This document shows, one piece after another, positions 1 to 55,252 of a stretch of 55,252 nt of DNA. The position numbers were made by a program, and so were the translations under genes. This stretch comes from Bacteroidales bacterium (GTDB lineage: Bacteria > Bacteroidota > Bacteroidia > Bacteroidales > VadinHA17), in the NCBI GenBank assembly GCA_003141415.1, contig PLLX01000162.1, positions 7,015-62,266 of the forward strand, in the 5' to 3' direction. Below the pieces are notes generated by a model that was not told where the DNA came from, did no database searches, and saw only the letters and a program-made list of their open reading frames with translations. Positions within the stretch are counted from its first letter, which is position 1. Each line of letters opens with the position of its first letter.

Positions 1-243
1 TTATCGGGACCACGTCATCTGGATAGTTTAATCGTGACACCAAAAGCTCATCCATCTATCGGGATGTTGCAAAAATTCATTCCAACTCTGATACGGACCT
101 AATTTCACTAAAGAACTGGGTCATATTGTATAAATTTTTTCTTGCAACCTGATAACCGGACCATGTTTCTTTTGAAAATAATTAGTATATTTCTGAACTT
201 TATAGAATATTTATAGTTTCGATAAGGGAGCAATGTATCAGGT

Positions 244-1416
244 ATGGCAGAGAAGGCTTATATAACACCAAATGTGCTTAAATGGGCGAGGGAATCAGCA
301 AGGATGTCAGAGGAAATTGCTGCTTCAAAAGTTCCGGTATCTATTGAAAAGCTTAAAGAATGGGAAGAAGGTACAGAGCAACCAACTATTCACCAGGCAG
401 AGACACTTGCTAAAGCATATAGAAGGCCATTCGCCCTCTTTTTTCTCCCGGAAATTCCAATGGATTTTCAACCTCTTCAGGATTATAGGAGAAAAACAGC
501 AAAACCGCTTGGTACAGCATCTATCTTTATAATTAGAGAGATACAGCAAAAACAATCATGGATAAGTGAGGTATACGAAGAGAACCATGATCATAAACTT
601 CCATTTGTTGGTAAATATTCTATTAAAGATGACCCTACAGAAGTTGCCAAAGATATAATTTCTACTCTTAGTATCCATCCATTTCATTATTTGCTGGATA
701 ACCCAGTTAGAGAATGGATTGATAAAGCAGAATCAAAAGGGATATTTATCTCCAGGACGAGTTTTATCCACTCAAGACTTAAACTTGATAGTGAAGAACT
801 ACAGGGATTCACAATCTCTGATCAATATGCTCCATTCGTATTTGTTAATTCAGAAGACTGGGACGCACCGCAACTTTTTACACTTGTACATGAACTAGCT
901 CACATTTGGATCGCAGAATCAGGAATTTCAAATGAGATTGAACCGGACATCAGATTTAAGGACACATTGCATCCAATAGAACTTTTCTGCAATGAAGTTG
1001 CTGCAAATGCACTAATGCCAGATTTGATTATGCGATCCTTGAATGTGCATATATTTAATTCAAGTAAGGATGTTTTCAAAACTGCAAAAGCATTTGGTAT
1101 TAGCTCATTTGCACTTTTATACAGAGCATTTAATCTTGAGCTGATTAATATTGAAAGATATCGTTCTTTAAAAGATGAAGCTCAAAAAGAGTTTGAAGAA
1201 TACTTGTTAAAAGAGGAAGAAAAGAAGACTCAAAAGAAGGAGACAACAGGAGGTCCAAATCCTTATCTGTTAAGGTTAAACAAGAATAGCAGACTTTTTA
1301 CTCAGGTAGTTTTAGATGCTTTCCGCGGCGGATTTATTGACCCTGCTCAAGCAAGTAACTTATTAAATACACAGGTCAATAATTTCCATAAACTTGAAGC
1401 ACAGCTTTATAGATGA
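244..1416 (+). CDS. XRE-HTH + ImmA/IrrE (M78) metallopeptidase fusion
   Basis: N-terminal HTH (LKWARES...EWEEG..PT); HExxH in FTLVHELAH followed by IELFCNEVAA. Confidence 0.9.
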   Translation: MAEKAYITPNVLKWARESARMSEEIAASKVPVSIEKLKEWEEGTEQPTIHQAETLAKAYRRPFALFFLPEIPMDFQPLQDYRRKTAKPLGTASIFIIREIQQKQSWISEVYEENHDHKLPFVGKYSIKDDPTEVAKDIISTLSIHPFHYLLDNPVREWIDKAESKGIFISRTSFIHSRLKLDSEELQGFTISDQYAPFVFVNSEDWDAPQLFTLVHELAHIWIAESGISNEIEPDIRFKDTLHPIELFCNEVAANALMPDLIMRSLNVHIFNSSKDVFKTAKAFGISSFALLYRAFNLELINIERYRSLKDEAQKEFEEYLLKEEEKKTQKKETTGGPNPYLLRLNKNSRLFTQVVLDAFRGGFIDPAQASNLLNTQVNNFHKLEAQLYR

Positions 1417-1931
1417 GTTCAACTAATAATAGATATTGCCTGGACACAAATGTTCTCATCCAAGCTTGGCTAAAGTATTATTCCCCCAAATTTTGTCCTG
1501 ATTATTGGTCAGTTTTAAATGAATTAGGAAATCAAGGTATAATTTTTATTCCTCAGATGGTTAATGAGGAAATACTTCGCACCGATGATGAACTATCACA
1601 ATGGTTAAGAGCTAGTAAAATTCCTGTTGCAAAAGTAGATACAAATGTCACTAATTTCCTGAAGGCAATTTATGCAGCAGATCCAACACATAAAAACCTG
1701 GTTGACAATACCAGGCAAAGGTCGCTTGCTGATCCATGGATAATTGCCCATGCAATAAATGAAAATGCTATCGTAGTTACGAAAGAAGAAAAAGTAACTG
1801 CTGCAAACACAAACAGGATAAAAATCCCCAATGTTTGTGACAATATGGGGATACCCTGGATCAATGATTTTGAATTAATTGAGAGGTTAAATATTCGATT
1901 CTCCTGTGGTATCAGAACAAAACAAGATTAA
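1413..1931 (+). CDS. PIN-domain protein (DUF4411-like)
   Basis: YCLDTNVLI, ADPWIIAHA, VVTKE and KIPNVC motifs; ATGA overlap with the upstream gene. Confidence 0.88.
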   Translation: MSSTNNRYCLDTNVLIQAWLKYYSPKFCPDYWSVLNELGNQGIIFIPQMVNEEILRTDDELSQWLRASKIPVAKVDTNVTNFLKAIYAADPTHKNLVDNTRQRSLADPWIIAHAINENAIVVTKEEKVTAANTNRIKIPNVCDNMGIPWINDFELIERLNIRFSCGIRTKQD

Positions 1932-2362
1932 AATAGTCAGCGTATACCTTGGATTGAGCTATGAAAGCACTTCTTTGGCTAACAAATCGAACATCCAGCA
2001 AGCAGAAATAATTTCTCAACATACTTATTTACATACTGATTTATCACATCATTGCATTAAATGGAGTATTCAGAAGCATAATAAGATACCAGCTGGATCA
2101 CTAAAATGGCAAAAGGAATTAAATTTAATTCCTTTTTTATGTTTTATAATGAGATTGTCTGCTTACCATAAGAGCCTGAATCGCTTCTAAAATAATATCA
2201 CAGCACACATCTTAATCAATTTTGTAATGGTTGTAGAACCTCTCTGTCAGCTGCGTTGCTCTCCCGCGGCAGGCAGGCGACTTCGCTAAAACAGCCTATA
2301 AAGCTGTTTCTTAGCGCTCGGTCCTCCTAAAGGGGGCCTCATTCATAAAAAAGAACTTTTTT

Positions 2363-2388
2363 TGTAATGAAATTGCCTCAGCTGCGTC
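2363..2388 (+). promoter_or_regulatory. Candidate ECF sigma promoter (TGTAAT-N16-CGTC)
   Basis: ECF-type -35/-10 elements about 40 bp upstream of an operon encoding an ECF sigma factor. Confidence 0.45.
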
Positions 2389-2426
2389 ATGTATAAAAAT
2401 CAATTATTAATTTAAATACAGACGCT

Positions 2427-2927
2427 ATGAAAAAAGTTTTAGTATTTATCGTTCTAACGATTACAGTAACAATGGCTTATGGCCAAAAGTCAATCGATGA
2501 CTTATTTAAAAGATATGCCGGTAAAGATGGATTTACGACTGTTACAATAGATGGCAATCTGCTTAAGCTGGCCCGCTGCCTTGGCGACACAGATGATGAG
2601 AATTCAATCCCCAGGCATATAACAGAGATTCGTATTCTAGCACAGGAAGATAACAAAATGAAGGTTGATAACTTTTATAACCTGGTAATTAATGATATTG
2701 ACCTGAAAAACTATGATGAGTTTATGAGAGTAAAAAAATCAGATCAGGATATGAGAATGCTGGTACGAACAGAAGGCAAAACTTTCAAAGAATTTCTGCT
2801 TATAGCCGGTGGGGAAAATAATGCACTTATTCAGATAAAGGGAAACATGACCTTTGAAGAGGCAACGAAGTTTTCAGATGATGCAAAGAAGAAACATGGT
2901 TCGGAAATGGCAGAAATATATAAGTAA
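2427..2927 (+). CDS. Secreted DUF4252-family protein
   Basis: Signal peptide; F.RY.GKDGFTTV.I and IQIKG motifs; ECF operon context. Confidence 0.8.
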   Translation: MKKVLVFIVLTITVTMAYGQKSIDDLFKRYAGKDGFTTVTIDGNLLKLARCLGDTDDENSIPRHITEIRILAQEDNKMKVDNFYNLVINDIDLKNYDEFMRVKKSDQDMRMLVRTEGKTFKEFLLIAGGENNALIQIKGNMTFEEATKFSDDAKKKHGSEMAEIYK

Positions 2928-2977
2928 TTATTAATGTAGCTATCTTTATAAGCATACTATTTATTGCTTAAGCAGGA

Positions 2978-3520
2978 ATGACAAGGGCAGATTTTAATGA
3001 TCTAGTCCGGCAGCTTAACCTGAACTTATACGGTTATGCCTTCCGCATCCTTCATAACCAGGAGGAGGCGGAAGATGCTGTTCAGGAGATTTTCATTAAA
3101 CTATGGAACCTTGGAAATAAGCTTGATGAATATAAAAGTATTGGCGCGTTATCAACTACAATGATAAAAAATTTCTGTATAGATCAGCTAAGAAAAAGAA
3201 AATACTCCAGCCATGAAGAACCAGAGGGAAAGGATTTTCAAAGCTCAGACAGCGCTTCGCCTTATGAACTTATGGAAAGCAGAGAATCAGAAGATATTCT
3301 TTATCACATTATTGATCAATTGCCTGACATATATAAAGATGCAATAAGGCTCAGGGAAATCGAAGGGCTGTCATATGAAGAGATAGCTGATAAAACCCGG
3401 CAGAACATTAATACACTGAGAGTGACTCTGTCAAGGGCACGGAAAATGATCAGAAACGAATTTAATAAATATCAGTATGAGCGAAGAGGAATTAAAGAGG
3501 TTAATCGAAAAGTACTATAA
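2978..3520 (+). CDS. ECF RNA polymerase sigma factor
   Basis: Region 2 AEDAVQEIFIKLW; region 4 EGLSYEEIA...TLSRARK. Confidence 0.95.
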   Translation: MTRADFNDLVRQLNLNLYGYAFRILHNQEEAEDAVQEIFIKLWNLGNKLDEYKSIGALSTTMIKNFCIDQLRKRKYSSHEEPEGKDFQSSDSASPYELMESRESEDILYHIIDQLPDIYKDAIRLREIEGLSYEEIADKTRQNINTLRVTLSRARKMIRNEFNKYQYERRGIKEVNRKVL

Positions 3521-4064
3521 CGGTGAAAGTACTGAAGAAGAGGAGATTGCCTTAAGAGTTTTTTTTCGAAAAGGCAATATTCCTGAGGGCTTTGACGCTG
3601 AAAAGGAAATTTTCAGTTATTATGCTGAATCTCAAGATGTACCTGAGCCATCCATTGACTTTGAAGCCAGGATACTGACAGGAATTGACGCATCAGAAAG
3701 AGAAAGGGGATCACAAAATATCAGAAGGTACCTCATTCCAATCCTGAGTGCAGCAGCCGGGATACTCATACTTACAGGATCTTATTTCTTCTTTATGAAA
3801 AGAGCTGAATCAGTGGACACATTCGCCGATCCTGCAATTGCTTACGCAGAAACAATAAAAATACTAAGGGATGTTTCATCTCAACTGAATCATAGCGCAC
3901 AGGTTCTGGAACCGGTTGGTAAAATGAGCGAGTTTACAAGGAAAAGTTTTAAATCGATAAATAAATCTACCGGAATAGTTGAGAAGAATCTGAAGAACCT
4001 TGATTATCTTCAAAGAGCAATTGACTTATCTCATGTTCCTTCTGATAAAAATATAAACAAATAA
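3477..4064 (+). CDS. Putative membrane anti-sigma factor
   Basis: LIEKYYNGESTEEEE N-terminus, one TM helix, overlaps the sigma gene. Confidence 0.75.
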   Translation: MSEEELKRLIEKYYNGESTEEEEIALRVFFRKGNIPEGFDAEKEIFSYYAESQDVPEPSIDFEARILTGIDASERERGSQNIRRYLIPILSAAAGILILTGSYFFFMKRAESVDTFADPAIAYAETIKILRDVSSQLNHSAQVLEPVGKMSEFTRKSFKSINKSTGIVEKNLKNLDYLQRAIDLSHVPSDKNINK

Positions 4065-4075
4065 AAATCAATGAT

Positions 4076-4603
4076 ATGAAAAAGATTTTTCTTTCTTTAA
4101 CCGTTTTATGCCTGACACTGATGATCCAGGCCCAAAGTAATCCGGTTGATGAGATGTTCAACAAGTACTCTGAAAAGCAAGGATTTACTGTTGTATCCAT
4201 TTCAAGTAAAATGTTCAGTATGTTCGCGAACAAAGATCCGGAAAATAAGGATGCTGATGATATTATAAGCAAACTGAAATCTATTAAGATTCTTTCTGTT
4301 GATGATTCCCTGCTTAATAATAACCTGAATTTTTATACTGAACTTAGTAAAAAGCTTGATCTGTCAGTTTATGAAGAACTTATGGTAGTTAAAACAGGAC
4401 CGGATATTACGAAATTTCTTATTAAGCAAAGTGGAAATACTATTTCGGAATTGCTTGTAGTTAAAGGGGGCCCAGGAGGAAATTCTCTGATTTCAATAAA
4501 AGGTACTCTCAATCTTAAAAATATTTCAGATATGTCAAAAAGTCTTGATATGCAAGAACTTAAAAGCCTGGATAAGATAGAAAAGAAAAGTCCTGAAGAG
4601 TAA
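4076..4603 (+). CDS. Secreted DUF4252-family protein (paralog of 2427-2927)
   Basis: Signal peptide; FNKYSEKQGFTVVSIS and LISIKG motifs. Confidence 0.8.
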   Translation: MKKIFLSLTVLCLTLMIQAQSNPVDEMFNKYSEKQGFTVVSISSKMFSMFANKDPENKDADDIISKLKSIKILSVDDSLLNNNLNFYTELSKKLDLSVYEELMVVKTGPDITKFLIKQSGNTISELLVVKGGPGGNSLISIKGTLNLKNISDMSKSLDMQELKSLDKIEKKSPEE

Positions 4604-4746
4604 AACAAATATTTATTAAAATCAGGAAGCAACCATATTTCATCAGATTTGGTCAAATGATAAGTTGTACTTTAATATACAATACAACTTTAGTATACAT
4701 TTTTTTATATTTGTATTAATTCGAAATATGAATCAACAAAACTGTT

Positions 4747-5832
4747 ATGAATAATCAATTCACAAAACGGTCCGGGATCCTGATGATAAGTCTGTTTTTG
4801 TTTTCACTGGTATCCTTTTCACAATTTAGCAATATTGATTTCCTTAGAAGTGCACCTGCAGATGGTGTAAAATACATCCAGGCTTATGTTTCCCCATGGG
4901 TAAATGCTTTTGGAGCAGGTCTTAACGGTGGTTGGTATAACACCGCAAAGCCTCATAAGCTTTTAGGATTCGATATTACAACAGGAATAAGTGTAGGGAT
5001 CGTACCTACATCTGCAGCAACATTTGATGTTTCCAAGATTGGTCTATCATCTTCATTAACAGGAACTGGCTCTGCATCTACAGTAGCCGGACCCAAGACG
5101 AGTGGTACTCTTATGACCTATAAAGTTAACAATGTCACTCTGGCTTCTTTTAATGCTCCAAAAGGAACCGACTGGAAGTATATCCCGGTACCTACTGCTC
5201 AGATTGGAATTGGTTTACCTTTCGGAACAGAGTTGAAAGTGAGATTCATTCCTAAAATCAATATTAAAGATGGTAATGTTTCTCTTTGGGGAGTTGGTCT
5301 GGTTCACAGCATTATGCAATATATGCCGGGAAATAAATTATTGCCGTTCGATGTATCCCTTTTTGCAGGGTATACCAAATTGCAGGGAAACGTTCCTCTT
5401 AGCCTTGATCCGGATCCTGAAGTTAGTCAGGCATATACAGCTCCATATAGTGCAACCACCTCATTTGATAATCAACTTTTGAAGATAAGTGTTCAGGCTT
5501 TAAATATAAGTGCAATTGCTTCACTTAATTTACCTGTCATTACCTTCTATGGCGGACTTGGATATTGTAAATCCAAGACATTAATGGACCTTTCCGGAAA
5601 CTTTCCAACTCCGGTTTTAATAACTCCGGTTTCTTCTGCTCCTTTTGCACAATATAATAACAGTGGTGTAAAGAAAGGTTCAGATTTTCCCAATATGGAT
5701 ATTGAAAACTTCTCAGGTCTAAGGGCAAATATTGGTTTCAGGATAAAACTGTCAGTTATAACAATTCATGCAGATTACACAAGGGCTCAGTATAACGTTC
5801 TAACGGCAGGTTTGGGAATTTCATTCAGATAA
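4747..5832 (+). CDS. Outer-membrane beta-barrel-like protein (DUF6588-like)
   Basis: Signal peptide; GWYNTAK.HK.LGFD motif; amphipathic strands ending GISFR. Confidence 0.65.
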   Translation: MNNQFTKRSGILMISLFLFSLVSFSQFSNIDFLRSAPADGVKYIQAYVSPWVNAFGAGLNGGWYNTAKPHKLLGFDITTGISVGIVPTSAATFDVSKIGLSSSLTGTGSASTVAGPKTSGTLMTYKVNNVTLASFNAPKGTDWKYIPVPTAQIGIGLPFGTELKVRFIPKINIKDGNVSLWGVGLVHSIMQYMPGNKLLPFDVSLFAGYTKLQGNVPLSLDPDPEVSQAYTAPYSATTSFDNQLLKISVQALNISAIASLNLPVITFYGGLGYCKSKTLMDLSGNFPTPVLITPVSSAPFAQYNNSGVKKGSDFPNMDIENFSGLRANIGFRIKLSVITIHADYTRAQYNVLTAGLGISFR

Positions 5833-5850
5833 AATTAAATCATTTATCAG

Positions 5851-5889
5851 AAAATCCCCGGATCCAAGCGAATCACGGGGATTTTTTTT
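5851..5889 (+). terminator. Intrinsic terminator
   Basis: AAAATCCCCG...CGGGGATTTT stem followed by a T-run. Confidence 0.7.
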
Positions 5890-5950
5890 CCAATCAGAGA
5901 ACTATTTAGGGGTTTTTACAGTTTATAGAATAAATTTAAATACAAAAAGG

Positions 5951-8137
5951 TTGATGAATGCAGATAAGCAGAAAATAAACAGTGGTTACCGGGCATTGCT
6001 TCTGGCTTCAAAAAACACTGTCCCGGCTGAAGATAATCCTGTTATAAGAAGAGCTTTGGATCTTGCAATTCAAGCCTGTGGTGATAAAATAATACTTACC
6101 GGAGAGCCTGAGATCCTTCATGCCCTCTCTGTTGCCAGAATTATTGCCGGAGAGATGGGGCTTGGACTTACCTCAATTATAACTGCTTTATTACATGATT
6201 CTTATAACAATCTTAGTCTGACCCCAAAAGAGCTGGAAAAAGAGTTTGGGAAAAAAGTTGTTGAGATACTTAATGGCTTTGCCCGTATTACCAGTATCGA
6301 TTCCATGCAATCTTCTTACCAGGCAGAAAATTTCCGCAAACTGCTTTTAAGCCTTGCTGATGATGTAAGAGTAATACTTATTAAGCTTATAGAAAGGCTT
6401 GAGTATATGCGTAATCTTGATAATGCTCCGGAAAAAGATAGGATCCCTTTGGCTTCAGAGACTTATTTCCTTTATGCACCATTGGCTCACAGACTGGGCT
6501 TTTATAACATTAAATCGGAAATGGAGGACCTTGCTGTCAAATATCTTGAGCCGGAACAATACACTTATGTCGATTGCCGTCTTAAGCAAACAACAGCTTC
6601 AAGGAATAAACTGATTCGGGACTTTTCGGCTCCGCTCAAAGAAAAACTGGAAAAGCAAGGTTTTAGATTCACCATTAAAAGCCGCACAAAATCAATTCAC
6701 TCCATTATGCTGAAAATGAAAAAGCAGGGTGTGGAATTTGAAGAGGTCTATGATCTCTTTGCTGTAAGAATCATTATTGACAGTCCGGGGGAGAACGAAA
6801 AATCTGATTGCTGGAGGGCTTACTCCGTTGTAACAGACTTATATCAACCCAACCCAAGCAGATTGCGTGACTGGATCTCAATACCAAAATCAAACGGGTA
6901 TGAATCACTTCATACTACAGTAGTTGGACCAAGAGGAAAATGGGTTGAAGTGCAGATCCGATCAGAAAGGATGGATGAGATAGCTGAAAAGGGATTGGCA
7001 GCTCATTTCAAATATAAAGGAATCAAGGGAGAGGGAGGACTTGACTCGTGGTTGTCAAAGATGCGTGAGATACTGGAATCATCGGAGAAAGAAGATAATG
7101 CATTTCTCGATCAGGTGCGATCCGGTCTCTATACTGATGAAGTATTTGTTTTCACGCCAAAAGGTGATCTGCGCCAATTGCCTGTCGGAGCAACAGTTCT
7201 CGATTTTGCCTTCGATATTCATACTGATGTCGGATCGTCATGTGTTGGAGGAAAGGTCAATGGAAAGAATGTGACAATAAGATATGTTCTGCAAAATGGA
7301 GATCACGTTTCTGTTTTAAGATCAAAGAACCAGAAGCCAAAGCAGGATTGGTTGTCGTTCGTAGTTACAACAAAAGCAAAAACAAAAATTAAGCTGGTGC
7401 TTAATGAAGAGAAGACCAAAGCTGCTGCCGAAGGAAAGGAGATTCTGATGCGCCGGATGAAGAACTGGAAAATAGTCTACGGAGATACCCTGATACAAAA
7501 ACTTCTCAATTCTTACAGTCTGAAAACTGCCCAGGATCTTTATTATCTTATTGCAACTGAAAAGATAGAACTTCTTCAGATTAAAGAGGTTTTATTAAAG
7601 GAGGAATCGATTGAAGAGAATATTCCGGTAGCAATGCTGCCAGAAAAAGAACAAAAAGAGCCAGTTGATTCTCAAATATCTGATTATCTGATTATTGAAG
7701 ATAGGGTAGAAGGGCTTGATTATAAACTTTCCAAATGCTGTAATCCGGTGTTCGGTGACAGCGTATTTGGTTTTGTTACAATTTCTGAAGGAATAAAAAT
7801 TCACCGGACAAGCTGTCCGAATGCACATAACATGATGGCCAGATATCCTTACAGGGTAATAGCTGCCCGTTGGTCGATGTCAAAGAGCAGTCCTTCATTC
7901 GTAGCTGCAGTTAAAATAACCGGTATAGAGGATATTGGTATGGTAAATAAAATTGCCGATGTAATTGCTGACCACAAGGCAGTTGTAAGGAGTTTCAATT
8001 ATAATATGACTGATGGCTTGTTTGAAGGGATACTTAATATAATGGTTCCCAACAGCGATGTTCTTCACGGAATTATAAGAAAAATACAAGGTATAAAAGG
8101 GATATTGAAAACAACACGGCATGATAGTGGCCAGTGA
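5951..8137 (+). CDS. relA: Long RelA/SpoT homolog (HD-SYNTH-TGS-ZFD-ACT)
   Basis: YAPLAHRLG, PKSNGYESLHTTV, EVQIRS, VFTPKGD (TGS) and KCCNP motifs. Confidence 0.92.
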   Translation: MMNADKQKINSGYRALLLASKNTVPAEDNPVIRRALDLAIQACGDKIILTGEPEILHALSVARIIAGEMGLGLTSIITALLHDSYNNLSLTPKELEKEFGKKVVEILNGFARITSIDSMQSSYQAENFRKLLLSLADDVRVILIKLIERLEYMRNLDNAPEKDRIPLASETYFLYAPLAHRLGFYNIKSEMEDLAVKYLEPEQYTYVDCRLKQTTASRNKLIRDFSAPLKEKLEKQGFRFTIKSRTKSIHSIMLKMKKQGVEFEEVYDLFAVRIIIDSPGENEKSDCWRAYSVVTDLYQPNPSRLRDWISIPKSNGYESLHTTVVGPRGKWVEVQIRSERMDEIAEKGLAAHFKYKGIKGEGGLDSWLSKMREILESSEKEDNAFLDQVRSGLYTDEVFVFTPKGDLRQLPVGATVLDFAFDIHTDVGSSCVGGKVNGKNVTIRYVLQNGDHVSVLRSKNQKPKQDWLSFVVTTKAKTKIKLVLNEEKTKAAAEGKEILMRRMKNWKIVYGDTLIQKLLNSYSLKTAQDLYYLIATEKIELLQIKEVLLKEESIEENIPVAMLPEKEQKEPVDSQISDYLIIEDRVEGLDYKLSKCCNPVFGDSVFGFVTISEGIKIHRTSCPNAHNMMARYPYRVIAARWSMSKSSPSFVAAVKITGIEDIGMVNKIADVIADHKAVVRSFNYNMTDGLFEGILNIMVPNSDVLHGIIRKIQGIKGILKTTRHDSGQ

Positions 8138-8154
8138 ATTCTTACTGTACACAA

Positions 8155-8280
8155 ACCCCTCTGTCGCTTCGCGACATCTCCCCCGGAGGGAGCGAAAATA
8201 TGCGTTTTTTAATCTGAATTATACTTAAAATCAGAGTTTTTCTCCCCCTGCAAAGGGGGAGTGCCCGAAGGGCGAGGGGG
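8155..8280. repeat. REP-like GC-rich palindromic intergenic repeat
   Basis: CCCCTCTGTCGCTTCGCGACATCTCCCC...CTCCCCCTGCAAAGGGGGAG...GAGGGGG; a related copy lies near 13690. Confidence 0.7.
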
Positions 8281-11217
8281 TTAGTATCTCTGATCGGGCT
8301 TAACAGGAAGTTTGGCCATTTTCTCTACCTCTAGTGAAGGAAACCCGAACTCTTCAACGACTTTTCCAAGGATCAGATATGTGCCGCTTCCTTTAAAAGG
8401 CCAGTTTTTAAGCGACTGAGAGAAATGGGTTGTATCAAAGAAATTGCCTTCAGCATCGATAAAACATCCAAAATTCATCCAGTCATTTTTTATTGTCTTA
8501 ATATACTTTACAGTAACCAGGTGTCCTACCATCCTGATTTTCCTGCCGGTATATTCACTCATCCTTCGTGCGGATACTTCGCCCCGGAAGGATGTTTCAA
8601 GCATATCGAACCAGCTCATTGTGACAGGAAAACCGAAGAGTTCGATTTCATCATATACATCTTCGATCTTTCCCTGAACAAGATCGGGGAGTGAAAAATC
8701 ACGGACAGGAGAGGAGAAGAGTGGTCGGATATTATCCGGTTTGTTTTTGTTAATCATCATGTGAGCTTCCCATAAAAGTACAGCCTTCTTCTTTCCTGTA
8801 AATCTGAATGCCCCTGCTTTAATAAGCAGAATTACATGCTCAAGTCCCGGATTTACCCTTGTAACAAAATCGTTTAGGTTTGCAAATGGACCTTCTGCAT
8901 TGCGTATCTCTTCAATTGACTGAGCAAGCCTGTACTCAAGGCTCATAATATGAATGAATCCGATATATATGTCTGTACCGTAAATTGTTGTCTTGTAATT
9001 GCTTTTATTTACACATGGCAGCTGAATAGTTGCTCCGCACCTTCTTGCTTCATGTACATAGACCCAGGTTCTGTAAAAGCCTCCGAAGTTATTTATTACG
9101 GCTACCATGAACTCAAGCGGATAGTGAGCTTTAAGATACAGACTCTGGAAGCTTTCAACGGCATATGAGGCAGAATGGGCCTTTGAGAACGAATATCCGG
9201 CAAAAGATTCAATCTGTCTCCATACCTCTTTTGTGACCTCATCGCTGTAACCCTTTTTGCGGCAGTTTGAGAAGAATCTTTCAATTATGCGTTGCATCTC
9301 CTGTTTTGACCGGTATTTGCCGCTCATGGCACGGCGAAGGGTATCGGCATCGGAAAGATCCAATCCTGCAAAGTGATGACAGACTTTCAATACATCTTCC
9401 TGATAAACCATAACACCGAATGTCTCTTCAAGCTGCTCCTTCATAACCGGATGTATATATTCGAATTTTCCCGGATTATGGAACCTGTAAATAAATTCTT
9501 TCATCATACCTGAACGTGCCACACCCGGCCTTATCACAGAACTGGCAGCCACAAGAGTAGTGTAGTTGTCGCATCTCAGCTTTTTCAGAAGGCCACGCAT
9601 TGCAGGACTTTCAATATAAAAGCATCCTTTTGTTTCGCCGATCCTCAGATACTCTTTTACCTTTTCATCGTTTTTAAATTTCTGTACTGCATGAACATCG
9701 ACATCTATACCACGGTTTCGCAGAATTATTTCTGCACTCTCGCGGATATGGCCTATTCCCCTCTGGCTCAGAATGTCGAGTTTCTCAAATCCTATCTCTT
9801 CGGCGGTGTACATATCCCACTGGGTTGTAGGAAAACCTTTCGGAGGCATATCGAGAGCGGTATAACATGTTATTGGTTCTTCAGAGATAAGTATGCCACC
9901 GGCATGAATGCTCCGCATATTGGGAAAGTCAGCGATCTTAAGACCCGTGGAGAAAATAAGATTGGTTATATCATTCCGGTTTGTATCTGCTGAAGGATTA
10001 TCAATAAGCGAATCAATCTCTTCCTTGGGCAAACCATGTACTTTTCCAAGTTCACGGACAATGGATTTTCCTCTGAAAGTACTCATAGTCCCGAGCAGTG
10101 CGGTATGCCCATAGCCATATCTCTTGAAAATATAATCGATGACCTCATCCCGTTCTTTCCACGAGTAGTCAATATCGAAGTCGGGAGGACTGCTCCGTTT
10201 CGGATTTATGAATCGTTCAAAGTAAAGGTTTAGATCAATGGGGTCAACGTTAGTGATTTTCAGACAATAAGCAACGACAGAATTTGCACCGCTACCACGT
10301 CCGACATGATAAAAACCACGGGCCATTGAATATCTTACGATATCCCAGGTTATCAGAAAGTAGGCAGAGAAACCAAGCCTGTCGATTATCTCAAGTTCAT
10401 GCTTTACCCTTTTCTTTGCTTCATTATTCTGTCTGCCATACCTGTATACCATTCCATCCCAGGCGAGTTTTTCGAGAAGCAGCTTGTCATCATACCTGCT
10501 GGCAGAATAGATCTTTTTGTTTTTAAAACTTTCATGGTCAAACTGTAAATCACAGTCATCCAGAAGCTTTTTGGTATTATTAAATAACCATGGGTATTCT
10601 CTCATGATTTTTTCAATATCGGCCGGATCTTTAAAGAATTCATCTTCTCCTGCGCATTGCCATTCTTGCAGGTGACTGAGAAGAATATTGTTGTCAACGG
10701 CCCTGAGACTCCTGTGAATAAAAATGTCACCTGTCTCTGCAAATGTAACCGGCTGCAGCAGAACCATTGAACTCCTGTTTATTGATGAAGTCAATGTCAA
10801 CAGGCTATTCAGTTCATGTGGTCTTATTCCTATGCGTTCATTATCAAATAGTTTACGTGAAGGAATTTTTTTAAGGGAATATATTATATACGATTCGGAG
10901 AATTGAGGTGCCGGAAAGGGAATTAATGACTTGTTGAAATTCTGATCCGAGAGAAATTCATTCAGCTCCTGCAACCCTTTGTTATTACGTGCAATTCCGA
11001 TATACAGAAATTCATTATCATTTCTGTATTCTATACCTGCAACAGGTCTGATATTGTTTTTGCTGCATTCGCCTGCAAATTCGGGAATTCCTGTTGAATT
11101 GTTAATGTCAGTAAGAACAATAGTATCCGTTCCTGCAGCCAGAGCTCTCTGCAAAAGCTGTTCAACGGACATGGTTCCGTAACGCAGACTGTAATATGAG
11201 TGGCAGTTTAGATACAT
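8281..11217 (-). CDS. dnaE2: DNA polymerase III alpha subunit, error-prone DnaE2-like
   Basis: PHP N-terminus, GRGSGANS, PPDFDID, YSFSKAHSASY; short (978 aa) and co-transcribed with dinB. Confidence 0.88.
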   Translation of the reverse strand: MYLNCHSYYSLRYGTMSVEQLLQRALAAGTDTIVLTDINNSTGIPEFAGECSKNNIRPVAGIEYRNDNEFLYIGIARNNKGLQELNEFLSDQNFNKSLIPFPAPQFSESYIIYSLKKIPSRKLFDNERIGIRPHELNSLLTLTSSINRSSMVLLQPVTFAETGDIFIHRSLRAVDNNILLSHLQEWQCAGEDEFFKDPADIEKIMREYPWLFNNTKKLLDDCDLQFDHESFKNKKIYSASRYDDKLLLEKLAWDGMVYRYGRQNNEAKKRVKHELEIIDRLGFSAYFLITWDIVRYSMARGFYHVGRGSGANSVVAYCLKITNVDPIDLNLYFERFINPKRSSPPDFDIDYSWKERDEVIDYIFKRYGYGHTALLGTMSTFRGKSIVRELGKVHGLPKEEIDSLIDNPSADTNRNDITNLIFSTGLKIADFPNMRSIHAGGILISEEPITCYTALDMPPKGFPTTQWDMYTAEEIGFEKLDILSQRGIGHIRESAEIILRNRGIDVDVHAVQKFKNDEKVKEYLRIGETKGCFYIESPAMRGLLKKLRCDNYTTLVAASSVIRPGVARSGMMKEFIYRFHNPGKFEYIHPVMKEQLEETFGVMVYQEDVLKVCHHFAGLDLSDADTLRRAMSGKYRSKQEMQRIIERFFSNCRKKGYSDEVTKEVWRQIESFAGYSFSKAHSASYAVESFQSLYLKAHYPLEFMVAVINNFGGFYRTWVYVHEARRCGATIQLPCVNKSNYKTTIYGTDIYIGFIHIMSLEYRLAQSIEEIRNAEGPFANLNDFVTRVNPGLEHVILLIKAGAFRFTGKKKAVLLWEAHMMINKNKPDNIRPLFSSPVRDFSLPDLVQGKIEDVYDEIELFGFPVTMSWFDMLETSFRGEVSARRMSEYTGRKIRMVGHLVTVKYIKTIKNDWMNFGCFIDAEGNFFDTTHFSQSLKNWPFKGSGTYLILGKVVEEFGFPSLEVEKMAKLPVKPDQRY

Positions 11218-11227
11218 TGTTTCTCGT

Positions 11228-12478
11228 TTACCCTCCCCGTAGACGCTCCTCCATCATATTTTGCTCTTTAAGAGCATTTTCGAGCTGTTTAAGGGCTTTT
11301 CCCTCTCTTTCGGTTACCGTCATCACTCCGGAAGCTCTCCTAACCGCATTTCGCCCGAAACGCTTCCTGATCCTGTCCATTGCCATATAAAGGCTGACCT
11401 TTTCAGGAGTATCGTCAAACATGTCAAGCTGCTGGACTCCTCTTACCATATGACTGAACCTTACACCAATAAGTCTTATAAGCATACGTCTCTGGTAGAG
11501 TTTTGCAAAGAGCTCTTTGGTGATATTGGCAAGCACATGGTCGAATGATGTATATGGTATCCGTTTCTGCAGTGTATGGGTATCGAAGTTTGAATACCTG
11601 ATCTTAACAGTGATGCATGAAGTGAGTTTCTCCTGTTTTCTCAGCTCGAACGCAATCTTCTCCACCATGCTTACCAGCAATTGATTCAGCCTCACCAGGT
11701 CGGTGGTGTCTTTTTCGAAAGTATGTTCGGTACTTATTGATTTTTGTTCCGAGTAGCTTATGACGGGAGTAGAGTCGATGCCATTGGCTCTCTTCCACAT
11801 TTCAATCCCGTTTTTACCCATCAGCTTTTCAAGCATTTCGACAGGGATATTCCGCAGGGTATAAATTGTAGCAATGCCCATCGAGCGGAGTACCTGGTAA
11901 GTCTTCTGACCAATCATTGGTATTTTTCTTATCGAAAGCGGATCGAGGAATGGAAGCACAATCTCTTTTTGTACCTCAATTTCACCATTTGGCTTTGCCT
12001 CGCCGGTTGCTATTTTTGATACGGTCTTGTTGACTGACAGTCCGATTGATATGGGCAGACCTGTCTCTTTTATTATATACTGGCGCAATTCATGCGACCA
12101 TTTGTAGCATCCGTAGAAACGGTCCATCCCGGTAAGATCGATATAGTGCTCATCAACCGATGCTTTCTCATATAGCGGTGCCCTTTCGGCAATTATGCCG
12201 GTTACAATGTTTGAATAGTTGGTGTAAAGTTCCATGTCGCCCCTTATCACGATGGCATCGGGACACATACTCCTGGCCATTTTCATCGGCATAGCGGAGC
12301 TCACGCCGTATTTTCTTGCCTCATAGCTGCAGCTAGATACAACTCCGCGGTCCGACATGCCGCCAATTATGACCGGCTTACCATTCAGGCGGCTGTTCTT
12401 AAGCCTTTCGACTGATACAAAAAAAGTATCGAGGTCGAGATGCAGAACCGATCGGTCTATGTTGCCGGAGAGGATCAT
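11228..12478 (-). CDS. dinB: DNA polymerase IV (Y family)
   Basis: HLDLDTFFVSVE, CSYEARKYGV and SVDE motifs. Confidence 0.95.
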   Translation of the reverse strand: MILSGNIDRSVLHLDLDTFFVSVERLKNSRLNGKPVIIGGMSDRGVVSSCSYEARKYGVSSAMPMKMARSMCPDAIVIRGDMELYTNYSNIVTGIIAERAPLYEKASVDEHYIDLTGMDRFYGCYKWSHELRQYIIKETGLPISIGLSVNKTVSKIATGEAKPNGEIEVQKEIVLPFLDPLSIRKIPMIGQKTYQVLRSMGIATIYTLRNIPVEMLEKLMGKNGIEMWKRANGIDSTPVISYSEQKSISTEHTFEKDTTDLVRLNQLLVSMVEKIAFELRKQEKLTSCITVKIRYSNFDTHTLQKRIPYTSFDHVLANITKELFAKLYQRRMLIRLIGVRFSHMVRGVQQLDMFDDTPEKVSLYMAMDRIRKRFGRNAVRRASGVMTVTEREGKALKQLENALKEQNMMEERLRGG

Positions 12479-12763
12479 TGTAATGATTATTAAATAGTTA
12501 AGTATTAATTAGATAGTTTATACGCAGTCCATTGTTTTTTGCCCGCATTCCCCCTAATGGGGGCTAATTCTTTCTGGTTAAGTGTAATTAACCTAAATAT
12601 CACAATTTTAGCCCCGCTTCAGCAGGACAGGGGCATTACTCCCAAAATGTTTTCTTTCTTTTTTCTAAAAAATATTCCTTTTTTCTTGTACATATAACAA
12701 TTAAGTTTTATTTTTGATCAGAAAATAATCAATTTTATGATTACAATATAATCAATATTCATT

Positions 12764-13591
12764 ATGTACTTCGCATCGAACATAAAATTTTTAAGAAAAA
12801 GGAGGGGCAGAACACAGGATGATGTGGCTTTTGCCCTTAACCTTAAACGTTCAACCCTGAGCGGTTATGAGAACGGTGTGGCCCAGCCCGGTATAGAAAT
12901 TCTGATATCCTTTTCCGGTTATTTCAACATTGCTATCGATACGATCCTTAAACTGGATATTTCAAAGTTGTCAGAAAGTCAGCTTGGCGAACTTGAAAGA
13001 GGATATGATGTTTATGTGAAAGGAAGCAATCTCAGAGTATTGACCACAACAGTCAATTCCGACAAAAGGGAGAATATTGAACTGGTACCCGAGAAAGCGA
13101 AAGCAGGCTATGCAACCGGATATGCTGATCCGGAATATATCGGTGAGCTTCCGGTATTCACATTACCTTTTCTTTCCAATAAAAAGAAATACAGAACTTT
13201 TCAGTTGAAAGGCGATTCTATGCTTCCTATTCCCGATGGTTCATGGGTAACAGGGGAATATGTCCAGGACTGGATGCAGATAATTAGCGGGAAAGCTTAC
13301 GTAGTGTTTACCCTCGACGACGGAATCGTCTTTAAGGTAGTTGAAAATAATTTGACAAAAGATGGTAAACTTGTTCTCTATTCACTTAACCCTGTTTATG
13401 AACCTTATCAGGTACATGTAAATGAGGTGAAAGAGATATGGAAATTCGTTAATTATATCAGCAGTGAATTACCCGATCCTGTATTACCGGAAAAACAACT
13501 GATCAAGGCAGTCGCCGGAATGAAGCATGATCTTGAAAGGATAAAAGCCAAGCTGGGAAAAGATATTTCGGATATAAATGAGGAGAAATAG
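12764..13591 (+). CDS. LexA-like repressor (XRE-HTH + S24 autopeptidase)
   Basis: HTH; Ala-Gly site AKAGY; catalytic GDSM and FK; divergent from dinB-dnaE2. Confidence 0.88.
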   Translation: MYFASNIKFLRKRRGRTQDDVAFALNLKRSTLSGYENGVAQPGIEILISFSGYFNIAIDTILKLDISKLSESQLGELERGYDVYVKGSNLRVLTTTVNSDKRENIELVPEKAKAGYATGYADPEYIGELPVFTLPFLSNKKKYRTFQLKGDSMLPIPDGSWVTGEYVQDWMQIISGKAYVVFTLDDGIVFKVVENNLTKDGKLVLYSLNPVYEPYQVHVNEVKEIWKFVNYISSELPDPVLPEKQLIKAVAGMKHDLERIKAKLGKDISDINEEK

Positions 13592-13599
13592 GAGAAGAG

Positions 13600-13800
13600 C
13601 CCTCTGCCGTTTCCTTTGCCTTCGCGTAGCCGCTTCGGTGAAGCAAGGGCGGCATCTCCCCCAAAAGAATTCTGACACGCTGAGGGACACCCCTCTGCCG
13701 CTTTGCGGCATCTCCCCAAAGGGGGAGATAATTCTCTTGTATTTAGTTGAATTACACTAAGATAACGTGGATTTTTCCCCCCCTGGGGGGAATTAAAAGG
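13600..13800. repeat. Tandem REP-like palindromic repeats
   Basis: Two CCCTCTGCCG...CGGCATCTCCCC units plus TTCCCCCCTGGGGGGAA, between convergent genes. Confidence 0.7.
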
Positions 13801-13824
13801 AGTTTATGAAATTGCAGTATCTTC

Positions 13825-14352
13825 CTAAAATAATCTCCACTTCCCATCTTCAAACTCTATGGGAAATGTACTGATACTGTTCAGCTCTTCTAGCTTGAAT
13901 ATTACGTGAGGTAAATCTCGTAAGTGATTTATATTCTTTTGTTTATTTGTTGTACTGGAAGTCATGATTATAAATACTCCTGGTTCGATATAGTTCCGTA
14001 GGGCAGGTGATTCACAAATGATGGGAATACCTTCTGGAATAAGATCCTTTATTTTGTTAAAAACAAAGAGCAGCCGGTCATCAAATACCTTGGCAAAGTA
14101 AACCTTTGAAGCCCCGGAATTAAGCATCCGCGAGGTATCCTTTGTTGTATCCCTGTTTGTTTCTTCATATATCGCATATCCTGTTTCTTCAAAGATAGTT
14201 TTCAATCCTGGAGTGGTCTCATGAAAATGAGGGCTTATCTTGATCGCAGTGATATTTAAATTCTTAAGCTGTTGAATTATCCTGCAAGCAATTGTCGTTT
14301 TCCCTGACTTGGTTCCGGTTCCTGTTATAAGAAGAAGGTTTGGGATTATCAT
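13825..14352 (-). CDS. P-loop NTPase-like hypothetical protein
   Basis: ITGTGTKSGKTT Walker-A-like motif; start placed at MIIPN. Confidence 0.65.
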   Translation of the reverse strand: MIIPNLLLITGTGTKSGKTTIACRIIQQLKNLNITAIKISPHFHETTPGLKTIFEETGYAIYEETNRDTTKDTSRMLNSGASKVYFAKVFDDRLLFVFNKIKDLIPEGIPIICESPALRNYIEPGVFIIMTSSTTNKQKNINHLRDLPHVIFKLEELNSISTFPIEFEDGKWRLF

Positions 14353-14453
14353 ATGTATTGTTTTAAAAGGAAATAACCACAAAGTGCTCAAAGTAGGCAC
14401 GCCCCCTGTCCGCTTCGCGGCCTTTGTGGTTAAATCTGTATGGAGAGAACTTC

Positions 14454-14993
14454 TTATTCTTTTGTCAGAGCAATTATCTGATCAACTATCTTCTGGTTGT
14501 CTGATTCAGGAATATGTCCTTTATAAATAAACCTGCATACCCTGTTTTTATCAAGAATTACCACAGTGTAATTATCCCTTGGCAAACCCCATTCTTGCTG
14601 CAGGGTAGCCTTATAATCAAAAAGAATAGTGGTATCGTATTTTTTTGCCTTATTACCGGCAATCATTCTTATAAGACCATTAGGTTTCCATGTCGATTTA
14701 CAATCAACAATACCAAATCCCTTGAAAAGATCCTGGTTAAGTGTCTTATCCACATCAGTCGCTTTTTTGACAGCATCATTGAATGCATCATTAAGATCTG
14801 ATTCATCAGGGTCAACATAATTTATCTGAAGTACTTTACCTGGCCATGAATTCATTGTAAATTCTTTTTTATCAGCATCAGTAAACATCCAGTCAGGAGC
14901 TTTCATACCTACATCCAGTTTGACATTCTGTTGTCCGAAGATTCCTGTCAGAGCAAAGAAACTGAAAACAAGGGTAGTGATCGTTTTTTTCAT
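14454..14993 (-). CDS. YtfJ-family thioredoxin-like secreted protein
   Basis: Signal peptide; GKVLQINYVDPD and VVILDKN motifs. Confidence 0.7.
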   Translation of the reverse strand: MKKTITTLVFSFFALTGIFGQQNVKLDVGMKAPDWMFTDADKKEFTMNSWPGKVLQINYVDPDESDLNDAFNDAVKKATDVDKTLNQDLFKGFGIVDCKSTWKPNGLIRMIAGNKAKKYDTTILFDYKATLQQEWGLPRDNYTVVILDKNRVCRFIYKGHIPESDNQKIVDQIIALTKE

Positions 14994-15109
14994 AAGTCGG
15001 TTTTTAAAATTTATTTACCAATATATGAATTTTTTATCATTAATTAATTTTCGAACTTATTGTCATTTATCCCGGCAACAATATTACTTTTGCGGTCTAA
15101 TTAATTTGT

Positions 15110-16891
15110 ATGCAATTAATACGAAATATTGCGATCATTGCACATGTTGACCATGGTAAAACTACTCTGGTTGACCGGATTATACAGGAATGCCAGGTAT
15201 TGGACCAAAGGAAGGAAGCAGGTGATCTTATTCTTGATAGCAACGATCTTGAGCGGGAAAGAGGGATTACCATACTCTCAAAAAACGTTTCAGTTAATTA
15301 TAAAGGGGTTAAAATTAATATTATTGATACACCAGGTCATGCTGATTTTGGTGGTGAAGTTGAGAGGGTACTTAAGATGGCCGACGGTGTATTGTTACTT
15401 GTTGATGCTCTCGAGGGCCCAATGCCACAGACAAGATTTGTACTCGGAAAAGCAATAGCTCTTGGACTTAAACCAATTGTGGTTGTTAACAAGGTTGATA
15501 AGGAAAATTGTCGGCCTGATGAAGTTCAGCAGGATGTTTATGAACTCATGTTTAATCTTGACGCTACCGACGACCAGCTTGAATTTGCAACAGTTTTTGG
15601 CTCATCTAAATATGGTTGGATGAGCAATGACTGGAAAAAACCGACAACTGATATAAAATATCTTCTTGATACAATCCTTAAGGAAATTCCGGAACCTCCT
15701 TATGTTGAAGGCACAGCCCAGATGCAGATTGCTTCGCTTGATTTCTCCAGCTATGTAGGCAGAATTGCAATTGGACGTATCTTCAGAGGAGATATTACTG
15801 CCGGGTTAGATTATACCTTATGCAAGAAAGACGGTAAAGTCAAGAAAGTAAGAGTAAAGGAATTATATGTTTTCGAAGGTTTGGGAAGAGTAAAAACTGA
15901 TAGTGTAAGATGTGGCGATCTTTGTGCAGTTATAGGACTTGAGGATTTTGAAATTGGAGATACACTCGCCGATTTGCTTGCTCCTGAGGCCCTTCAGAGA
16001 ATTGAAGTTGATGAACCTACCATGAGTATGGTTTTTACTATCAATAATTCCCCTATGTATGGAAAAGAAGGCAAGTTTGTTACTTCGCGACACCTAAGAA
16101 CAAGACTGATAAGGGAGACCGAGAAAAATCTTGCGCTGAAAGTTGAAGAAACAAAATCAGAAGATACTTTCAATGTTTTCGGCAGAGGGATACTCCATCT
16201 TTCGATCCTGATAGAGACAATGCGGCGTGAAGGCTATGAATTCCAGGTTGGAAAGCCAAAAGTAATACTGAAAGATATAAATGATGTTAAGTCAGAGCCT
16301 TATGAGACACTTACTATTGATGTTCCTCCTGAATACTCAGGCAAAGCCATTGAGCTTGTTACACAGCGAAAAGGTGAAATGATAGTCATTGAACCCAAAG
16401 GGGACCTTACTCATATAGAATTTGATATTCCATCGAGAGGTATTATCGGGCTTAGGAATAATATGCTTACGGCAACTTCAGGCGAAGCTGTGATGCATCA
16501 TCGATTCAGAGCTTATGACAAATATAAAGGCGATGAGCTCATGCCGAAACAGAACGGATCATTGATTTCCCTCGACATGGGAATGGCGACCGGGCATGCG
16601 ATTGATCGTTTGCAGGACAGGGGTAGATTCTATATTGATCCCGGAGAACAGGTTTACAGAGGCCAGGTTATAGGCGAACATACCAGGATCGGCGATCTGG
16701 AAGTAAATATAGTTAAAGGTAAAAAACTTACTAATATGAGAGCTTCAGGATCTGATGATAGCCTGAAGATAGCCCCAAAACTAAAATTTTCACTTGAGGA
16801 AGCAATGGAGCAGATAAAAGATGATGAATATCTTGAAGTTACGCCACTAAGCCTGAGAATGAGAAAGATACCCGGTTATAAATTCGCTTAA
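15110..16891 (+). CDS. typA: Translational GTPase TypA/BipA
   Basis: IAHVDHGKTTLVD, DTPGHADFGGEVER and KKLTNMRASG motifs. Confidence 0.98.
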   Translation: MQLIRNIAIIAHVDHGKTTLVDRIIQECQVLDQRKEAGDLILDSNDLERERGITILSKNVSVNYKGVKINIIDTPGHADFGGEVERVLKMADGVLLLVDALEGPMPQTRFVLGKAIALGLKPIVVVNKVDKENCRPDEVQQDVYELMFNLDATDDQLEFATVFGSSKYGWMSNDWKKPTTDIKYLLDTILKEIPEPPYVEGTAQMQIASLDFSSYVGRIAIGRIFRGDITAGLDYTLCKKDGKVKKVRVKELYVFEGLGRVKTDSVRCGDLCAVIGLEDFEIGDTLADLLAPEALQRIEVDEPTMSMVFTINNSPMYGKEGKFVTSRHLRTRLIRETEKNLALKVEETKSEDTFNVFGRGILHLSILIETMRREGYEFQVGKPKVILKDINDVKSEPYETLTIDVPPEYSGKAIELVTQRKGEMIVIEPKGDLTHIEFDIPSRGIIGLRNNMLTATSGEAVMHHRFRAYDKYKGDELMPKQNGSLISLDMGMATGHAIDRLQDRGRFYIDPGEQVYRGQVIGEHTRIGDLEVNIVKGKKLTNMRASGSDDSLKIAPKLKFSLEEAMEQIKDDEYLEVTPLSLRMRKIPGYKFA

Positions 16892-16902
16892 TAACCTAAC
16901 AT

Positions 16903-17583
16903 ATGTCTTACATTAAAAATGATTTTATCATAAAAGTAAAGAGAATTTACTTCTTATTTATTGTTATTGTATTATCAATAAGATCAGTCTCTTACGGACA
17001 AGATATTAATTATGCCGGATTTGGAATGGAGATAAAAGAGAGCCATCTTCCAAAGGGATTAAAGGTAGGCGACAAAGCACCTGATTTTACCGGGTATGAC
17101 CAAATGGGAAGACAGGTTGAATTGAAAAAACTACTCAAACAAGGACCAATAATTCTTTTCTTTTACAGGGGCAATTGGTGTCCTATATGTAACAGATATT
17201 TAAAGAATTACCAGGATTCACTTAAAGTACTGACAGATCAGGGTTTTAATGTCGTTGCTATTACACCTGAATCAATTGAAAATGTAGAGAACACGGTAAA
17301 ACTTCATAATTTAACTTTTACAGTCATTTATGATTGTCAGGAAAAAATAATGAAAGATTATGACCTTATGTTTAATGTAACAAAAGCCTATCAGGATAAG
17401 ATCCAATCAAGCTTTTCAATTGATATCGCTAAAAATAACGGCAGGGATTCTGCCCGGTTGCCTGTTCCTGCTACTTATATTATAAACAAGGAGGGAATTA
17501 TTGTAGCTGTTCAGTTTGACCCTGACTACAAGAACAGAGCCACAGTAAAGTGGATGTTAAAAAACCTTGGACTGGCATTATAA
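16903..17583 (+). CDS. Peroxiredoxin-like AhpC/TSA protein
   Basis: FYRGNWCPIC and LPVPATY motifs. Confidence 0.85.
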   Translation: MSYIKNDFIIKVKRIYFLFIVIVLSIRSVSYGQDINYAGFGMEIKESHLPKGLKVGDKAPDFTGYDQMGRQVELKKLLKQGPIILFFYRGNWCPICNRYLKNYQDSLKVLTDQGFNVVAITPESIENVENTVKLHNLTFTVIYDCQEKIMKDYDLMFNVTKAYQDKIQSSFSIDIAKNNGRDSARLPVPATYIINKEGIIVAVQFDPDYKNRATVKWMLKNLGLAL

Positions 17584-17586
17584 GGA

Positions 17587-18603
17587 TCATTTCTTTTCTG
17601 ATAACTCACTGGCTGCCATACTGAAAGCCTTCATGTTTTCATCGGTGGTCCCTGGAGTAATTTCACAGCCTGCCGAAACAATACAACGACCTCTGGCTTG
17701 TTTAAAATCCTGAAAAACTGATTGTTTTATTTTCTCCGGTGTTCCATCCTGAATTATTGTTACAGGGTCTGATTTACCGGAAAAGACCTGGTGCTTATTT
17801 ATTAATGGTTCAAAAATTTCCATTGAAGGTACCAGATGATCTATATCAATAATATCGGTTCCTGTTTGTATCATCTGTTTCAGAATTGATTCCGTATTCC
17901 CACAGATATGAAGCTTAGCCAGGGCTCCTTCAGAATGAATATATTCAACAAGTTTTTTCTGCCTTGCATATGCGAACTGACTATACAGATCAGGCCCTAT
18001 TTGTGAGCAGAATGCATCTCCAATGCCAATGCAGTGAGCACCGGCTTTTATCTGGAGAGAAATAAAATCCATGGCAGATTCAATAATTATATCCATTGAC
18101 TTTTCGACTGCTTCGGGTTCCAGAAATAAGTCCATTGATGCTTCTGTAGCTCCCCTAAGATCGACATACTCGGCTACAGGTCCCTCAACCCACCCGACAA
18201 CAAATAGTTCATCTTCACGATGTTTTCTGAATTCTTTTATCTCAATCAGCCTGTTGTTGCACCGTTTGTTTTTCAAAGGATCATAATGTTTTAAATGCGA
18301 TGCCGATTTTGCATCCGGGAAATGGCCGCATTTATCAACAGGAAGACTGTTTTCCGGATATTCGACCTGAATTCCAAAGGCTGATGCTTCAGCCCAGGGA
18401 TCTGACATAACTGTAACCCAATCAATATTAAAATCTCTTGCACAGAGAAACATTGCTTTACATTTGGAAAAAGGATCGAGACAGAAATCCCGGTATTTAA
18501 TTCCGGCATATTTAGCCGCCCATCGCATTATTATAGGGTGAAATGGAGGATGGTCAACAGAATTTCCATTCAAAAATGAGAGTGTTCTTTCAAGACCTGT
18601 CAT
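17587..18603 (-). CDS. Uroporphyrinogen decarboxylase / MtaA-CmuA methyltransferase family protein
   Basis: LHICG and AGCEI Zn-site motifs; VEGP. Confidence 0.85.
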   Translation of the reverse strand: MTGLERTLSFLNGNSVDHPPFHPIIMRWAAKYAGIKYRDFCLDPFSKCKAMFLCARDFNIDWVTVMSDPWAEASAFGIQVEYPENSLPVDKCGHFPDAKSASHLKHYDPLKNKRCNNRLIEIKEFRKHREDELFVVGWVEGPVAEYVDLRGATEASMDLFLEPEAVEKSMDIIIESAMDFISLQIKAGAHCIGIGDAFCSQIGPDLYSQFAYARQKKLVEYIHSEGALAKLHICGNTESILKQMIQTGTDIIDIDHLVPSMEIFEPLINKHQVFSGKSDPVTIIQDGTPEKIKQSVFQDFKQARGRCIVSAGCEITPGTTDENMKAFSMAASELSEKK

Positions 18604-18649
18604 GATTAATGTATTTCTTATTTTTTTGCCCCCCAGGGGGCCCTGTCTT

Positions 18650-19309
18650 CTAATTATTCAGATAATCATTTAATGGTTTCATGGCTTTAAACACATTCAC
18701 AACATGATCAATAAAATCATTGCTTATTACCATTTTATCAGATACCTCATTTACAACAAGGTAACTTTTAAATTTGAGAAGCTCAATATAAGGATGGTTT
18801 GCAGGATACCCTTTTGGCGCTGTCTTTAGCTTTTCTCCGTCAATTGCTCCGAAATATTTAATGAAATCTTTAGTATGAGTAATTTTTATGAATTCATCCG
18901 CCGTATCGCTTATCTTCTCCCTTATGGCAGACAACCATTGACTTGGAGGTGTATATGCTCCGCCTGCCATGATGCTTTTGCCCGGCTCAATATGAAAGTA
19001 ATAACCGGCAAACTTATCTCCATTCTTTTTTCCGCCCCGGACAATAAATGCACCAAAATGAGATTTGTAGAGCGATTTGTCATTTGAAAAACGAATATCA
19101 CGGTTAATCCTGAAAACGCAACTTTTAGCTTCCAATCCTTTCATAACCGGCTCAAATAAAATTATTTTATTTATGATTTCCTGAACAAAGGATTCAAAGT
19201 TATCCTTTGCATTTAAATACCTGGGCCGGTTCGCGACAAACCAGTCACGGTTGTTATTACATTTTAATTCAGTGAGGAAATCCAGAGTTGATTTTTTAAT
19301 TGATTCCAT
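18650..19309 (-). CDS. DUF2461-family protein
   Basis: NNNRDWF, FRINRDIRFSNDK.LYK and LKTAPKGY motifs. Confidence 0.9.
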   Translation of the reverse strand: MESIKKSTLDFLTELKCNNNRDWFVANRPRYLNAKDNFESFVQEIINKIILFEPVMKGLEAKSCVFRINRDIRFSNDKSLYKSHFGAFIVRGGKKNGDKFAGYYFHIEPGKSIMAGGAYTPPSQWLSAIREKISDTADEFIKITHTKDFIKYFGAIDGEKLKTAPKGYPANHPYIELLKFKSYLVVNEVSDKMVISNDFIDHVVNVFKAMKPLNDYLNN

Positions 19310-19569
19310 TTTGATCTAGTTTTTTAGTTATTATCTTGAAAAGCATTGTTCCACAATTAATTATATAATGAATAATACCTTTCATAATAAACGACAACTG
19401 TAATCTAGTTGTTTGTATCTTTAATAACCAAATATACTAAAGAAAGTTTTATGGTTGAAGTCCAATAACCGAAGACTACTCTTAAAGATTTAGTTTTAAT
19501 CTTGTAATGTTGTGATGTAGTGATGTTGTAATCTTGTATTCTTTTACAACCTTTAAAGGCCTCAGAGTA

Positions 19570-19811
19570 CTATTTGTGAATATCAAACGCCATCAAAGTC
19601 AGCCACGAGATCTTTTGACCAGACAATCTTGCCATTGGATCTGTTTACACAGAACAGGCTCTTTTGGTCCGTCTGCAGGCCAGGTCTTAAGAAGGTTTGA
19701 TTCATGGTAAATACCCTCACGGTCAGATCCACGCCATTCATAAGTTCTTGTTGTTTCTGAAGATGATGTCATGAGTAGTATTAGTGCAAAAAGTATTGAA
19801 ATATTTTTCAT
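19570..19811 (-). pseudogene. Internally deleted PQQ-like beta-propeller gene remnant
   Basis: N-terminal WRGSDREG...LLKTWPADGP; then LFCVNRSNGKIVWSKDL and LMAFDIHK* in other frames. Confidence 0.6.
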
Positions 19812-20121
19812 TATTGATAGATTAATTCAGAATTTAAGCAATAAAGATAATTTCATCAATCAATTAATTTGTCGTAAGTTAGAAAAAAAGTAAAAAGATA
19901 ATGAGCATGGGCGTACCAAAGCTGATGGTTCCAAAGCTCTTAAATTCTGCAGCCGTTGTTATACACTCGGTTTATTTAATGACAACTTCACAAAACCAGA
20001 TGAAATGGTGAAACTTGTCAGAGGCAAATTAAAGGAAATGAGATATAGACCACTTAAAAGATGGTTCTTCACATCCCATATTCCTCAACTTGAAAGGTGG
20101 AAAAGCTGATTAACTGGTTTC

Positions 20122-23100
20122 TTATAAATTAAACCCGGAAATGTCGACAGAAGGTTCTTCTCCGCCTGTGTCCTCATCTTTCAGTTTCATTGTTATGACC
20201 TTTATATCTCCAGGCATAAGTGATATATAGTTATCACTATAGAACACCGGCAGCATACGTTCGCCTTTATTTTTTCCAACTACCTTCAATCTGATCATTA
20301 AAGCAGGAGTCTTGGTCGTGTTATTCAAAGTAGTCGTCAGTATCCAGTTATTCCCAGATTTTTCCGTCTTTGTATTATTCTGAAGTTTAACAACAGGTAA
20401 ATCACTGAGTGCCTGATAATTACCATCAATGAGCCCCCTCCAGTAGAAATTCTCAGATATGGTTTTATCTCCCTGTTTTAATGAAAGTTTGACAAAATGT
20501 ACTGAAGACAAACTTTTCGGGAATTCAAGCTTAAAACAAATTGCTGTAGAATCTTCTTTGCAATCAAGTGCCCTCTCTTTTTCCCACTGAACTGATCCAT
20601 CCATATTGATGATCTGGGCTTTTGCAGTCAGTCCGACCCTGTTCCTGGCATTATAGTTTACAACTTCAATATTATCAAAAACAGGATTCCACTGAATATG
20701 AATTGGTTCAGAGGCTTTTTTACATGCAAAGTATGCTGCAGCAGGTTCAAGATAGTAATCGTATGTCTGCCATACCATTGAAGGCCAGGCCGGGTGACTC
20801 ATCCAGAGTAATAACCCCTGCCGGTAAAGGCTTCTTCCTTCAAACATTCCCCTGTATCCGTTGTAGTTTACCCATTGTGCCAGTTCAGTAAATTTTTTGG
20901 CATTGTCAGACTTACCAAAACCAGTTTCAATCATCTGGTTAAATGAAGCGGCAGCCTGAGCGCTCTCCAGACAATAGTCATGTATTCCCCAAAAGCTGTT
21001 TTGCGGCCAGAGAGCAGATTCGGGAAGAGTTTGTTTAAGGCTCTCATAAGTCATAACATTCGGCATTCCCCTCTCGCTATGTAGTTTATTATAGCCATAG
21101 AGCAGGAAATAATCTCTTACAGGTAGAGCTCTGTATGGGCCGCCACCACTTACAACACCAAAAGCAGAATTGGATATATAATGCAGATCGGGATGAAGTT
21201 CATGAATCATTGCACGCAAGGCAGTGTCCAGTACTGCCGGTGGATTGCCTTCGTTCCTTCCGACATAAATTGCCATAGACGGATGGTTGCGTATCCGTTT
21301 GATCACATCCCTGGCATTATCAATGAACATTTGTGGATTATCAGGATCGGGACCATCTGCAGGGTTTGCCAGCCAGAAATCCTGCCATATCATTACTCCA
21401 TAACGGTCGCAGGCTTCAAAGAACTCATCATCACCTGTTTGTCCGACCCAGTTTCTGATCATTGTAAAATTCATGTCGGCATGATACGCTACCGCGATAT
21501 CATATTCTCTTCCCCGATATTCAAGATTTGATTCGGGAAAACCCCAGTTTCCGCCACGGCCAATGAAGCGCCTGCCGTTTATATAAATATTCAATATCTG
21601 GTTAGTTTCGTCAAAAGCCATTTTGCGTATTCCCGATTTAAACTCTTTTTTATCAGAAATGCCCGAGTTTGTTTTGAAAACCAGCTCAACATTATACAGA
21701 TAGGGATTGCCATAACCTTTGGGCCACCATAGTTTTGGATTAGTCAGATGTAAAGCTGGAATGTTTGATGGATTCAGCTTCAGTACTTTGGAAGATGATG
21801 GCTCAAGAGAAACCTCCTGTTCAAAAGATGTTTCCCCGAACTTTCCGGTAAGGGTCCCCGAGATCTTTTCCGACTTGTGGTTGCGCAGTGTAACAGCAAT
21901 GCTGATATCAGCTGCAGTTGTATCAGGAAGGGAAAGATCTGTCGTTACAAAAGGATCCTCAATAGTTACGGCTCCTGTGACATTTAAGAAAACATCATTC
22001 CATATACCGATATTCCTTCCCCTGATAGTTGGTATCCAGTCCCAGCCGATAGAAGCGTGATATGTGGGGTTGTCGGCGCCGAGGATTCCGCCGTTCTTAT
22101 CATGGTATAACTGTGTTGCCTCTTTTATTACTCCTATATTATCATTTTTCTTTATTAAAACAGCTATTGAATTTGTCTTACCTGGCTTAATGAGATCAGT
22201 AACATCAAATTTCCCTCTGATGAATGCCCCGTCAATTCTTCCGGTTTGTTTCCCGTTCACAAATATTTCGGCTTTCCAGTTTATCCCGTCGAAGTTCAGG
22301 AACATCCGTTCACCTTTAAAAGTTGACGGGACCTCAAATTCATTACGGTACCAGAAATCTGAGTTAAAAAATGATTCAGAGATCATTAACTGGTTATCGG
22401 CATAATTCGGATCAGGCAAAGCGCCTGCATTCCAGTAACTCACCAGAGCTGTGCCTGGTACTGTTGCTACAACCCAATCATTGTTCTCGAACCCTGGTTT
22501 AGAGATGTTTTCACCCGTTCCGGTAACCTCTGACGCGCGTTGAATTTTCCAGTTTCCCCCTGACAGACTCATACGGTTATCTGAAATATCAGGATTGGCC
22601 TTTGATTTTGGCATTATTCCACCTCTTCCCAGTATTTCAATTTCACTTAGAATATATTTATTTCCGGAAGCGGCTTCAGTCATTAATACCCTTACAAATC
22701 TACCATTGGCTCCCTTCTTAAGAGCGATGTTGTCAACTAAATCTGTATTTCCGGGAAGTGAAGCAAGGTCGATCCATTTTCTAGCATCATCAGAAACCTG
22801 AATTGATCCTTTAATTGCTTTATTTATCCAATACAATTTAATACTATCGAAAGTACTTGAAACTCCCAGGTCGACATATATCCATTCCTGACCTGTTCCG
22901 GCACTCATCCAGGCACTCTTGAAACTCTTTGATGGCGCCATCTTCAGCTTTGTTTCATTATTATAAAAATCCAGACTCCCAAATCTCCAGTCTTCTGCAC
23001 ATTTAGCTGACATATTAACTTTGTAGAAATGGTATGAAACTGGTTCCTTAAACTCAAATGATTGATTTATAACTCTTTGTGTTTTAGGTATTCCGAATTT

Positions 23101-23796
23101 AAATGTAAAAGATGGTTTGGGAGTAGTTGAATCGTTACCATAAGGGCCGGAAAAGAAGGAGGCAAATGGATTTGCAGGGCTTTTGCCCTTTGGACCTGGT
23201 TTTGAGAATAATGCTGCAAATGGATTTGGCCGTTCCTCACCAGGTAACCCATTTCCAGCGACTTTTCCAAGTTCATTCCATGTAGTCCCGTCATCTGAGC
23301 CGGAACAGGTAAATTGCCACCCGGCAGTTGGTTTACCGCTATATTCAAGACTGCCACTGAGGTTTATCTTTGTAATTTTCGGAACAACATTTCCCGGGTT
23401 AATTTCAAGCTGAATCCAAATATCACTACCGGGAAGGCTCAATTCTGTAACACTATTATTATCGAGAAGCCATTCGCGTTGATTTTTTGGCAGTTCACCC
23501 TGATTAGTTGAGAGGGAAATATAATCTGGCATTTCATGAATGATGATACCATCGGTAACAAGTTGTGCTGTAAGATTATAATCATAACTAGATGAATGAT
23601 AAGCAGGTCTTAATCTGGCCAGGTTACGGTAATTCTTATTATCAGTCAGCAGGTTAGGTGAAAAATCCTCTTTCGGATTACCAGGGTAGATTCCAACACC
23701 ACGGGTATATTTATCAGACTTTTGATTACAGCCGGCAAGCGCGATCAACATACAAATAACACTGGCAAAAAGGAAAATAGAGCTTTTGGTTTTCAT
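20122..23796 (-). CDS. GH2 glycoside hydrolase lipoprotein (beta-mannosidase/exo-glucosaminidase-like) with discoidin/CBM32-like domains
   Basis: LAGC lipobox; WIYVDLG, GWDW, IRNHPS, GRNE and HSERG motifs. Confidence 0.85.
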   Translation of the reverse strand: MKTKSSIFLFASVICMLIALAGCNQKSDKYTRGVGIYPGNPKEDFSPNLLTDNKNYRNLARLRPAYHSSSYDYNLTAQLVTDGIIIHEMPDYISLSTNQGELPKNQREWLLDNNSVTELSLPGSDIWIQLEINPGNVVPKITKINLSGSLEYSGKPTAGWQFTCSGSDDGTTWNELGKVAGNGLPGEERPNPFAALFSKPGPKGKSPANPFASFFSGPYGNDSTTPKPSFTFKFGIPKTQRVINQSFEFKEPVSYHFYKVNMSAKCAEDWRFGSLDFYNNETKLKMAPSKSFKSAWMSAGTGQEWIYVDLGVSSTFDSIKLYWINKAIKGSIQVSDDARKWIDLASLPGNTDLVDNIALKKGANGRFVRVLMTEAASGNKYILSEIEILGRGGIMPKSKANPDISDNRMSLSGGNWKIQRASEVTGTGENISKPGFENNDWVVATVPGTALVSYWNAGALPDPNYADNQLMISESFFNSDFWYRNEFEVPSTFKGERMFLNFDGINWKAEIFVNGKQTGRIDGAFIRGKFDVTDLIKPGKTNSIAVLIKKNDNIGVIKEATQLYHDKNGGILGADNPTYHASIGWDWIPTIRGRNIGIWNDVFLNVTGAVTIEDPFVTTDLSLPDTTAADISIAVTLRNHKSEKISGTLTGKFGETSFEQEVSLEPSSSKVLKLNPSNIPALHLTNPKLWWPKGYGNPYLYNVELVFKTNSGISDKKEFKSGIRKMAFDETNQILNIYINGRRFIGRGGNWGFPESNLEYRGREYDIAVAYHADMNFTMIRNWVGQTGDDEFFEACDRYGVMIWQDFWLANPADGPDPDNPQMFIDNARDVIKRIRNHPSMAIYVGRNEGNPPAVLDTALRAMIHELHPDLHYISNSAFGVVSGGGPYRALPVRDYFLLYGYNKLHSERGMPNVMTYESLKQTLPESALWPQNSFWGIHDYCLESAQAAASFNQMIETGFGKSDNAKKFTELAQWVNYNGYRGMFEGRSLYRQGLLLWMSHPAWPSMVWQTYDYYLEPAAAYFACKKASEPIHIQWNPVFDNIEVVNYNARNRVGLTAKAQIINMDGSVQWEKERALDCKEDSTAICFKLEFPKSLSSVHFVKLSLKQGDKTISENFYWRGLIDGNYQALSDLPVVKLQNNTKTEKSGNNWILTTTLNNTTKTPALMIRLKVVGKNKGERMLPVFYSDNYISLMPGDIKVITMKLKDEDTGGEEPSVDISGFNL

Positions 23797-23947
23797 ATTT
23801 TTATTAATTTTAAATTCATAAACCTATCAGTATTAGCAATTTAATGAACAGTGAAATGATTTTTTCATGTCATTTCATTTGCATAAATTGTGTGAAATGA
23901 AAATTCTTTTAATTTTATTAAAATATTTGCTTCTGAAATTATTAAGC

Positions 23948-24025
23948 ACCCCCTTCCCAACCTTCCCTCACGGGGGAAGGAGTGAATCATTTCCCCCTTG
24001 GCGGGAAAAAGAAAGGGGGTAAAAA
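23948..24025. repeat. Intact REP-like repeat homologous to the copy split at 44.1/45.9 kb
   Basis: Reverse complement TTTTTACCCCCTTTC...CAAGGGGGAAATGAT...CCCGTGAGGGAAGGTTGGGAAGGGG matches 44073-44100 plus 45903-46002. Confidence 0.75.
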
Positions 24026-24067
24026 TAAAAAACGGAAACATGAAATTAATTAAACACCTTTGAAGAT

Positions 24068-25141
24068 ATGAAGTATAATTTAATAGTTTATGCATTTGTT
24101 GTTATCTTGTTAATTAATTTATTATCCTGTCAGAACAAAGAAATGTCAAAAACAACACAGAAAATTAGGCCGCTTAAAGATACAATCGGTTTTGCTCAGT
24201 ATTCCTGGCAGATGGACAGCCTGATGGAGAGGATGGACTGGCAAGGATGGAAAAAAACTTCCGGATTGCCATGGAAGATGGTAATATGCCCTCATGATGA
24301 TTATACATACGTAGGAACACTTTACCCTGAGTTGCTTCAAAATGTAAAGGCTCCAAATCTTATTCTTATTGGTGTAGCTCATAAAGCAGCACAGCTTGGC
24401 ATTGAAGATTCATTGGTATTCGACAGTTATGCATCCTGGAAAGGACCGTGGAAAAATATTTCTGTTTCTCCTATACGAGAGGAAATTTACAAGTTACTGG
24501 TGAAAAAATTTGCAGTCATAAATGATACTCTGCAAAAAGTTGAACATTCGGTGGAAGCTTTAATTCCTTTTCTGCAGTATTTTAACAGGAATATTACAAT
24601 TGTACCAATACTGGTGCCGGCCATGAGCCCTGACAGGATGCAAGCATGTGGAAAAGCGCTTGCTGATGCAATCCGGACGGTTGCAAAGACCCATAAGTGG
24701 GAGTGGGGAACTGACTTTGCAATTGTTTCTACAACAGATGCCGTACATTACGGTACTGAGGATTGGGGTGGGATCAACAGGGCATATTTTGGTTGCGATG
24801 AACAGGGAAATATTAAAGCCCGGGAACATGAAGCAGGGATAATTGACAGTTGTCTTAGAGGTGAAGTGTTACCTGAAAAAATCAGGTTATTCAGCAATTA
24901 TACTTTGAATCCTGATAACTTCAGGGAATATAAATGGACCTGGTGCGGAAGGTATAGTGTGCCAGTCGCATTATATACTTCATATTATCTTAATAACGGC
25001 AATAAGTTATCCGGTGATTTAGTTGGTTATTCCACAAGCATTACCTCAGCACATATACCTGTTGATGATTTAGGAATGGGACGGACAGCTATAGCGACGA
25101 ATTGTCACTGGGTAGGCTACGCAGCATTAGGATACAAATAG
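24068..25141 (+). CDS. MEMO1/AmmeMemoRadiSam B-family lipoprotein
   Basis: PHDDY, EHSVE, STTDAVHYG, TWCG and VGYA motifs; LLSC lipobox. Confidence 0.8.
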   Translation: MKYNLIVYAFVVILLINLLSCQNKEMSKTTQKIRPLKDTIGFAQYSWQMDSLMERMDWQGWKKTSGLPWKMVICPHDDYTYVGTLYPELLQNVKAPNLILIGVAHKAAQLGIEDSLVFDSYASWKGPWKNISVSPIREEIYKLLVKKFAVINDTLQKVEHSVEALIPFLQYFNRNITIVPILVPAMSPDRMQACGKALADAIRTVAKTHKWEWGTDFAIVSTTDAVHYGTEDWGGINRAYFGCDEQGNIKAREHEAGIIDSCLRGEVLPEKIRLFSNYTLNPDNFREYKWTWCGRYSVPVALYTSYYLNNGNKLSGDLVGYSTSITSAHIPVDDLGMGRTAIATNCHWVGYAALGYK

Positions 25142-25150
25142 TTACGTTAA

Positions 25151-26350
25151 ATGAAAAAGTCAGAATACATAAAGCTATTAAAAAGCTTTGGTTTAATTAC
25201 CGGAATTATTTTTATTATATACAGCTGTCGTGGCACCAATGAAAAAAAAATACAAACAGAAATTGATCATATTGCTGCTAAATGGGTCCCTGATCACAGA
25301 GTCGGGATTTGTAATGTTAAATTAAAGTCCGGAGAAAATGGAGCAGTAATTCTTACCGGTGAAACCACAAATCTGGCAGCAAAAAACGAGATCATTAAAA
25401 CTTTAAATAATCAGAGTAAAACATTAATTGACAGTATTATATTTCTTCCTGACACAATAAGAAATAAAAAATATATGGGATTGGTTACCCTGAGTGTTAT
25501 TAACCTTAGAAAGGAACCAGATCATGCATCGGAATTGGTGTCACAGGCAAGACTTGGTACTCCGGTTTTAATATTAAAAAACATTAACTCATGGGTTCTT
25601 ATCCAAACTCCTGACAATTATATCTCGTGGACAGAAGAATCCTGTATAAACGCTATGAGCAGGATGGAAATGGCAGTATGGAAGAAGGCATCAAGGATTA
25701 TTTACCAGGAGAATACAGGCTGGTTGTATGATTCGACTTCGGATAATTCAGGTATTGTAGGTGATTTGGTAGGAGGGAGCATTATGGAAAAGATTGGAGA
25801 ATTAAACCATTATGTCATTATTGTTTTACCGGATGGACGTAAAGGATTTGTTGAGATGAAGAAAGTTCTGGATTTTGACCGTTGGAAAAGTACAGTTCCC
25901 TGCACAGAAGAAAGCATTTGCGGAGTTGCCATTACATACCTTGGATTGCCGTATTTATGGGGAGGTTCTTCAGCCAAAGCAGTAGATTGCAGTGGTTTTG
26001 TCCAGTCAGTCTATTTTATGAACGGACTGATCCTGGCAAGGGATGCATCTTTGCAGGCACTGCATGGTAACAAAGTTGACATTGACGATGGTTATGGCCA
26101 TTTAAGAAAAGGCGATCTCCTTTTTTTTGGTTCAAAAGAAAACGGAATCGCTCATGTTACTCATGTTGCTATTTATCTGGGAAACAAAGAGTATATTAAT
26201 TCATCAGGAAGAGTAATGATAAATAGTCTTGATCCGGCTCAAATCAATTATAGCAGCCATAGAATGAATTCACTCCTGGCAGCTAAGCGAATTATTGGGG
26301 TAGAGAATGATATGGGAATTGTGCCTGTTATTAAACATCCATGGTATTGA
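25151..26350 (+). CDS. SH3 + NlpC/P60 peptidase (YkfC-like gamma-D-Glu endopeptidase)
   Basis: PYLWGG, DCSGFV, GDLLFF and HVAIY motifs. Confidence 0.9.
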   Translation: MKKSEYIKLLKSFGLITGIIFIIYSCRGTNEKKIQTEIDHIAAKWVPDHRVGICNVKLKSGENGAVILTGETTNLAAKNEIIKTLNNQSKTLIDSIIFLPDTIRNKKYMGLVTLSVINLRKEPDHASELVSQARLGTPVLILKNINSWVLIQTPDNYISWTEESCINAMSRMEMAVWKKASRIIYQENTGWLYDSTSDNSGIVGDLVGGSIMEKIGELNHYVIIVLPDGRKGFVEMKKVLDFDRWKSTVPCTEESICGVAITYLGLPYLWGGSSAKAVDCSGFVQSVYFMNGLILARDASLQALHGNKVDIDDGYGHLRKGDLLFFGSKENGIAHVTHVAIYLGNKEYINSSGRVMINSLDPAQINYSSHRMNSLLAAKRIIGVENDMGIVPVIKHPWY

Positions 26351-26369
26351 TGACAAAAACATTAAATAT

Positions 26370-27515
26370 ATGAGTTCACGAAGAAAATTTCTGACAGATT
26401 GCGGAGTCCTTGCCGGAAGCGCCGGATTTTCATATATGACAATCGGGAAGCATGATTGGAATGAATATACTAAAAAACCTGCAAAAAGTTCAGGACTGAG
26501 CTTACGTTTTAAGCCTTATGAATTGCATTTGAAACATGTTTTTACCATAGCCGAAGGATCGAGGAGCACAACACCTGTAATGCTCACTGAGCTTGAGTTT
26601 GATAATATCATTGGTTATGGTGAGGCATCCATGCCACCTTATCTCGGAGAAAGTCACGAAACAGCCACTTCCTTTCTTAACAAGGTTGATCTGACTCAGT
26701 TTGAAAGCCCTTTCCTGATGGAAGACATACTTGCATATGTCGATCAGCTCGTTCCGGGAAACTATGCTGCAAAGGCCTCCGTTGACATCGCTTTGCATGA
26801 TCTGGTAGGAAAGCTTATGAAACAGCCGTGGTACAAAATATGGGGACTCAATCCGGATAAAACTCCGAATACTTCATTTACAATTGGTATAGATAAACCG
26901 GAAGTTGTCAAAGCAAAAGTCAGGGAAGCAGCTCCTTACAGAATTCTTAAAGTTAAACTTGGGCACGGAAATGATAAAGAAATGATCGAAGCGGTCAGGA
27001 GCGAGACTGATAAGCCGATTTGTGTTGATATTAACCAGGGCTGGACAGACAGAAAAATGGCACTTGATATGTCGTTCTGGCTGAAGGAGAAGGGCGCTGT
27101 CTTCATTGAACAACCGATGTCCAAAACTTCAACTGACGATACAGCATGGCTCACACAAAATAGTCCGTTACCAATTATAGCTGATGAAGCTTTTCAGACA
27201 ATCAGTGATTTTAAGAAGGTACAGGGAGTCTATAGCGGAATAAATATCAAGCTGATGAAATGCGGCGGACTGCGCACTGCCTTCATAATGATAAAGATGG
27301 CCAGGGCGCTTGATATGAAAGTGATGATTGGTTGTATGACTGAAACATCATGTGCCGTGACGGCAGCAGCACAGCTTTCACCTTTGGTTGACTGGGCCGA
27401 TCTGGACGGGAACCTTCTTATTGATAATGATGTATTTAAAGGAATATTAATCAGGGACGGAAAGATATCTCTTCCTGAGACCTCTGGAATAGGAATCAGT
27501 AAAAACAAAACATAA
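26370..27515 (+). CDS. L-Ala-D/L-Glu dipeptide epimerase (enolase superfamily) with Tat-like leader
   Basis: KVKLG, DINQGW, EQP, ADE, NIKLMK, GCM and DLDG motifs; start placed at MSSRRKFL. Confidence 0.9.
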   Translation: MSSRRKFLTDCGVLAGSAGFSYMTIGKHDWNEYTKKPAKSSGLSLRFKPYELHLKHVFTIAEGSRSTTPVMLTELEFDNIIGYGEASMPPYLGESHETATSFLNKVDLTQFESPFLMEDILAYVDQLVPGNYAAKASVDIALHDLVGKLMKQPWYKIWGLNPDKTPNTSFTIGIDKPEVVKAKVREAAPYRILKVKLGHGNDKEMIEAVRSETDKPICVDINQGWTDRKMALDMSFWLKEKGAVFIEQPMSKTSTDDTAWLTQNSPLPIIADEAFQTISDFKKVQGVYSGINIKLMKCGGLRTAFIMIKMARALDMKVMIGCMTETSCAVTAAAQLSPLVDWADLDGNLLIDNDVFKGILIRDGKISLPETSGIGISKNKT

Positions 27516-28870
27516 TGACAAGAAAAAGAGTTGTTTACGGAGTATTGATAATCCTGGGAGCTGCGATAATCGGAGTAACTGTTTATTTAAATAGTTTGCT
27601 GCCAATAATTACAGGGTATGCTGCAAAAAACCTTTGTTCTGATGTATTTGTATCCTTAAGGGATCCTGGAAATGTCGAGGCCATAGACCTTAATTTTTCG
27701 TTTATAAAGTTGACAAAGAACAGTATAAATTATGATGAGAAGAGCGTAACCAGTCATTTTCTCTGGGGCAAATCCAAAGCAATTTACAGAGCAGGATTCG
27801 GAGTAACACTGTTAAGAGATATTCCGGAAGAGAAGCTTCGTAAAACAAGATATCCTTCAGGTATTGATCCCGGATATTCCCAGGATACTTTAAAATGGCC
27901 TCTTGGTGATATTGTGCCAGGGAAGAATACCGGAATTGACACGTTAAAACTTAATGATATAGCAAAAAGATTAATAACAGACAATGCCTATAATGGAGAT
28001 GTATTTGCATTTATTGTAATTCATAAAGGGATCCCGGTTGCGGAAGCGTACAAACCTCAATTCAATCAAAAAACAAGATTTCTGAGCTGGTCAATGGCAA
28101 AAAGTTTCATAAATGCCATGGTTGGGATTCTTGTAAAACAGGGTAAACTGGATATCATGAAGCCGGTTGGCATCGATGAATGGAAAAACGATGAAAGAAG
28201 TAAAATAACGCTGAACAACATTATGCAGATGCAAAGCGGACTGAAATGGAACGAGGATTATGGAAACAGGTCAGATGTAACCCTTATGCTTCATTGTGAA
28301 AGTGATATGGCTCATTTTGCATTGGATCGGCCTTCAGCATACCCGGTCGGCGCTCACTGGTATTATTCCTCGGGGGCAACTAATATTGTCAGTTATCTGA
28401 TTCGCAGGCAATTCAGTAATGACTCTTCATATTATGTTTTTGCGAACAACCAGCTTTTTAACAAGATTGGTGCTCCTGATGCTGTTTTTGAGGTTGATCC
28501 AACCGGCACAAGGGTTGGATCTTCTTATCTGTATGCCACAGCACGTGATTACGCAAGATTTGGATTGTTGTTTGAGAATGACGGAGTATTCAATGGAGAA
28601 AGAATTCTACCTGAAGGGTGGGTAAAATACAGTACATCAGTTGCTTCAGCAAGTAATGGGCTATATGGATCTTTTTTCTGGCTTAACAGAGGTAAAAGTT
28701 TGCCATCGGCACCTGAAGATATGTATGCATGTGACGGACACGATGGACAACATATTTACATTCTGCCAACCCAGCAACTGGTTGTTGTTATTCTTGGATA
28801 CTCACCATTATCAAAGGGAGGAATGGATACCGATGGGCTGCTGAAAGATATTTTAGGGACACTGAAGTAA
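27515..28870 (+). CDS. Serine hydrolase, beta-lactamase/PBP-like family
   Basis: SWSMAKS (SxxK), YSS and LPEGWV motifs. Confidence 0.88.
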   Translation: MTRKRVVYGVLIILGAAIIGVTVYLNSLLPIITGYAAKNLCSDVFVSLRDPGNVEAIDLNFSFIKLTKNSINYDEKSVTSHFLWGKSKAIYRAGFGVTLLRDIPEEKLRKTRYPSGIDPGYSQDTLKWPLGDIVPGKNTGIDTLKLNDIAKRLITDNAYNGDVFAFIVIHKGIPVAEAYKPQFNQKTRFLSWSMAKSFINAMVGILVKQGKLDIMKPVGIDEWKNDERSKITLNNIMQMQSGLKWNEDYGNRSDVTLMLHCESDMAHFALDRPSAYPVGAHWYYSSGATNIVSYLIRRQFSNDSSYYVFANNQLFNKIGAPDAVFEVDPTGTRVGSSYLYATARDYARFGLLFENDGVFNGERILPEGWVKYSTSVASASNGLYGSFFWLNRGKSLPSAPEDMYACDGHDGQHIYILPTQQLVVVILGYSPLSKGGMDTDGLLKDILGTLK

Positions 28871-28931
28871 GTAATTAGATTCTATTTAACATAATGTCAG
28901 CCGGAAGGGTAGGTGATACCTGAAAACCTGA

Positions 28932-29405
28932 TCAGGTCTCTGTTAAGCTGCAAATTTCACTTCCGGCAGCAACAATGAGGTTATCAGGAGTTATTTTCAA
29001 CTGTAATCCCCTGGTGCCGGCGCTAACATATATCTGGTCGTAAAGTATGCAGTTTTCGTCAATATAACTGGAATATTTTTTCTTCATTCCAATTGGTGAA
29101 CATCCGCCACGGATATAGCCGGTGAGTTCAAAGATTTCTTTCATCTGGACCATTGCTGCGTTCTTGTTGCCTGATGCTCTGGCTGCTTTCTTCAGGTCGA
29201 GTTCCTTACTGCCAGGTATGATGCAAATGAATACACCTGTCTTATCACCTTGTAAAACCAGTGTTTTAAAGACCTGATCAACATCCTGTTGGAGTTTTGA
29301 AGCTACGGCATACGCACTCAGGTCTGATTCATCCACATCATATGGAATTAGTTCATAGGATATGCCTTTTGAATCGAGTAACCGTGCTGCGTTTGTCTTA
29401 TTCAT
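28932..29405 (-). CDS. ybaK: Cys-tRNA(Pro) deacylase
   Basis: KTNAARLLD, VFKTLV, TGYIRGGCSPIG and SAG.RG motifs. Confidence 0.95.
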   Translation of the reverse strand: MNKTNAARLLDSKGISYELIPYDVDESDLSAYAVASKLQQDVDQVFKTLVLQGDKTGVFICIIPGSKELDLKKAARASGNKNAAMVQMKEIFELTGYIRGGCSPIGMKKKYSSYIDENCILYDQIYVSAGTRGLQLKITPDNLIVAAGSEICSLTET

Positions 29406-29578
29406 TGTGAGGTTAATTATTTTCCCGGCAAAGTAAGATTATACTGTTAGGTATACTGTAAATATACCAATATGTTCAATATCGATTATATCACCTCTGT
29501 GGATTTAACTTCGTAAGCCGTAGCTTTCTTTACCGGAAGCATATATCAGCCAACAAGCTAACCGGAAATTCTTTTTAA

Positions 29579-29609
29579 AAAGCCTATAATGTATTGCATT
29601 ATGTAAATA
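29579..29609 (+). other. Degenerate dif-like (Xer) site at the left island boundary
   Basis: AAAGCCTATAA-tgtattgca-TTATGTAAATA; arms resemble the 35813 site but the spacer is 9 nt. Confidence 0.4.
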
Positions 29610-29854
29610 TAGCTTAGGGTAGAAGGCTGGAGACTCTCTGTCCGTAATAGCCCTTCGCCATGTCAGTAATCATAATGGGAGGGAAGGGAAAAAGCTTTTC
29701 TTTATTTATGGCAAAAAGAAACACTCTTTTTTCCGGAGCGAAATCCCACCGACGCTTATGGCTATAGCGGACGAGGGGAGAAAAATGGGTGTTCGTTTTT
29801 GGATGGAGTAAATTAGTGGTGATTATAAAACAATGGAAGTAATTTGATGTATCT

Positions 29855-31177
29855 TTGGTTGATTCAAATATTTCAATCAATTTGACTAATCGTAAAGAAT
29901 ATAATCTGACAGATTTTACAAATGTGTATAGTAGAATAATGCAATTTGATAAGAACAAATCAGCATATATTCATCAATGGTATCCATTTGTAGAGGGTTA
30001 TTCAAAAGAGTTTATTACTAGTATAATTGACGAGTTAGACTACAAACCAAAACATGCATTTGATCCTTTCGTTGGAAGTGGTACTACACCCCTAGAACTT
30101 CAAGAAATAGGAATAAAGTGTTCCTCTTTTGAAGTAAGTCCATTTATGCATAAATTGGCAACCGTAAAACTTGAAAGGAGTTATAATCAGAATGGTTTCC
30201 AAAATGCATTAGATGCTGTTTGTCATAATCTTAACGGAAAATTGCTTCCAATTAGAAATATTATGGAACCACCAATTGCAAAAACAATTCAGCAAAGAAA
30301 AGGCCTTGATAAGTGGCTATTTAACAGACCAGTAATGGATGGTATTCTTGATATTAAGCATGTGATTTGTAAAATTGGTGATGAAAAGTATAAAGATTTG
30401 TTTACTATTGCGTTAGCATCAATTTTACTTGATGTCAGTAATGTTTATAGGGATGGGAAAAGCGTAAAGTATAAGAAAGATTGGAAGAGAATAAAAATAA
30501 AGCGGAGAGATGTACATTTGAAATTTGTAACTGTATTAAAAGAAACTTTTCTCCCGGATATCATACTATTAGAATCAAAAGAGATAGTTGTTGAAAACAA
30601 AGATTTGTGCATTCTAGGGGATGTTAGAGAAGGTATTAAAGATTTTAAAGATGATAGTATTGATCTTGTAATAACTTCTCCGCCTTATTTGAATTCTCGG
30701 GATTATACTGATATATATATAGCGGAACTTTGGGTTTTGGGATTTATCAAGAATTACGATGAATTAAGATCACTAAGGAATCGAACCATACGATCACATG
30801 TGCAAGTCAAGCACGGTGATATTGAAATTATTGATTCGCAAGAATTAAGAAATGTAATCGGAAAACTATCAGAGAATACCAAGGACCATTGGAATAAGGA
30901 AATCATAGGTATGATTAAAGGATATTTTTTAGATATGAAGAATTTATTTATAGAGTTACGGAAAAAAATGCAATCTGAAAAAAAAATTTTCTTTAATGTA
31001 GCTAATTCTGCATATTATGGGGTAGAAATAAAAGTTGATATGATCATGGCCGAAATAGCCGAAAATTGTGGATTTAAAGTTGAAGAAGTTCGAAAAGCCA
31101 GAGATTTAAAACCTAGTAGTCAACAAAAAGATCTTATTGATTCTTTGAGGGAAAGTATTATTGTTCTAACCTCCTAA
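29855..31177 (+). CDS. Amino-DNA methyltransferase (alpha order, probably N4-cytosine)
   Basis: Motif I FDPFVGSGTT precedes motif IV TSPPY; HQWYPFVEGYS. Confidence 0.9.
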   Translation: MVDSNISINLTNRKEYNLTDFTNVYSRIMQFDKNKSAYIHQWYPFVEGYSKEFITSIIDELDYKPKHAFDPFVGSGTTPLELQEIGIKCSSFEVSPFMHKLATVKLERSYNQNGFQNALDAVCHNLNGKLLPIRNIMEPPIAKTIQQRKGLDKWLFNRPVMDGILDIKHVICKIGDEKYKDLFTIALASILLDVSNVYRDGKSVKYKKDWKRIKIKRRDVHLKFVTVLKETFLPDIILLESKEIVVENKDLCILGDVREGIKDFKDDSIDLVITSPPYLNSRDYTDIYIAELWVLGFIKNYDELRSLRNRTIRSHVQVKHGDIEIIDSQELRNVIGKLSENTKDHWNKEIIGMIKGYFLDMKNLFIELRKKMQSEKKIFFNVANSAYYGVEIKVDMIMAEIAENCGFKVEEVRKARDLKPSSQQKDLIDSLRESIIVLTS

Positions 31178-31187
31178 TAAATTATTA

Positions 31188-32303
31188 TTATCTAGGATTT
31201 AGGTTTTCAACTCTAAGATCTGGAAATTTATTAAACTGAGCTGAATACAATTTTAAATCGTCAGAAAGTTGTGACATATCAAAGTTTTCGCAACTATCCT
31301 TTTCTGATTTATTTGATTGAGCATCAAATACAGCTAAGAAACCTATCTTTATTTTTTGATTTGTTTCATAGAGCTCTTTAATATATTCAATTGATTGAAT
31401 TACTGCATCCGGACTAATATCACGTTGCTGATAACATATTCCAAAATTATCGCCCTTTGCATGGATGCTTAAACCGATCCATTTAACTTCAATTAAATAT
31501 AGTTCACCAAAATTATCCCTAATAAAGATATCCAAACGTCTAAAATTCTCAAGAATGTACTCTTTCCCTAGGAAGGACCCTTGTAGTTTATTTACTAAAA
31601 AAATTCTTAAGTCTTCTCTAAAGATATCCTCAGGTTTATTGTTAAGTAGCTGTTTGTTATCTTCTAAAAAATCTTCTATAGATAACACTGTCGTATCATT
31701 GTCTCTTAGAATTCTATGTAAAGCAATTTTTCCAGAATTAGGAACAAAAAATTTACTGTAGGTGTTTCTTTGCCGTAGATTAATCTGATATTCATGAATT
31801 AATTCATCGATTTGATTAATGTCTTTAAGTTTGTTAAATCTATCCTGATCAGCGGAAGAATAAAAAATTGAATCACCAACATCATAACCATAAATGAAGT
31901 AATGAACCCCTTGATTGCTAATATGAAATACACAGTATTCATTAGATATTTCAGTATAAATTCTCCTAACATCATTTCCATTGGTGAGTAATTTTCGTTC
32001 TGATAATATAACATCAAAGTTCCTGTCTACAATAATATGATTGTTTGTAGCTAATCTAACAGTTCCAAGCTGTATATTAATATTATCAATAATTTTTTCA
32101 TATAAGTTCTCAATTTCTCCATAATCAATCAGAATAGCTAAAAAACCCGTAACAGGGTGATTATTTTGATAAGTTTTGAGAGATGCTAGGAGTCGTTTGA
32201 AATTATCATTTTCATTAATCCCTGATGTACCTCTTTTAATAATCTTATATTCGTTCTTTCTAATGAGACTTGTAAAGTCTTCGCCTTTAAATTCAAATGT
32301 CAT
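31188..32303 (-). CDS. Hypothetical protein with C-terminal PD-(D/E)xK-like nuclease
   Basis: PEDIFREDL...RRLDIFI...LIEVKW pattern. Confidence 0.6.
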   Translation of the reverse strand: MTFEFKGEDFTSLIRKNEYKIIKRGTSGINENDNFKRLLASLKTYQNNHPVTGFLAILIDYGEIENLYEKIIDNINIQLGTVRLATNNHIIVDRNFDVILSERKLLTNGNDVRRIYTEISNEYCVFHISNQGVHYFIYGYDVGDSIFYSSADQDRFNKLKDINQIDELIHEYQINLRQRNTYSKFFVPNSGKIALHRILRDNDTTVLSIEDFLEDNKQLLNNKPEDIFREDLRIFLVNKLQGSFLGKEYILENFRRLDIFIRDNFGELYLIEVKWIGLSIHAKGDNFGICYQQRDISPDAVIQSIEYIKELYETNQKIKIGFLAVFDAQSNKSEKDSCENFDMSQLSDDLKLYSAQFNKFPDLRVENLNPR

Positions 32304-32304
32304 A

Positions 32305-32916
32305 CTAATTCCTCTTTATGATTTTACCGAAGATATATTCAAAATAAAGTTCCAAATATTCTCTGTCATCAATTTCGGAAACATCGTTAAGAGTTTCTTC
32401 GAATGCAATTTTAAATCTATTAAGAATATCTATTGTTTTATTCTGGTCTGATATATCTAGTTCTTTTTGGGAATTACGTTGAAAATCGTCTATATACTGT
32501 GGATCCTGTATTACAAACCCAAAAACTCTCTCTTCACCATAAAGACCTAAGATGTAAACAATTATTCTAAACCATTTTATTTTGCTATTTTCTGAACTGA
32601 AAATTTCTTTAATATTATTAAAATCAATACTTAAATTACCAGGTTTATCCTCGATAATAATTTCGCGTCTTTTTAAGTCAGTAATAGATCTATCAATAAT
32701 TTCAGAGTAGGGACCTGTAAGCGAAAGAGAAAAATGATAATTAGCATATGCAAGGTCATCTTCCTTGTTCATAAACGAATAAAGGACACTTGATAAATAT
32801 AAGATCCTGTGTATTGAAGGTTCTCTAAATTCAGACCAGCCTATTTCATTTGCAATCTTAAACAAATCAAGCAGATCTGAATTAACTTCGAACAAGTCAA
32901 CTGTCTTTTCTTTCAT
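32305..32916 (-). CDS. Small winged-helix-like protein (SocA/ABC-3C middle-component-like)
   Basis: IHRILYL...F...GPYS pattern; overlaps the ATPase stop. Confidence 0.5.
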   Translation of the reverse strand: MKEKTVDLFEVNSDLLDLFKIANEIGWSEFREPSIHRILYLSSVLYSFMNKEDDLAYANYHFSLSLTGPYSEIIDRSITDLKRREIIIEDKPGNLSIDFNNIKEIFSSENSKIKWFRIIVYILGLYGEERVFGFVIQDPQYIDDFQRNSQKELDISDQNKTIDILNRFKIAFEETLNDVSEIDDREYLELYFEYIFGKIIKRN

Positions 32917-34939
32917 TGATATTATTTTGAACTTTTTTTAAAATTGAATTAAGATTAGAATTAATGTTTTGGATAGATGATTTCTTTCCAATATCTAGCA
33001 GGTTAATTATTGACACATTTTTGGCATGCTTGGCAAGATAATTTAAAAATTCACTATTATTGATATTCGTAGTTAGTATTAGGCAGTATGGATTTTTTAA
33101 AAATTCTATAAAAACATCAGCTGCATTGCGTTCATATGAAATATCAAGACTACTGTCTGGAGTTTCAACCATATAGAACGATGGATTTTTATAGAAAAAC
33201 GATAGGATACTCATCCTAAATGAATGATCGACAAAGAACCTCTGCGACTCTGATAGTTCTTCTTCTTGTTCTCTTATTTTACCATCTATTACTGGATAAA
33301 ATCTTTTTTGACCATTTATATCATCATATGTTAATGAACACTTTACACCCAAAAATTTTTCAGCGTATCCTGAAAAGAGGCTCGAAAAACTTAATGCATT
33401 AAATAGGATTTCCTTTTCGATTTTATCATATATTTCTTGAGATCTCTCTTTGTAATTTCTACTTTTTTCTTGAAACTCGTCCTTTTCAATTTCAAGTTTA
33501 GCAATCTCATCATAAAAGGCTTGAAGATTGTCACCAGAAGCATTAGTATCATTCTGGCTTTTAACTAAATCGAATTCAAGATTTCGTAATTCAGAATTAA
33601 TTTCCCTTAACTCTTGATTATATTTTTGGAACTCTTTATCCAAATCATGAAGTTTTGATTCTAAGACATATACCTCATTTTGAAATTCACGAATACGAGT
33701 ATATGATGCAGTTATTTTCTCTCTATGAGAATCGCTCAAAGTATTAACTTCTTCTGGTACAGTTATTAATTGATCACACAAAATACAATTCTTATCATTG
33801 GATATCTTTTTTTTGATAAAACCTTCATCAAGCTCATTGCTACATAAGGGACATATTTGGTTTGCACTTAGACTTTTTACATATAGATCATAGTTCTTAT
33901 GTAAAGATATCCACCTTCTTTGTAATGCTTCTTTTTCAGCCATTTTCTGATTGGCTTCAAGTTGTGCAATTTCAAGACTAAGTTCATTTATTTTGTTACT
34001 TAAAATTTTCAATTCCTTATCAGATTCTTTTCTGAGATCTTGAAGAGATGTCAGTCTTTCAGAAATATTTTCCTTACTAATTCTTAGGGCTTCAATTTTT
34101 TCTCTGATAGTTTTAGGCTGGCCTGTTGATTTGTTAACCTCGACGTTTTCTAACACCTTTTTAATTACCCGAATATCTTCAGACTTGTGCCTAGCTTGTG
34201 TATCAAAATACTTTGCTTGTCGATTCGCTTCTTGTCTTTCTGTATTTAATACTCGATCATTAAAATATTTATTAAATAATTCGGTTTGGACATCATTAAA
34301 CTGATCATTATTCCATAGAATTGTTCGATGATCCTCACCTAAAAATAGAATTTTATTAACAAAGAATATTAGATCATCAAATTGCATATTTGAGAATTTC
34401 TCGAATGTCTTTTCGAATATGAAAGGGAGGGTAGACTTTAAAGTATCAAATAACCGATTTTTATTCGATATATCAGATTCTCTGGAGTATTCATAGAATA
34501 ATCTATCATATTCATATTGGTCAATTAAGGTTCCATTAAGTTGCATATTATCGACAGAAACACTAAGTATTTTAATCTCATCCATAGCTCTTACAACCTC
34601 GAAAGGAGTCCCATTAACTAAATATTTGATCTTCACTTTAGGGGAAGAATCAATTTCAATTGATTCATCCATTCTTTTTTTAAAGTAATTCCACGGATGA
34701 GGTATACGTTTTTCAATTTTATTACCTAGATAAGTTCGCGTAAAATCAAATCCTTCTTTGTAATGGCCAATAATTGAATACTTGATTACATTTACAAGTG
34801 AGGTCTTTCCCATGCCATTTCCACCCACGATAAGGTTTACTCCATTAATGAATTTATACTCAAAATCAAGACCATTAGGGAACAAAGTAAAGTTCTTGAT
34901 GGCAATAAACTCTAATTCAGGGAGATAGATGTCATTCAT
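32897..34939 (-). CDS. SMC/Rad50-like ABC ATPase
   Basis: Walker A GGNGMGKTS; long coiled coils with CPLC and CILC; signature LSESQ; Walker B-like YMVETPDSSLD. Confidence 0.85.
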   Translation of the reverse strand: MNDIYLPELEFIAIKNFTLFPNGLDFEYKFINGVNLIVGGNGMGKTSLVNVIKYSIIGHYKEGFDFTRTYLGNKIEKRIPHPWNYFKKRMDESIEIDSSPKVKIKYLVNGTPFEVVRAMDEIKILSVSVDNMQLNGTLIDQYEYDRLFYEYSRESDISNKNRLFDTLKSTLPFIFEKTFEKFSNMQFDDLIFFVNKILFLGEDHRTILWNNDQFNDVQTELFNKYFNDRVLNTERQEANRQAKYFDTQARHKSEDIRVIKKVLENVEVNKSTGQPKTIREKIEALRISKENISERLTSLQDLRKESDKELKILSNKINELSLEIAQLEANQKMAEKEALQRRWISLHKNYDLYVKSLSANQICPLCSNELDEGFIKKKISNDKNCILCDQLITVPEEVNTLSDSHREKITASYTRIREFQNEVYVLESKLHDLDKEFQKYNQELREINSELRNLEFDLVKSQNDTNASGDNLQAFYDEIAKLEIEKDEFQEKSRNYKERSQEIYDKIEKEILFNALSFSSLFSGYAEKFLGVKCSLTYDDINGQKRFYPVIDGKIREQEEELSESQRFFVDHSFRMSILSFFYKNPSFYMVETPDSSLDISYERNAADVFIEFLKNPYCLILTTNINNSEFLNYLAKHAKNVSIINLLDIGKKSSIQNINSNLNSILKKVQNNINERKDS

Positions 34940-35812
34940 AATTCACTAAATTCAATTATTAACATATAAAAGTACAAAACTTAATTAAAATCATTCAAGA
35001 GAGATCCATAAATAAATAAAATGTATTTAAATGTCGCCTAATTTCAAAATGATATTATTTCATACAATATTTTTGGGTGTGGTTATTTCAAATAGAATCC
35101 TTTTGAGCATATGTATTCCAAACTTAGCAGAGCGAATTTGCAAATACTTATGCGAACTCTTTGGAGAAAAACTTTTTGAGCGCAGTGAATAAAAAATCCG
35201 TATAGTGGCAAAGGGTAGCTAATTACATTAAGAAATTCTTTTGTAAATTGTTAACACAAAAGAATTTACAATGCAATTAGGGTTAACCGTGCGGCTATTT
35301 AATATAATGACTAAATATAGGCAAAAAGGGGGAGAAACTGGTTTTTATTATCCCGATAACTGCTCTTTTACTTACTTCATTAACCACTGAGATTGTAGGA
35401 TAAATTCTATTTGACATAATGTTAAAAGGCATGTTTAACGATATAAAGCATTGGGTACAAGAAGAATGCAAATACAACTTCTACAACCTCTATTATAGTA
35501 CAACCATTTATCACCTTTAAAGCCTTTACAGCTTCTACAACATTTTTTCTGACAGATATATAACCAGGATCAAAATAATCGATTCTAGATGGATTAAAGG
35601 CTGTCGCCCGAAGCCTCATGCCGGTCGCCAATTCTATTTGATATAATATTCAATTATAGCTGCAAAAAAAGGCAATAACGGGATGGAGCAAATTGCAGTA
35701 CTGGGAAGACCGCAAATTGCGTTGACATAAAATCGTAGCCGATATAGGGCTGTTACACAGCCGCTATATCTGATTTTATGTCAAATACTGCGTATATGCA
35801 ATTTGCTGGCGT

Positions 35813-35840
35813 TTTGCCTATAATTAATATTATGTAAAAT
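35813..35840 (+). other. dif-like XerC/XerD site
   Basis: TTTGCCTATAA-ttaata-TTATGTAAAAT; 11-6-11 layout, XerD arm 10/11 to TTATGTTAAAT. Confidence 0.65.
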
Positions 35841-35961
35841 AGGATATTTAACTTTTAGAGAACAACAATCACTTTAACCTGAATCTTCTAACCCACTGCT
35901 GCGCCTATTGATGCATTTTGTTATCCGATATATAAAAGCAGTTTCTTCATCAGGCGGAAAT

Positions 35962-35993
35962 AAAAAAGGGACGTAATTTTTTACATCCCTTTT
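35962..35993 (-). terminator. Intrinsic terminator of the gyrA-TPR operon
   Basis: AAAAAAGGGA...TCCCTTTT hairpin. Confidence 0.65.
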
Positions 35994-36015
35994 CTATAAT
36001 TATATAAGATTTTTC

Positions 36016-37176
36016 CTATTTTTTGTCGATAGCATCAAGTTTGGCTTTGATTACGGTATACTTGTCAGTCATTTTAAGTCTGTAATATAATTCCTGCAGA
36101 CTTCTCATTGTATAAACATCATCGGGTTTAAGTTCATAGGCTTTTTCCATATAAGGAAGAGCTTTAGCATACACTGCGTTTGCTACATCAATTGCTTCAC
36201 TGTATTTTTTTACATCCATGATTTCGTTGGCCTGTTTAAACATATCAGCAGCTTTGTTAATGTACGCAGCACCCAATCCGTATTGTGAATCATATACGTC
36301 TCCTTTGAGCTCAATTGATTTGGTAAGTTCAGGTATTGCTTCATCATATTTATTTTGATTCAGGAAGATAATGCCTGATGCAAGGAACAAACTGGAATTA
36401 TTCGGGTCTGCTTCCTTGGCAACTTTGATATATTTCTGAGCCTCTTCATTCTTACCACTCTTAATATAAAGATCGATTAGCTGCAATGTGACGTTTTTGT
36501 CATTTGGAAATTTGCTGCTTAATCCGGTCAGAACTGTTTCAGCCTTAGCTGTGTCGCCTACACTAAGATATGCTTCTGACATCTGAAAATATGGGGTAAT
36601 TCCCATGTATTTCATTTCAGCACATTTTTCGAAGTATTTAATTGCATCGGCATATTTAGCTGAATTCACAGCAGCAAGACCAGCGTTATAATACATTCCT
36701 GTATCAACAGCTCCCACGTATATGTCACTTTCAGTTATTTTAATCTGTGTTTGGAATGATTGAAGCGCTCCTGCATAATCTTTAGCTTCAAATTTTGTAC
36801 TACCCTGATTATAAAGACTTATAGCAAGGTTATTAAAGATGGAGCCAGTAATAATTTTCTTTTTTATTGTACCTTTTGGATCCAGTTCCATAGCTTTTTC
36901 GTATGCAGTAAAAGCTTCTGCAAGCGGGTCTTCATAATAAGCTTTGATCTTGGGATCTTTAGAATCAAATGTTGCCTGACAGAGTCTGCCTTTTGCAAAA
37001 TAAGTATTAAACCAGGTCGCTGTGGCCTCATTTGCCAAAGCCTGATCAATGGCATCTTTTGCTTTATCAAGAATTCCCTGGTCAATGTAACTGAGTGCAC
37101 TGGTAACCTTGCCCTTCTGGGCCATAGCTCCAAATGAAATACTAACGGCTGCTATCAGCAAAAAAAACTTTTTCAT
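36016..37176 (-). CDS. Secreted TPR-repeat protein
   Basis: Signal peptide; repeated A...Y.KA..L.P TPR pattern. Confidence 0.85.
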   Translation of the reverse strand: MKKFFLLIAAVSISFGAMAQKGKVTSALSYIDQGILDKAKDAIDQALANEATATWFNTYFAKGRLCQATFDSKDPKIKAYYEDPLAEAFTAYEKAMELDPKGTIKKKIITGSIFNNLAISLYNQGSTKFEAKDYAGALQSFQTQIKITESDIYVGAVDTGMYYNAGLAAVNSAKYADAIKYFEKCAEMKYMGITPYFQMSEAYLSVGDTAKAETVLTGLSSKFPNDKNVTLQLIDLYIKSGKNEEAQKYIKVAKEADPNNSSLFLASGIIFLNQNKYDEAIPELTKSIELKGDVYDSQYGLGAAYINKAADMFKQANEIMDVKKYSEAIDVANAVYAKALPYMEKAYELKPDDVYTMRSLQELYYRLKMTDKYTVIKAKLDAIDKK

Positions 37177-37233
37177 GTTTATAATTTTAATTTATTTGAC
37201 TGTAAAATTTCCTCAAATTTATAATATTACTTA

Positions 37234-39759
37234 TTAAACATCAAATTCTTTACCATTTTCCTCATCAATTATATTATTTTCTTCAGAAATACCTTTCTCT
37301 TCGGCCTCTTCTTCCTCATTAACAAGTACACAGGCTACTGATGCAATAATATCATTTTCCTTAAGGTTTATCAACCTTACTCCCTGTGTAGCTCTTCCCA
37401 TTACTCTTAATGCCGATACCGGACTTCTGAGAATATTTCCAAATTGAGTAATTATCATAAGATCATGATTATCAGTCACATCTTTCAATGCAATCAGTGT
37501 TCCCGTCTTTTCAGTTACATTAATTGTCTTTACTCCTTTTCCACCTCTGTTTGTGATTCTGTAACCATCTATATCGGATCTTTTTCCATATCCTTTCTCA
37601 GAAACAACCAGGATGTCTTTCTCTTTGTTTTCAACTGTTATCATGCCTACTACATAATCATTCTTTTCGCTTGCCAGTTTAATACCTCTGACGCCGGATG
37701 CAGTTCGGCCCATCGGTCTCACTGATGCTTCAGGAAAACGAATAGCACGTCCTGATTTAACAGCCAGCATAATATGATGTTGTCCGTTTGTCATTCTGGC
37801 TTCAAGAAGTTCATCACCTTCCCTTATGGTAATAGCATTTACTCCGTTAACCCTTGGTCGTGAATATGCTTCCAGCGAAGTCTTTTTTATGATTCCTTTA
37901 GTTGTACAAAGAACAATGAAATTATTATTAATATATTCTTCATCGTTCAGATTTTTAACATTAATGAACGCTCTTACATTATCATCCGGTTCAATGTTTA
38001 TAAGATTCTGCATAGCTCTTCCCTTAGAGATTCTTGATCCTTCCGGAATAGCATAAACCTTCAGCCAGTAACATTTTCCGTTCCTTGTGAAGAAAAGCAT
38101 GGTATTATGCATTGTTGCAATATACAGATGTTCGATAAAATCCTCGTCCCGTGTAGCACCACCTTTTGCGCCTGTGCCACCACGGTTTTGCCTTCTGAAC
38201 TCGGTTAATGGTGTTCTCTTGATATACCCCATATGAGAAATGGTAATTACCATCTCCTCATCGGCATAAAAATCTTCAGGATTAAACTCTTCAGCATTGG
38301 GAATTATTAAAGTACGTCTTTTATCGCCATATTTTTCTTTTACTTCAAGAAGTTCATCTTTAATAATTTTCATTTGAAGGTCAACATTTGCCAGAACACT
38401 TTTAAGGTATTCAATTAATGCCATTATCTCGCTATATTCTGCTCTTAATTTCTCCTGTTCCAGACCGGTAAGTTGTCGCAGGCGCATTTCTACTATCGCC
38501 TTCGACTGGATCTCTGAGAGTGAGAATCGTTCCATGAGCCTTTCTCTTGCCATATCCGGAGTCTGGGATCCTCTGATTATTGCAATTACTTCATCTATGT
38601 GATCACTTGCAATGATCAATCCAGCAAGGATATGTGCCCGTTTTTCAGCCTGATCAAGATCAAATTTTGTTCTCCTGATGATTACTTCATGACGATGTTT
38701 TACGAAATAATGTATTAATTCTTTAGTGTTTAGTGTTTTTGGACGACCCTTGACAAGCGCTATATTATTAACACTAAAAGATGTCTGAAGTGAAGAAAAC
38801 TTATAGAGGTTATTCAGTACCACATTTGCACTTGAATCTTTCTTGAGAATGATTACAATTCTCATCCCGTTGCGATCCGATTCATCATTTATATATGATA
38901 TCCCGTCCAGTTTCTTCTCATTTATGAGATCAGCAATTTTGCGGATCATCTCGGCCTTATTGACCATATAAGGAATTTCAGAAACAATAATACATTCCCT
39001 TCCGGAATGCGTTAATTCGATTTCCGTCTTTGCGCGTACAACTATCCTTCCTCTGCCGGTCTCTAGAGCATCTCTTATTCCCTGTTCACCATAAATTATG
39101 CCGCCGGTCGGGAAATCGGGCCCCTTTACAATGTGTAAAATTTCTTCGGTGGTAATATCATTATTATCAATGTAGGCTATTGTTGCATCAATAATTTCCG
39201 AAAGGTTATGAGGCGGCATATTAGTTGCCATTCCAACCGCTATACCCGAGGCGCCATTTACGAGAAGATTGGGTATTCTTGTCGGAAGAACAGAAGGTTC
39301 AGTTAAAGAATCATCGAAGTTGGGCTGAAAATCAACTGTATCCTTGTCAATATCAGCTAAAGTTTCCTCCGCAATTTTCTTAAGCCTTGCTTCAGTATAT
39401 CGCATTGCAGCAGGACTATCACCATCAACTGATCCAAAATTGCCCTGTCCGTCGACCAAAGGATATCTTAGTGACCATTCCTGAGCCATTCTTACCATGG
39501 CCTCGTATACTGAAGAATCACCATGCGGATGAAATTTTCCCAGCACCTCTCCCACTATTCTTGCCGATTTCTTATAAGGTTTATTAGAGAGGACTCCCAG
39601 TTCAGACATTCCAAATAGTACCCTGCGATGGACCGGTTTGAGACCATCTCTCACATCAGGTAATGCCCTCGATACAATAACCGACATCGAATAGTCGATA
39701 TATGCAGACTTCATCTCCTCCTCAATATTGACCTTTATGATTCTCTCTCTCTCTGACAT
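37234..39759 (-). CDS. gyrA: DNA gyrase subunit A
   Basis: [13 protein letters not shown] (catalytic Tyr) and GyrA-box-like QNRGGTG. Confidence 0.98.
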
Positions 39760-40020
39760 AACAGATTATTAATTAAGCATTTACAAATAAACCTCAAAGC
39801 CGGGGTTTAGATTTACGAAAGTAATCAAAATTTGGTTACTTTCGAGCTTCTGATCCTGTGAATTTTTAACATTCATTGTTAATAAATGGGCACGAATATT
39901 GTCATATATATATTATGCATAATTTAACTTTGAAATAGTAGTTATGCGTACTTTTGTCAAATAGAATCTGACAAAATGTCGTTTTGGTTTTATTAAATTT
40001 GTAATTTGATATTATAAAAT

Positions 40021-42564
40021 ATGGATTCACAATTTTCACAAAGGGTTAAAGATATTCTGGGTTATTCCAAAGAAGAGGCTATAAGGCTGGGAAACAGCCA
40101 TATAAGTCCCGAACATCTTTTCCTTGGGATACTCAGAGATGGAGAGAGCGTGGCCATAGAAATCCTGATGAATCAGGGGATTGACCTTCAGGTTCTTAAA
40201 GGGTCTCTTGAGAAAAGTATAAAAGTTGAAAGCCCTGTACCGGTGGCAGACCATGAGGTTATTCCACTTTTAAGGAGCACAGAAAGAATACTTAAACTTG
40301 TTTATCTTGAGGCAAAAGCTCTCAAAAGCAGTACTATTGATACTGAACATCTCCTTCTGGCTATACTTAAGGATGAAAATGCTTTGGTAACAAGGTTTCT
40401 TTCAGAATTGGATGTTGATTATCAATCAGTCCGAAAAATGGTCGAGACTGAATCGCCAACTTCAAAAGCCGATTATCCCAGAGATGAAGATGATGAAGGT
40501 CAGAGTTTTACTGGTCCCGGTAAAGGACAGCCCTCTTCTCCGTCTTCCTCAAAATCTTCCTCCGATACACCCGTTTTGGATAATTTCGGAATTGACCTTA
40601 CAAAGGCAGCAGAAGAAGGGCGGTTGGACCCTGTTGTTGGCAGGGAGCGAGAGATCGAGCGACTGGCTCAGATATTGTCAAGAAGAAAAAAGAATAATCC
40701 TGTCCTTATCGGCGAACCTGGAGTTGGAAAATCTGCCATTGCAGAAGGTCTTGCTCTAAGGATTATTAAAAAGAATGTATCAAGAGTACTATTTAATAAA
40801 AGAGTGGTTGCCCTTGATCTTGCTTCAATTGTTGCCGGGACAAAATATCGCGGACAGTTTGAGGAAAGGATGAAAGCAATTCTAAATGAGCTTTCAAAAA
40901 ATGACAATATTATTCTTTTCATTGATGAGATTCACACAATTGTAGGTGCAGGAGGAGCTACAGGATCCCTCGATGCTGCGAATATGCTGAAACCTGCTCT
41001 TGCTCGTGGTGAAATTCAGTGTATTGGTGCAACAACACTCGATGAATATCGTCAGCATATTGAAAAAGACGGTGCCCTTGAAAGAAGGTTCCAGAAAGTG
41101 ATTGTTGAACCGACTTCAATTGAAGAGACTATTCATATTCTCCATAATATCAAAGAGAGATATGAAGAGCACCATAATGTTATTTATACTGATGATGCTA
41201 TCGATGCCTGTGTGAAACTCACTAACCGCTATATTTCAGACCGGCACCTTCCGGATAAGGCAATTGATGCTCTTGATGAATCAGGTTCGAGAGTTCACAT
41301 TTCAAATATAGTTGTTCCTGAAAAAATCCTTTCGCTTGAAAAACAACTTGAGGATACGAAAAAGGAAAAAATGATGGCGGTAAAGAATCAGAACTTCGAA
41401 AAAGCTGCCAGTTTCCGCGATCGCGAAAAGGACCTGCTCGATCTGATTGATCAGGAGAAGAAGAAATGGGAAAAGGAACTCGCAGTGAACCGCGAAACAG
41501 TGGATGCAGAAAAGGTTGCCGAAGTTGTAGCAATGATGACCGGTGTACCTGTCCAGCGGATTGCACAGACAGAAGGCACTCGGTTACTTAATATGGCTGA
41601 CGAACTGAGAGGAAGCATTATTGGTCAGGATGAGGCTATCTTTAAAGTTGTGAAATCAATCCAGAGGAACAGGGCGGGTCTTAAAGACCCAAACAAACCT
41701 ATAGGAACATTCATTTTCCTGGGTCCTACCGGAGTCGGAAAAACTCAACTTGCAAAAGTTCTTGCCAAGTTCCTTTTCGATACAACAGATAATCTGGTCA
41801 GGATCGATATGAGTGAATATATGGAAAAATTCTCTGTTTCACGACTTGTGGGAGCCCCTCCCGGGTATGTAGGTTATGAAGAAGGAGGCCAGCTTACTGA
41901 GAAAGTAAGGAGAAAACCATATTCAGTAGTTCTCATGGATGAAATAGAAAAGGCTCACCCGGATGTATTTCATATAATGCTTCAGGTGCTTGACGAAGGA
42001 CAATTAACCGACAGTCTTGGAAGGCGGGTCGATTTCAGAAATACGATAGTTATTCTGACTTCAAATATAGGGACCCGGCAAATAAATGAATTCGGGCATG
42101 GGATGGGTTTTGACACATCAGCTAAAAAAGAATCAAGGGATGAGCAAACTAAAAGTATCCTGCAGAAAGCCCTTCAGAAAACATTTGCACCCGAATTTCT
42201 GAACAGAATTGATGATGTCATAATGTTCAATTCATTAGGAAAAGAACAGATCAATAAAATCATCGATCTTGAATTGAGAGGTTTATATGACAGGGTCAAA
42301 TCACTTGGTTATCAATTAAAAATAGCAACTGGTGCACGGGATTTTATTGCCGAAAGAGGTTTTGATGCGAACTTTGGAGCACGGCCGCTTAAACGAGCAA
42401 TTCAGAAATATCTTGAAGACCCAATGGCTGAAGTTCTTATTAAAGCAAACCTTAAAGAAGGTGATACTATTAATGTCGGATTTAACAGCGCTAAATCAGA
42501 AATCAAGATTAAAATTCAAAAGAAAAAGATAGAGCTTCCGGAAAAATCGGATACTCCAATTTAA
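40021..42564 (+). CDS. clpC: ATP-dependent Clp protease ATPase subunit
   Basis: Clp-N domain; two AAA+ modules (GEPGVGKS, GPTGVGKT); UVR-type middle domain. Confidence 0.95.
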   Translation: MDSQFSQRVKDILGYSKEEAIRLGNSHISPEHLFLGILRDGESVAIEILMNQGIDLQVLKGSLEKSIKVESPVPVADHEVIPLLRSTERILKLVYLEAKALKSSTIDTEHLLLAILKDENALVTRFLSELDVDYQSVRKMVETESPTSKADYPRDEDDEGQSFTGPGKGQPSSPSSSKSSSDTPVLDNFGIDLTKAAEEGRLDPVVGREREIERLAQILSRRKKNNPVLIGEPGVGKSAIAEGLALRIIKKNVSRVLFNKRVVALDLASIVAGTKYRGQFEERMKAILNELSKNDNIILFIDEIHTIVGAGGATGSLDAANMLKPALARGEIQCIGATTLDEYRQHIEKDGALERRFQKVIVEPTSIEETIHILHNIKERYEEHHNVIYTDDAIDACVKLTNRYISDRHLPDKAIDALDESGSRVHISNIVVPEKILSLEKQLEDTKKEKMMAVKNQNFEKAASFRDREKDLLDLIDQEKKKWEKELAVNRETVDAEKVAEVVAMMTGVPVQRIAQTEGTRLLNMADELRGSIIGQDEAIFKVVKSIQRNRAGLKDPNKPIGTFIFLGPTGVGKTQLAKVLAKFLFDTTDNLVRIDMSEYMEKFSVSRLVGAPPGYVGYEEGGQLTEKVRRKPYSVVLMDEIEKAHPDVFHIMLQVLDEGQLTDSLGRRVDFRNTIVILTSNIGTRQINEFGHGMGFDTSAKKESRDEQTKSILQKALQKTFAPEFLNRIDDVIMFNSLGKEQINKIIDLELRGLYDRVKSLGYQLKIATGARDFIAERGFDANFGARPLKRAIQKYLEDPMAEVLIKANLKEGDTINVGFNSAKSEIKIKIQKKKIELPEKSDTPI

Positions 42565-42569
42565 AAAAG

Positions 42570-42600
42570 AAAGGCTGTCAATAATTGATGGCCTTTTTTT
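42570..42600 (+). terminator. Intrinsic terminator after clpC
   Basis: AAAGGCTGTCAA...TTGATGGCCTTTTTT. Confidence 0.7.
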
Positions 42601-42652
42601 CCCACAGTCACCTTCTAAAGCGTGTATATTTTCAGTAATCAGACTTGGTCGT

Positions 42653-42716
42653 TGAGATTGCTTCGTTGCTTATCTCCTCGTAATTGCGAGCCCGACGAAG
42701 GAGGGTGCGGCAATCT
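42653..42716. repeat. REP-like palindrome of a second type
   Basis: AGATTGC...GCAATCT ends, between convergent clpC and rimO. Confidence 0.45.
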
Positions 42717-42755
42717 AAATCCCATCCACAGAGTTAACTTAACCAAATTGTTCTG

Positions 42756-44051
42756 CTATACAGGCTTCCCATACAAATCAAATTCAGTTGATTTTGTCAT
42801 AAGGATGTTATAAAAACTACCTGGTTTCAGATTATGTTCAGCTGCAATGAGTATCTCCTGATCAACCTCCGGGCTATCGAACTCAGTTCTCCCAACAAAA
42901 TACTCACCTTCTTTTCTATCAATAATAACTTTGAATACCTTGCCAACATAAGACTCATTTAATTCTGCCGAAATATTCTGCTGTATCTCCATCAGTTCGG
43001 CAACTCTTGATTCTTTAATATCTTCCGGAATTTCATCTTTATACTCTTTATATGAGTAGGTATCCTCCTCATGTGAATATGCAAAGACACCCAGTCTGTC
43101 AAATCTGAAGTCAGTAATAAATTTTTTCAACTCAAGAAAATCCTTTTCAGATTCTCCGGGATGCCCGGCAATGAGAGTTGTTCTGATAACTGCATCAGGG
43201 ATCTCATTACGAAGTGTATTTAGTATTGCTATTGTTTCTTTCCTGTTATGAGATCTTTTCATTATACCCAACATATCATCAGTTATGTGTTGAATCGGAA
43301 TATCAATATACCGGCAAATCCTGGAGTTATCCAGGATTAAAGGAATCAGCTCCAGGGGAAAATTAGCAGGATACAGATAATGTAGTCTGATCCATTCAAG
43401 TGATTCGATTTTTAATAATTCAGTGACCAGTTCAGCCAATGCTTGTTTCCGATAAAGATCGAGTCCATAATAACTCAGATCCTGTGCTATCAGAATTAAT
43501 TCTTTGACACCATTTGAGGCCAACTGCGATGCTTCTTTTACAAGCTCCTCAACTGGTCTTGATATATATTTGCCACGGATAAACGGAATTACACAGAAAG
43601 CACATGTACGATCACAGCCTTCGGATATTTTGAGATATGCATAATGGCCGGGACCGGTAAGTGTTCTGTCGTTCAGAAGATCATCTCGTAAATTTAATCC
43701 CAGTTCATTTAAGACATCACTCATGTTATTTACCCCGAAATACTTTCTTACTTCAGGTATTTCATGTTTGAGTGCATCGGTGTATCGCTCAGAAAGGCAG
43801 CCCATTACATATAAGTTATCAATTTGACCTGACTTTTGAGCTTTAACAAACCGAAGAATAGTATCCACACTCTCTTCCTTTGCGTCATTAATAAAGCCAC
43901 ATGTATTAATAATAACGGTACCTGCACGGAAATCATCCGAATTGTAAAAGACTTCGAAGCCTCCGGCATTAAGCTGTTTCAGAAGCTTTTCCGAATCTAC
44001 AACGTTTTTAGAGCACCCGAGTGTGACAATATTTATTTTCTTGGAATTCAT
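42756..44051 (-). CDS. rimO: Ribosomal protein S12 methylthiotransferase
   Basis: LGCSKN.VDSE, NTCGFI, radical SAM CDRTCAFC and C-terminal TRAM (SPEVD). Confidence 0.97.
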   Translation of the reverse strand: MNSKKINIVTLGCSKNVVDSEKLLKQLNAGGFEVFYNSDDFRAGTVIINTCGFINDAKEESVDTILRFVKAQKSGQIDNLYVMGCLSERYTDALKHEIPEVRKYFGVNNMSDVLNELGLNLRDDLLNDRTLTGPGHYAYLKISEGCDRTCAFCVIPFIRGKYISRPVEELVKEASQLASNGVKELILIAQDLSYYGLDLYRKQALAELVTELLKIESLEWIRLHYLYPANFPLELIPLILDNSRICRYIDIPIQHITDDMLGIMKRSHNRKETIAILNTLRNEIPDAVIRTTLIAGHPGESEKDFLELKKFITDFRFDRLGVFAYSHEEDTYSYKEYKDEIPEDIKESRVAELMEIQQNISAELNESYVGKVFKVIIDRKEGEYFVGRTEFDSPEVDQEILIAAEHNLKPGSFYNILMTKSTEFDLYGKPV

Positions 44052-44286
44052 GTGAGCAATTCTATTTTTGAATTTTTACCCCCTTTCCTGTTTCCCCCTT
44101 TATTTGTGCCACCTGACAACTATAGGATTGGGATAAGTTCTTTGACATATATTGAAGATTTTAAGATTGATGTACCTTTAACTGTTTGGTGGACGAAGGG
44201 AGGGCGTAGCCCGACAGCAGTCCACCAAACAGTTAAGAATATCACGCATATATTTATTTTTTCGATGCAATTTAAATTATTAAGTC

Positions 44287-45078
44287 ATGATTAACAACTC
44301 ATCCGTCTTTAAATGGGATCGGCTTAAACAGAAGCAATTGGATACTCAATTTGTAAATATTCTGATGCAAGGCATGAATTGCTCTCAGTTTGAAGCAAAA
44401 GCTATAATTAATCAGGTTTATGAGGTATATCAACCTTTTTTTGATAATGCTTCAGCCATGAAGCCTGGACAAATGCTTTTTGAGGTAGTTGCCATCGAAA
44501 ACAGTCCCAGGAAAAAACTTTCTGAATGCACAATGCTTTCGGTCATTATTACTCTTGATGCCGGAGCCGAAGATCTAACCATAAAACAAGAACAAGGTGT
44601 TATCGGCTTACGGCATCATCGTTTACAGCGTGTGTGTTATGAAGCTTTTCAACAAGGAGGATTGCTTACGGTAGAAGATATTGCCCATCGCTTGCTAAAT
44701 TGTGGAGAACGAACTGTATGCCGGGACATTGAAGCGTTCAAAAAACAGGATATCATCTTGCCATTGCGCTCAACCGTAAAAGACATGGGGAAGTCAATTT
44801 CTCATCGTAGTCAAATTATAAAAGAGTGGTTACGTGGAAATGAATATTCCGAAATATCTCGTACAACCAATCATAGTATAGATGCCGTAGCGAACTACGT
44901 AGACAAATTTAAACGAATAGTTTGTTTGGCCAAGGACAACTACGAAATCCATACTATTGCTTTTATGGTTAAGTTATCTCCTTCGCTTACACAAGAGTAT
45001 TACAATCTATATGAAAGTGAAAAGATAGCCAGCCATCGAAAAGAAGAGTTGAACGATTTAACTAAAAAAAACAATTAA
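44287..45078 (+). CDS. DUF1670-like protein A
   Basis: KPGQ, EAFQQGGLLT.EDIA, DMG...SH and NHS..AV.NY motifs. Confidence 0.8.
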   Translation: MINNSSVFKWDRLKQKQLDTQFVNILMQGMNCSQFEAKAIINQVYEVYQPFFDNASAMKPGQMLFEVVAIENSPRKKLSECTMLSVIITLDAGAEDLTIKQEQGVIGLRHHRLQRVCYEAFQQGGLLTVEDIAHRLLNCGERTVCRDIEAFKKQDIILPLRSTVKDMGKSISHRSQIIKEWLRGNEYSEISRTTNHSIDAVANYVDKFKRIVCLAKDNYEIHTIAFMVKLSPSLTQEYYNLYESEKIASHRKEELNDLTKKNN

Positions 45079-45104
45079 TCAATCAAAAAAACACAGAACA
45101 CCAA

Positions 45105-45861
45105 ATGATACGAAAACCTGACGGTATCCGCAAATATAGCACAGCTCATGATCGTTTTCTTCAACCTGCCATAGTAAACTTTCTTACCCGCGAGTTCTCT
45201 GGTATGTTTGGTCCAATGGTTCGCAAAAATATTGCCAACGAACTAGTAACTCTTTTTAATGAGCTTTGCCCTGAAACAACACGATTAAAGCCCGGGCAAA
45301 TTATCTGGAATGCTTTGGATAAGTACTCGTGCAGACTCCCCAAACCGAAAATACAAACCTGTAATACTTACTCTGATTAATGAGGATGACATTGTTCTTT
45401 TTGAAAAACAGATTACACCAAATAAAATCAAACAGCAAGTAATGGCAAGAATGATCAGGGAGACGTATGCACAGGGAGGTGCTCTATCCATGAGAGATCT
45501 AAGTTTGCTTCTTTTGACTAATTCTTCTAGCTTATCAGGCTTGAGAACTCAATATGAACAAGAACATAAAACTGTTTTACCACATACGGGTGTATTGCAT
45601 GATATGGGCTCTACAATAACACATAAAGTACAAATAGTACTTAAACACGTTGTTGACAAAAAAGCACCAAATATTGTTGCCCGTGAAACTAACCATTCTC
45701 AAAGAGCTGTTGATCATTATCTTAGAGATTACCACCGAGTTAAAACATTACACAATGATAACAAAGATGTTGACTACATTCACACAACAACAAACATATC
45801 CAAAACAGTTATTAATCAGTATCTTAAAATCATCAACCAATATGTCAAAGAACCCTGTTAA
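45105..45861 (+). pseudogene. DUF1670-like protein B, frameshifted near 45324
   Basis: KPGQIIWNALDK in ORF 45105 continues as TRADSPN...ETYAQGGALS...HDMG...TH...NHS..AV.HY in ORF 45310. Confidence 0.75.
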
Positions 45862-46033
45862 TAATTTAATAAATTTACCCTTGTTTTGTCAGGTGACATT
45901 ATCAAGGGGGAAATGATAATTCCTCACCTTTTCCCTGGAATGTTTTGTAGACGAAGAATATTTTCAACTCCTTCTCCCGTGAGGGAAGGTTGGGAAGGGG
46001 GTTAAAAAATTAGAGAAGTCAAATAACCAACAA

Positions 46034-46990
46034 TTATTTCTCACTGAAAAGCGAATCGACAAAATCAATCCGGTTAAATAAAAGGAGGTCTTCAAGTTTC
46101 TCACCTATTCCTATATATTTAACGGGTATTTTGAATTGGTCAGAGATGCCGATTACCACTCCTCCTTTTGCCGTGCCATCAAGTTTTGTAATTGCCATTG
46201 CTGTTACATTTGTTGCTGCAGTGAACTGTTTAGCCTGCTCAAATGCATTTTGGCCTGTTGATCCATCCAGAACCAGGAGAACTTCATGTGGTGCTTCCGG
46301 GATGACTTTCTCCATAACCCTTTTTATCTTAGACAACTCTGTCATAAGATTTATTTTATTATGAAGTCGTCCTGCAGTATCAATTATAACAACATCTGTT
46401 TCCGTGGATACTGCTGATCTGAGTGTATCATATGCTACTGATGCCGGGTCTGATCCCATTTGTTGCTTTACAAGCGGAACTCCTACCCTGTCGGCCCAGA
46501 TCTGTAGTTGATCAATTGCTGCTGCCCTGAAAGTATCAGCTGCACCAATAAGGACTTTATTACCGGCTGATTTAAATTGATAAGCAAGCTTCGCAATAGT
46601 TGTTGTTTTACCTGCACCATTCACACCGACGACCATAATAACATAAGGAACATTTTTTAATGCCTGTGAAAAGTCTGAATCTGAACCGGTCTGATTTTTT
46701 TCCAGCAGAGCTACGATCTCTTCTTTCAGGATTGCATTCAGTTCGCTGGTATTTAGATATTTATCTCTGGCTACTCTGGCTTCGATACGTTCTATAATCC
46801 TTAGAGTTGTTTCTACACCTACATCAGAAGAGACGAGAACTTCTTCAAGGTTATCAAGGACTTCTTCATCAACTTTTGATTTCCCTGCAACAGCTCTGGA
46901 AAGCTTATGAAAAACGCTCTCCTTTGTTTTCTCGAGGCCCTTATTGAGGCTCTCCTTCTTATCCTTTCCAAGAAATCCCAGCAAAGCCAT
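46034..46990 (-). CDS. ftsY: SRP receptor GTPase
   Basis: GVNGAGKTTT, DTFRAAA, DTAGR and TKLDGTAKGG motifs. Confidence 0.98.
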   Translation of the reverse strand: MALLGFLGKDKKESLNKGLEKTKESVFHKLSRAVAGKSKVDEEVLDNLEEVLVSSDVGVETTLRIIERIEARVARDKYLNTSELNAILKEEIVALLEKNQTGSDSDFSQALKNVPYVIMVVGVNGAGKTTTIAKLAYQFKSAGNKVLIGAADTFRAAAIDQLQIWADRVGVPLVKQQMGSDPASVAYDTLRSAVSTETDVVIIDTAGRLHNKINLMTELSKIKRVMEKVIPEAPHEVLLVLDGSTGQNAFEQAKQFTAATNVTAMAITKLDGTAKGGVVIGISDQFKIPVKYIGIGEKLEDLLLFNRIDFVDSLFSEK

Positions 46991-47080
46991 CAGATTATGA
47001 TTAATTTGAATAGTAATGATAAAAAAAGCTTTCTCCCGCTAAGAAGAAAGCCATGAATATCTTATGAAAAATAATTGCGG

Positions 47081-47236
47081 TTACTTCTTTGCAAAGAACT
47101 CTTTAATGTGATCATTATGAATGATCTCTTCTTTAAACAGATAAGAACCTGATTTATCTGATTTGGTCATTTTGATGCATTTCGTAAATGCCTTGCCTGC
47201 TCCTGTCTTAAGTGATGCAACAACTTTCTTTGCCAT
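47081..47236 (-). CDS. DUF4295-family small protein (51 aa; absent from the ORF track)
   Basis: MAKKVVASLKTGAGKAFTKCIKMTKSDKSGSYLFKEE...; usual Bacteroidota position between rpmG and ftsY. Confidence 0.85.
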   Translation of the reverse strand: MAKKVVASLKTGAGKAFTKCIKMTKSDKSGSYLFKEEIIHNDHIKEFFAKK

Positions 47237-47248
47237 GGTTTAACTTAT

Positions 47249-47437
47249 TTACTTAATTTCTCTGTGAAGTGTATGTTTTTTAAGAATAGGATTGTATTTC
47301 TTCCTTTCAAGACGGTCAGGAGTGTTCTTCCTGTTTTTTGTTGTAATATATCTTGATGTGCCGGGTTGTCCGCTCTCTTTATGTTCGGTACATTCCAGAA
47401 TTACCTGTTGTCTGTTACCTTTAGCCTTCTTTGCCAT
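47249..47437 (-). CDS. rpmG: 50S ribosomal protein L33
   Basis: ILECTEH...[18 protein letters not shown]. Confidence 0.97.
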
Positions 47438-47451
47438 TTTCTATCCTGTTT

Positions 47452-47694
47452 TTAATAATTCAAAATGTAACCTTTTTCTTTAGCTTCTTTTAATACGGAG
47501 GTGAGTCCCTTTTTACTTATAAGACGGATGCCCGAAGCTGAAATTTTAAGTGAAATCCACCTTTCTTCTTCGGGAAGGTAATATTTTTTAATAAAAAGAT
47601 TAGGATAGAATTTTCTCTTGGTCCTTCTCTTAGAGTGCGAAACGTTGTTTCCGACCATCGCCTTTTTCCCTGTAACCTGACAAATTCTTGACAT
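47452..47694 (-). CDS. rpmB: 50S ribosomal protein L28
   Basis: [10 protein letters not shown]...GNNVSHS...PNL. Confidence 0.97.
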
Positions 47695-47817
47695 TGATGT
47701 TTGTTTTACTTCTTAACTAACGTTTGTCCTTTTTAAACGAAGCGCAAAATACGTGATTTTTATCTTATTAAACAAATATTTAATCTACTTTTTTTAAAGA
47801 GCAGGTAGAAATGCGGA

Positions 47818-49059
47818 TTAAGAATTGATTATCTGTTTTCTAAGAATGTTCAGTGCTGCCAGGGAAAACCTTTTAATATTGGTGATTCTGTCATTTCCGA
47901 AAACACGTTTTTCATAAATAACCTCTTTTTCGGAAGCAACTGCTATCCAAATAGTTCCAACAGGTTTTGTCTCTGTTCCGCCATCCGGTCCCGCAATACC
48001 CGATGTAGCAACTGCATAATCTGTTTTAAATAGTTTTCTCGCTCCGATAGCCATTTCTTTAACAGTTTCCTGGCTGACTGCCCCATGTTTTTCAATTATA
48101 TATTCCTGTACACCAAGTAATTGTGTCTTAACTGAATTTGCATAGGCAATTACAGAACCTTTATAATATACTGAGCTTCCGGCGACACTTGTTAACAAAT
48201 GAGCAATCTCGCCACCTGTGCAACTCTCTGCAGTTGAAACAGTTTTTTTATTGTACTTTAATAATTTCCCTATAACCATTTCCAGGGACTCTTCATCTTC
48301 TCCATATATGAACTCAGGAATAGTCTCATAGAGCTTACCGACCTGCTCATTAATAAGATTAGATAATGCATTATAATCTGCTCCTGTTCCAGTTAGTCTC
48401 AGTTTTATTACTCCTGAAGCAGGAAGATAAGCAAGCTTAATATTTGTGGGAAGTTCGTATTCAAAAGTAGTAAGAATATCTGCTAGTTTAGATTCGAAAG
48501 TACCATAAGTCATTATATTTCTATGAATTATGATTTGCGACGTGAAGCGTTTATTTAATTCAGGAAGTACAAGTTCTGTCATAAGATACTTCATTTCATG
48601 CGGAACACCAGGCATTGAAATATAGATAGTACCATCTCTTTCAAACCACATTCCGGGAGCTGTTCCTTCAGCGTTTTTTAAAACCCTGCATGATTCCGGA
48701 ACTTCAGCCTGCCGTCGGTTTTTTTCATTCATCGGGAAATTACGTAGTCTCATCATATCTTCAATCATGCTAAGTACTTCATTACTCATAATAAGATGAG
48801 TATCAAAGAATTCACAAAGTGTTTGTTTTGTTATGTCATCACTTGTGGGACCAAGACCACCGGTAATTAAAACAACATCAGTTTTGCCGGCCGCTTCACT
48901 TAATGCATAAATGATATCATCCCTCCTGTCGTGAACAGATGTTATGCGATAAACATCAAAGCCTGATTTGCTCAGTTCCGCACCCATCCATGCTGAATTG
49001 GTATCTATGGTTTGTCCTATAAGTAGCTCATCTCCTATTGTTATTATTGCTGCCTTCAT
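47818..49059 (-). CDS. cinA: CinA-like protein (MocF + PncC NMN deamidase)
   Basis: IGDELL.G, TGGLGPT.DD.T, AESCTGG and GIAGPDGG motifs. Confidence 0.93.
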   Translation of the reverse strand: MKAAIITIGDELLIGQTIDTNSAWMGAELSKSGFDVYRITSVHDRRDDIIYALSEAAGKTDVVLITGGLGPTSDDITKQTLCEFFDTHLIMSNEVLSMIEDMMRLRNFPMNEKNRRQAEVPESCRVLKNAEGTAPGMWFERDGTIYISMPGVPHEMKYLMTELVLPELNKRFTSQIIIHRNIMTYGTFESKLADILTTFEYELPTNIKLAYLPASGVIKLRLTGTGADYNALSNLINEQVGKLYETIPEFIYGEDEESLEMVIGKLLKYNKKTVSTAESCTGGEIAHLLTSVAGSSVYYKGSVIAYANSVKTQLLGVQEYIIEKHGAVSQETVKEMAIGARKLFKTDYAVATSGIAGPDGGTETKPVGTIWIAVASEKEVIYEKRVFGNDRITNIKRFSLAALNILRKQIINS

Positions 49060-49138
49060 ATATTTCCGGATAAAGAATTTTGTCAATAAAAAATAGAATA
49101 ATTGGCAAGTAAATACAAATCTAATGATTTTCTTCGTT

Positions 49139-49262
49139 CACCCCGACCCAAATTTGCTTCGCTGAAGCTACGCAAAAGCGAAGAGGGAAGCGAAGAACCG
49201 AGCCGCCAAAGACGGGGAGCTCGACAAAGTCAAAATCAATTTACTCCCCCTGGAGATGGGGT
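49139..49262. repeat. REP-like palindromic repeat
   Basis: CCCCG...CTTCGCT...AGCGAAG...CGGGG and CTCCCCCTGGAGATGGGG. Confidence 0.45.
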
Positions 49263-49360
49263 AAATAAATTGATTTTCAAGCGATTCAGGATGGTAAATT
49301 GGTTATGGTTCAGGTTACAATTTTTTTTTGTAAGTTCAACTGGCAATTTATATCGAAGAA

Positions 49361-50032
49361 ATGAACAGGAATGATCAAATATTAATGACAGAAGAATTTG
49401 TCAGGCAAAATCTGAAAGCTTATGACAGTGGCCATGATTGGTGGCACATTGAAAGAGTCAGAAAACTGGCCTTATTTATAAATGAAATGGAACTACTTGC
49501 AGATCCTTTCGTTGTGGAGGTTACTGCGTTGCTTCATGATACGGCAGATTCGAAATTTGCGGGTGATAATAGTGAACAAGGTTATTTATTGATCTGCGAT
49601 TTCATGGATAAGTGCGAAATGTCTGAAATCAGGGATCGGGTTCTTAATGTTATAAAGAATGTCTCATTCAGCAACAAAAGTAAATCAGCCAACAAGGATG
49701 ATTCATTGCTCTGGGTAATACAGGATGCTGACAGGCTGGATGCGATAGGTGCCATTGGTGTTGCAAGGGCATTTAACTACGGGGGTTTCAGAAATAATAA
49801 AATATATAACCCTGAAATAATCAGTCCTGATGAATCCTTAAATGGAACTAATAAAACAGGAACTTCATCGACAATCAGCCATTTTTATGAGAAGCTTCTC
49901 CTTCTTAAATATCGTATGAATACCTTAACAGCAAAAAAACTTGCTGCGGAACGTCATGAATTTTTGGAAGTTTTTCTGAAGCAGTTTTATAAAGAATGGG
50001 AGTTTGGTACGGGAATATATAATCCCGGTTAA
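49361..50032 (+). CDS. HD-domain phosphohydrolase
   Basis: GHDWWHIERV, ALLHD, QDADRLDAIGA and HFYEKLL motifs. Confidence 0.92.
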   Translation: MNRNDQILMTEEFVRQNLKAYDSGHDWWHIERVRKLALFINEMELLADPFVVEVTALLHDTADSKFAGDNSEQGYLLICDFMDKCEMSEIRDRVLNVIKNVSFSNKSKSANKDDSLLWVIQDADRLDAIGAIGVARAFNYGGFRNNKIYNPEIISPDESLNGTNKTGTSSTISHFYEKLLLLKYRMNTLTAKKLAAERHEFLEVFLKQFYKEWEFGTGIYNPG

Positions 50033-50185
50033 CAAAAAAAGATCTCCTTGTTAAAAGAATAATAATGTAATAAATTGTGTATATTGCATTGTGTTCCAGG
50101 ACTTCCCCAGATGACATGCCTATACCACCATTTAAGGTGAAAAATTTAAACATCATTAATTTAGAACATTCTAAATAAGCATTTC

Positions 50186-50530
50186 ATGAAGAAGATAACA
50201 CTGATGTTTTATTTTATTCTCATGCTTTTCTTTTCGATTGAGTTCTTTTCCTGCAGGAAGGGAAATGCGGATAAATATCCAACAAATCCGGATTGGTTAA
50301 CTGAAAAGATTTCGCAGATGGATACTGCTACCTATTATGAAGGGACAGTTGTCTATTTATATAAATGGGATAATTATTATTACTATTTAATCTCAAATCC
50401 ATTGAGTAATTGTATTTTATGTGACTTCTATGATTACCAGGGACTAAAATATGAATGGTCGACCGACAAATTTGATGATTTTGAAAAAAATGGCAAAAGA
50501 ATTAAAGCAGTCTGGTCCAGACCTTTGTAG
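50186..50530 (+). CDS. Small lipoprotein of unknown function
   Basis: FFSC lipobox; P.WL motif; CxxC. Confidence 0.65.
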   Translation: MKKITLMFYFILMLFFSIEFFSCRKGNADKYPTNPDWLTEKISQMDTATYYEGTVVYLYKWDNYYYYLISNPLSNCILCDFYDYQGLKYEWSTDKFDDFEKNGKRIKAVWSRPL

Positions 50531-50545
50531 AGATTGGACATGCAA

Positions 50546-50656
50546 CAATCCTTTTTCCCGCTCGCTGATAATCAAGGAGTTAATCAAATTTTAACTCCTT
50601 TTTATTTCTCAATCTGCACAATATTTGCATACAGGTCTATTCTATACAATACCCTG
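50546..50656 (+). repeat. ~110-bp inverted repeat, left copy (starts with a tRNA-Gly 3'-end mimic)
   Basis: Reverse complement of 53240-53350, with 38 bp identical (50615-50652 vs 53244-53281). Confidence 0.85.
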
Positions 50657-50731
50657 AAATATAGCCGTTAATAAATAAAAGCTCCCGGAGCTGATTCCGA
50701 GGGCTTGCAATAAGTTATTTTGATCAATTGT

Positions 50732-51445
50732 CTATTGATCCTTCAAACAACGAACAGCGATACCAGACTTCTTATTGTCGATTTCCTCAGTAACAACGCT
50801 AGATCTGTAGCTCACATAATTACAGAAGGCATCAGTTGCTGTGTACTCTGTCGAACTCCACCAACCACCGAATTTGGCAAAGTCGACGAATGTTTCAGTG
50901 ATATGACGCCAGCCATTAGGAAGAGCTGTAAAATCTGTTTCATTGGTTGCCATATAATTAGGTTTTGTCCAATGAGTTGTGTCTATTTCTTTAAGTTTAC
51001 CTCCTGCAATTGCGTATCCTCCTAGATAGTTTTCTAAAGTTAACCACTCTGCATCTGAAGGTACATGCCAACCTGTCGGGCAAACATTTCTGGTGTCAGT
51101 TATTGCATACCATGTATATAATCTGCCATAAGTAGCAACATTATCTTCATTACCAGCATATGCCCACTGGTATTTTGGTTCGACTTCATTATAAATATCA
51201 AGTTCTGCAGGAGTGGTCGTTCCTATCAGGTCTCCATTACGGTACTTTGTTGTCTTCAAATTTTCTGTTAACCATACCTGTGTACCTATAATTACCGTAC
51301 CATAAATATTCCCGTCCCCATCAGTTACAGTAGAGGGCTTAATATCAGGTTGAATTGGATTATCTTTCTTACAACTGTTGAAAAGAATCAATACTAATCC
51401 CATTACTATTAATAGAATAAACCAAATTCTGTTTTTAGTTTTCAT
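50732..51445 (-). CDS. FISUMP (Fib_succ_major) domain lipoprotein
   Basis: D.DGN.Y.TV.IG.Q.W..ENL, YGRLYTW, CP.GWHVPS and VRCLKD motifs. Confidence 0.92.
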   Translation of the reverse strand: MKTKNRIWFILLIVMGLVLILFNSCKKDNPIQPDIKPSTVTDGDGNIYGTVIIGTQVWLTENLKTTKYRNGDLIGTTTPAELDIYNEVEPKYQWAYAGNEDNVATYGRLYTWYAITDTRNVCPTGWHVPSDAEWLTLENYLGGYAIAGGKLKEIDTTHWTKPNYMATNETDFTALPNGWRHITETFVDFAKFGGWWSSTEYTATDAFCNYVSYRSSVVTEEIDNKKSGIAVRCLKDQ

Positions 51446-51636
51446 GTTAGTTTATTTTAAGGAATATTTTCTTAGAGACTAATCATACCCATTTATTTAA
51501 TCAAAGTTACTAATTTCTTAATATTCAGATCCATTTTAAAACGAAACCCGGCTTTTATACCATTGGTAGTAATAAAATAAATTTGACTTTGGCATGGACA
51601 GGGTGTAACTTTGCGTAAAATTTAATCCAGTTCAAT

Positions 51637-52032
51637 ATGAAAACATCCACTAAGGTACTTTGTTGGACTGCAAGGATACTATGTATCTTAGCTATTCTTT
51701 TTATAAGTTTATTTGCTTTGGATTCTGTTTCCTCCGAACGCACCTTCTGGCAAAATGCCACTGCTTTACTAATGAGTCTTATTCCATCGTTTGTCCTGCT
51801 TGCTGCACTTATCATTGCATGGAAATGGGAAAAAACTGGCGGAATAATATTGACCATTATCGGATTGGCATTAAGCATATTTGTCTTTGTTCTCGATTAT
51901 AAAAGGAATCATTTTCCCGTTGCGAATAGTCTTAAGAATGCACTTATACTTGCTATTCCCTTTGTTCTGGCGGGTATTTTGTTTATACTAAGTCACTATA
52001 GAAAGAAGAAAGAACTTTCCGGTGTTCAGTAA
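51637..52032 (+). CDS. Four-TM membrane protein
   Basis: Four hydrophobic segments; IAWKWE.TGG; upstream TTTG-N20-TAACTTTG promoter. Confidence 0.75.
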   Translation: MKTSTKVLCWTARILCILAILFISLFALDSVSSERTFWQNATALLMSLIPSFVLLAALIIAWKWEKTGGIILTIIGLALSIFVFVLDYKRNHFPVANSLKNALILAIPFVLAGILFILSHYRKKKELSGVQ

Positions 52033-52301
52033 CAGACTACTCCTGCAGAGCTGATTTTTTCCCAGTTTATATCTTTCTGATTATTTTATAGCCACAACCC
52101 TCGGGATCAGCTCCGGGGGCTTACTGTTGAAAATAAATATGACTTTGTCCCTGAGCTAGTTTAAATTGGTCAATCTTTTATCAGATTAGGATAAGAAGCA
52201 CGAAACCTGCCCAGCGAGGCCCTCGATAGAAATGCCGGGGGTTTCACGTTTTAATAGTGCCGATTATTGTGAAATTCATAACTTACATTAAAAATCAAAC
52301 T

Positions 52302-52613
52302 ATGAAGACAATTGAAGAGCGCAAAGTCATACTTGAAAATGAAGTAACAAAACAACTAAAAAAAGGCTGGCGAATAACAAGCAAAACAGAAACAGGCTGC
52401 CAGTTGCAAAAAGAGAAGGGAATAGACGGGTATTTAGCAGTATTTTTATTTTTTCTGGCTATTTTACCGGGAATAATCTACCTGATAGTGGCTCATGGGA
52501 AAACAATCAGTATTTTTATTGAAGTTTCTGAAAGTGGCGAAATAATTTATTCCAGTCAGGACGTACCATCCCGGCAATTAAAAGAGGCATCCATGCGTGC
52601 AAACGCACGTTAA
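52302..52613 (+). CDS. Small membrane protein of unknown function
   Basis: MKTIEERK...GWRI...; one TM region (LPGIIYL). Confidence 0.65.
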   Translation: MKTIEERKVILENEVTKQLKKGWRITSKTETGCQLQKEKGIDGYLAVFLFFLAILPGIIYLIVAHGKTISIFIEVSESGEIIYSSQDVPSRQLKEASMRANAR

Positions 52614-52624
52614 AATTCAAAACC

Positions 52625-52930
52625 ATGAAAAAACTTTTATTGATTTCTGCAATGTTTCTCTTAAGTATAGCATCTTATTCACAGACGTTTAAAAGTTCTT
52701 CTGTTAACGAAACGTAACCTAAATTTGAAACTGATACGAAAGACAGAATGATCACAATATCAGATATAGAGATTACAGTCACAAACTTCTTAGATGGCGG
52801 TGTAAAAACATGGAATCTGATTGTTAATAAAATTGAGAATAAAGATTGGATGTATGACGGACTCTAAAAGACTTACTATTGTACTGCTCAGGATAAGGAT
52901 ATTATTTCTGGTACTTATCACAAGGCTATT
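52625..52930 (+). pseudogene. Decayed secreted-protein gene
   Basis: MKKLLLISAMFLLSIASYSQ signal peptide; the frame continues through two in-frame TAA stops. Confidence 0.55.
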
Positions 52931-53239
52931 GATAATCATTTTTATTGTCATTGTCCTGATAACTCCTTGGTTATGCTCTTGTAACAATGCGATGATTAAA
53001 ATACAACATCGGAGAACTTTGTCATCAGCTTATACTCATCAGGGGAAATACATTCCCCATAACAGCATTGCGGTAAACCGGAACAGTATTCAGAAGCAAA
53101 ATGTTAAATGCTCTAAGAAATAAATTTGACTTTGACCCCGGCACTTCATAAATTTGAATTGCCAGTAGTATTGACTTTCTTTTTTATTAAGTCACGGAAC
53201 TAAAAAGCCGGGGTTTTCTATTTTATCAACATGATTGAT

Positions 53240-53350
53240 CAGAGTATTGTATAGAATAGACCTGTATGCAAATATTGTGCAAATTGATAAATAAAAAAGG
53301 AGCTAAACTCTGTTAACGCTTTGATTTTCAGCAAGCGGGAAAGGGGATTG
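53240..53350 (-). repeat. ~110-bp inverted repeat, right copy
   Basis: Partner of 50546-50656; contains AGCGGGAAAGGGGATT identical to the tRNA-Gly 3' end. Confidence 0.85.
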
Positions 53351-53471
53351 CTTCGCCTTCTGCTCAGCGATCCCAGCGGGGATGCTTTCACATAAAAAGC
53401 CACTTCGTGGCTATTTTTGCAATTTCCACATCCCTCCTCCAGGTAAACCTGAGTCGGTCTGTGTAAATTAC

Positions 53472-53497
53472 AAAAAGGCTGTTTGCACAGCCTTTTT
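53472..53497 (-). terminator. Terminator after tRNA-Gly
   Basis: AAAAAGGCTGT-TTGC-ACAGCCTTTTT. Confidence 0.75.
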
Positions 53498-53502
53498 ATT
53501 TG

Positions 53503-53574
53503 AGCGGGAAAGGGGATTCGAACCCCCGACCCTCAGCTTGGGAAGCTGATGCTCTACCCCTGAGCTACTCCCGC
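53503..53574 (-). tRNA. tRNA-Gly(CCC)
   Basis: Cloverleaf GCGGGAG...CAGC-TTCCCAA-GCTG...GGTTCGAATCC...TTCCCGCT. Confidence 0.96.
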
Positions 53575-53708
53575 AATTTTTTTAAGATTGTCAAAAATAA
53601 TGAATAGATTCATTTCAGCAAATTAATTATTTGACGCTTTTATTGTTTTTAATATTAATCATTACTTTTAGCAGGATGCAATTATTATATATTTTCAGAA
53701 GAAAAAAA

Positions 53709-54371
53709 ATGCTACAAAAAAAAATAAAATTATTCGCAGTCGCCATCTTTTTGCTAGGAATAACAGGATGTCAGACTCATTCAGTAAAGGATGTTGATGG
53801 CAACAAATACAAAACTGTAACTATCGGAACTCAGGTCTGGATGGCAGAGAATTTAAAGACAACTAAATACAATGATGGTACAGAAATACCGCTTGTTACC
53901 AACAACGACAACTGGGCAAAGCTGACAACCCCTGCATATTCGTGGTACGATAATGACACTGCTGAAAACAAGAAGACATATGGAGCTTTATATAATTGGT
54001 ACACTGTAAATACCAATAAATTGTGCCCAAAGGGCTGGCATGTGCCAACCGATGGAGATTGGATGATTATGGTTACTTATTTGAAAGAAGGAGAGTCTGT
54101 TGGTGGCAGTATGAAAGAGGTTGGTACCAGCCATTGGAAAATTCCTAATACCGGAGCTACCAATAAAAGTGGTTTTACGGCCCTACCTGGAGGTTATCGA
54201 AGTGTTGAGGGTATATTCAATTATATTGGAATATTTGGGTATTGGTGGTCATCAACCGAGTACAATAATACAACTGTCTTTTTTTGGTACCTGCGTTATA
54301 AATACAATTCAGTGTACAAAGATCGAAGTGAAAAGTATTGTGGCTTTTCTGTTCGTTGTGTCATGGACTGA
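53709..54371 (+). CDS. FISUMP domain lipoprotein
   Basis: ITGC lipobox; DVDGNKYKTV.IG.Q.WMAENL, YGALYNW, CPKGWHVP and SVRCV motifs. Confidence 0.92.
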   Translation: MLQKKIKLFAVAIFLLGITGCQTHSVKDVDGNKYKTVTIGTQVWMAENLKTTKYNDGTEIPLVTNNDNWAKLTTPAYSWYDNDTAENKKTYGALYNWYTVNTNKLCPKGWHVPTDGDWMIMVTYLKEGESVGGSMKEVGTSHWKIPNTGATNKSGFTALPGGYRSVEGIFNYIGIFGYWWSSTEYNNTTVFFWYLRYKYNSVYKDRSEKYCGFSVRCVMD

Positions 54372-54443
54372 CCATTTGCAAAGAGTTAGAGCCCTGCACA
54401 CCATTCTTCTGAAGTAATCACATCCGCCTGCCGGGGAAAAATT

Positions 54444-54740
54444 TTAATCGCCAGGCTTAGGTTCAATAAACATATACACCTTAGCTGCTTCTTCCGTATC
54501 AAAATGAATAGTCCTATTTTTCAACACTGAAAAAAATTTATTATTCGGAATAACTTCAGGGTATCCTTTCCTAAACCCAACGACGACATATATAACAGGC
54601 ATTTTATTATTACGAGCCGTTTGTATGATTTTAGTAATAGAATTTATGAAGTACATGTCATCCTTTAACATTTTTACGGTGGTACTCTGAACATCCATCA
54701 CTAATAGAGCAGTGTTTTGATTTTTATTATTTTGTTCCAT
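54444..54740 (-). pseudogene. Truncated isochorismatase/cysteine hydrolase
   Basis: TALLVMDVQ and PVIYV motifs; ends at P..GD before the catalytic Lys/Cys region. Confidence 0.75.
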
Positions 54741-54973
54741 CTTTTGTACCTTTAATAATAATCTATTTGTATTAACTGTTGATAGATTGCAGAACTCTTT
54801 AGATGTAAATGAGTAGTGATTTTGTTTTTCATAACTATAAGTATTAGTATTAACTATTTACAGAGTTTATCGAGACACTTGAACAGAGATTGAATTACTC
54901 CCGAATTAGTCTCGCCTGTAAGTAGTTTAACACATATAGTTTGATGTTAATAGATTGATATTCAATGTTTTTG

Positions 54974-55046
54974 AGCCTCCAATGGGACTCGAACCCACGA
55001 CCTGCTCATTACGAATGAGCTGCTCTACCAGCTGAGCTAAGGAGGC
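54974..55046 (-). tRNA. tRNA-Thr(CGT)
   Basis: GCCTCCTTAGCTCAGCTGGTAGAGC...CTCA-TTCGTAA-TGAG...GGTTCGAGTCC. Confidence 0.96.
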
Positions 55047-55072
55047 AAAAGTTTTCGCAAATATAAAGAAAT

Positions 55073-55252
55073 TCATTCCAACTTTTCAAGCCTTTGGAGT
55101 AACGGAGGATGGGAATAATGAAAAAACACATAAGCCGGATGGGGCATCATATTCGAAAGGTTTTTTACTGAAAGCTTTTTTAATGCTGTCGCTAATATTT
55201 CGGATCTGAAGTTTTCTTTCGCAAATCTGTCAGCTGCAAATTCATTTTTTCG
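55073..55252 (-). CDS. C-terminus of an M48 (Ste24/HtpX-like) metallopeptidase, partial
   Basis: RKNEFAAD.FA...L.KL...NLSN..PHP.Y...HYSHPPLLQRL*. Confidence 0.85.
   Translation of the reverse strand, partial: RKNEFAADRFAKENFRSEILATALKKLSVKNLSNMMPHPAYVFFHYSHPPLLQRLEKLE

Follow-up and report, generated by a model that had tools for sequence, protein, structure and literature searches.

A four-gene cassette that looks like a hybrid of restriction-modification (R-M) and Lamassu, and that no described system was found to match, is present in a genome contig of a Bacteroidales bacterium. It lies in a window of 55,252 nucleotides (the whole stretch of DNA that was analysed) and encodes an ATPase, a small middle protein, an effector nuclease, and a DNA methyltransferase (MTase). 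We estimate a probability of about 0.5 that this mobile defence cassette is a methylation-gated restriction system derived from Lamassu. The initial annotation had proposed a candidate new defence system at this site, and the proposal is supported, as neither of the computational tests aimed at refuting it went against it: two of the four proteins, the LmuB-like ATPase and the Type II MTase, match a described system and the other two match none of the models searched, and the MTase is present with the other three genes at every locus with a long enough contig. The features of the locus are as follows, with the four ORFs taken from the ORF listing.

29855-31177, plus strand: MTase ORF, 440 aa; start uncertain (mechanical TTG).
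31178-31187, no strand: intergenic gap of 10 nt between the MTase and nuclease genes, across which the convergent stop codons face each other.
31188-32303, minus strand: effector nuclease ORF, 371 aa.
32305-32916, minus strand: middle protein ORF, 203 aa.
32897-34939, minus strand: SMC/Rad50-like coiled-coil ABC ATPase ORF, 680 aa.
28871-36015, no strand: inserted segment, missing in two same-genus genomes between the homologues of the 27515-28870 gene and of the TPR gene.

The gene order in the window is ATPase, middle, effector, and the ORF coordinates gave an overlap of 20 nt between the ATPase and middle genes and a spacing of 1 nt between the middle and nuclease genes, so that the positions, strands, overlap, and gaps first reported for the four ORFs were all reproduced. 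The AT-rich block described earlier was also recovered (GC of 0.28-0.32 over 30000-35500, versus 0.36-0.44 in the flanks), but its location between ybaK and gyrA needs amendment, because a TPR gene (36016-37176) separates the block from gyrA. Comparison with two same-genus genomes, which have empty sites with the flanking genes approximately 580 bp (G018) and 273 bp (G010) apart, placed the insert from approximately 28871 to 35300-36015. It contains the cassette, approximately 1 kb of non-coding DNA, and ybaK, which is probably also part of the inserted segment. The right-hand 0.7 kb or so shows short exact matches and a shared motif with the native intergenic region, and the true right border may therefore be near 35300. 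The ATPase was not found in any of the 36 same-genus genomes searched, and among 400 same-phylum genomes the closest relative was not above 32% identity. Low GC content, absence from the genus, and the empty site in two relatives identify the cassette as a horizontally acquired, mobile accessory island.

Mobility of this kind could also belong to a module without a defence role, such as one for mobile-element maintenance or SbcCD-like DNA repair that travels with an orphan methyltransferase. All four genes are present on three contigs of viral collections (one of them identical to locus L005), and the ATPase matches phage SbcC-like proteins (phrog_77, 5.9e-10) and, among solved structures, Rad50 heads only, with the solved LmuB chains not recovered from its sequence at E <= 1. 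On the other hand, no phosphoesterase of the Mre11/SbcD type is present, and the sporadic distribution, the low-GC island, and the fast divergence of the restriction-side genes between conserved flanks are what is usually seen in conflict systems, which makes a non-defence role extremely unlikely.

The arrangement of the four genes is highly conserved. The ATPase, a middle gene of approximately 200 aa, the nuclease, and an adjacent MTase were found together in all 26 close genome loci, always in the order ATPase, middle, effector for the first three, and the same four genes were found in 16 of 19 distant loci; of the other three, two end at a contig end, and the third (L046) lacks the ATPase too. 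Such recurrence places the four-gene arrangement far beyond chance. A search that started from the MTase found the other three genes at two of three metagenome loci, the third being too short to tell. When the ORFs of 49 loci were clustered, 48 loci had the nuclease, 47 the ATPase, 44 the MTase, and 30 + 18 the middle gene, and no fifth conserved gene emerged, since nothing else occurred in more than eight loci. Of the 48 loci with the nuclease, 47 also had the ATPase and the middle gene; the exception was again L046, which is also without the MTase. Members occur in at least eight phyla (as named in the sequence records), cultured strains included. The MTase gene may lie upstream, downstream, or convergent, and the placement of M relative to R is likewise variable in R-M systems; the tail-to-tail arrangement emphasized in the initial annotation thus holds for the window but is a minority arrangement (5/31 family-1 loci). 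The MTase is retained in three divergent families with its catalytic motifs intact. Moreover, all four genes decay together in one degraded copy (L021), a pattern expected if the nuclease and the MTase depend on each other.

Motif analysis and fold searches support each of the three protein assignments made earlier: SMC-like ATPase, wHTH-like adaptor, and PD-(D/E)xK nuclease. The ATPase carries a Walker A motif (GGNGMGKT, 39-46), CPLC (363) and CILC (385) at the coiled-coil apex, a signature motif (LSESQ, 562-566), and a Walker B region (FYMVET, 588-593) with Thr at the usual position of the catalytic Glu. Walker A is invariant, Walker B reads hhhhE-T in family 1 and hhhhD-T in the distant family, and the Thr replaces the catalytic Glu in all families. 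The best match in the defence library was PADLOC LmuB (8.9e-21, 72.2 bits, residues 14-579), whereas the next-best match to this model in the same genome reached 34.5 bits. LmuB was the top PADLOC match in 14/14 ATPase homologues and likewise in both other families. A weak match to the LmuB model means little, because the model matches proteins in 14/14 control genomes at E <= 0.001. Published short LmuB proteins are described in passages of PMC12663957 as having up to two CxxC motifs and a Walker B of the form hhhhD[Q/S/T/E]. Judged from its sequence, the ATPase qualifies as an LmuB by its Walker A, divergent Walker B, two CxxC motifs, and top PADLOC match.

Two other groups of systems share features with this ATPase. 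In the available passages on Dnd and the CxC-clade systems (PbeABCD), the ATPase is a coiled-coil ABC protein, has a zinc apex formed by cysteines, and works with a small DNA-binding partner; some of these systems have a link to cytosine methylases, among them circularly permuted enzymes of the N4 type, instead of phosphorothioation, and the partners of the ATPase in PbeABCD are an HKD-SF2 helicase nuclease and DndE, which has two ribbon-helix-helix domains. The cassette might accordingly be read as a modification machine in which the ATPase and a DNA-binding partner guide the MTase to its sites as they scan the chromosome, with the PD-(D/E)xK protein as a nickase or a secondary restriction component. 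All 14 ATPase homologues do match PbeC models (best E-value 1.5e-12), but the window ATPase scores at most 24 bits against PbeC versus 72 bits against LmuB, and the PbeC and DndD models both lie well below LmuB. The partner is a winged-helix protein rather than a double ribbon-helix-helix DndE, the nuclease is a stand-alone PD-(D/E)xK protein, and neither an HKD/helicase gene nor a gene for a small disordered protein is among the conserved neighbours of the cassette in the 49 loci. The MTase also evolves independently of the other three genes, which is unexpected in a tight modification complex, and a modification machine is therefore very doubtful. MADS of Pseudomonas aeruginosa, an eight-gene system for which the PADLOC models run up to mad8, is likewise a methyltransferase-linked defence with an ABC-type ATPase-nuclease module. 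The mad3 model was matched by 14/14 ATPase homologues (best 3.8e-14) over the ATPase head only, the head-domain matches to mad3 and mad8 were weaker than that to LmuB, and no other mad gene was conserved at the 49 clustered loci. MAD3-MAD4 is described in a passage of PMC13662399 as an OLD-family ATPase-nuclease pair.

The nuclease was modelled with a pLDDT of 83.6 as an N-terminal alpha/beta domain (approximately 1-160) and a C-terminal domain (approximately 160-370) with a PD-(D/E)xK fold and the putative catalytic residues D258, E272, and K274; these residues and V273 are invariant in 18 nuclease sequences. The fold matches of residues 160-368 or so were middling, at Z values (up to 7.5) that are common, and included 1y88 (Z 7.5), BglII (7.2), Card1 (7.0), Cap4 (6.4), and BamHI (6.3), as well as EcoRV and other Type II restriction enzymes. 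No family match was obtained in PADLOC-DB 2.0.0, Pfam, NCBIfam, or PHROGs, and no match to PADLOC LmuA was found at E <= 1 for this protein or at E <= 0.01 in the other families. With the effector profile, 445 cluster representatives out of 1.84 billion were found at E <= 0.001, of which 161 were at or below 1e-10 and 65 at or below 1e-30.

The middle protein was modelled (pLDDT 82.4) with a winged-helix domain first and a helical portion at the C-terminus. Its top solved match was a chain of the Mycobacterium tuberculosis DarTG toxin-antitoxin (7yk3_D, Z 8.9 over 137 aligned residues), numerous wHTH folds were matched at Z 5-7, and the LmuC chains 9ny5_C (Z 6.5, 122 of 171) and 9hqx_d (Z 6.1, 123 of 164) fell within the same range of Z 6-9, where values are again middling and common. 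SocA_Panacea clusters matched the Atlas model of the protein with TM 0.66/0.72. The modelled fold is a winged helix that resembles Panacea/SocA and possibly LmuC, the small component that in Lamassu contacts LmuB, LmuA, and DNA. By sequence, no match was found to PADLOC LmuC in this or the other families, to any model of PADLOC-DB 2.0.0, Pfam, NCBIfam, or PHROGs, or to PF13274 in the 19 members scanned at E <= 1. Panacea (SocA-like, PF13274) antitoxins bind and silence a toxic enzyme, and the middle protein is likewise predicted to bind, and perhaps silence, one; it differs from them in lacking the PF13274 sequence match and in its proposed place in an SMC complex instead of a two-gene toxin-antitoxin pair. 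The predicted complex of adaptor and nuclease had an ipSAE of 0.82 (best of three controls 0.00), and in calibration the ipSAE mark was reached by 58/80 solved complexes and 2/110 mismatched pairs. Three runs shared at least 94% of contacts, the pLDDT of the partner was at least 85, and no sequence-similar solved complex was found for the pair. In the predicted complex, the middle protein docks on the N-terminal domain of the nuclease, mostly on residues 3-156.

The MTase belongs to the Type II pool, with a full-length match to PADLOC MTase_II (1.4e-57) and a match to phrog_18146 (2.6e-43, PHROGs search). Its motif order is permuted: motif I (PFxGxGTT, 71-78) precedes motif IV (SPPY, S275-Y278; this motif was named in the initial annotation), and residues 17-102 match the C-terminal end of the Pfam N6_N4_Mtase profile (6.1e-9). 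The N-terminal FxGxG motif (P71-T78) and SPPY are each at least 90% conserved in 34 homologues, and the alignment of these sequences is nearly gap-free, with no indel-rich target-recognition region. The SPPY motif suggests that the enzyme is probably N4-cytosine specific.

An intact Type II MTase that adjoins a PD-(D/E)xK nuclease is a feature shared with Type II R-M, and the cassette could be an ATP-dependent R-M system in the classical sense, in which unmethylated sites are the trigger and DNA ends play no role. The MTase, or a conserved specificity of the MTase family, would then define the sites, and the SMC ATPase would act as a clamp or loop-former that brings the nuclease, like the motors of Types I and III. 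The linkage of the MTase at every locus with enough contig, the many Type II restriction enzymes among the nuclease fold matches, and the near gap-free MTase alignment fit this explanation, and the shared recognition mode that such an alignment suggests would explain why MTases can be swapped. However, a processive motor driven by ATP fits poorly with the Thr that replaces the Walker B Glu in all families, and the nearest match of the ATPase is LmuB, whose solved relatives are described in passages of PMC12663957 as sensors of DNA ends. Unlike the stand-alone endonucleases of Type II systems, the nuclease was not seen without the ATPase and adaptor except in L046, and unlike in Types I and III the ATPase is of the ABC/SMC type rather than an SF2 helicase. 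A 2025 review of host-dependent R-M contains no mention of SMC, Lamassu, or Rad50. Classical R-M is rather unlikely.

A further difference from classical R-M is that the MTases have been swapped between lineages of the other three genes. Pairwise distance correlations among the ATPase, middle, and nuclease genes were 0.97 each, a value reached in 0/2000 permutations, and the three restriction-side genes form one tightly co-evolving unit. The MTase tree conflicts with that of the other genes, and AU tests rejected shared clades (p = 2e-61, 0.0012, and 4e-53). In L018 and L012 the MTase DNA is 91% identical and the other three genes are divergent, and L006 has two sets of the three genes with a single MTase. 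At least two exchanges of the MTase between lineages have thus taken place. Such free exchange among divergent nuclease modules, which a nuclease with a matched specificity of its own should not accept, counts against the methylation-gated reading and presents a concrete and testable puzzle about how the mark is read.

Lamassu (short/type II LmuA-LmuC-LmuB, DdmABC of Vibrio cholerae, and 'ABC-3C') is among the closest known systems. The likeness extends to an SMC/Rad50-like ATPase of approximately 650-680 aa with Walker A, CxxC motifs, and a Walker B without the catalytic Glu, a small winged-helix middle protein, effector docking (here predicted) through a non-catalytic domain, close coupling of the three genes, and a distribution that is sporadic and mobile. 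Lamassu is reported in approximately 15% of prokaryotic genomes (passages of PMC12663957). It presumably kills infected cells, since its effectors do not distinguish host DNA from that of phage. Abortive infection is its mode of action in the passages of PMC10586767. The cassette could also be an ordinary Lamassu of this kind, in which the ATPase senses phage DNA ends, the nuclease destroys all DNA in the cell, and the MTase is no self-mark; it might, for example, counter a leaky nuclease, regulate epigenetically, or stabilise the island as an addiction module. The LmuB-like ATPase, the LmuC-like middle fold, and the predicted sequestration of the effector are consistent with this. Nevertheless, the retention of a catalytically intact MTase in three divergent families and the joint decay in L021 argue against a dispensable role, and the available text of PMC12663957 mentions no methyltransferase, nor does that of PMC10586767 contain 'methyl'. 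In agreement with what the initial annotation stated, both sources describe in these passages an effector-first order (effector, middle, ATPase), which is the reverse of that in the cassette, and no methyltransferase, which the cassette always has. Furthermore, LmuA has an N-terminal effector domain and docks by its C-terminus, whereas the effector of the cassette is reversed, and neither its effector nor its middle protein matches the PADLOC LmuA or LmuC model. An ordinary abortive-infection Lamassu is quite improbable.

In the favoured reading, a methylation-gated system of Lamassu descent, the MTase would mark the host chromosome and thereby protect it, and the ATPase, adaptor, and nuclease would form one complex. 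The LmuB-like SMC ATPase would bind ATP as a dimer whose arms are joined at a four-cysteine zinc apex, and it probably hydrolyses ATP slowly, because Thr replaces the catalytic Glu. The winged-helix adaptor would hold the nuclease inactive beside its catalytic face through the N-terminal domain of the nuclease. We infer that the trigger is an encounter of the ATPase-adaptor module with unmarked DNA, perhaps, as for Lamassu, at DNA ends or replication intermediates; this would release or activate the nuclease for cutting, and methylated host DNA would be spared. How the mark is read belongs to the same inferred layer of the model. It is conceivable, and we suggest it only tentatively, that the cassette represents a distinct R-M class of Lamassu descent, in which a methyl mark restrains a self-destructive nuclease under SMC control and abortive infection has been converted into self-sparing immunity. 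The mark would come from an interchangeable MTase and be read without co-evolved specificity of the nuclease module, for example through stalling or disassembly of the SMC-adaptor complex on methylated DNA. If true, self and non-self would here be told apart in a new way.

A Lamassu-type machine that is always accompanied by an MTase would be a natural experiment in which self/non-self discrimination has been added to an SMC sensor, and such a cassette would form a bridge between the two families that are the largest in DNA-targeting defence. The cassette family is not tiny, and its cultured members allow the methylome and phage resistance to be measured directly.

The window carries a conserved and mobile four-gene cassette with coupled genes, intact catalytic motifs and a predicted adaptor-nuclease contact. 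The simplest reading, to which a probability of about one half is assigned, is a restriction-modification-like (R-M-like) system with a Lamassu-type complex as its restriction arm. The relevant features are as follows:

28932-29405, ybaK-like gene, within a segment absent from two same-genus genomes (G018 and G010)
29855-31177, + strand, DNA methyltransferase (MTase), 440-aa ORF
31188-32303, - strand, third protein (effector, nuclease), 371-aa ORF
32305-32916, - strand, middle protein, 203-aa ORF
32897-34939, - strand, SMC-like ATPase, 680-aa ORF

The ORF listing of the window confirmed all four cassette genes where the initial annotation had placed them, together with the coupling that it had described among the three minus-strand genes (a 20-nt overlap of the ATPase and middle genes, and a 1-nt gap between the middle and nuclease genes) and the tail-to-tail ends of the nuclease and MTase genes, which lie 10 nt apart. 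The AT-rich block noted at the same time was also recovered, the GC content being 0.28-0.32 over 30000-35500 versus 0.36-0.44 on both sides.

The ATPase was absent from all 36 same-genus genomes searched, as part of a 61-genome search that returned just two further matches, both short and weak (E 8.5e-6 and 8.1e-4). The TPR gene adjoining gyrA is kept in 24 of 25 genus genomes, and in G018 and G010 its neighbour is a homologue of the gene at 27515-28870 of the window, about 580 and 273 bp away, respectively. Because these flanking genes are nearly adjacent in both relatives, the window has about 7 kb extra, comprising the ybaK-like gene, the cassette and a non-coding stretch of about 1 kb, and the cassette segment is an insertion in the window. 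A ybaK homologue was found in one of 25 genus genomes, in a different context, which made the ybaK side unusable for the empty-site comparison; this gene, with a GC content (about 0.40) unlike that of the cassette, is nevertheless probably accessory as well. No tRNA was detected in 27000-38000, no Rfam family in 28800-36200, and no convincing long direct repeats bounding the island.

A motif of about 24 nt is present at both edges of the insert (28878-28901, 35403-35426 and 35630-35653), with inverted copies near 35083 and 35846 and a consensus close to the 35403 copy. The motif is shared by both relatives, in whose genomes the TPR-side intergenic region is empty, and could be either a native repeat or the target of the insertion. 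The approximately 1 kb upstream of the ATPase gene (34940-36015) contains no ORF longer than 69 aa and no Rfam match, and its part nearest the TPR gene has exact matches of 20-27 nt in common with the native intergenic region of the relatives. Promoter motifs of the host phylum differ from the sigma-70 type.

In Pfam, the ATPase gave sub-threshold matches to SMC_N, AAA_23 and the Rad50 zinc hook and nothing more. Its best match in PADLOC, a profile library of defence systems, was the Lamassu ATPase LmuB (72.2 bits, 8.9e-21, residues 14-579), with a score well above those of PbeC, JetC, GajA, PtuA and DndD, and LmuB was also the top match for all 14 ATPase homologues as well as for the ATPases of two more distant families. 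The LmuB model is of low specificity, having a match at E <= 0.001 in 14 of 14 control genomes; the next match to it in the window's own genome scored 34.5 bits. A Dnd-like modification machine, a reading on which the lower DndD score bears, is considered very improbable. Neither sequence nor profile searches with the ATPase recovered solved LmuB chains at E <= 1, Rad50 heads alone being found, and a tblastn search of 72,556 plasmids gave no ATPase match.

Alignment of the 14 homologues revealed an invariant Walker A motif (GGNGxGKT), four invariant cysteines midway along the coiled coil (CPxC and CxxC, 22 residues apart), the signature SESQ, and a Walker B region, hhhhETPDSSLD, with Thr at the position of the catalytic Glu of ABC ATPases; the corresponding region in the distant family is hhhhDTPEGSLD. 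Excerpts of one report (PMC12663957) give short LmuB a Walker B of hhhhD[Q/S/T/E] and between zero and two CxxC motifs, to which the hallmarks of the ATPase are, at the sequence level, a close match. The Walker B substitution of Glu by Thr favours an ATP-binding switch over a motor, and such a switch has also been proposed for LmuB in excerpts of PMC12663957 and PMC10586767. A classical ATP-dependent R-M system triggered at its sites, the alternative to which the switch-or-motor question is relevant, appears unlikely while keeping an appreciable chance.

Neither the effector nor the middle protein had a family match in Pfam, PADLOC, NCBIfam or PHROGs, and the ATPase and MTase alone were matched in PADLOC, which agrees with the proposal in the initial annotation of a candidate new system. 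Effector homologues numbered 64 at E <= 0.001 in a word-indexed protein collection, and an effector profile retrieved 445, 161 and 65 cluster representatives (of 1.84 billion) at E <= 1e-3, 1e-10 and 1e-30, respectively. D258 and E272-V-K274 form a PD-(D/E)xK signature that is invariant in 18 aligned effector sequences. The effector sequence found nothing among solved structures and its AlphaFold model (pLDDT 83.6) had no Foldseek match in the PDB at E <= 0.001; an exhaustive structural search matched residues ~160-368 to several nucleases, including 1y88 (fold-search Z 7.5), BglII (7.2), Card1 (7.0), Cap4 (6.4), BamHI (6.3) and McrC (6.3). These Z values are singly middling; jointly with the motif, they make a convincing case for a predicted PD-(D/E)xK fold in the C-terminal part. 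PDDEXK_4 was touched by 2 of the 18 effector members (E 0.022), and the Atlas neighbours of the effector include PDDEXK_9, PDDEXK_3 and NucS_C clusters.

The N-terminal residues 28-146 of the effector weakly resemble the DisA/CdaA diadenylate-cyclase fold (Z 5.5-6.4 over ~105 aligned residues). The motif order in diadenylate cyclases is DGA...RHR, and the conserved R113 precedes G139, which reverses this order; since, in addition, conserved residues of the domain fall in the predicted adaptor interface, the cyclase assignment was dropped.

Homologues of the middle protein numbered 71. The N-terminal half of its model (pLDDT 82.4) is a winged-helix domain, in a protein for which Foldseek found nothing in the PDB at E <= 0.001 and sequence searches of solved structures found nothing significant. 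Among 48,161 chains, its top solved match came from the M. tuberculosis DarTG complex (one chain, Z 8.9 over 137 residues), and solved chains of the Lamassu middle component LmuC gave middling values (Z 6.5 over 122/171 residues and Z 6.1 over 123/164). Its Atlas model matched SocA_Panacea clusters by structure (TM 0.66/0.72). The names 'DUF4194' and 'YwgA', carried by two homologues at their source, were not reproduced in Pfam scans and were set aside.

Prediction of a complex between the effector and the middle protein from separate alignments scored 0.82, with 0.00 for the best of three controls; in the calibration of the method, 58 of 80 solved complexes as against 2 of 110 mismatched pairs attained this value. 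The runs share at least 94% of contacts and the partner pLDDT is at least 85, and the prediction supports binding of the effector to the middle protein. A score derived from memorised structure is unlikely because there is no sequence-similar solved complex. On the effector side, the predicted interface lies mostly in the N-terminal domain (residues 3-47, 69-72 and 133-156), and also takes in residues 243-268 and 315-317, beside the catalytic D258 and E272; on the side of the middle protein, it consists of the C-terminal helices bearing an invariant YxELYFEY motif. The middle protein may be an adaptor that docks the nuclease and perhaps covers its active face.

The MTase matched Pfam N6_N4_Mtase (6.1e-9), PADLOC MTase_II over its full length (1.4e-57) and the phage methyltransferase family phrog_18146 (2.6e-43). 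Since its N-terminus aligns to the C-terminal end of the Pfam profile, its motif order is permuted, with motif I before SPPY. An almost gap-free alignment of 34 MTase homologues, drawn from every family, shows conservation of at least 90% for both PFxGxGTT and SPPY. SPPY is typical of N4-cytosine enzymes, and sequence searches of solved structures gave weak N4/N6 matches (2zie at 4e-4 and two N4-cytosine enzymes at about 0.09). The closest MTase relative in 400 same-phylum genomes is 32% identical, and restriction-side genes (ATPase, middle gene and nuclease) were found in the 1.5-kb flanks of none of the 29 fetched MTase-relative loci. Thus, the wider MTase family is ordinary and one branch alone is tied to the system.

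A pattern scan with one genome per species yielded 45 loci. All 26 close loci (L004-L029) have the ATPase, middle gene and nuclease in constant order together with the MTase (tblastn), L010 and L020 being cut at contig ends. The ATPase (21-29% identity), nuclease and MTase (26-32% identity) were also found in 16 of 19 distant loci, where a gap of ~600 nt holds a ~205-aa ORF. By hhalign, this ORF family and the window's middle protein are homologues (probability 96.1%, E 3.6e-9, 155 columns). The association of the MTase with three-gene homologues that had been postulated for the window was therefore found in both sets. Two of the three distant exceptions (L036 and L044) are cut at a contig end, and the third, L046, has a lone 446-aa relative of the C-terminal half of the nuclease (7056-8396), with no ATPase or MTase within 8 kb on either side.

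An MTase-seeded metagenome scan gave three loci, two with the three partners adjacent and one too short, and the complete cassette is present on three viral-collection contigs (L082, L083 and L084), L082 and the Lutibacter maritimus locus L005 being identical. Clustering of ORFs of at least 90 aa from 49 loci recovered four families, with no other family in more than eight loci. A module outside defence is hardly probable at all. Of the 31 loci of the window's family (window included), 24 have the MTase gene downstream on the strand of the other three, 5 have it convergent and 2 have it upstream; for the distant family, these three arrangements number 6, 1 and 9.

Two copies are decaying: in L021 (5347-10367), all four genes are in pieces, with the ATPase, nuclease and MTase split by frameshifts, and in L009 (5370-7406) there is one stop codon in the ATPase frame. 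Cassettes of L014 and L015, and of L012 and L013, are nearly identical although the records concerned bear the titles Erysipelotrichaceae (MAG) and Bacteroides caecigallinarum or are other gut MAGs of different phyla; either the cassette moved recently between gut bacteria or contigs were mis-binned.

Across 21 intact loci, the pairwise distances of the ATPase, middle protein and nuclease correlate with one another at 0.97 and with those of the MTase at 0.56-0.64, all of these values being inflated by sequence kinship. In the ATPase+nuclease tree, the window and L008 group with L004-L007 and L011 (support 99), whereas in the MTase tree they join L028 (support 98), away from that group. In AU tests, the ATPase+nuclease data reject window+L008+L028 (delta lnL 152, p = 2e-61), and the MTase data reject the seven-row clade (delta lnL 40, p = 0.0012) and the L018 clade (delta lnL 205, p = 4e-53), the last two groups having been named once both trees were known. 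Compared with L012, L018 (136-6786) has 91% identical DNA over the MTase and its downstream flank and 83% identity over the upstream flank and the start of the ATPase gene; the restriction-side genes are alignable just in ~72% patches, with a break at the nuclease/MTase junction. Moreover, L006 (Flavobacterium calami, 5394-14252) has a tandem pair of three-gene sets (662/201/370 aa and 670/236/372 aa) followed by a single MTase, whose gene shares 4 nt with the second nuclease gene; the second set comes from a third divergent family, its ATPase being ~23% identical to all others.

The constant linkage, together with the tree conflicts, the L018/L012 mosaic and the double set of L006, implies that the MTase is obligatory but interchangeable. 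Such swaps argue against a matched sequence specificity in each of the restriction-side genes; the MTases may instead have a recognition mode in common, with which the gap-free alignment would agree, or else the mark is read by other means. A plain abortive Lamassu, with the MTase in another role, is distinctly unlikely. Measured against known Lamassu, the cassette has an LmuB-type ATPase and a middle protein with middling fold resemblance to LmuC but no LmuC model match, its effector matches no LmuA model and its gene order differs, so it is not a canonical member; nor does it fit CxC/Pbe, MADS or plain Type II systems.

Literature searches on Lamassu, ABC-3C, Panacea, SMC or zinc hook with methyltransferase, with Krishnan et al. 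2020 outside their scope, found no such gene set. By counts of terms, papers naming both LmuB and a methyltransferase contain incidental co-mentions, and methyltransferases go unmentioned in the available portions of a Lamassu structure paper and an SMC-immunity review; a 2025 R-M review mentions none of SMC, Lamassu and Rad50. Excerpts of a later paper of the same school state that Krishnan et al. 2020 had found CxC ATPase systems accompanied by cytosine methylases, some of them of the permuted N4 kind. There is a modest chance that a prior description of the gene set exists, Krishnan et al. 2020 being its likeliest place. The set appears to be absent from the literature searched, and its parts look akin to known Lamassu and R-M systems.

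The cassette would work most like Lamassu plus R-M. In the R-M-like system with a Lamassu-type restriction arm, methylation would protect self DNA, and the ATPase-adaptor module would keep the nuclease off until unmarked DNA is met.

What the first reader, a model, noticed from the sequence alone, without database searches (positions are those of the whole stretch)
44099..45902. Candidate undescribed mobile element encoding only two DUF1670-like paralogs
Seen: a 1.8 kb unit in antisense orientation interrupts the rpmB-rpmG-DUF4295-ftsY-rimO run. It is bounded by TG...CA inverted repeats (12/13 identical, 16/22 extended). Its two proteins share KPGQ, E...QGG.L...D, DMG...(S/T)H and NHS..AV..Y, and I see no DDE, DEDD, HUH or serine-recombinase motif. 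The H-x7-Y tail resembles tyrosine recombinase box II but also fits a plain HTH. Inference: DUF1670 pairs form a heteromeric transposase or recombinase of a new IS-like family.
Basis: partly seen in the sequence, partly recalled or inferred. Interest (0 to 1): 0.88.

Follow-up and report, generated by a model that had tools for sequence, protein, structure and literature searches.

The report
New hairpin-targeting mobile element, DUF1670 pair
A 1.8 kb piece of jumping DNA that carries only two related DNA-binding proteins of unknown function has landed in the tip of a small DNA hairpin between two housekeeping genes, and it belongs to a widespread family that fits none of the known classes of transposable element.

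Summary
Window 44099-45903 (1805 bp) is a discrete mobile element between rimO and ftsY. It carries gene A (DUF1670, intact) and gene B (DUF1670, broken by a 2-nt deletion). Mobility is shown four ways. A soil-metagenome contig carries this same locus without the element. In 11 of 11 nearest genomes the ftsY-rimO spacer is 0-190 nt. Other genomes hold 2-3 near-identical copies in different flanks. The element occurs patchily across bacterial phyla and in Archaea. Across 118 loci, 96 of 98 distinct left flanks end in C (93 in CC). The element sits at the 5' edge of the loop of a GC-rich hairpin, in a fixed orientation and with no target duplication. Each end carries a 12-bp palindrome. A hairpin with strong covariation and a conserved apex lies upstream of gene A. 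The A-then-B gene order is universal, both genes are under strong purifying selection, and natural A-B fusions exist. Sequence, profile and fold searches find only HTH modules and no known transposase or recombinase fold. The H-x7-Y motif lies in an ordinary HTH. The new IS-like family is well supported. Catalysis by A/B is inferred, not shown. I found no description in print.

The parts
44073..44098 (.). Left half of a host REP-like palindromic repeat. Its C-run (44094-44098) is the 5' arm of the target hairpin.
   Evidence: An uninterrupted paralogue at G000:C204:9502-9579 reads C-run directly followed by AAGGGGG. The repeat is genus-wide.
44099..45903 (+). The mobile element, 1805 bp.
   Evidence: A contig from run X13 joins 44087 to 45903 with 9 letters between, giving the empty site. 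The boundaries match 81 relatives with both ends found.
44099..44118 (+). Left end: 8-nt tip TTTATTTG followed by the 12-bp palindrome-like site TGCCACCTGACA (44107-44118).
   Evidence: The consensus of 52 distinct left ends is TATATTTG TGCCAtnTGgCA. The columns are invariant in alignment A2.
44137..44170 (+). Conserved non-coding block (GTTCTTTGACATA...) between the left end and the hairpin. It may be the promoter for gene A (inferred).
   Evidence: It is conserved across Bacteroidales-type loci. The sigma-70 scan did not call it.
44177..44237 (+). Conserved hairpin: 17-bp perfect stem (44178-44194 / 44220-44236) and an apex with GNA x GNA internal loops and a C-GTA-G triloop.
   Evidence: Of the cells, 96.3% are paired and 17 of 18 pairs show changes on both sides. 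None of 500 shuffles reached the observed values.
44287..45078 (+). Gene A, a DUF1670 protein of 263 aa, intact.
   Evidence: PF07900 2e-49. AF2 model pLDDT 90.5. Median dN/dS 0.047.
45105..45861 (+). Gene B, a DUF1670 paralogue. It is frameshifted by a 2-nt deletion after 45323. Intact relatives are 252 aa.
45887..45903 (+). Right end: the 12-bp palindrome TGTCAGGTGACA (45887-45898) followed by the 5-nt tip TTATC.
45904..46025 (.). Right half of the host REP-like repeat. The loop AA and the G-run (45906-45910) form the 3' arm of the target hairpin.

Best explanation
Window 44099-45903 is a copy of an autonomous, IS-like transposable element of an undescribed family. The A and B DUF1670 paralogues act together as its mobility machinery.

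Shown:
- The 1.75-1.8 kb unit moves as a whole.
- It inserts without target-site duplication, in one orientation, immediately 3' of a C (usually CC).
- That C lies at the 5' edge of the loop of a GC-rich palindrome (a REP-like or terminator-like hairpin).
- Precise empty sites exist.

Inferred:
- An A/B heteromer binds the 12-bp palindromes 8 nt and 5 nt inside the two ends through its HTH domains.
- It recognises the folded target, either as a hairpin on single-stranded DNA or as a cruciform.
- It performs, or directly directs, strand cleavage after C at both junctions and then rejoins the strands.
- The plus-strand hairpin upstream of gene A, with its GNA-loop apex, is a cis-acting cofactor or regulatory site.

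The window copy is a recent insertion that has since lost gene B to a 2-nt deletion. It can now move only if B is supplied in trans.
For: Mobility:
- An empty-site contig for this very locus exists in run X13 (1304 nt, 135 nt on the shorter side). The same run holds the element in other flanks.
- The ftsY-rimO spacer is 0-190 nt in 11 of 11 nearest same-genus genomes.
- One Acidobacteriota chromosome holds three copies, 99.9% identical over 1781 bp, with unrelated flanks. Another genome holds two copies 99.7% identical.
- By my count, 103 of the 120 best protein clusters have a longest contig under 3 kb, the signature of a collapsed repeat.
- The left-end motif occurs in 22 of 101 genomes of the genus, at most 4 times per genome. 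The reversed-pattern control gave 3 hits.

Target:
- 96 of 98 distinct left flanks end in C, 93 of them in CC.
- 60 of 64 flank pairs form a stem of at least 4 bp. 40 form at least 6 bp, against a mean of 15.7 and a maximum of 23 in 200 permutations.

A/B as the machinery:
- The unit has no room for another gene.
- A full A ORF followed by a full B ORF is present in 30 of 37 genome loci. The other 7 are cut by contig ends or degraded.
- The same order holds in 6 of 6 divergent archaeal pairs.
- Median dN/dS is 0.047 for A and 0.093 for B.
- Many polar residues are nearly invariant across 75 sequences at 26-95% identity.
- Natural proteins with two or three fused DUF1670 units exist.
- The complex prediction scored 0.48 against a best control of 0.00. 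This is weak support: the mark was reached by 58 of 80 solved complexes and 2 of 110 mismatched pairs, but a score of 0.60 or under by only 7 of those 80 solved complexes and by both mismatches that passed. Partner pLDDT was at least 72 and contact agreement at least 69%.
- A proteins are 79-89% identical across Acidobacteriota and across contigs labelled Proteobacteria, Bacillales and Methanomicrobiales. This argues against dependence on a lineage-specific host enzyme.
Against: - No catalytic domain was found. Pfam at E<=1 lists only DUF1670 and HTH families. NCBIfam gave nothing over its cut-off. The best PDB sequence hit has E 0.49.
- Foldseek of a confident model gave 0 hits at E<=1e-3 in PDB and in BFVD, only HTH fragments. 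The N-terminal domain alone gave only weak HU/IHF-like hits, E 0.4-1.9, from a mediocre model with pLDDT 71.
- H196 and Y204 sit in an ordinary HTH.
- The complex score is only a weak pass.
- Copy numbers are low, 1-4 per genome.
- The taxonomic labels of 1.8-1.9 kb contigs placed in MAGs are unreliable.
- Nothing here shows transposition activity, strand chemistry, or binding of A/B to the ends.
Confidence: 0.55

Rival explanations
1. A and B are only DNA-binding specificity or architectural factors. They mark the ends and the hairpin target. A ubiquitous host enzyme cuts and joins the DNA, for example a Xer-type tyrosine recombinase, a REP-associated Y1 nuclease, a topoisomerase or a replication-fork activity. 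This would resemble elements that exploit XerCD.
For: - Every recognisable module in A and B is an HTH or a possible HU/IHF-like fold. No nuclease or recombinase fold was found.
- The targets are host REP-like hairpins.
- Tyrosine recombinases are present in the host, with 19 PF00589 matches in the genome.
Against: - The ends are not similar to the host REPs.
- Targets differ in sequence between phyla while the element ends stay conserved.
- Near-identical elements occur in very different phyla.
- The many invariant polar residues in A and B go beyond what an HTH fold needs.
Confidence: 0.27
2. The unit is a passenger mobilised in trans by an unlinked, conventional transposase. A and B are cargo, for example regulators, with no role in movement.
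For: - No transposase-like domain is present in the unit.
- Copy number is low.
Against: - Every intact copy carries both genes in the same order, under strong purifying selection.
- No gene-less miniature derivatives were seen. The left-end motif occurs at most 4 times per genome in 101 genomes.
- The ends carry palindromes suited to dimeric HTH proteins.
- The element is spread across Bacteria and Archaea, with no partner gene seen beside it in the flanks I read. I did not annotate the flanks systematically.
Confidence: 0.1
3. The unit is not mobile. It is a conserved host operon that happens to be flanked by REP repeats.
For: Only one copy is present in the window's own genome.
Against: An empty-site allele exists, the orthologous sites in relatives are empty, other genomes hold identical copies in different flanks, and the distribution is patchy.
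Confidence: 0.01

Closest known systems
IS110 / IS1111 family (DEDD recombinase with a bridge or 'seeker' RNA). Features are recalled, plus the start of the abstract of bioRxiv 10.1101/2024.04.26.591405 as shown in a search listing.
   Same: Sequence- or structure-specific insertion, often into REP-type palindromes. No target-site duplication. Fixed orientation. A sizeable structured non-coding region next to the recombinase gene. Sub-terminal rather than terminal repeats in IS1111.
   Different: There is no DEDD/RuvC-like domain or IS110 C-terminal domain. There are two HTH paralogues instead of one recombinase. The hairpin apex is conserved while targets vary, and I saw no covariation between the non-coding region and the target. 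There is no Rfam match. The stems show almost no G-U pairs, 8 of 1071 cells.
IS200/IS605 family and REP-associated Y1 transposases (RAYTs). Features are recalled, plus the starts of the abstracts of PMC3333891 and PMC6006769 as shown in a search listing.
   Same: No target duplication. The left end always abuts a short conserved target motif (here C/CC). There are small palindromes just inside both ends. The element is associated with hairpin-forming REP DNA. A precise empty site exists.
   Different: There is no HUH/Y1 domain or HUH motif. The terminal palindromes are only 12 nt. The proteins are multi-HTH and about 260 aa each. No strand bias could be shown.
Tn554-type and other tyrosine-recombinase transposons with tandem paralogous recombinases; folded-hairpin substrates of integron integrases and of XerCD with CTX phage (recalled).
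   Same: Two paralogous proteins encoded in tandem. Oriented insertion without duplication. Recombination at a folded hairpin is an established principle. The order of conserved R..K..H(R)..H..Y residues loosely resembles box II.
   Different: Membership fails. There is no PF00589 hit. hhalign gives 1.5% probability. No tyrosine recombinase appears among the Foldseek hits. The H-x7-Y motif lies in a standard HTH.
IS1397 / ISKpn1 (IS3 family, DDE), which insert into REP loops (recalled).
   Same: They choose the loop of REP palindromes as target.
   Different: Those elements are DDE elements and make 3-4 bp duplications. Here there is no DDE fold and no duplication.

Membership tests
Pfam PF07900 (DUF1670) | Score over the curated cut-off (25 bits) | tested here: met
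   A scores 168.4 bits. The C-terminal part of B scores 138 bits. An intact B from a relative aligns along its whole length.
Insertion sequence (generic) | Discrete unit with conserved ends, found in several copies with different flanks, with empty sites | tested here: met
Insertion sequence (generic) | Target-site duplication | tested here: not met
   The empty paralogue and the empty allele join the C-run directly to the loop plus G-run. No direct repeat was seen at 64 flank pairs.
Insertion sequence (generic) | Encodes its own transposase | tested here: inconclusive
   Only A and B are encoded, and no known catalytic fold was found.
DDE transposases (RNase H fold) | RNase H-like fold with a DDE triad | tested here: not met
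   No such Pfam family at E<=1. Foldseek gave 0 hits at E<=1e-3 and none of this fold in the lists.
IS110/IS1111 | DEDD RuvC-like domain plus a C-terminal Tnp domain | tested here: not met
IS110/IS1111 | Non-coding guide RNA whose loops match target and donor | tested here: inconclusive
   A structured hairpin exists. Its apex is conserved while targets differ, no Rfam family matches, and RNA expression is not shown.
IS200/IS605 (Y1 HUH) | HUH motif and catalytic Tyr in a Y1_Tnp fold | tested here: not met
   No PF01797-type hit at E<=1. No such fold in the Foldseek lists.
IS200/IS605 (Y1 HUH) | Insertion 3' of a short fixed motif, no duplication, sub-terminal hairpins | tested here: met
   CC precedes the left end in 93 of 98 flanks. 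12-nt palindromes lie inside both ends. This is a resemblance in behaviour only.
Tyrosine recombinases (PF00589) | R-K-HxxR-H/W-Y catalytic domain | tested here: not met
   hhalign of A1 against 9 recombinase domains from the same genome gave probability 1.5%, E 0.034. No Pfam hit.
Serine recombinases | N-terminal resolvase catalytic domain with a Ser nucleophile | tested here: not met
   Only the HTH portion of resolvases appears among weak Foldseek hits. No PF00239 hit. The Ser of the RST motif in A is not conserved in the family consensus or in B.

The most novel reading that the evidence does not exclude
DUF1670 A/B heteromers are a previously unrecognised class of DNA strand-transferase, built from HTH modules plus a small N-terminal alpha/beta domain. 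They transpose a 1.8 kb element through folded single-stranded DNA. They cut after C at the left junction and at the right tip of one strand, and they insert into the loop of any GC-rich hairpin exposed at a replication fork. The element's own plus-strand GNA-loop hairpin serves as an essential cis cofactor, for example for complementary-strand priming or synapsis. If so, this would be a new transposase chemistry shared by Bacteria and Archaea.
Probability: 0.3. Interest if true: 0.95.

Novelty: categorically new. Interest (0 to 1): 0.87.

Why it matters
Prokaryotic transposable elements are classified by a handful of enzyme chemistries: DDE, DEDD, HUH, tyrosine, serine and Cas1. This element clearly moves, is widespread (1131 clusters at 50% identity in the 1.84-billion-protein representative library), is present in Bacteria and Archaea, and encodes none of these chemistries.

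If the DUF1670 pair is the catalyst, it defines a new enzyme class. It would also assign a function to a Pfam family that has stayed 'unknown'. If the pair only recruits a host enzyme, that is a new way of parasitising hairpin DNA.

In either case the element is a compact, structure-specific inserter that leaves no duplication and targets intergenic hairpins. That makes it interesting for genome annotation, because it is currently invisible to IS finders. It may also be useful as a tool.

The kind of thing, an insertion sequence, is familiar. The machinery and the family are what is new.

Tried and rejected
Catalytic fold and family searches:
- Tyrosine-recombinase reading of H-x7-Y. hhalign probability was 1.5%. 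Its single alignment does place H173, H196 and Y204 under the box II H, H and Y, but without significance. The motif lies in a predicted HTH. I reject membership and keep it as a weak lead.
- Serine-recombinase reading of the RST motif in A. The Ser is not conserved in B or in the family consensus.
- Rfam found nothing near any gathering score.
- The protein atlas returned only HTH clusters with scores of 0.81 or less.
- The N-terminal domain folded alone gave a mediocre model (pLDDT 71). Its only hits were HU/IHF-like at E 0.4-1.9. I treat this as a lead, not a finding.

Readings of the hairpin:
- Single-strand-origin reading (CS-6 TAGCGT of ssoA plasmids; I saw only the search listing). The common apex reads ..GGCGTAGCC.. 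and lacks TAGCG(T/A). Only a minority variant carries TAGCGA. Rejected.
- Guide-RNA reading. I saw no covariation between the apex or the left non-coding region and the target arms. This was by eye, without a formal test.

Other tests that gave nothing:
- Replication-strand bias. The GC skew of the flanks was positive in 6 and negative in 6 of the 12 loci that had at least 2 kb on both sides. The flanks are too short for this to be informative.
- Circle junctions. None of 98 distinct left flanks is a right end. Contigs cannot exclude rare forms.
- Carriers. No match in PLSDB plasmids or INPHARED phages. In IMG/VR, 44 pattern hits yielded no confirmed match.
- Miniature derivatives. The left-end motif occurs at most 4 times per genome.
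- The sigma-70 scan found 9 sites against 7.3 expected and 0 terminators. This is uninformative.

Sequencing runs:
- RNA run X19 has contigs at 90-95% identity on parts of the element. This cannot show transcription.
- The X10 joints have short sides of 22 and 26 nt and I do not rely on them.

Limits of what I read:
- Supplementary files of papers were not consulted and no paper was read beyond search listings. A description of DUF1670 elements in a supplement or a subscription journal would have been missed.
Full report
WHAT IS THERE. On the minus strand the window carries genes for L28, L33, a DUF4295 protein, FtsY and a RimO-type enzyme. Between the ftsY stop (46034) and the rimO start (44051) lie 1982 nt. 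This stretch holds two plus-strand ORFs of Pfam family DUF1670. Gene A (44287-45078, 263 aa) scores 168 bits against a cut-off of 25. Gene B is in two frames (45105-45380 and 45310-45861); its C-terminal piece scores 138 bits. The window lacks 2 nt after 45323 compared with 5 of 5 close relatives that are 88-99.8% identical. A contig from a separate run agrees with the window, while two other runs carry the two extra bases. Gene B is therefore truly frameshifted in this lineage.

BOUNDARIES AND TARGET. The sequences just outside the unit are a host repeat. Parts of them recur at 8 other places in the same genome and at many places in genomes of the genus. One uninterrupted paralogue (G000:C204) reads ...TTTCCTGTTTCCCCC directly followed by AAGGGGGAAATGAT.... 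The insert is therefore 44099-45903 (1805 bp). It sits between the C-arm and the loop-plus-G-arm of a small palindrome, and no bases are duplicated.

A public soil-metagenome run (X13) provides direct proof. It holds a 1304-nt contig that joins window 43953-44087 to 45903-46300 with nine letters between, which is the empty site of this very locus. The same run also holds the element in different flanks. In 11 of 11 nearest same-genus genomes examined, ftsY and rimO are 0-190 nt apart and carry no such insert.

THE FAMILY. DUF1670 occurs in 7 of 61 related genomes including this one, always as two adjacent matches. A scan of one genome per species found 37 loci. Of these, 30 have a full A-type ORF followed by a full B-type ORF, and the other 7 are cut by contig ends or degraded. 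Hosts are mostly Bacteroidales. They also include an Acidobacteriota chromosome, an Acidimicrobiia contig, and contigs labelled Proteobacteria, Thiobacillaceae, Bacillales, Ignavibacteriaceae and Methanomicrobiales. Labels of contigs under 2 kb in MAGs are unreliable.

The Acidobacteriota chromosome has three copies that are 99.9% identical over 1781 bp, with unrelated flanks. Another genome has two copies 99.7% identical over 1792 bp. A metagenome scan confirmed 429 relatives among 596 pattern matches, of which the best 80 were kept. Many of these are stand-alone contigs of about 1.8-2.3 kb. By my count, 103 of the 120 best protein clusters have a longest contig under 3 kb. This is how a repeated element assembles. 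The left-end motif occurs in 22 of 101 genomes of the genus, at most four times per genome, against 3 hits for the reversed control.

In an archaeal class, 8 of 81 genomes have the family, mostly as pairs. Those divergent pairs also show the A-like gene first and the B-like gene second in 6 of 6 cases. They are bounded by inverted repeats that contain GACA-N-TGTC palindromes. The two pairs in one archaeal genome are not copies of each other. The representative library holds 1131 clusters at E<=1e-3. These include natural proteins with two fused DUF1670 units (532 and 544 aa) and with three (930-952 aa). Those fused proteins contain nothing but DUF1670 and HTH families.

ANATOMY SHARED BY THE COPIES. 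I examined 118 loci. A left end was found 101 times, and both ends 81 times. The median length is 1758 bp and the range 1725-1929 bp; the longest value comes from a contig-end match.
- The left-end consensus is TATATTTG followed by the palindrome TGCCA-NN-TGGCA.
- The right end is the palindrome TGYCA-NN-TGRCA followed by TTA(A/T/C)C.
- A second clade has TATGATTGTGCAA..ATGGC at the left and ..TTGC.TAAACT at the right.
- Of 98 distinct left flanks, 96 end in C and 93 in CC.
- Of 64 flank pairs long enough to test, 60 can pair into a stem of at least 4 bp and 40 into at least 6 bp. The permuted-partner control gave a mean of 15.7 and a maximum of 23.
- Usually 2-4 unpaired bases lie to the right of the element and none to the left.
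- Some target stems are long and perfect, for example 24 bp in L046 and L086.
- Target sequences differ between hosts (CCCCC/GGGGG, GCGCC/GGCGC, CCCTCTCC/GGAGAGGG). What stays constant is the shape plus the C before the cut.

THE INTERNAL HAIRPIN. About 75-130 nt from the left end, upstream of gene A, lies a hairpin (window 44177-44237). I aligned 63 distinct copies without gaps and counted a three-helix structure on them.
- 96.3% of cells are paired, against 74.5% in shuffles and 34-47% when the partners are slid.
- 17 of 18 pairs show changes on both sides.
- None of 500 shuffles reached any of the observed measures.

The basal stem varies freely. The apex is conserved across both clades. 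It consists of two 3x3 internal loops that read GNA on both sides, short G-C helices that themselves covary, and a GTA triloop closed by C-G in 61 of 63 copies. The stems are almost purely Watson-Crick: 1041 of 1071 cells, with 8 G-T and 8 A-C. There is therefore no wobble signature of an RNA and no strand bias from the stems. The GNA loops, however, make sense only on the plus strand. In three loci (L031, L094, L095) the apex is inverted between the stem arms. Rfam has no match. I cannot tell whether the hairpin acts as RNA or as single-stranded DNA.

THE PROTEINS. Across 75 family members at 26-95% identity, H196 is invariant. R12, K16, G61, T89, D96, R109, R115, Q123, E130, D131, T143, D147, R161, G168, H173, Y204, F208 and S231 are at least 90% conserved. 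Both genes are under strong purifying selection, with median dN/dS of 0.047 for A and 0.093 for B over 26 and 28 usable pairs of 9 loci.

AlphaFold2 gives a confident model of A (pLDDT 90.5, pTM 0.58). It shows an N-terminal part of three helices, a beta-hairpin and a long helix, followed by two helix-turn-helix modules joined by a flexible loop that carries the DMG motif. H196 lies in the turn and Y204 in the recognition helix of the second HTH.

The searches for a known catalytic fold gave the following:
- Foldseek: no hit at E<=1e-3 in the PDB or in BFVD. The lists hold HTH regulators, resolvase HTH domains, Trp repressor and HU/IHF.
- The N-terminal domain alone: a weaker model and only HU/IHF-like hits at E 0.4 or worse.
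- NCBIfam, PDB sequences and the protein atlas: nothing further.
- A profile comparison with nine tyrosine-recombinase domains from the same genome: 1.5% probability.
- The A+B complex prediction: 0.48 against 0.00 for the best control. The tool calls this weak support.

HOW IT MOST LIKELY WORKS. It is shown that a 1.75-1.8 kb unit moves as a whole and that it picks the 5' edge of the loop of GC-rich palindromes after a C. It is also shown that it inserts in one orientation, makes no duplication, and that a precise empty site exists.

The rest is inferred. The unit has room for no other gene. A and B are always present, ordered, conserved and sometimes fused. The ends offer dimer-type palindromes. 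I therefore take A/B to be the element's own mobility machinery. My estimate is about 0.55 that they are necessary and sufficient apart from general host functions, and about 0.3-0.45 that they are themselves the catalysts.

Three features together point to a reaction on folded single strands or extruded cruciforms. These are the missing duplication, the fixed C before both the left junction and the right tip (..CC^T.. and ..TTAAC^), and the hairpin target. In behaviour this resembles IS200/IS605, IS110/IS1111 or integron attC recombination. Membership in each of those families fails on the protein features. The main rival (about 0.27) is that A/B only target and shape the DNA while a universal host enzyme cuts and joins it. 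A pure passenger model (about 0.1) fits poorly with the universal presence and conservation of A and B and with the absence of gene-less derivatives.

NOVELTY. Full-text searches for 'DUF1670' and 'PF07900' found 0 papers. Two broader searches on REP-targeting insertion sequences and on elements without a known transposase listed nothing that describes this element. I saw titles and the starts of abstracts only. NCBI-derived names for members are 'DUF1670 domain-containing protein' or 'hypothetical protein', and NCBIfam has no model. I could not query ISfinder, and supplements were closed. Within those limits the family appears undescribed. As a kind of thing (an insertion sequence) it is familiar. 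Its machinery fits none of the known transposase classes.

Noticed in passing
window 44073-44098 and 45904-46025; a second copy at about window 23924-23983 (G000:C197:30938-30997); G000:C204:9502-9579: A REP-like compound palindromic repeat (C-run/G-run hairpins followed by ..CTCCTTCNCCCGTGAGGGAAG..GGGAAGGGGG). It is scattered through this genome and at many places in genomes of the same genus. It serves as the landing site.
   Followed up: partly
L031:3914-3976; L094:2430-2480; L095 (same region): In three relatives the conserved apex of the internal hairpin is inverted between the stem arms. The inversion is at the DNA level and spans about 25 nt. This could be a switch, or a by-product of template switching at the palindrome.
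   Followed up: partly
proteins P0200, P0251 (532 and 544 aa); P0165, P0169, P0178, P0183 (930-952 aa): Natural proteins with two or three fused DUF1670 units and no other domain. Their genomic context was not seen.
   Followed up: partly
L053, L055, L056 (one Acidobacteriota chromosome, about 6.60, 6.82 and 6.86 Mb of 6.89 Mb): Three 99.9% identical copies lie within about 260 kb, all on the same strand. This suggests local hopping or a regional or strand preference.
   Followed up: no
L116 versus L120 and L122: The right flank is identical but the left flank differs. Only L120's left flank pairs with the right flank. This suggests a rearrangement or deletion next to one copy.
   Followed up: no
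L030 (contig labelled Ignavibacteriaceae), L054 (labelled Methanomicrobiales), L057 (labelled Bacillales): Near-identical elements on 1.8-2.3 kb contigs binned into very different taxa. This reflects either recent cross-phylum or cross-domain transfer, or mis-binning of a repeat contig.
   Followed up: no
window 44196 (run X19, record 23): A contig from an RNA library starts inside the hairpin apex, directly after adapter-like letters. The contig is 90-95% identical to the window, so it comes from a relative. It cannot show a transcript end.
   Followed up: no
window 43700-46300 in run X10: The contigs covering the rimO and ftsY flanks have depth of about 183-200, while the element contig has depth 30 and different flanks. 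In that sample most cells of the related strain probably lack the insertion at this site.
   Followed up: partly
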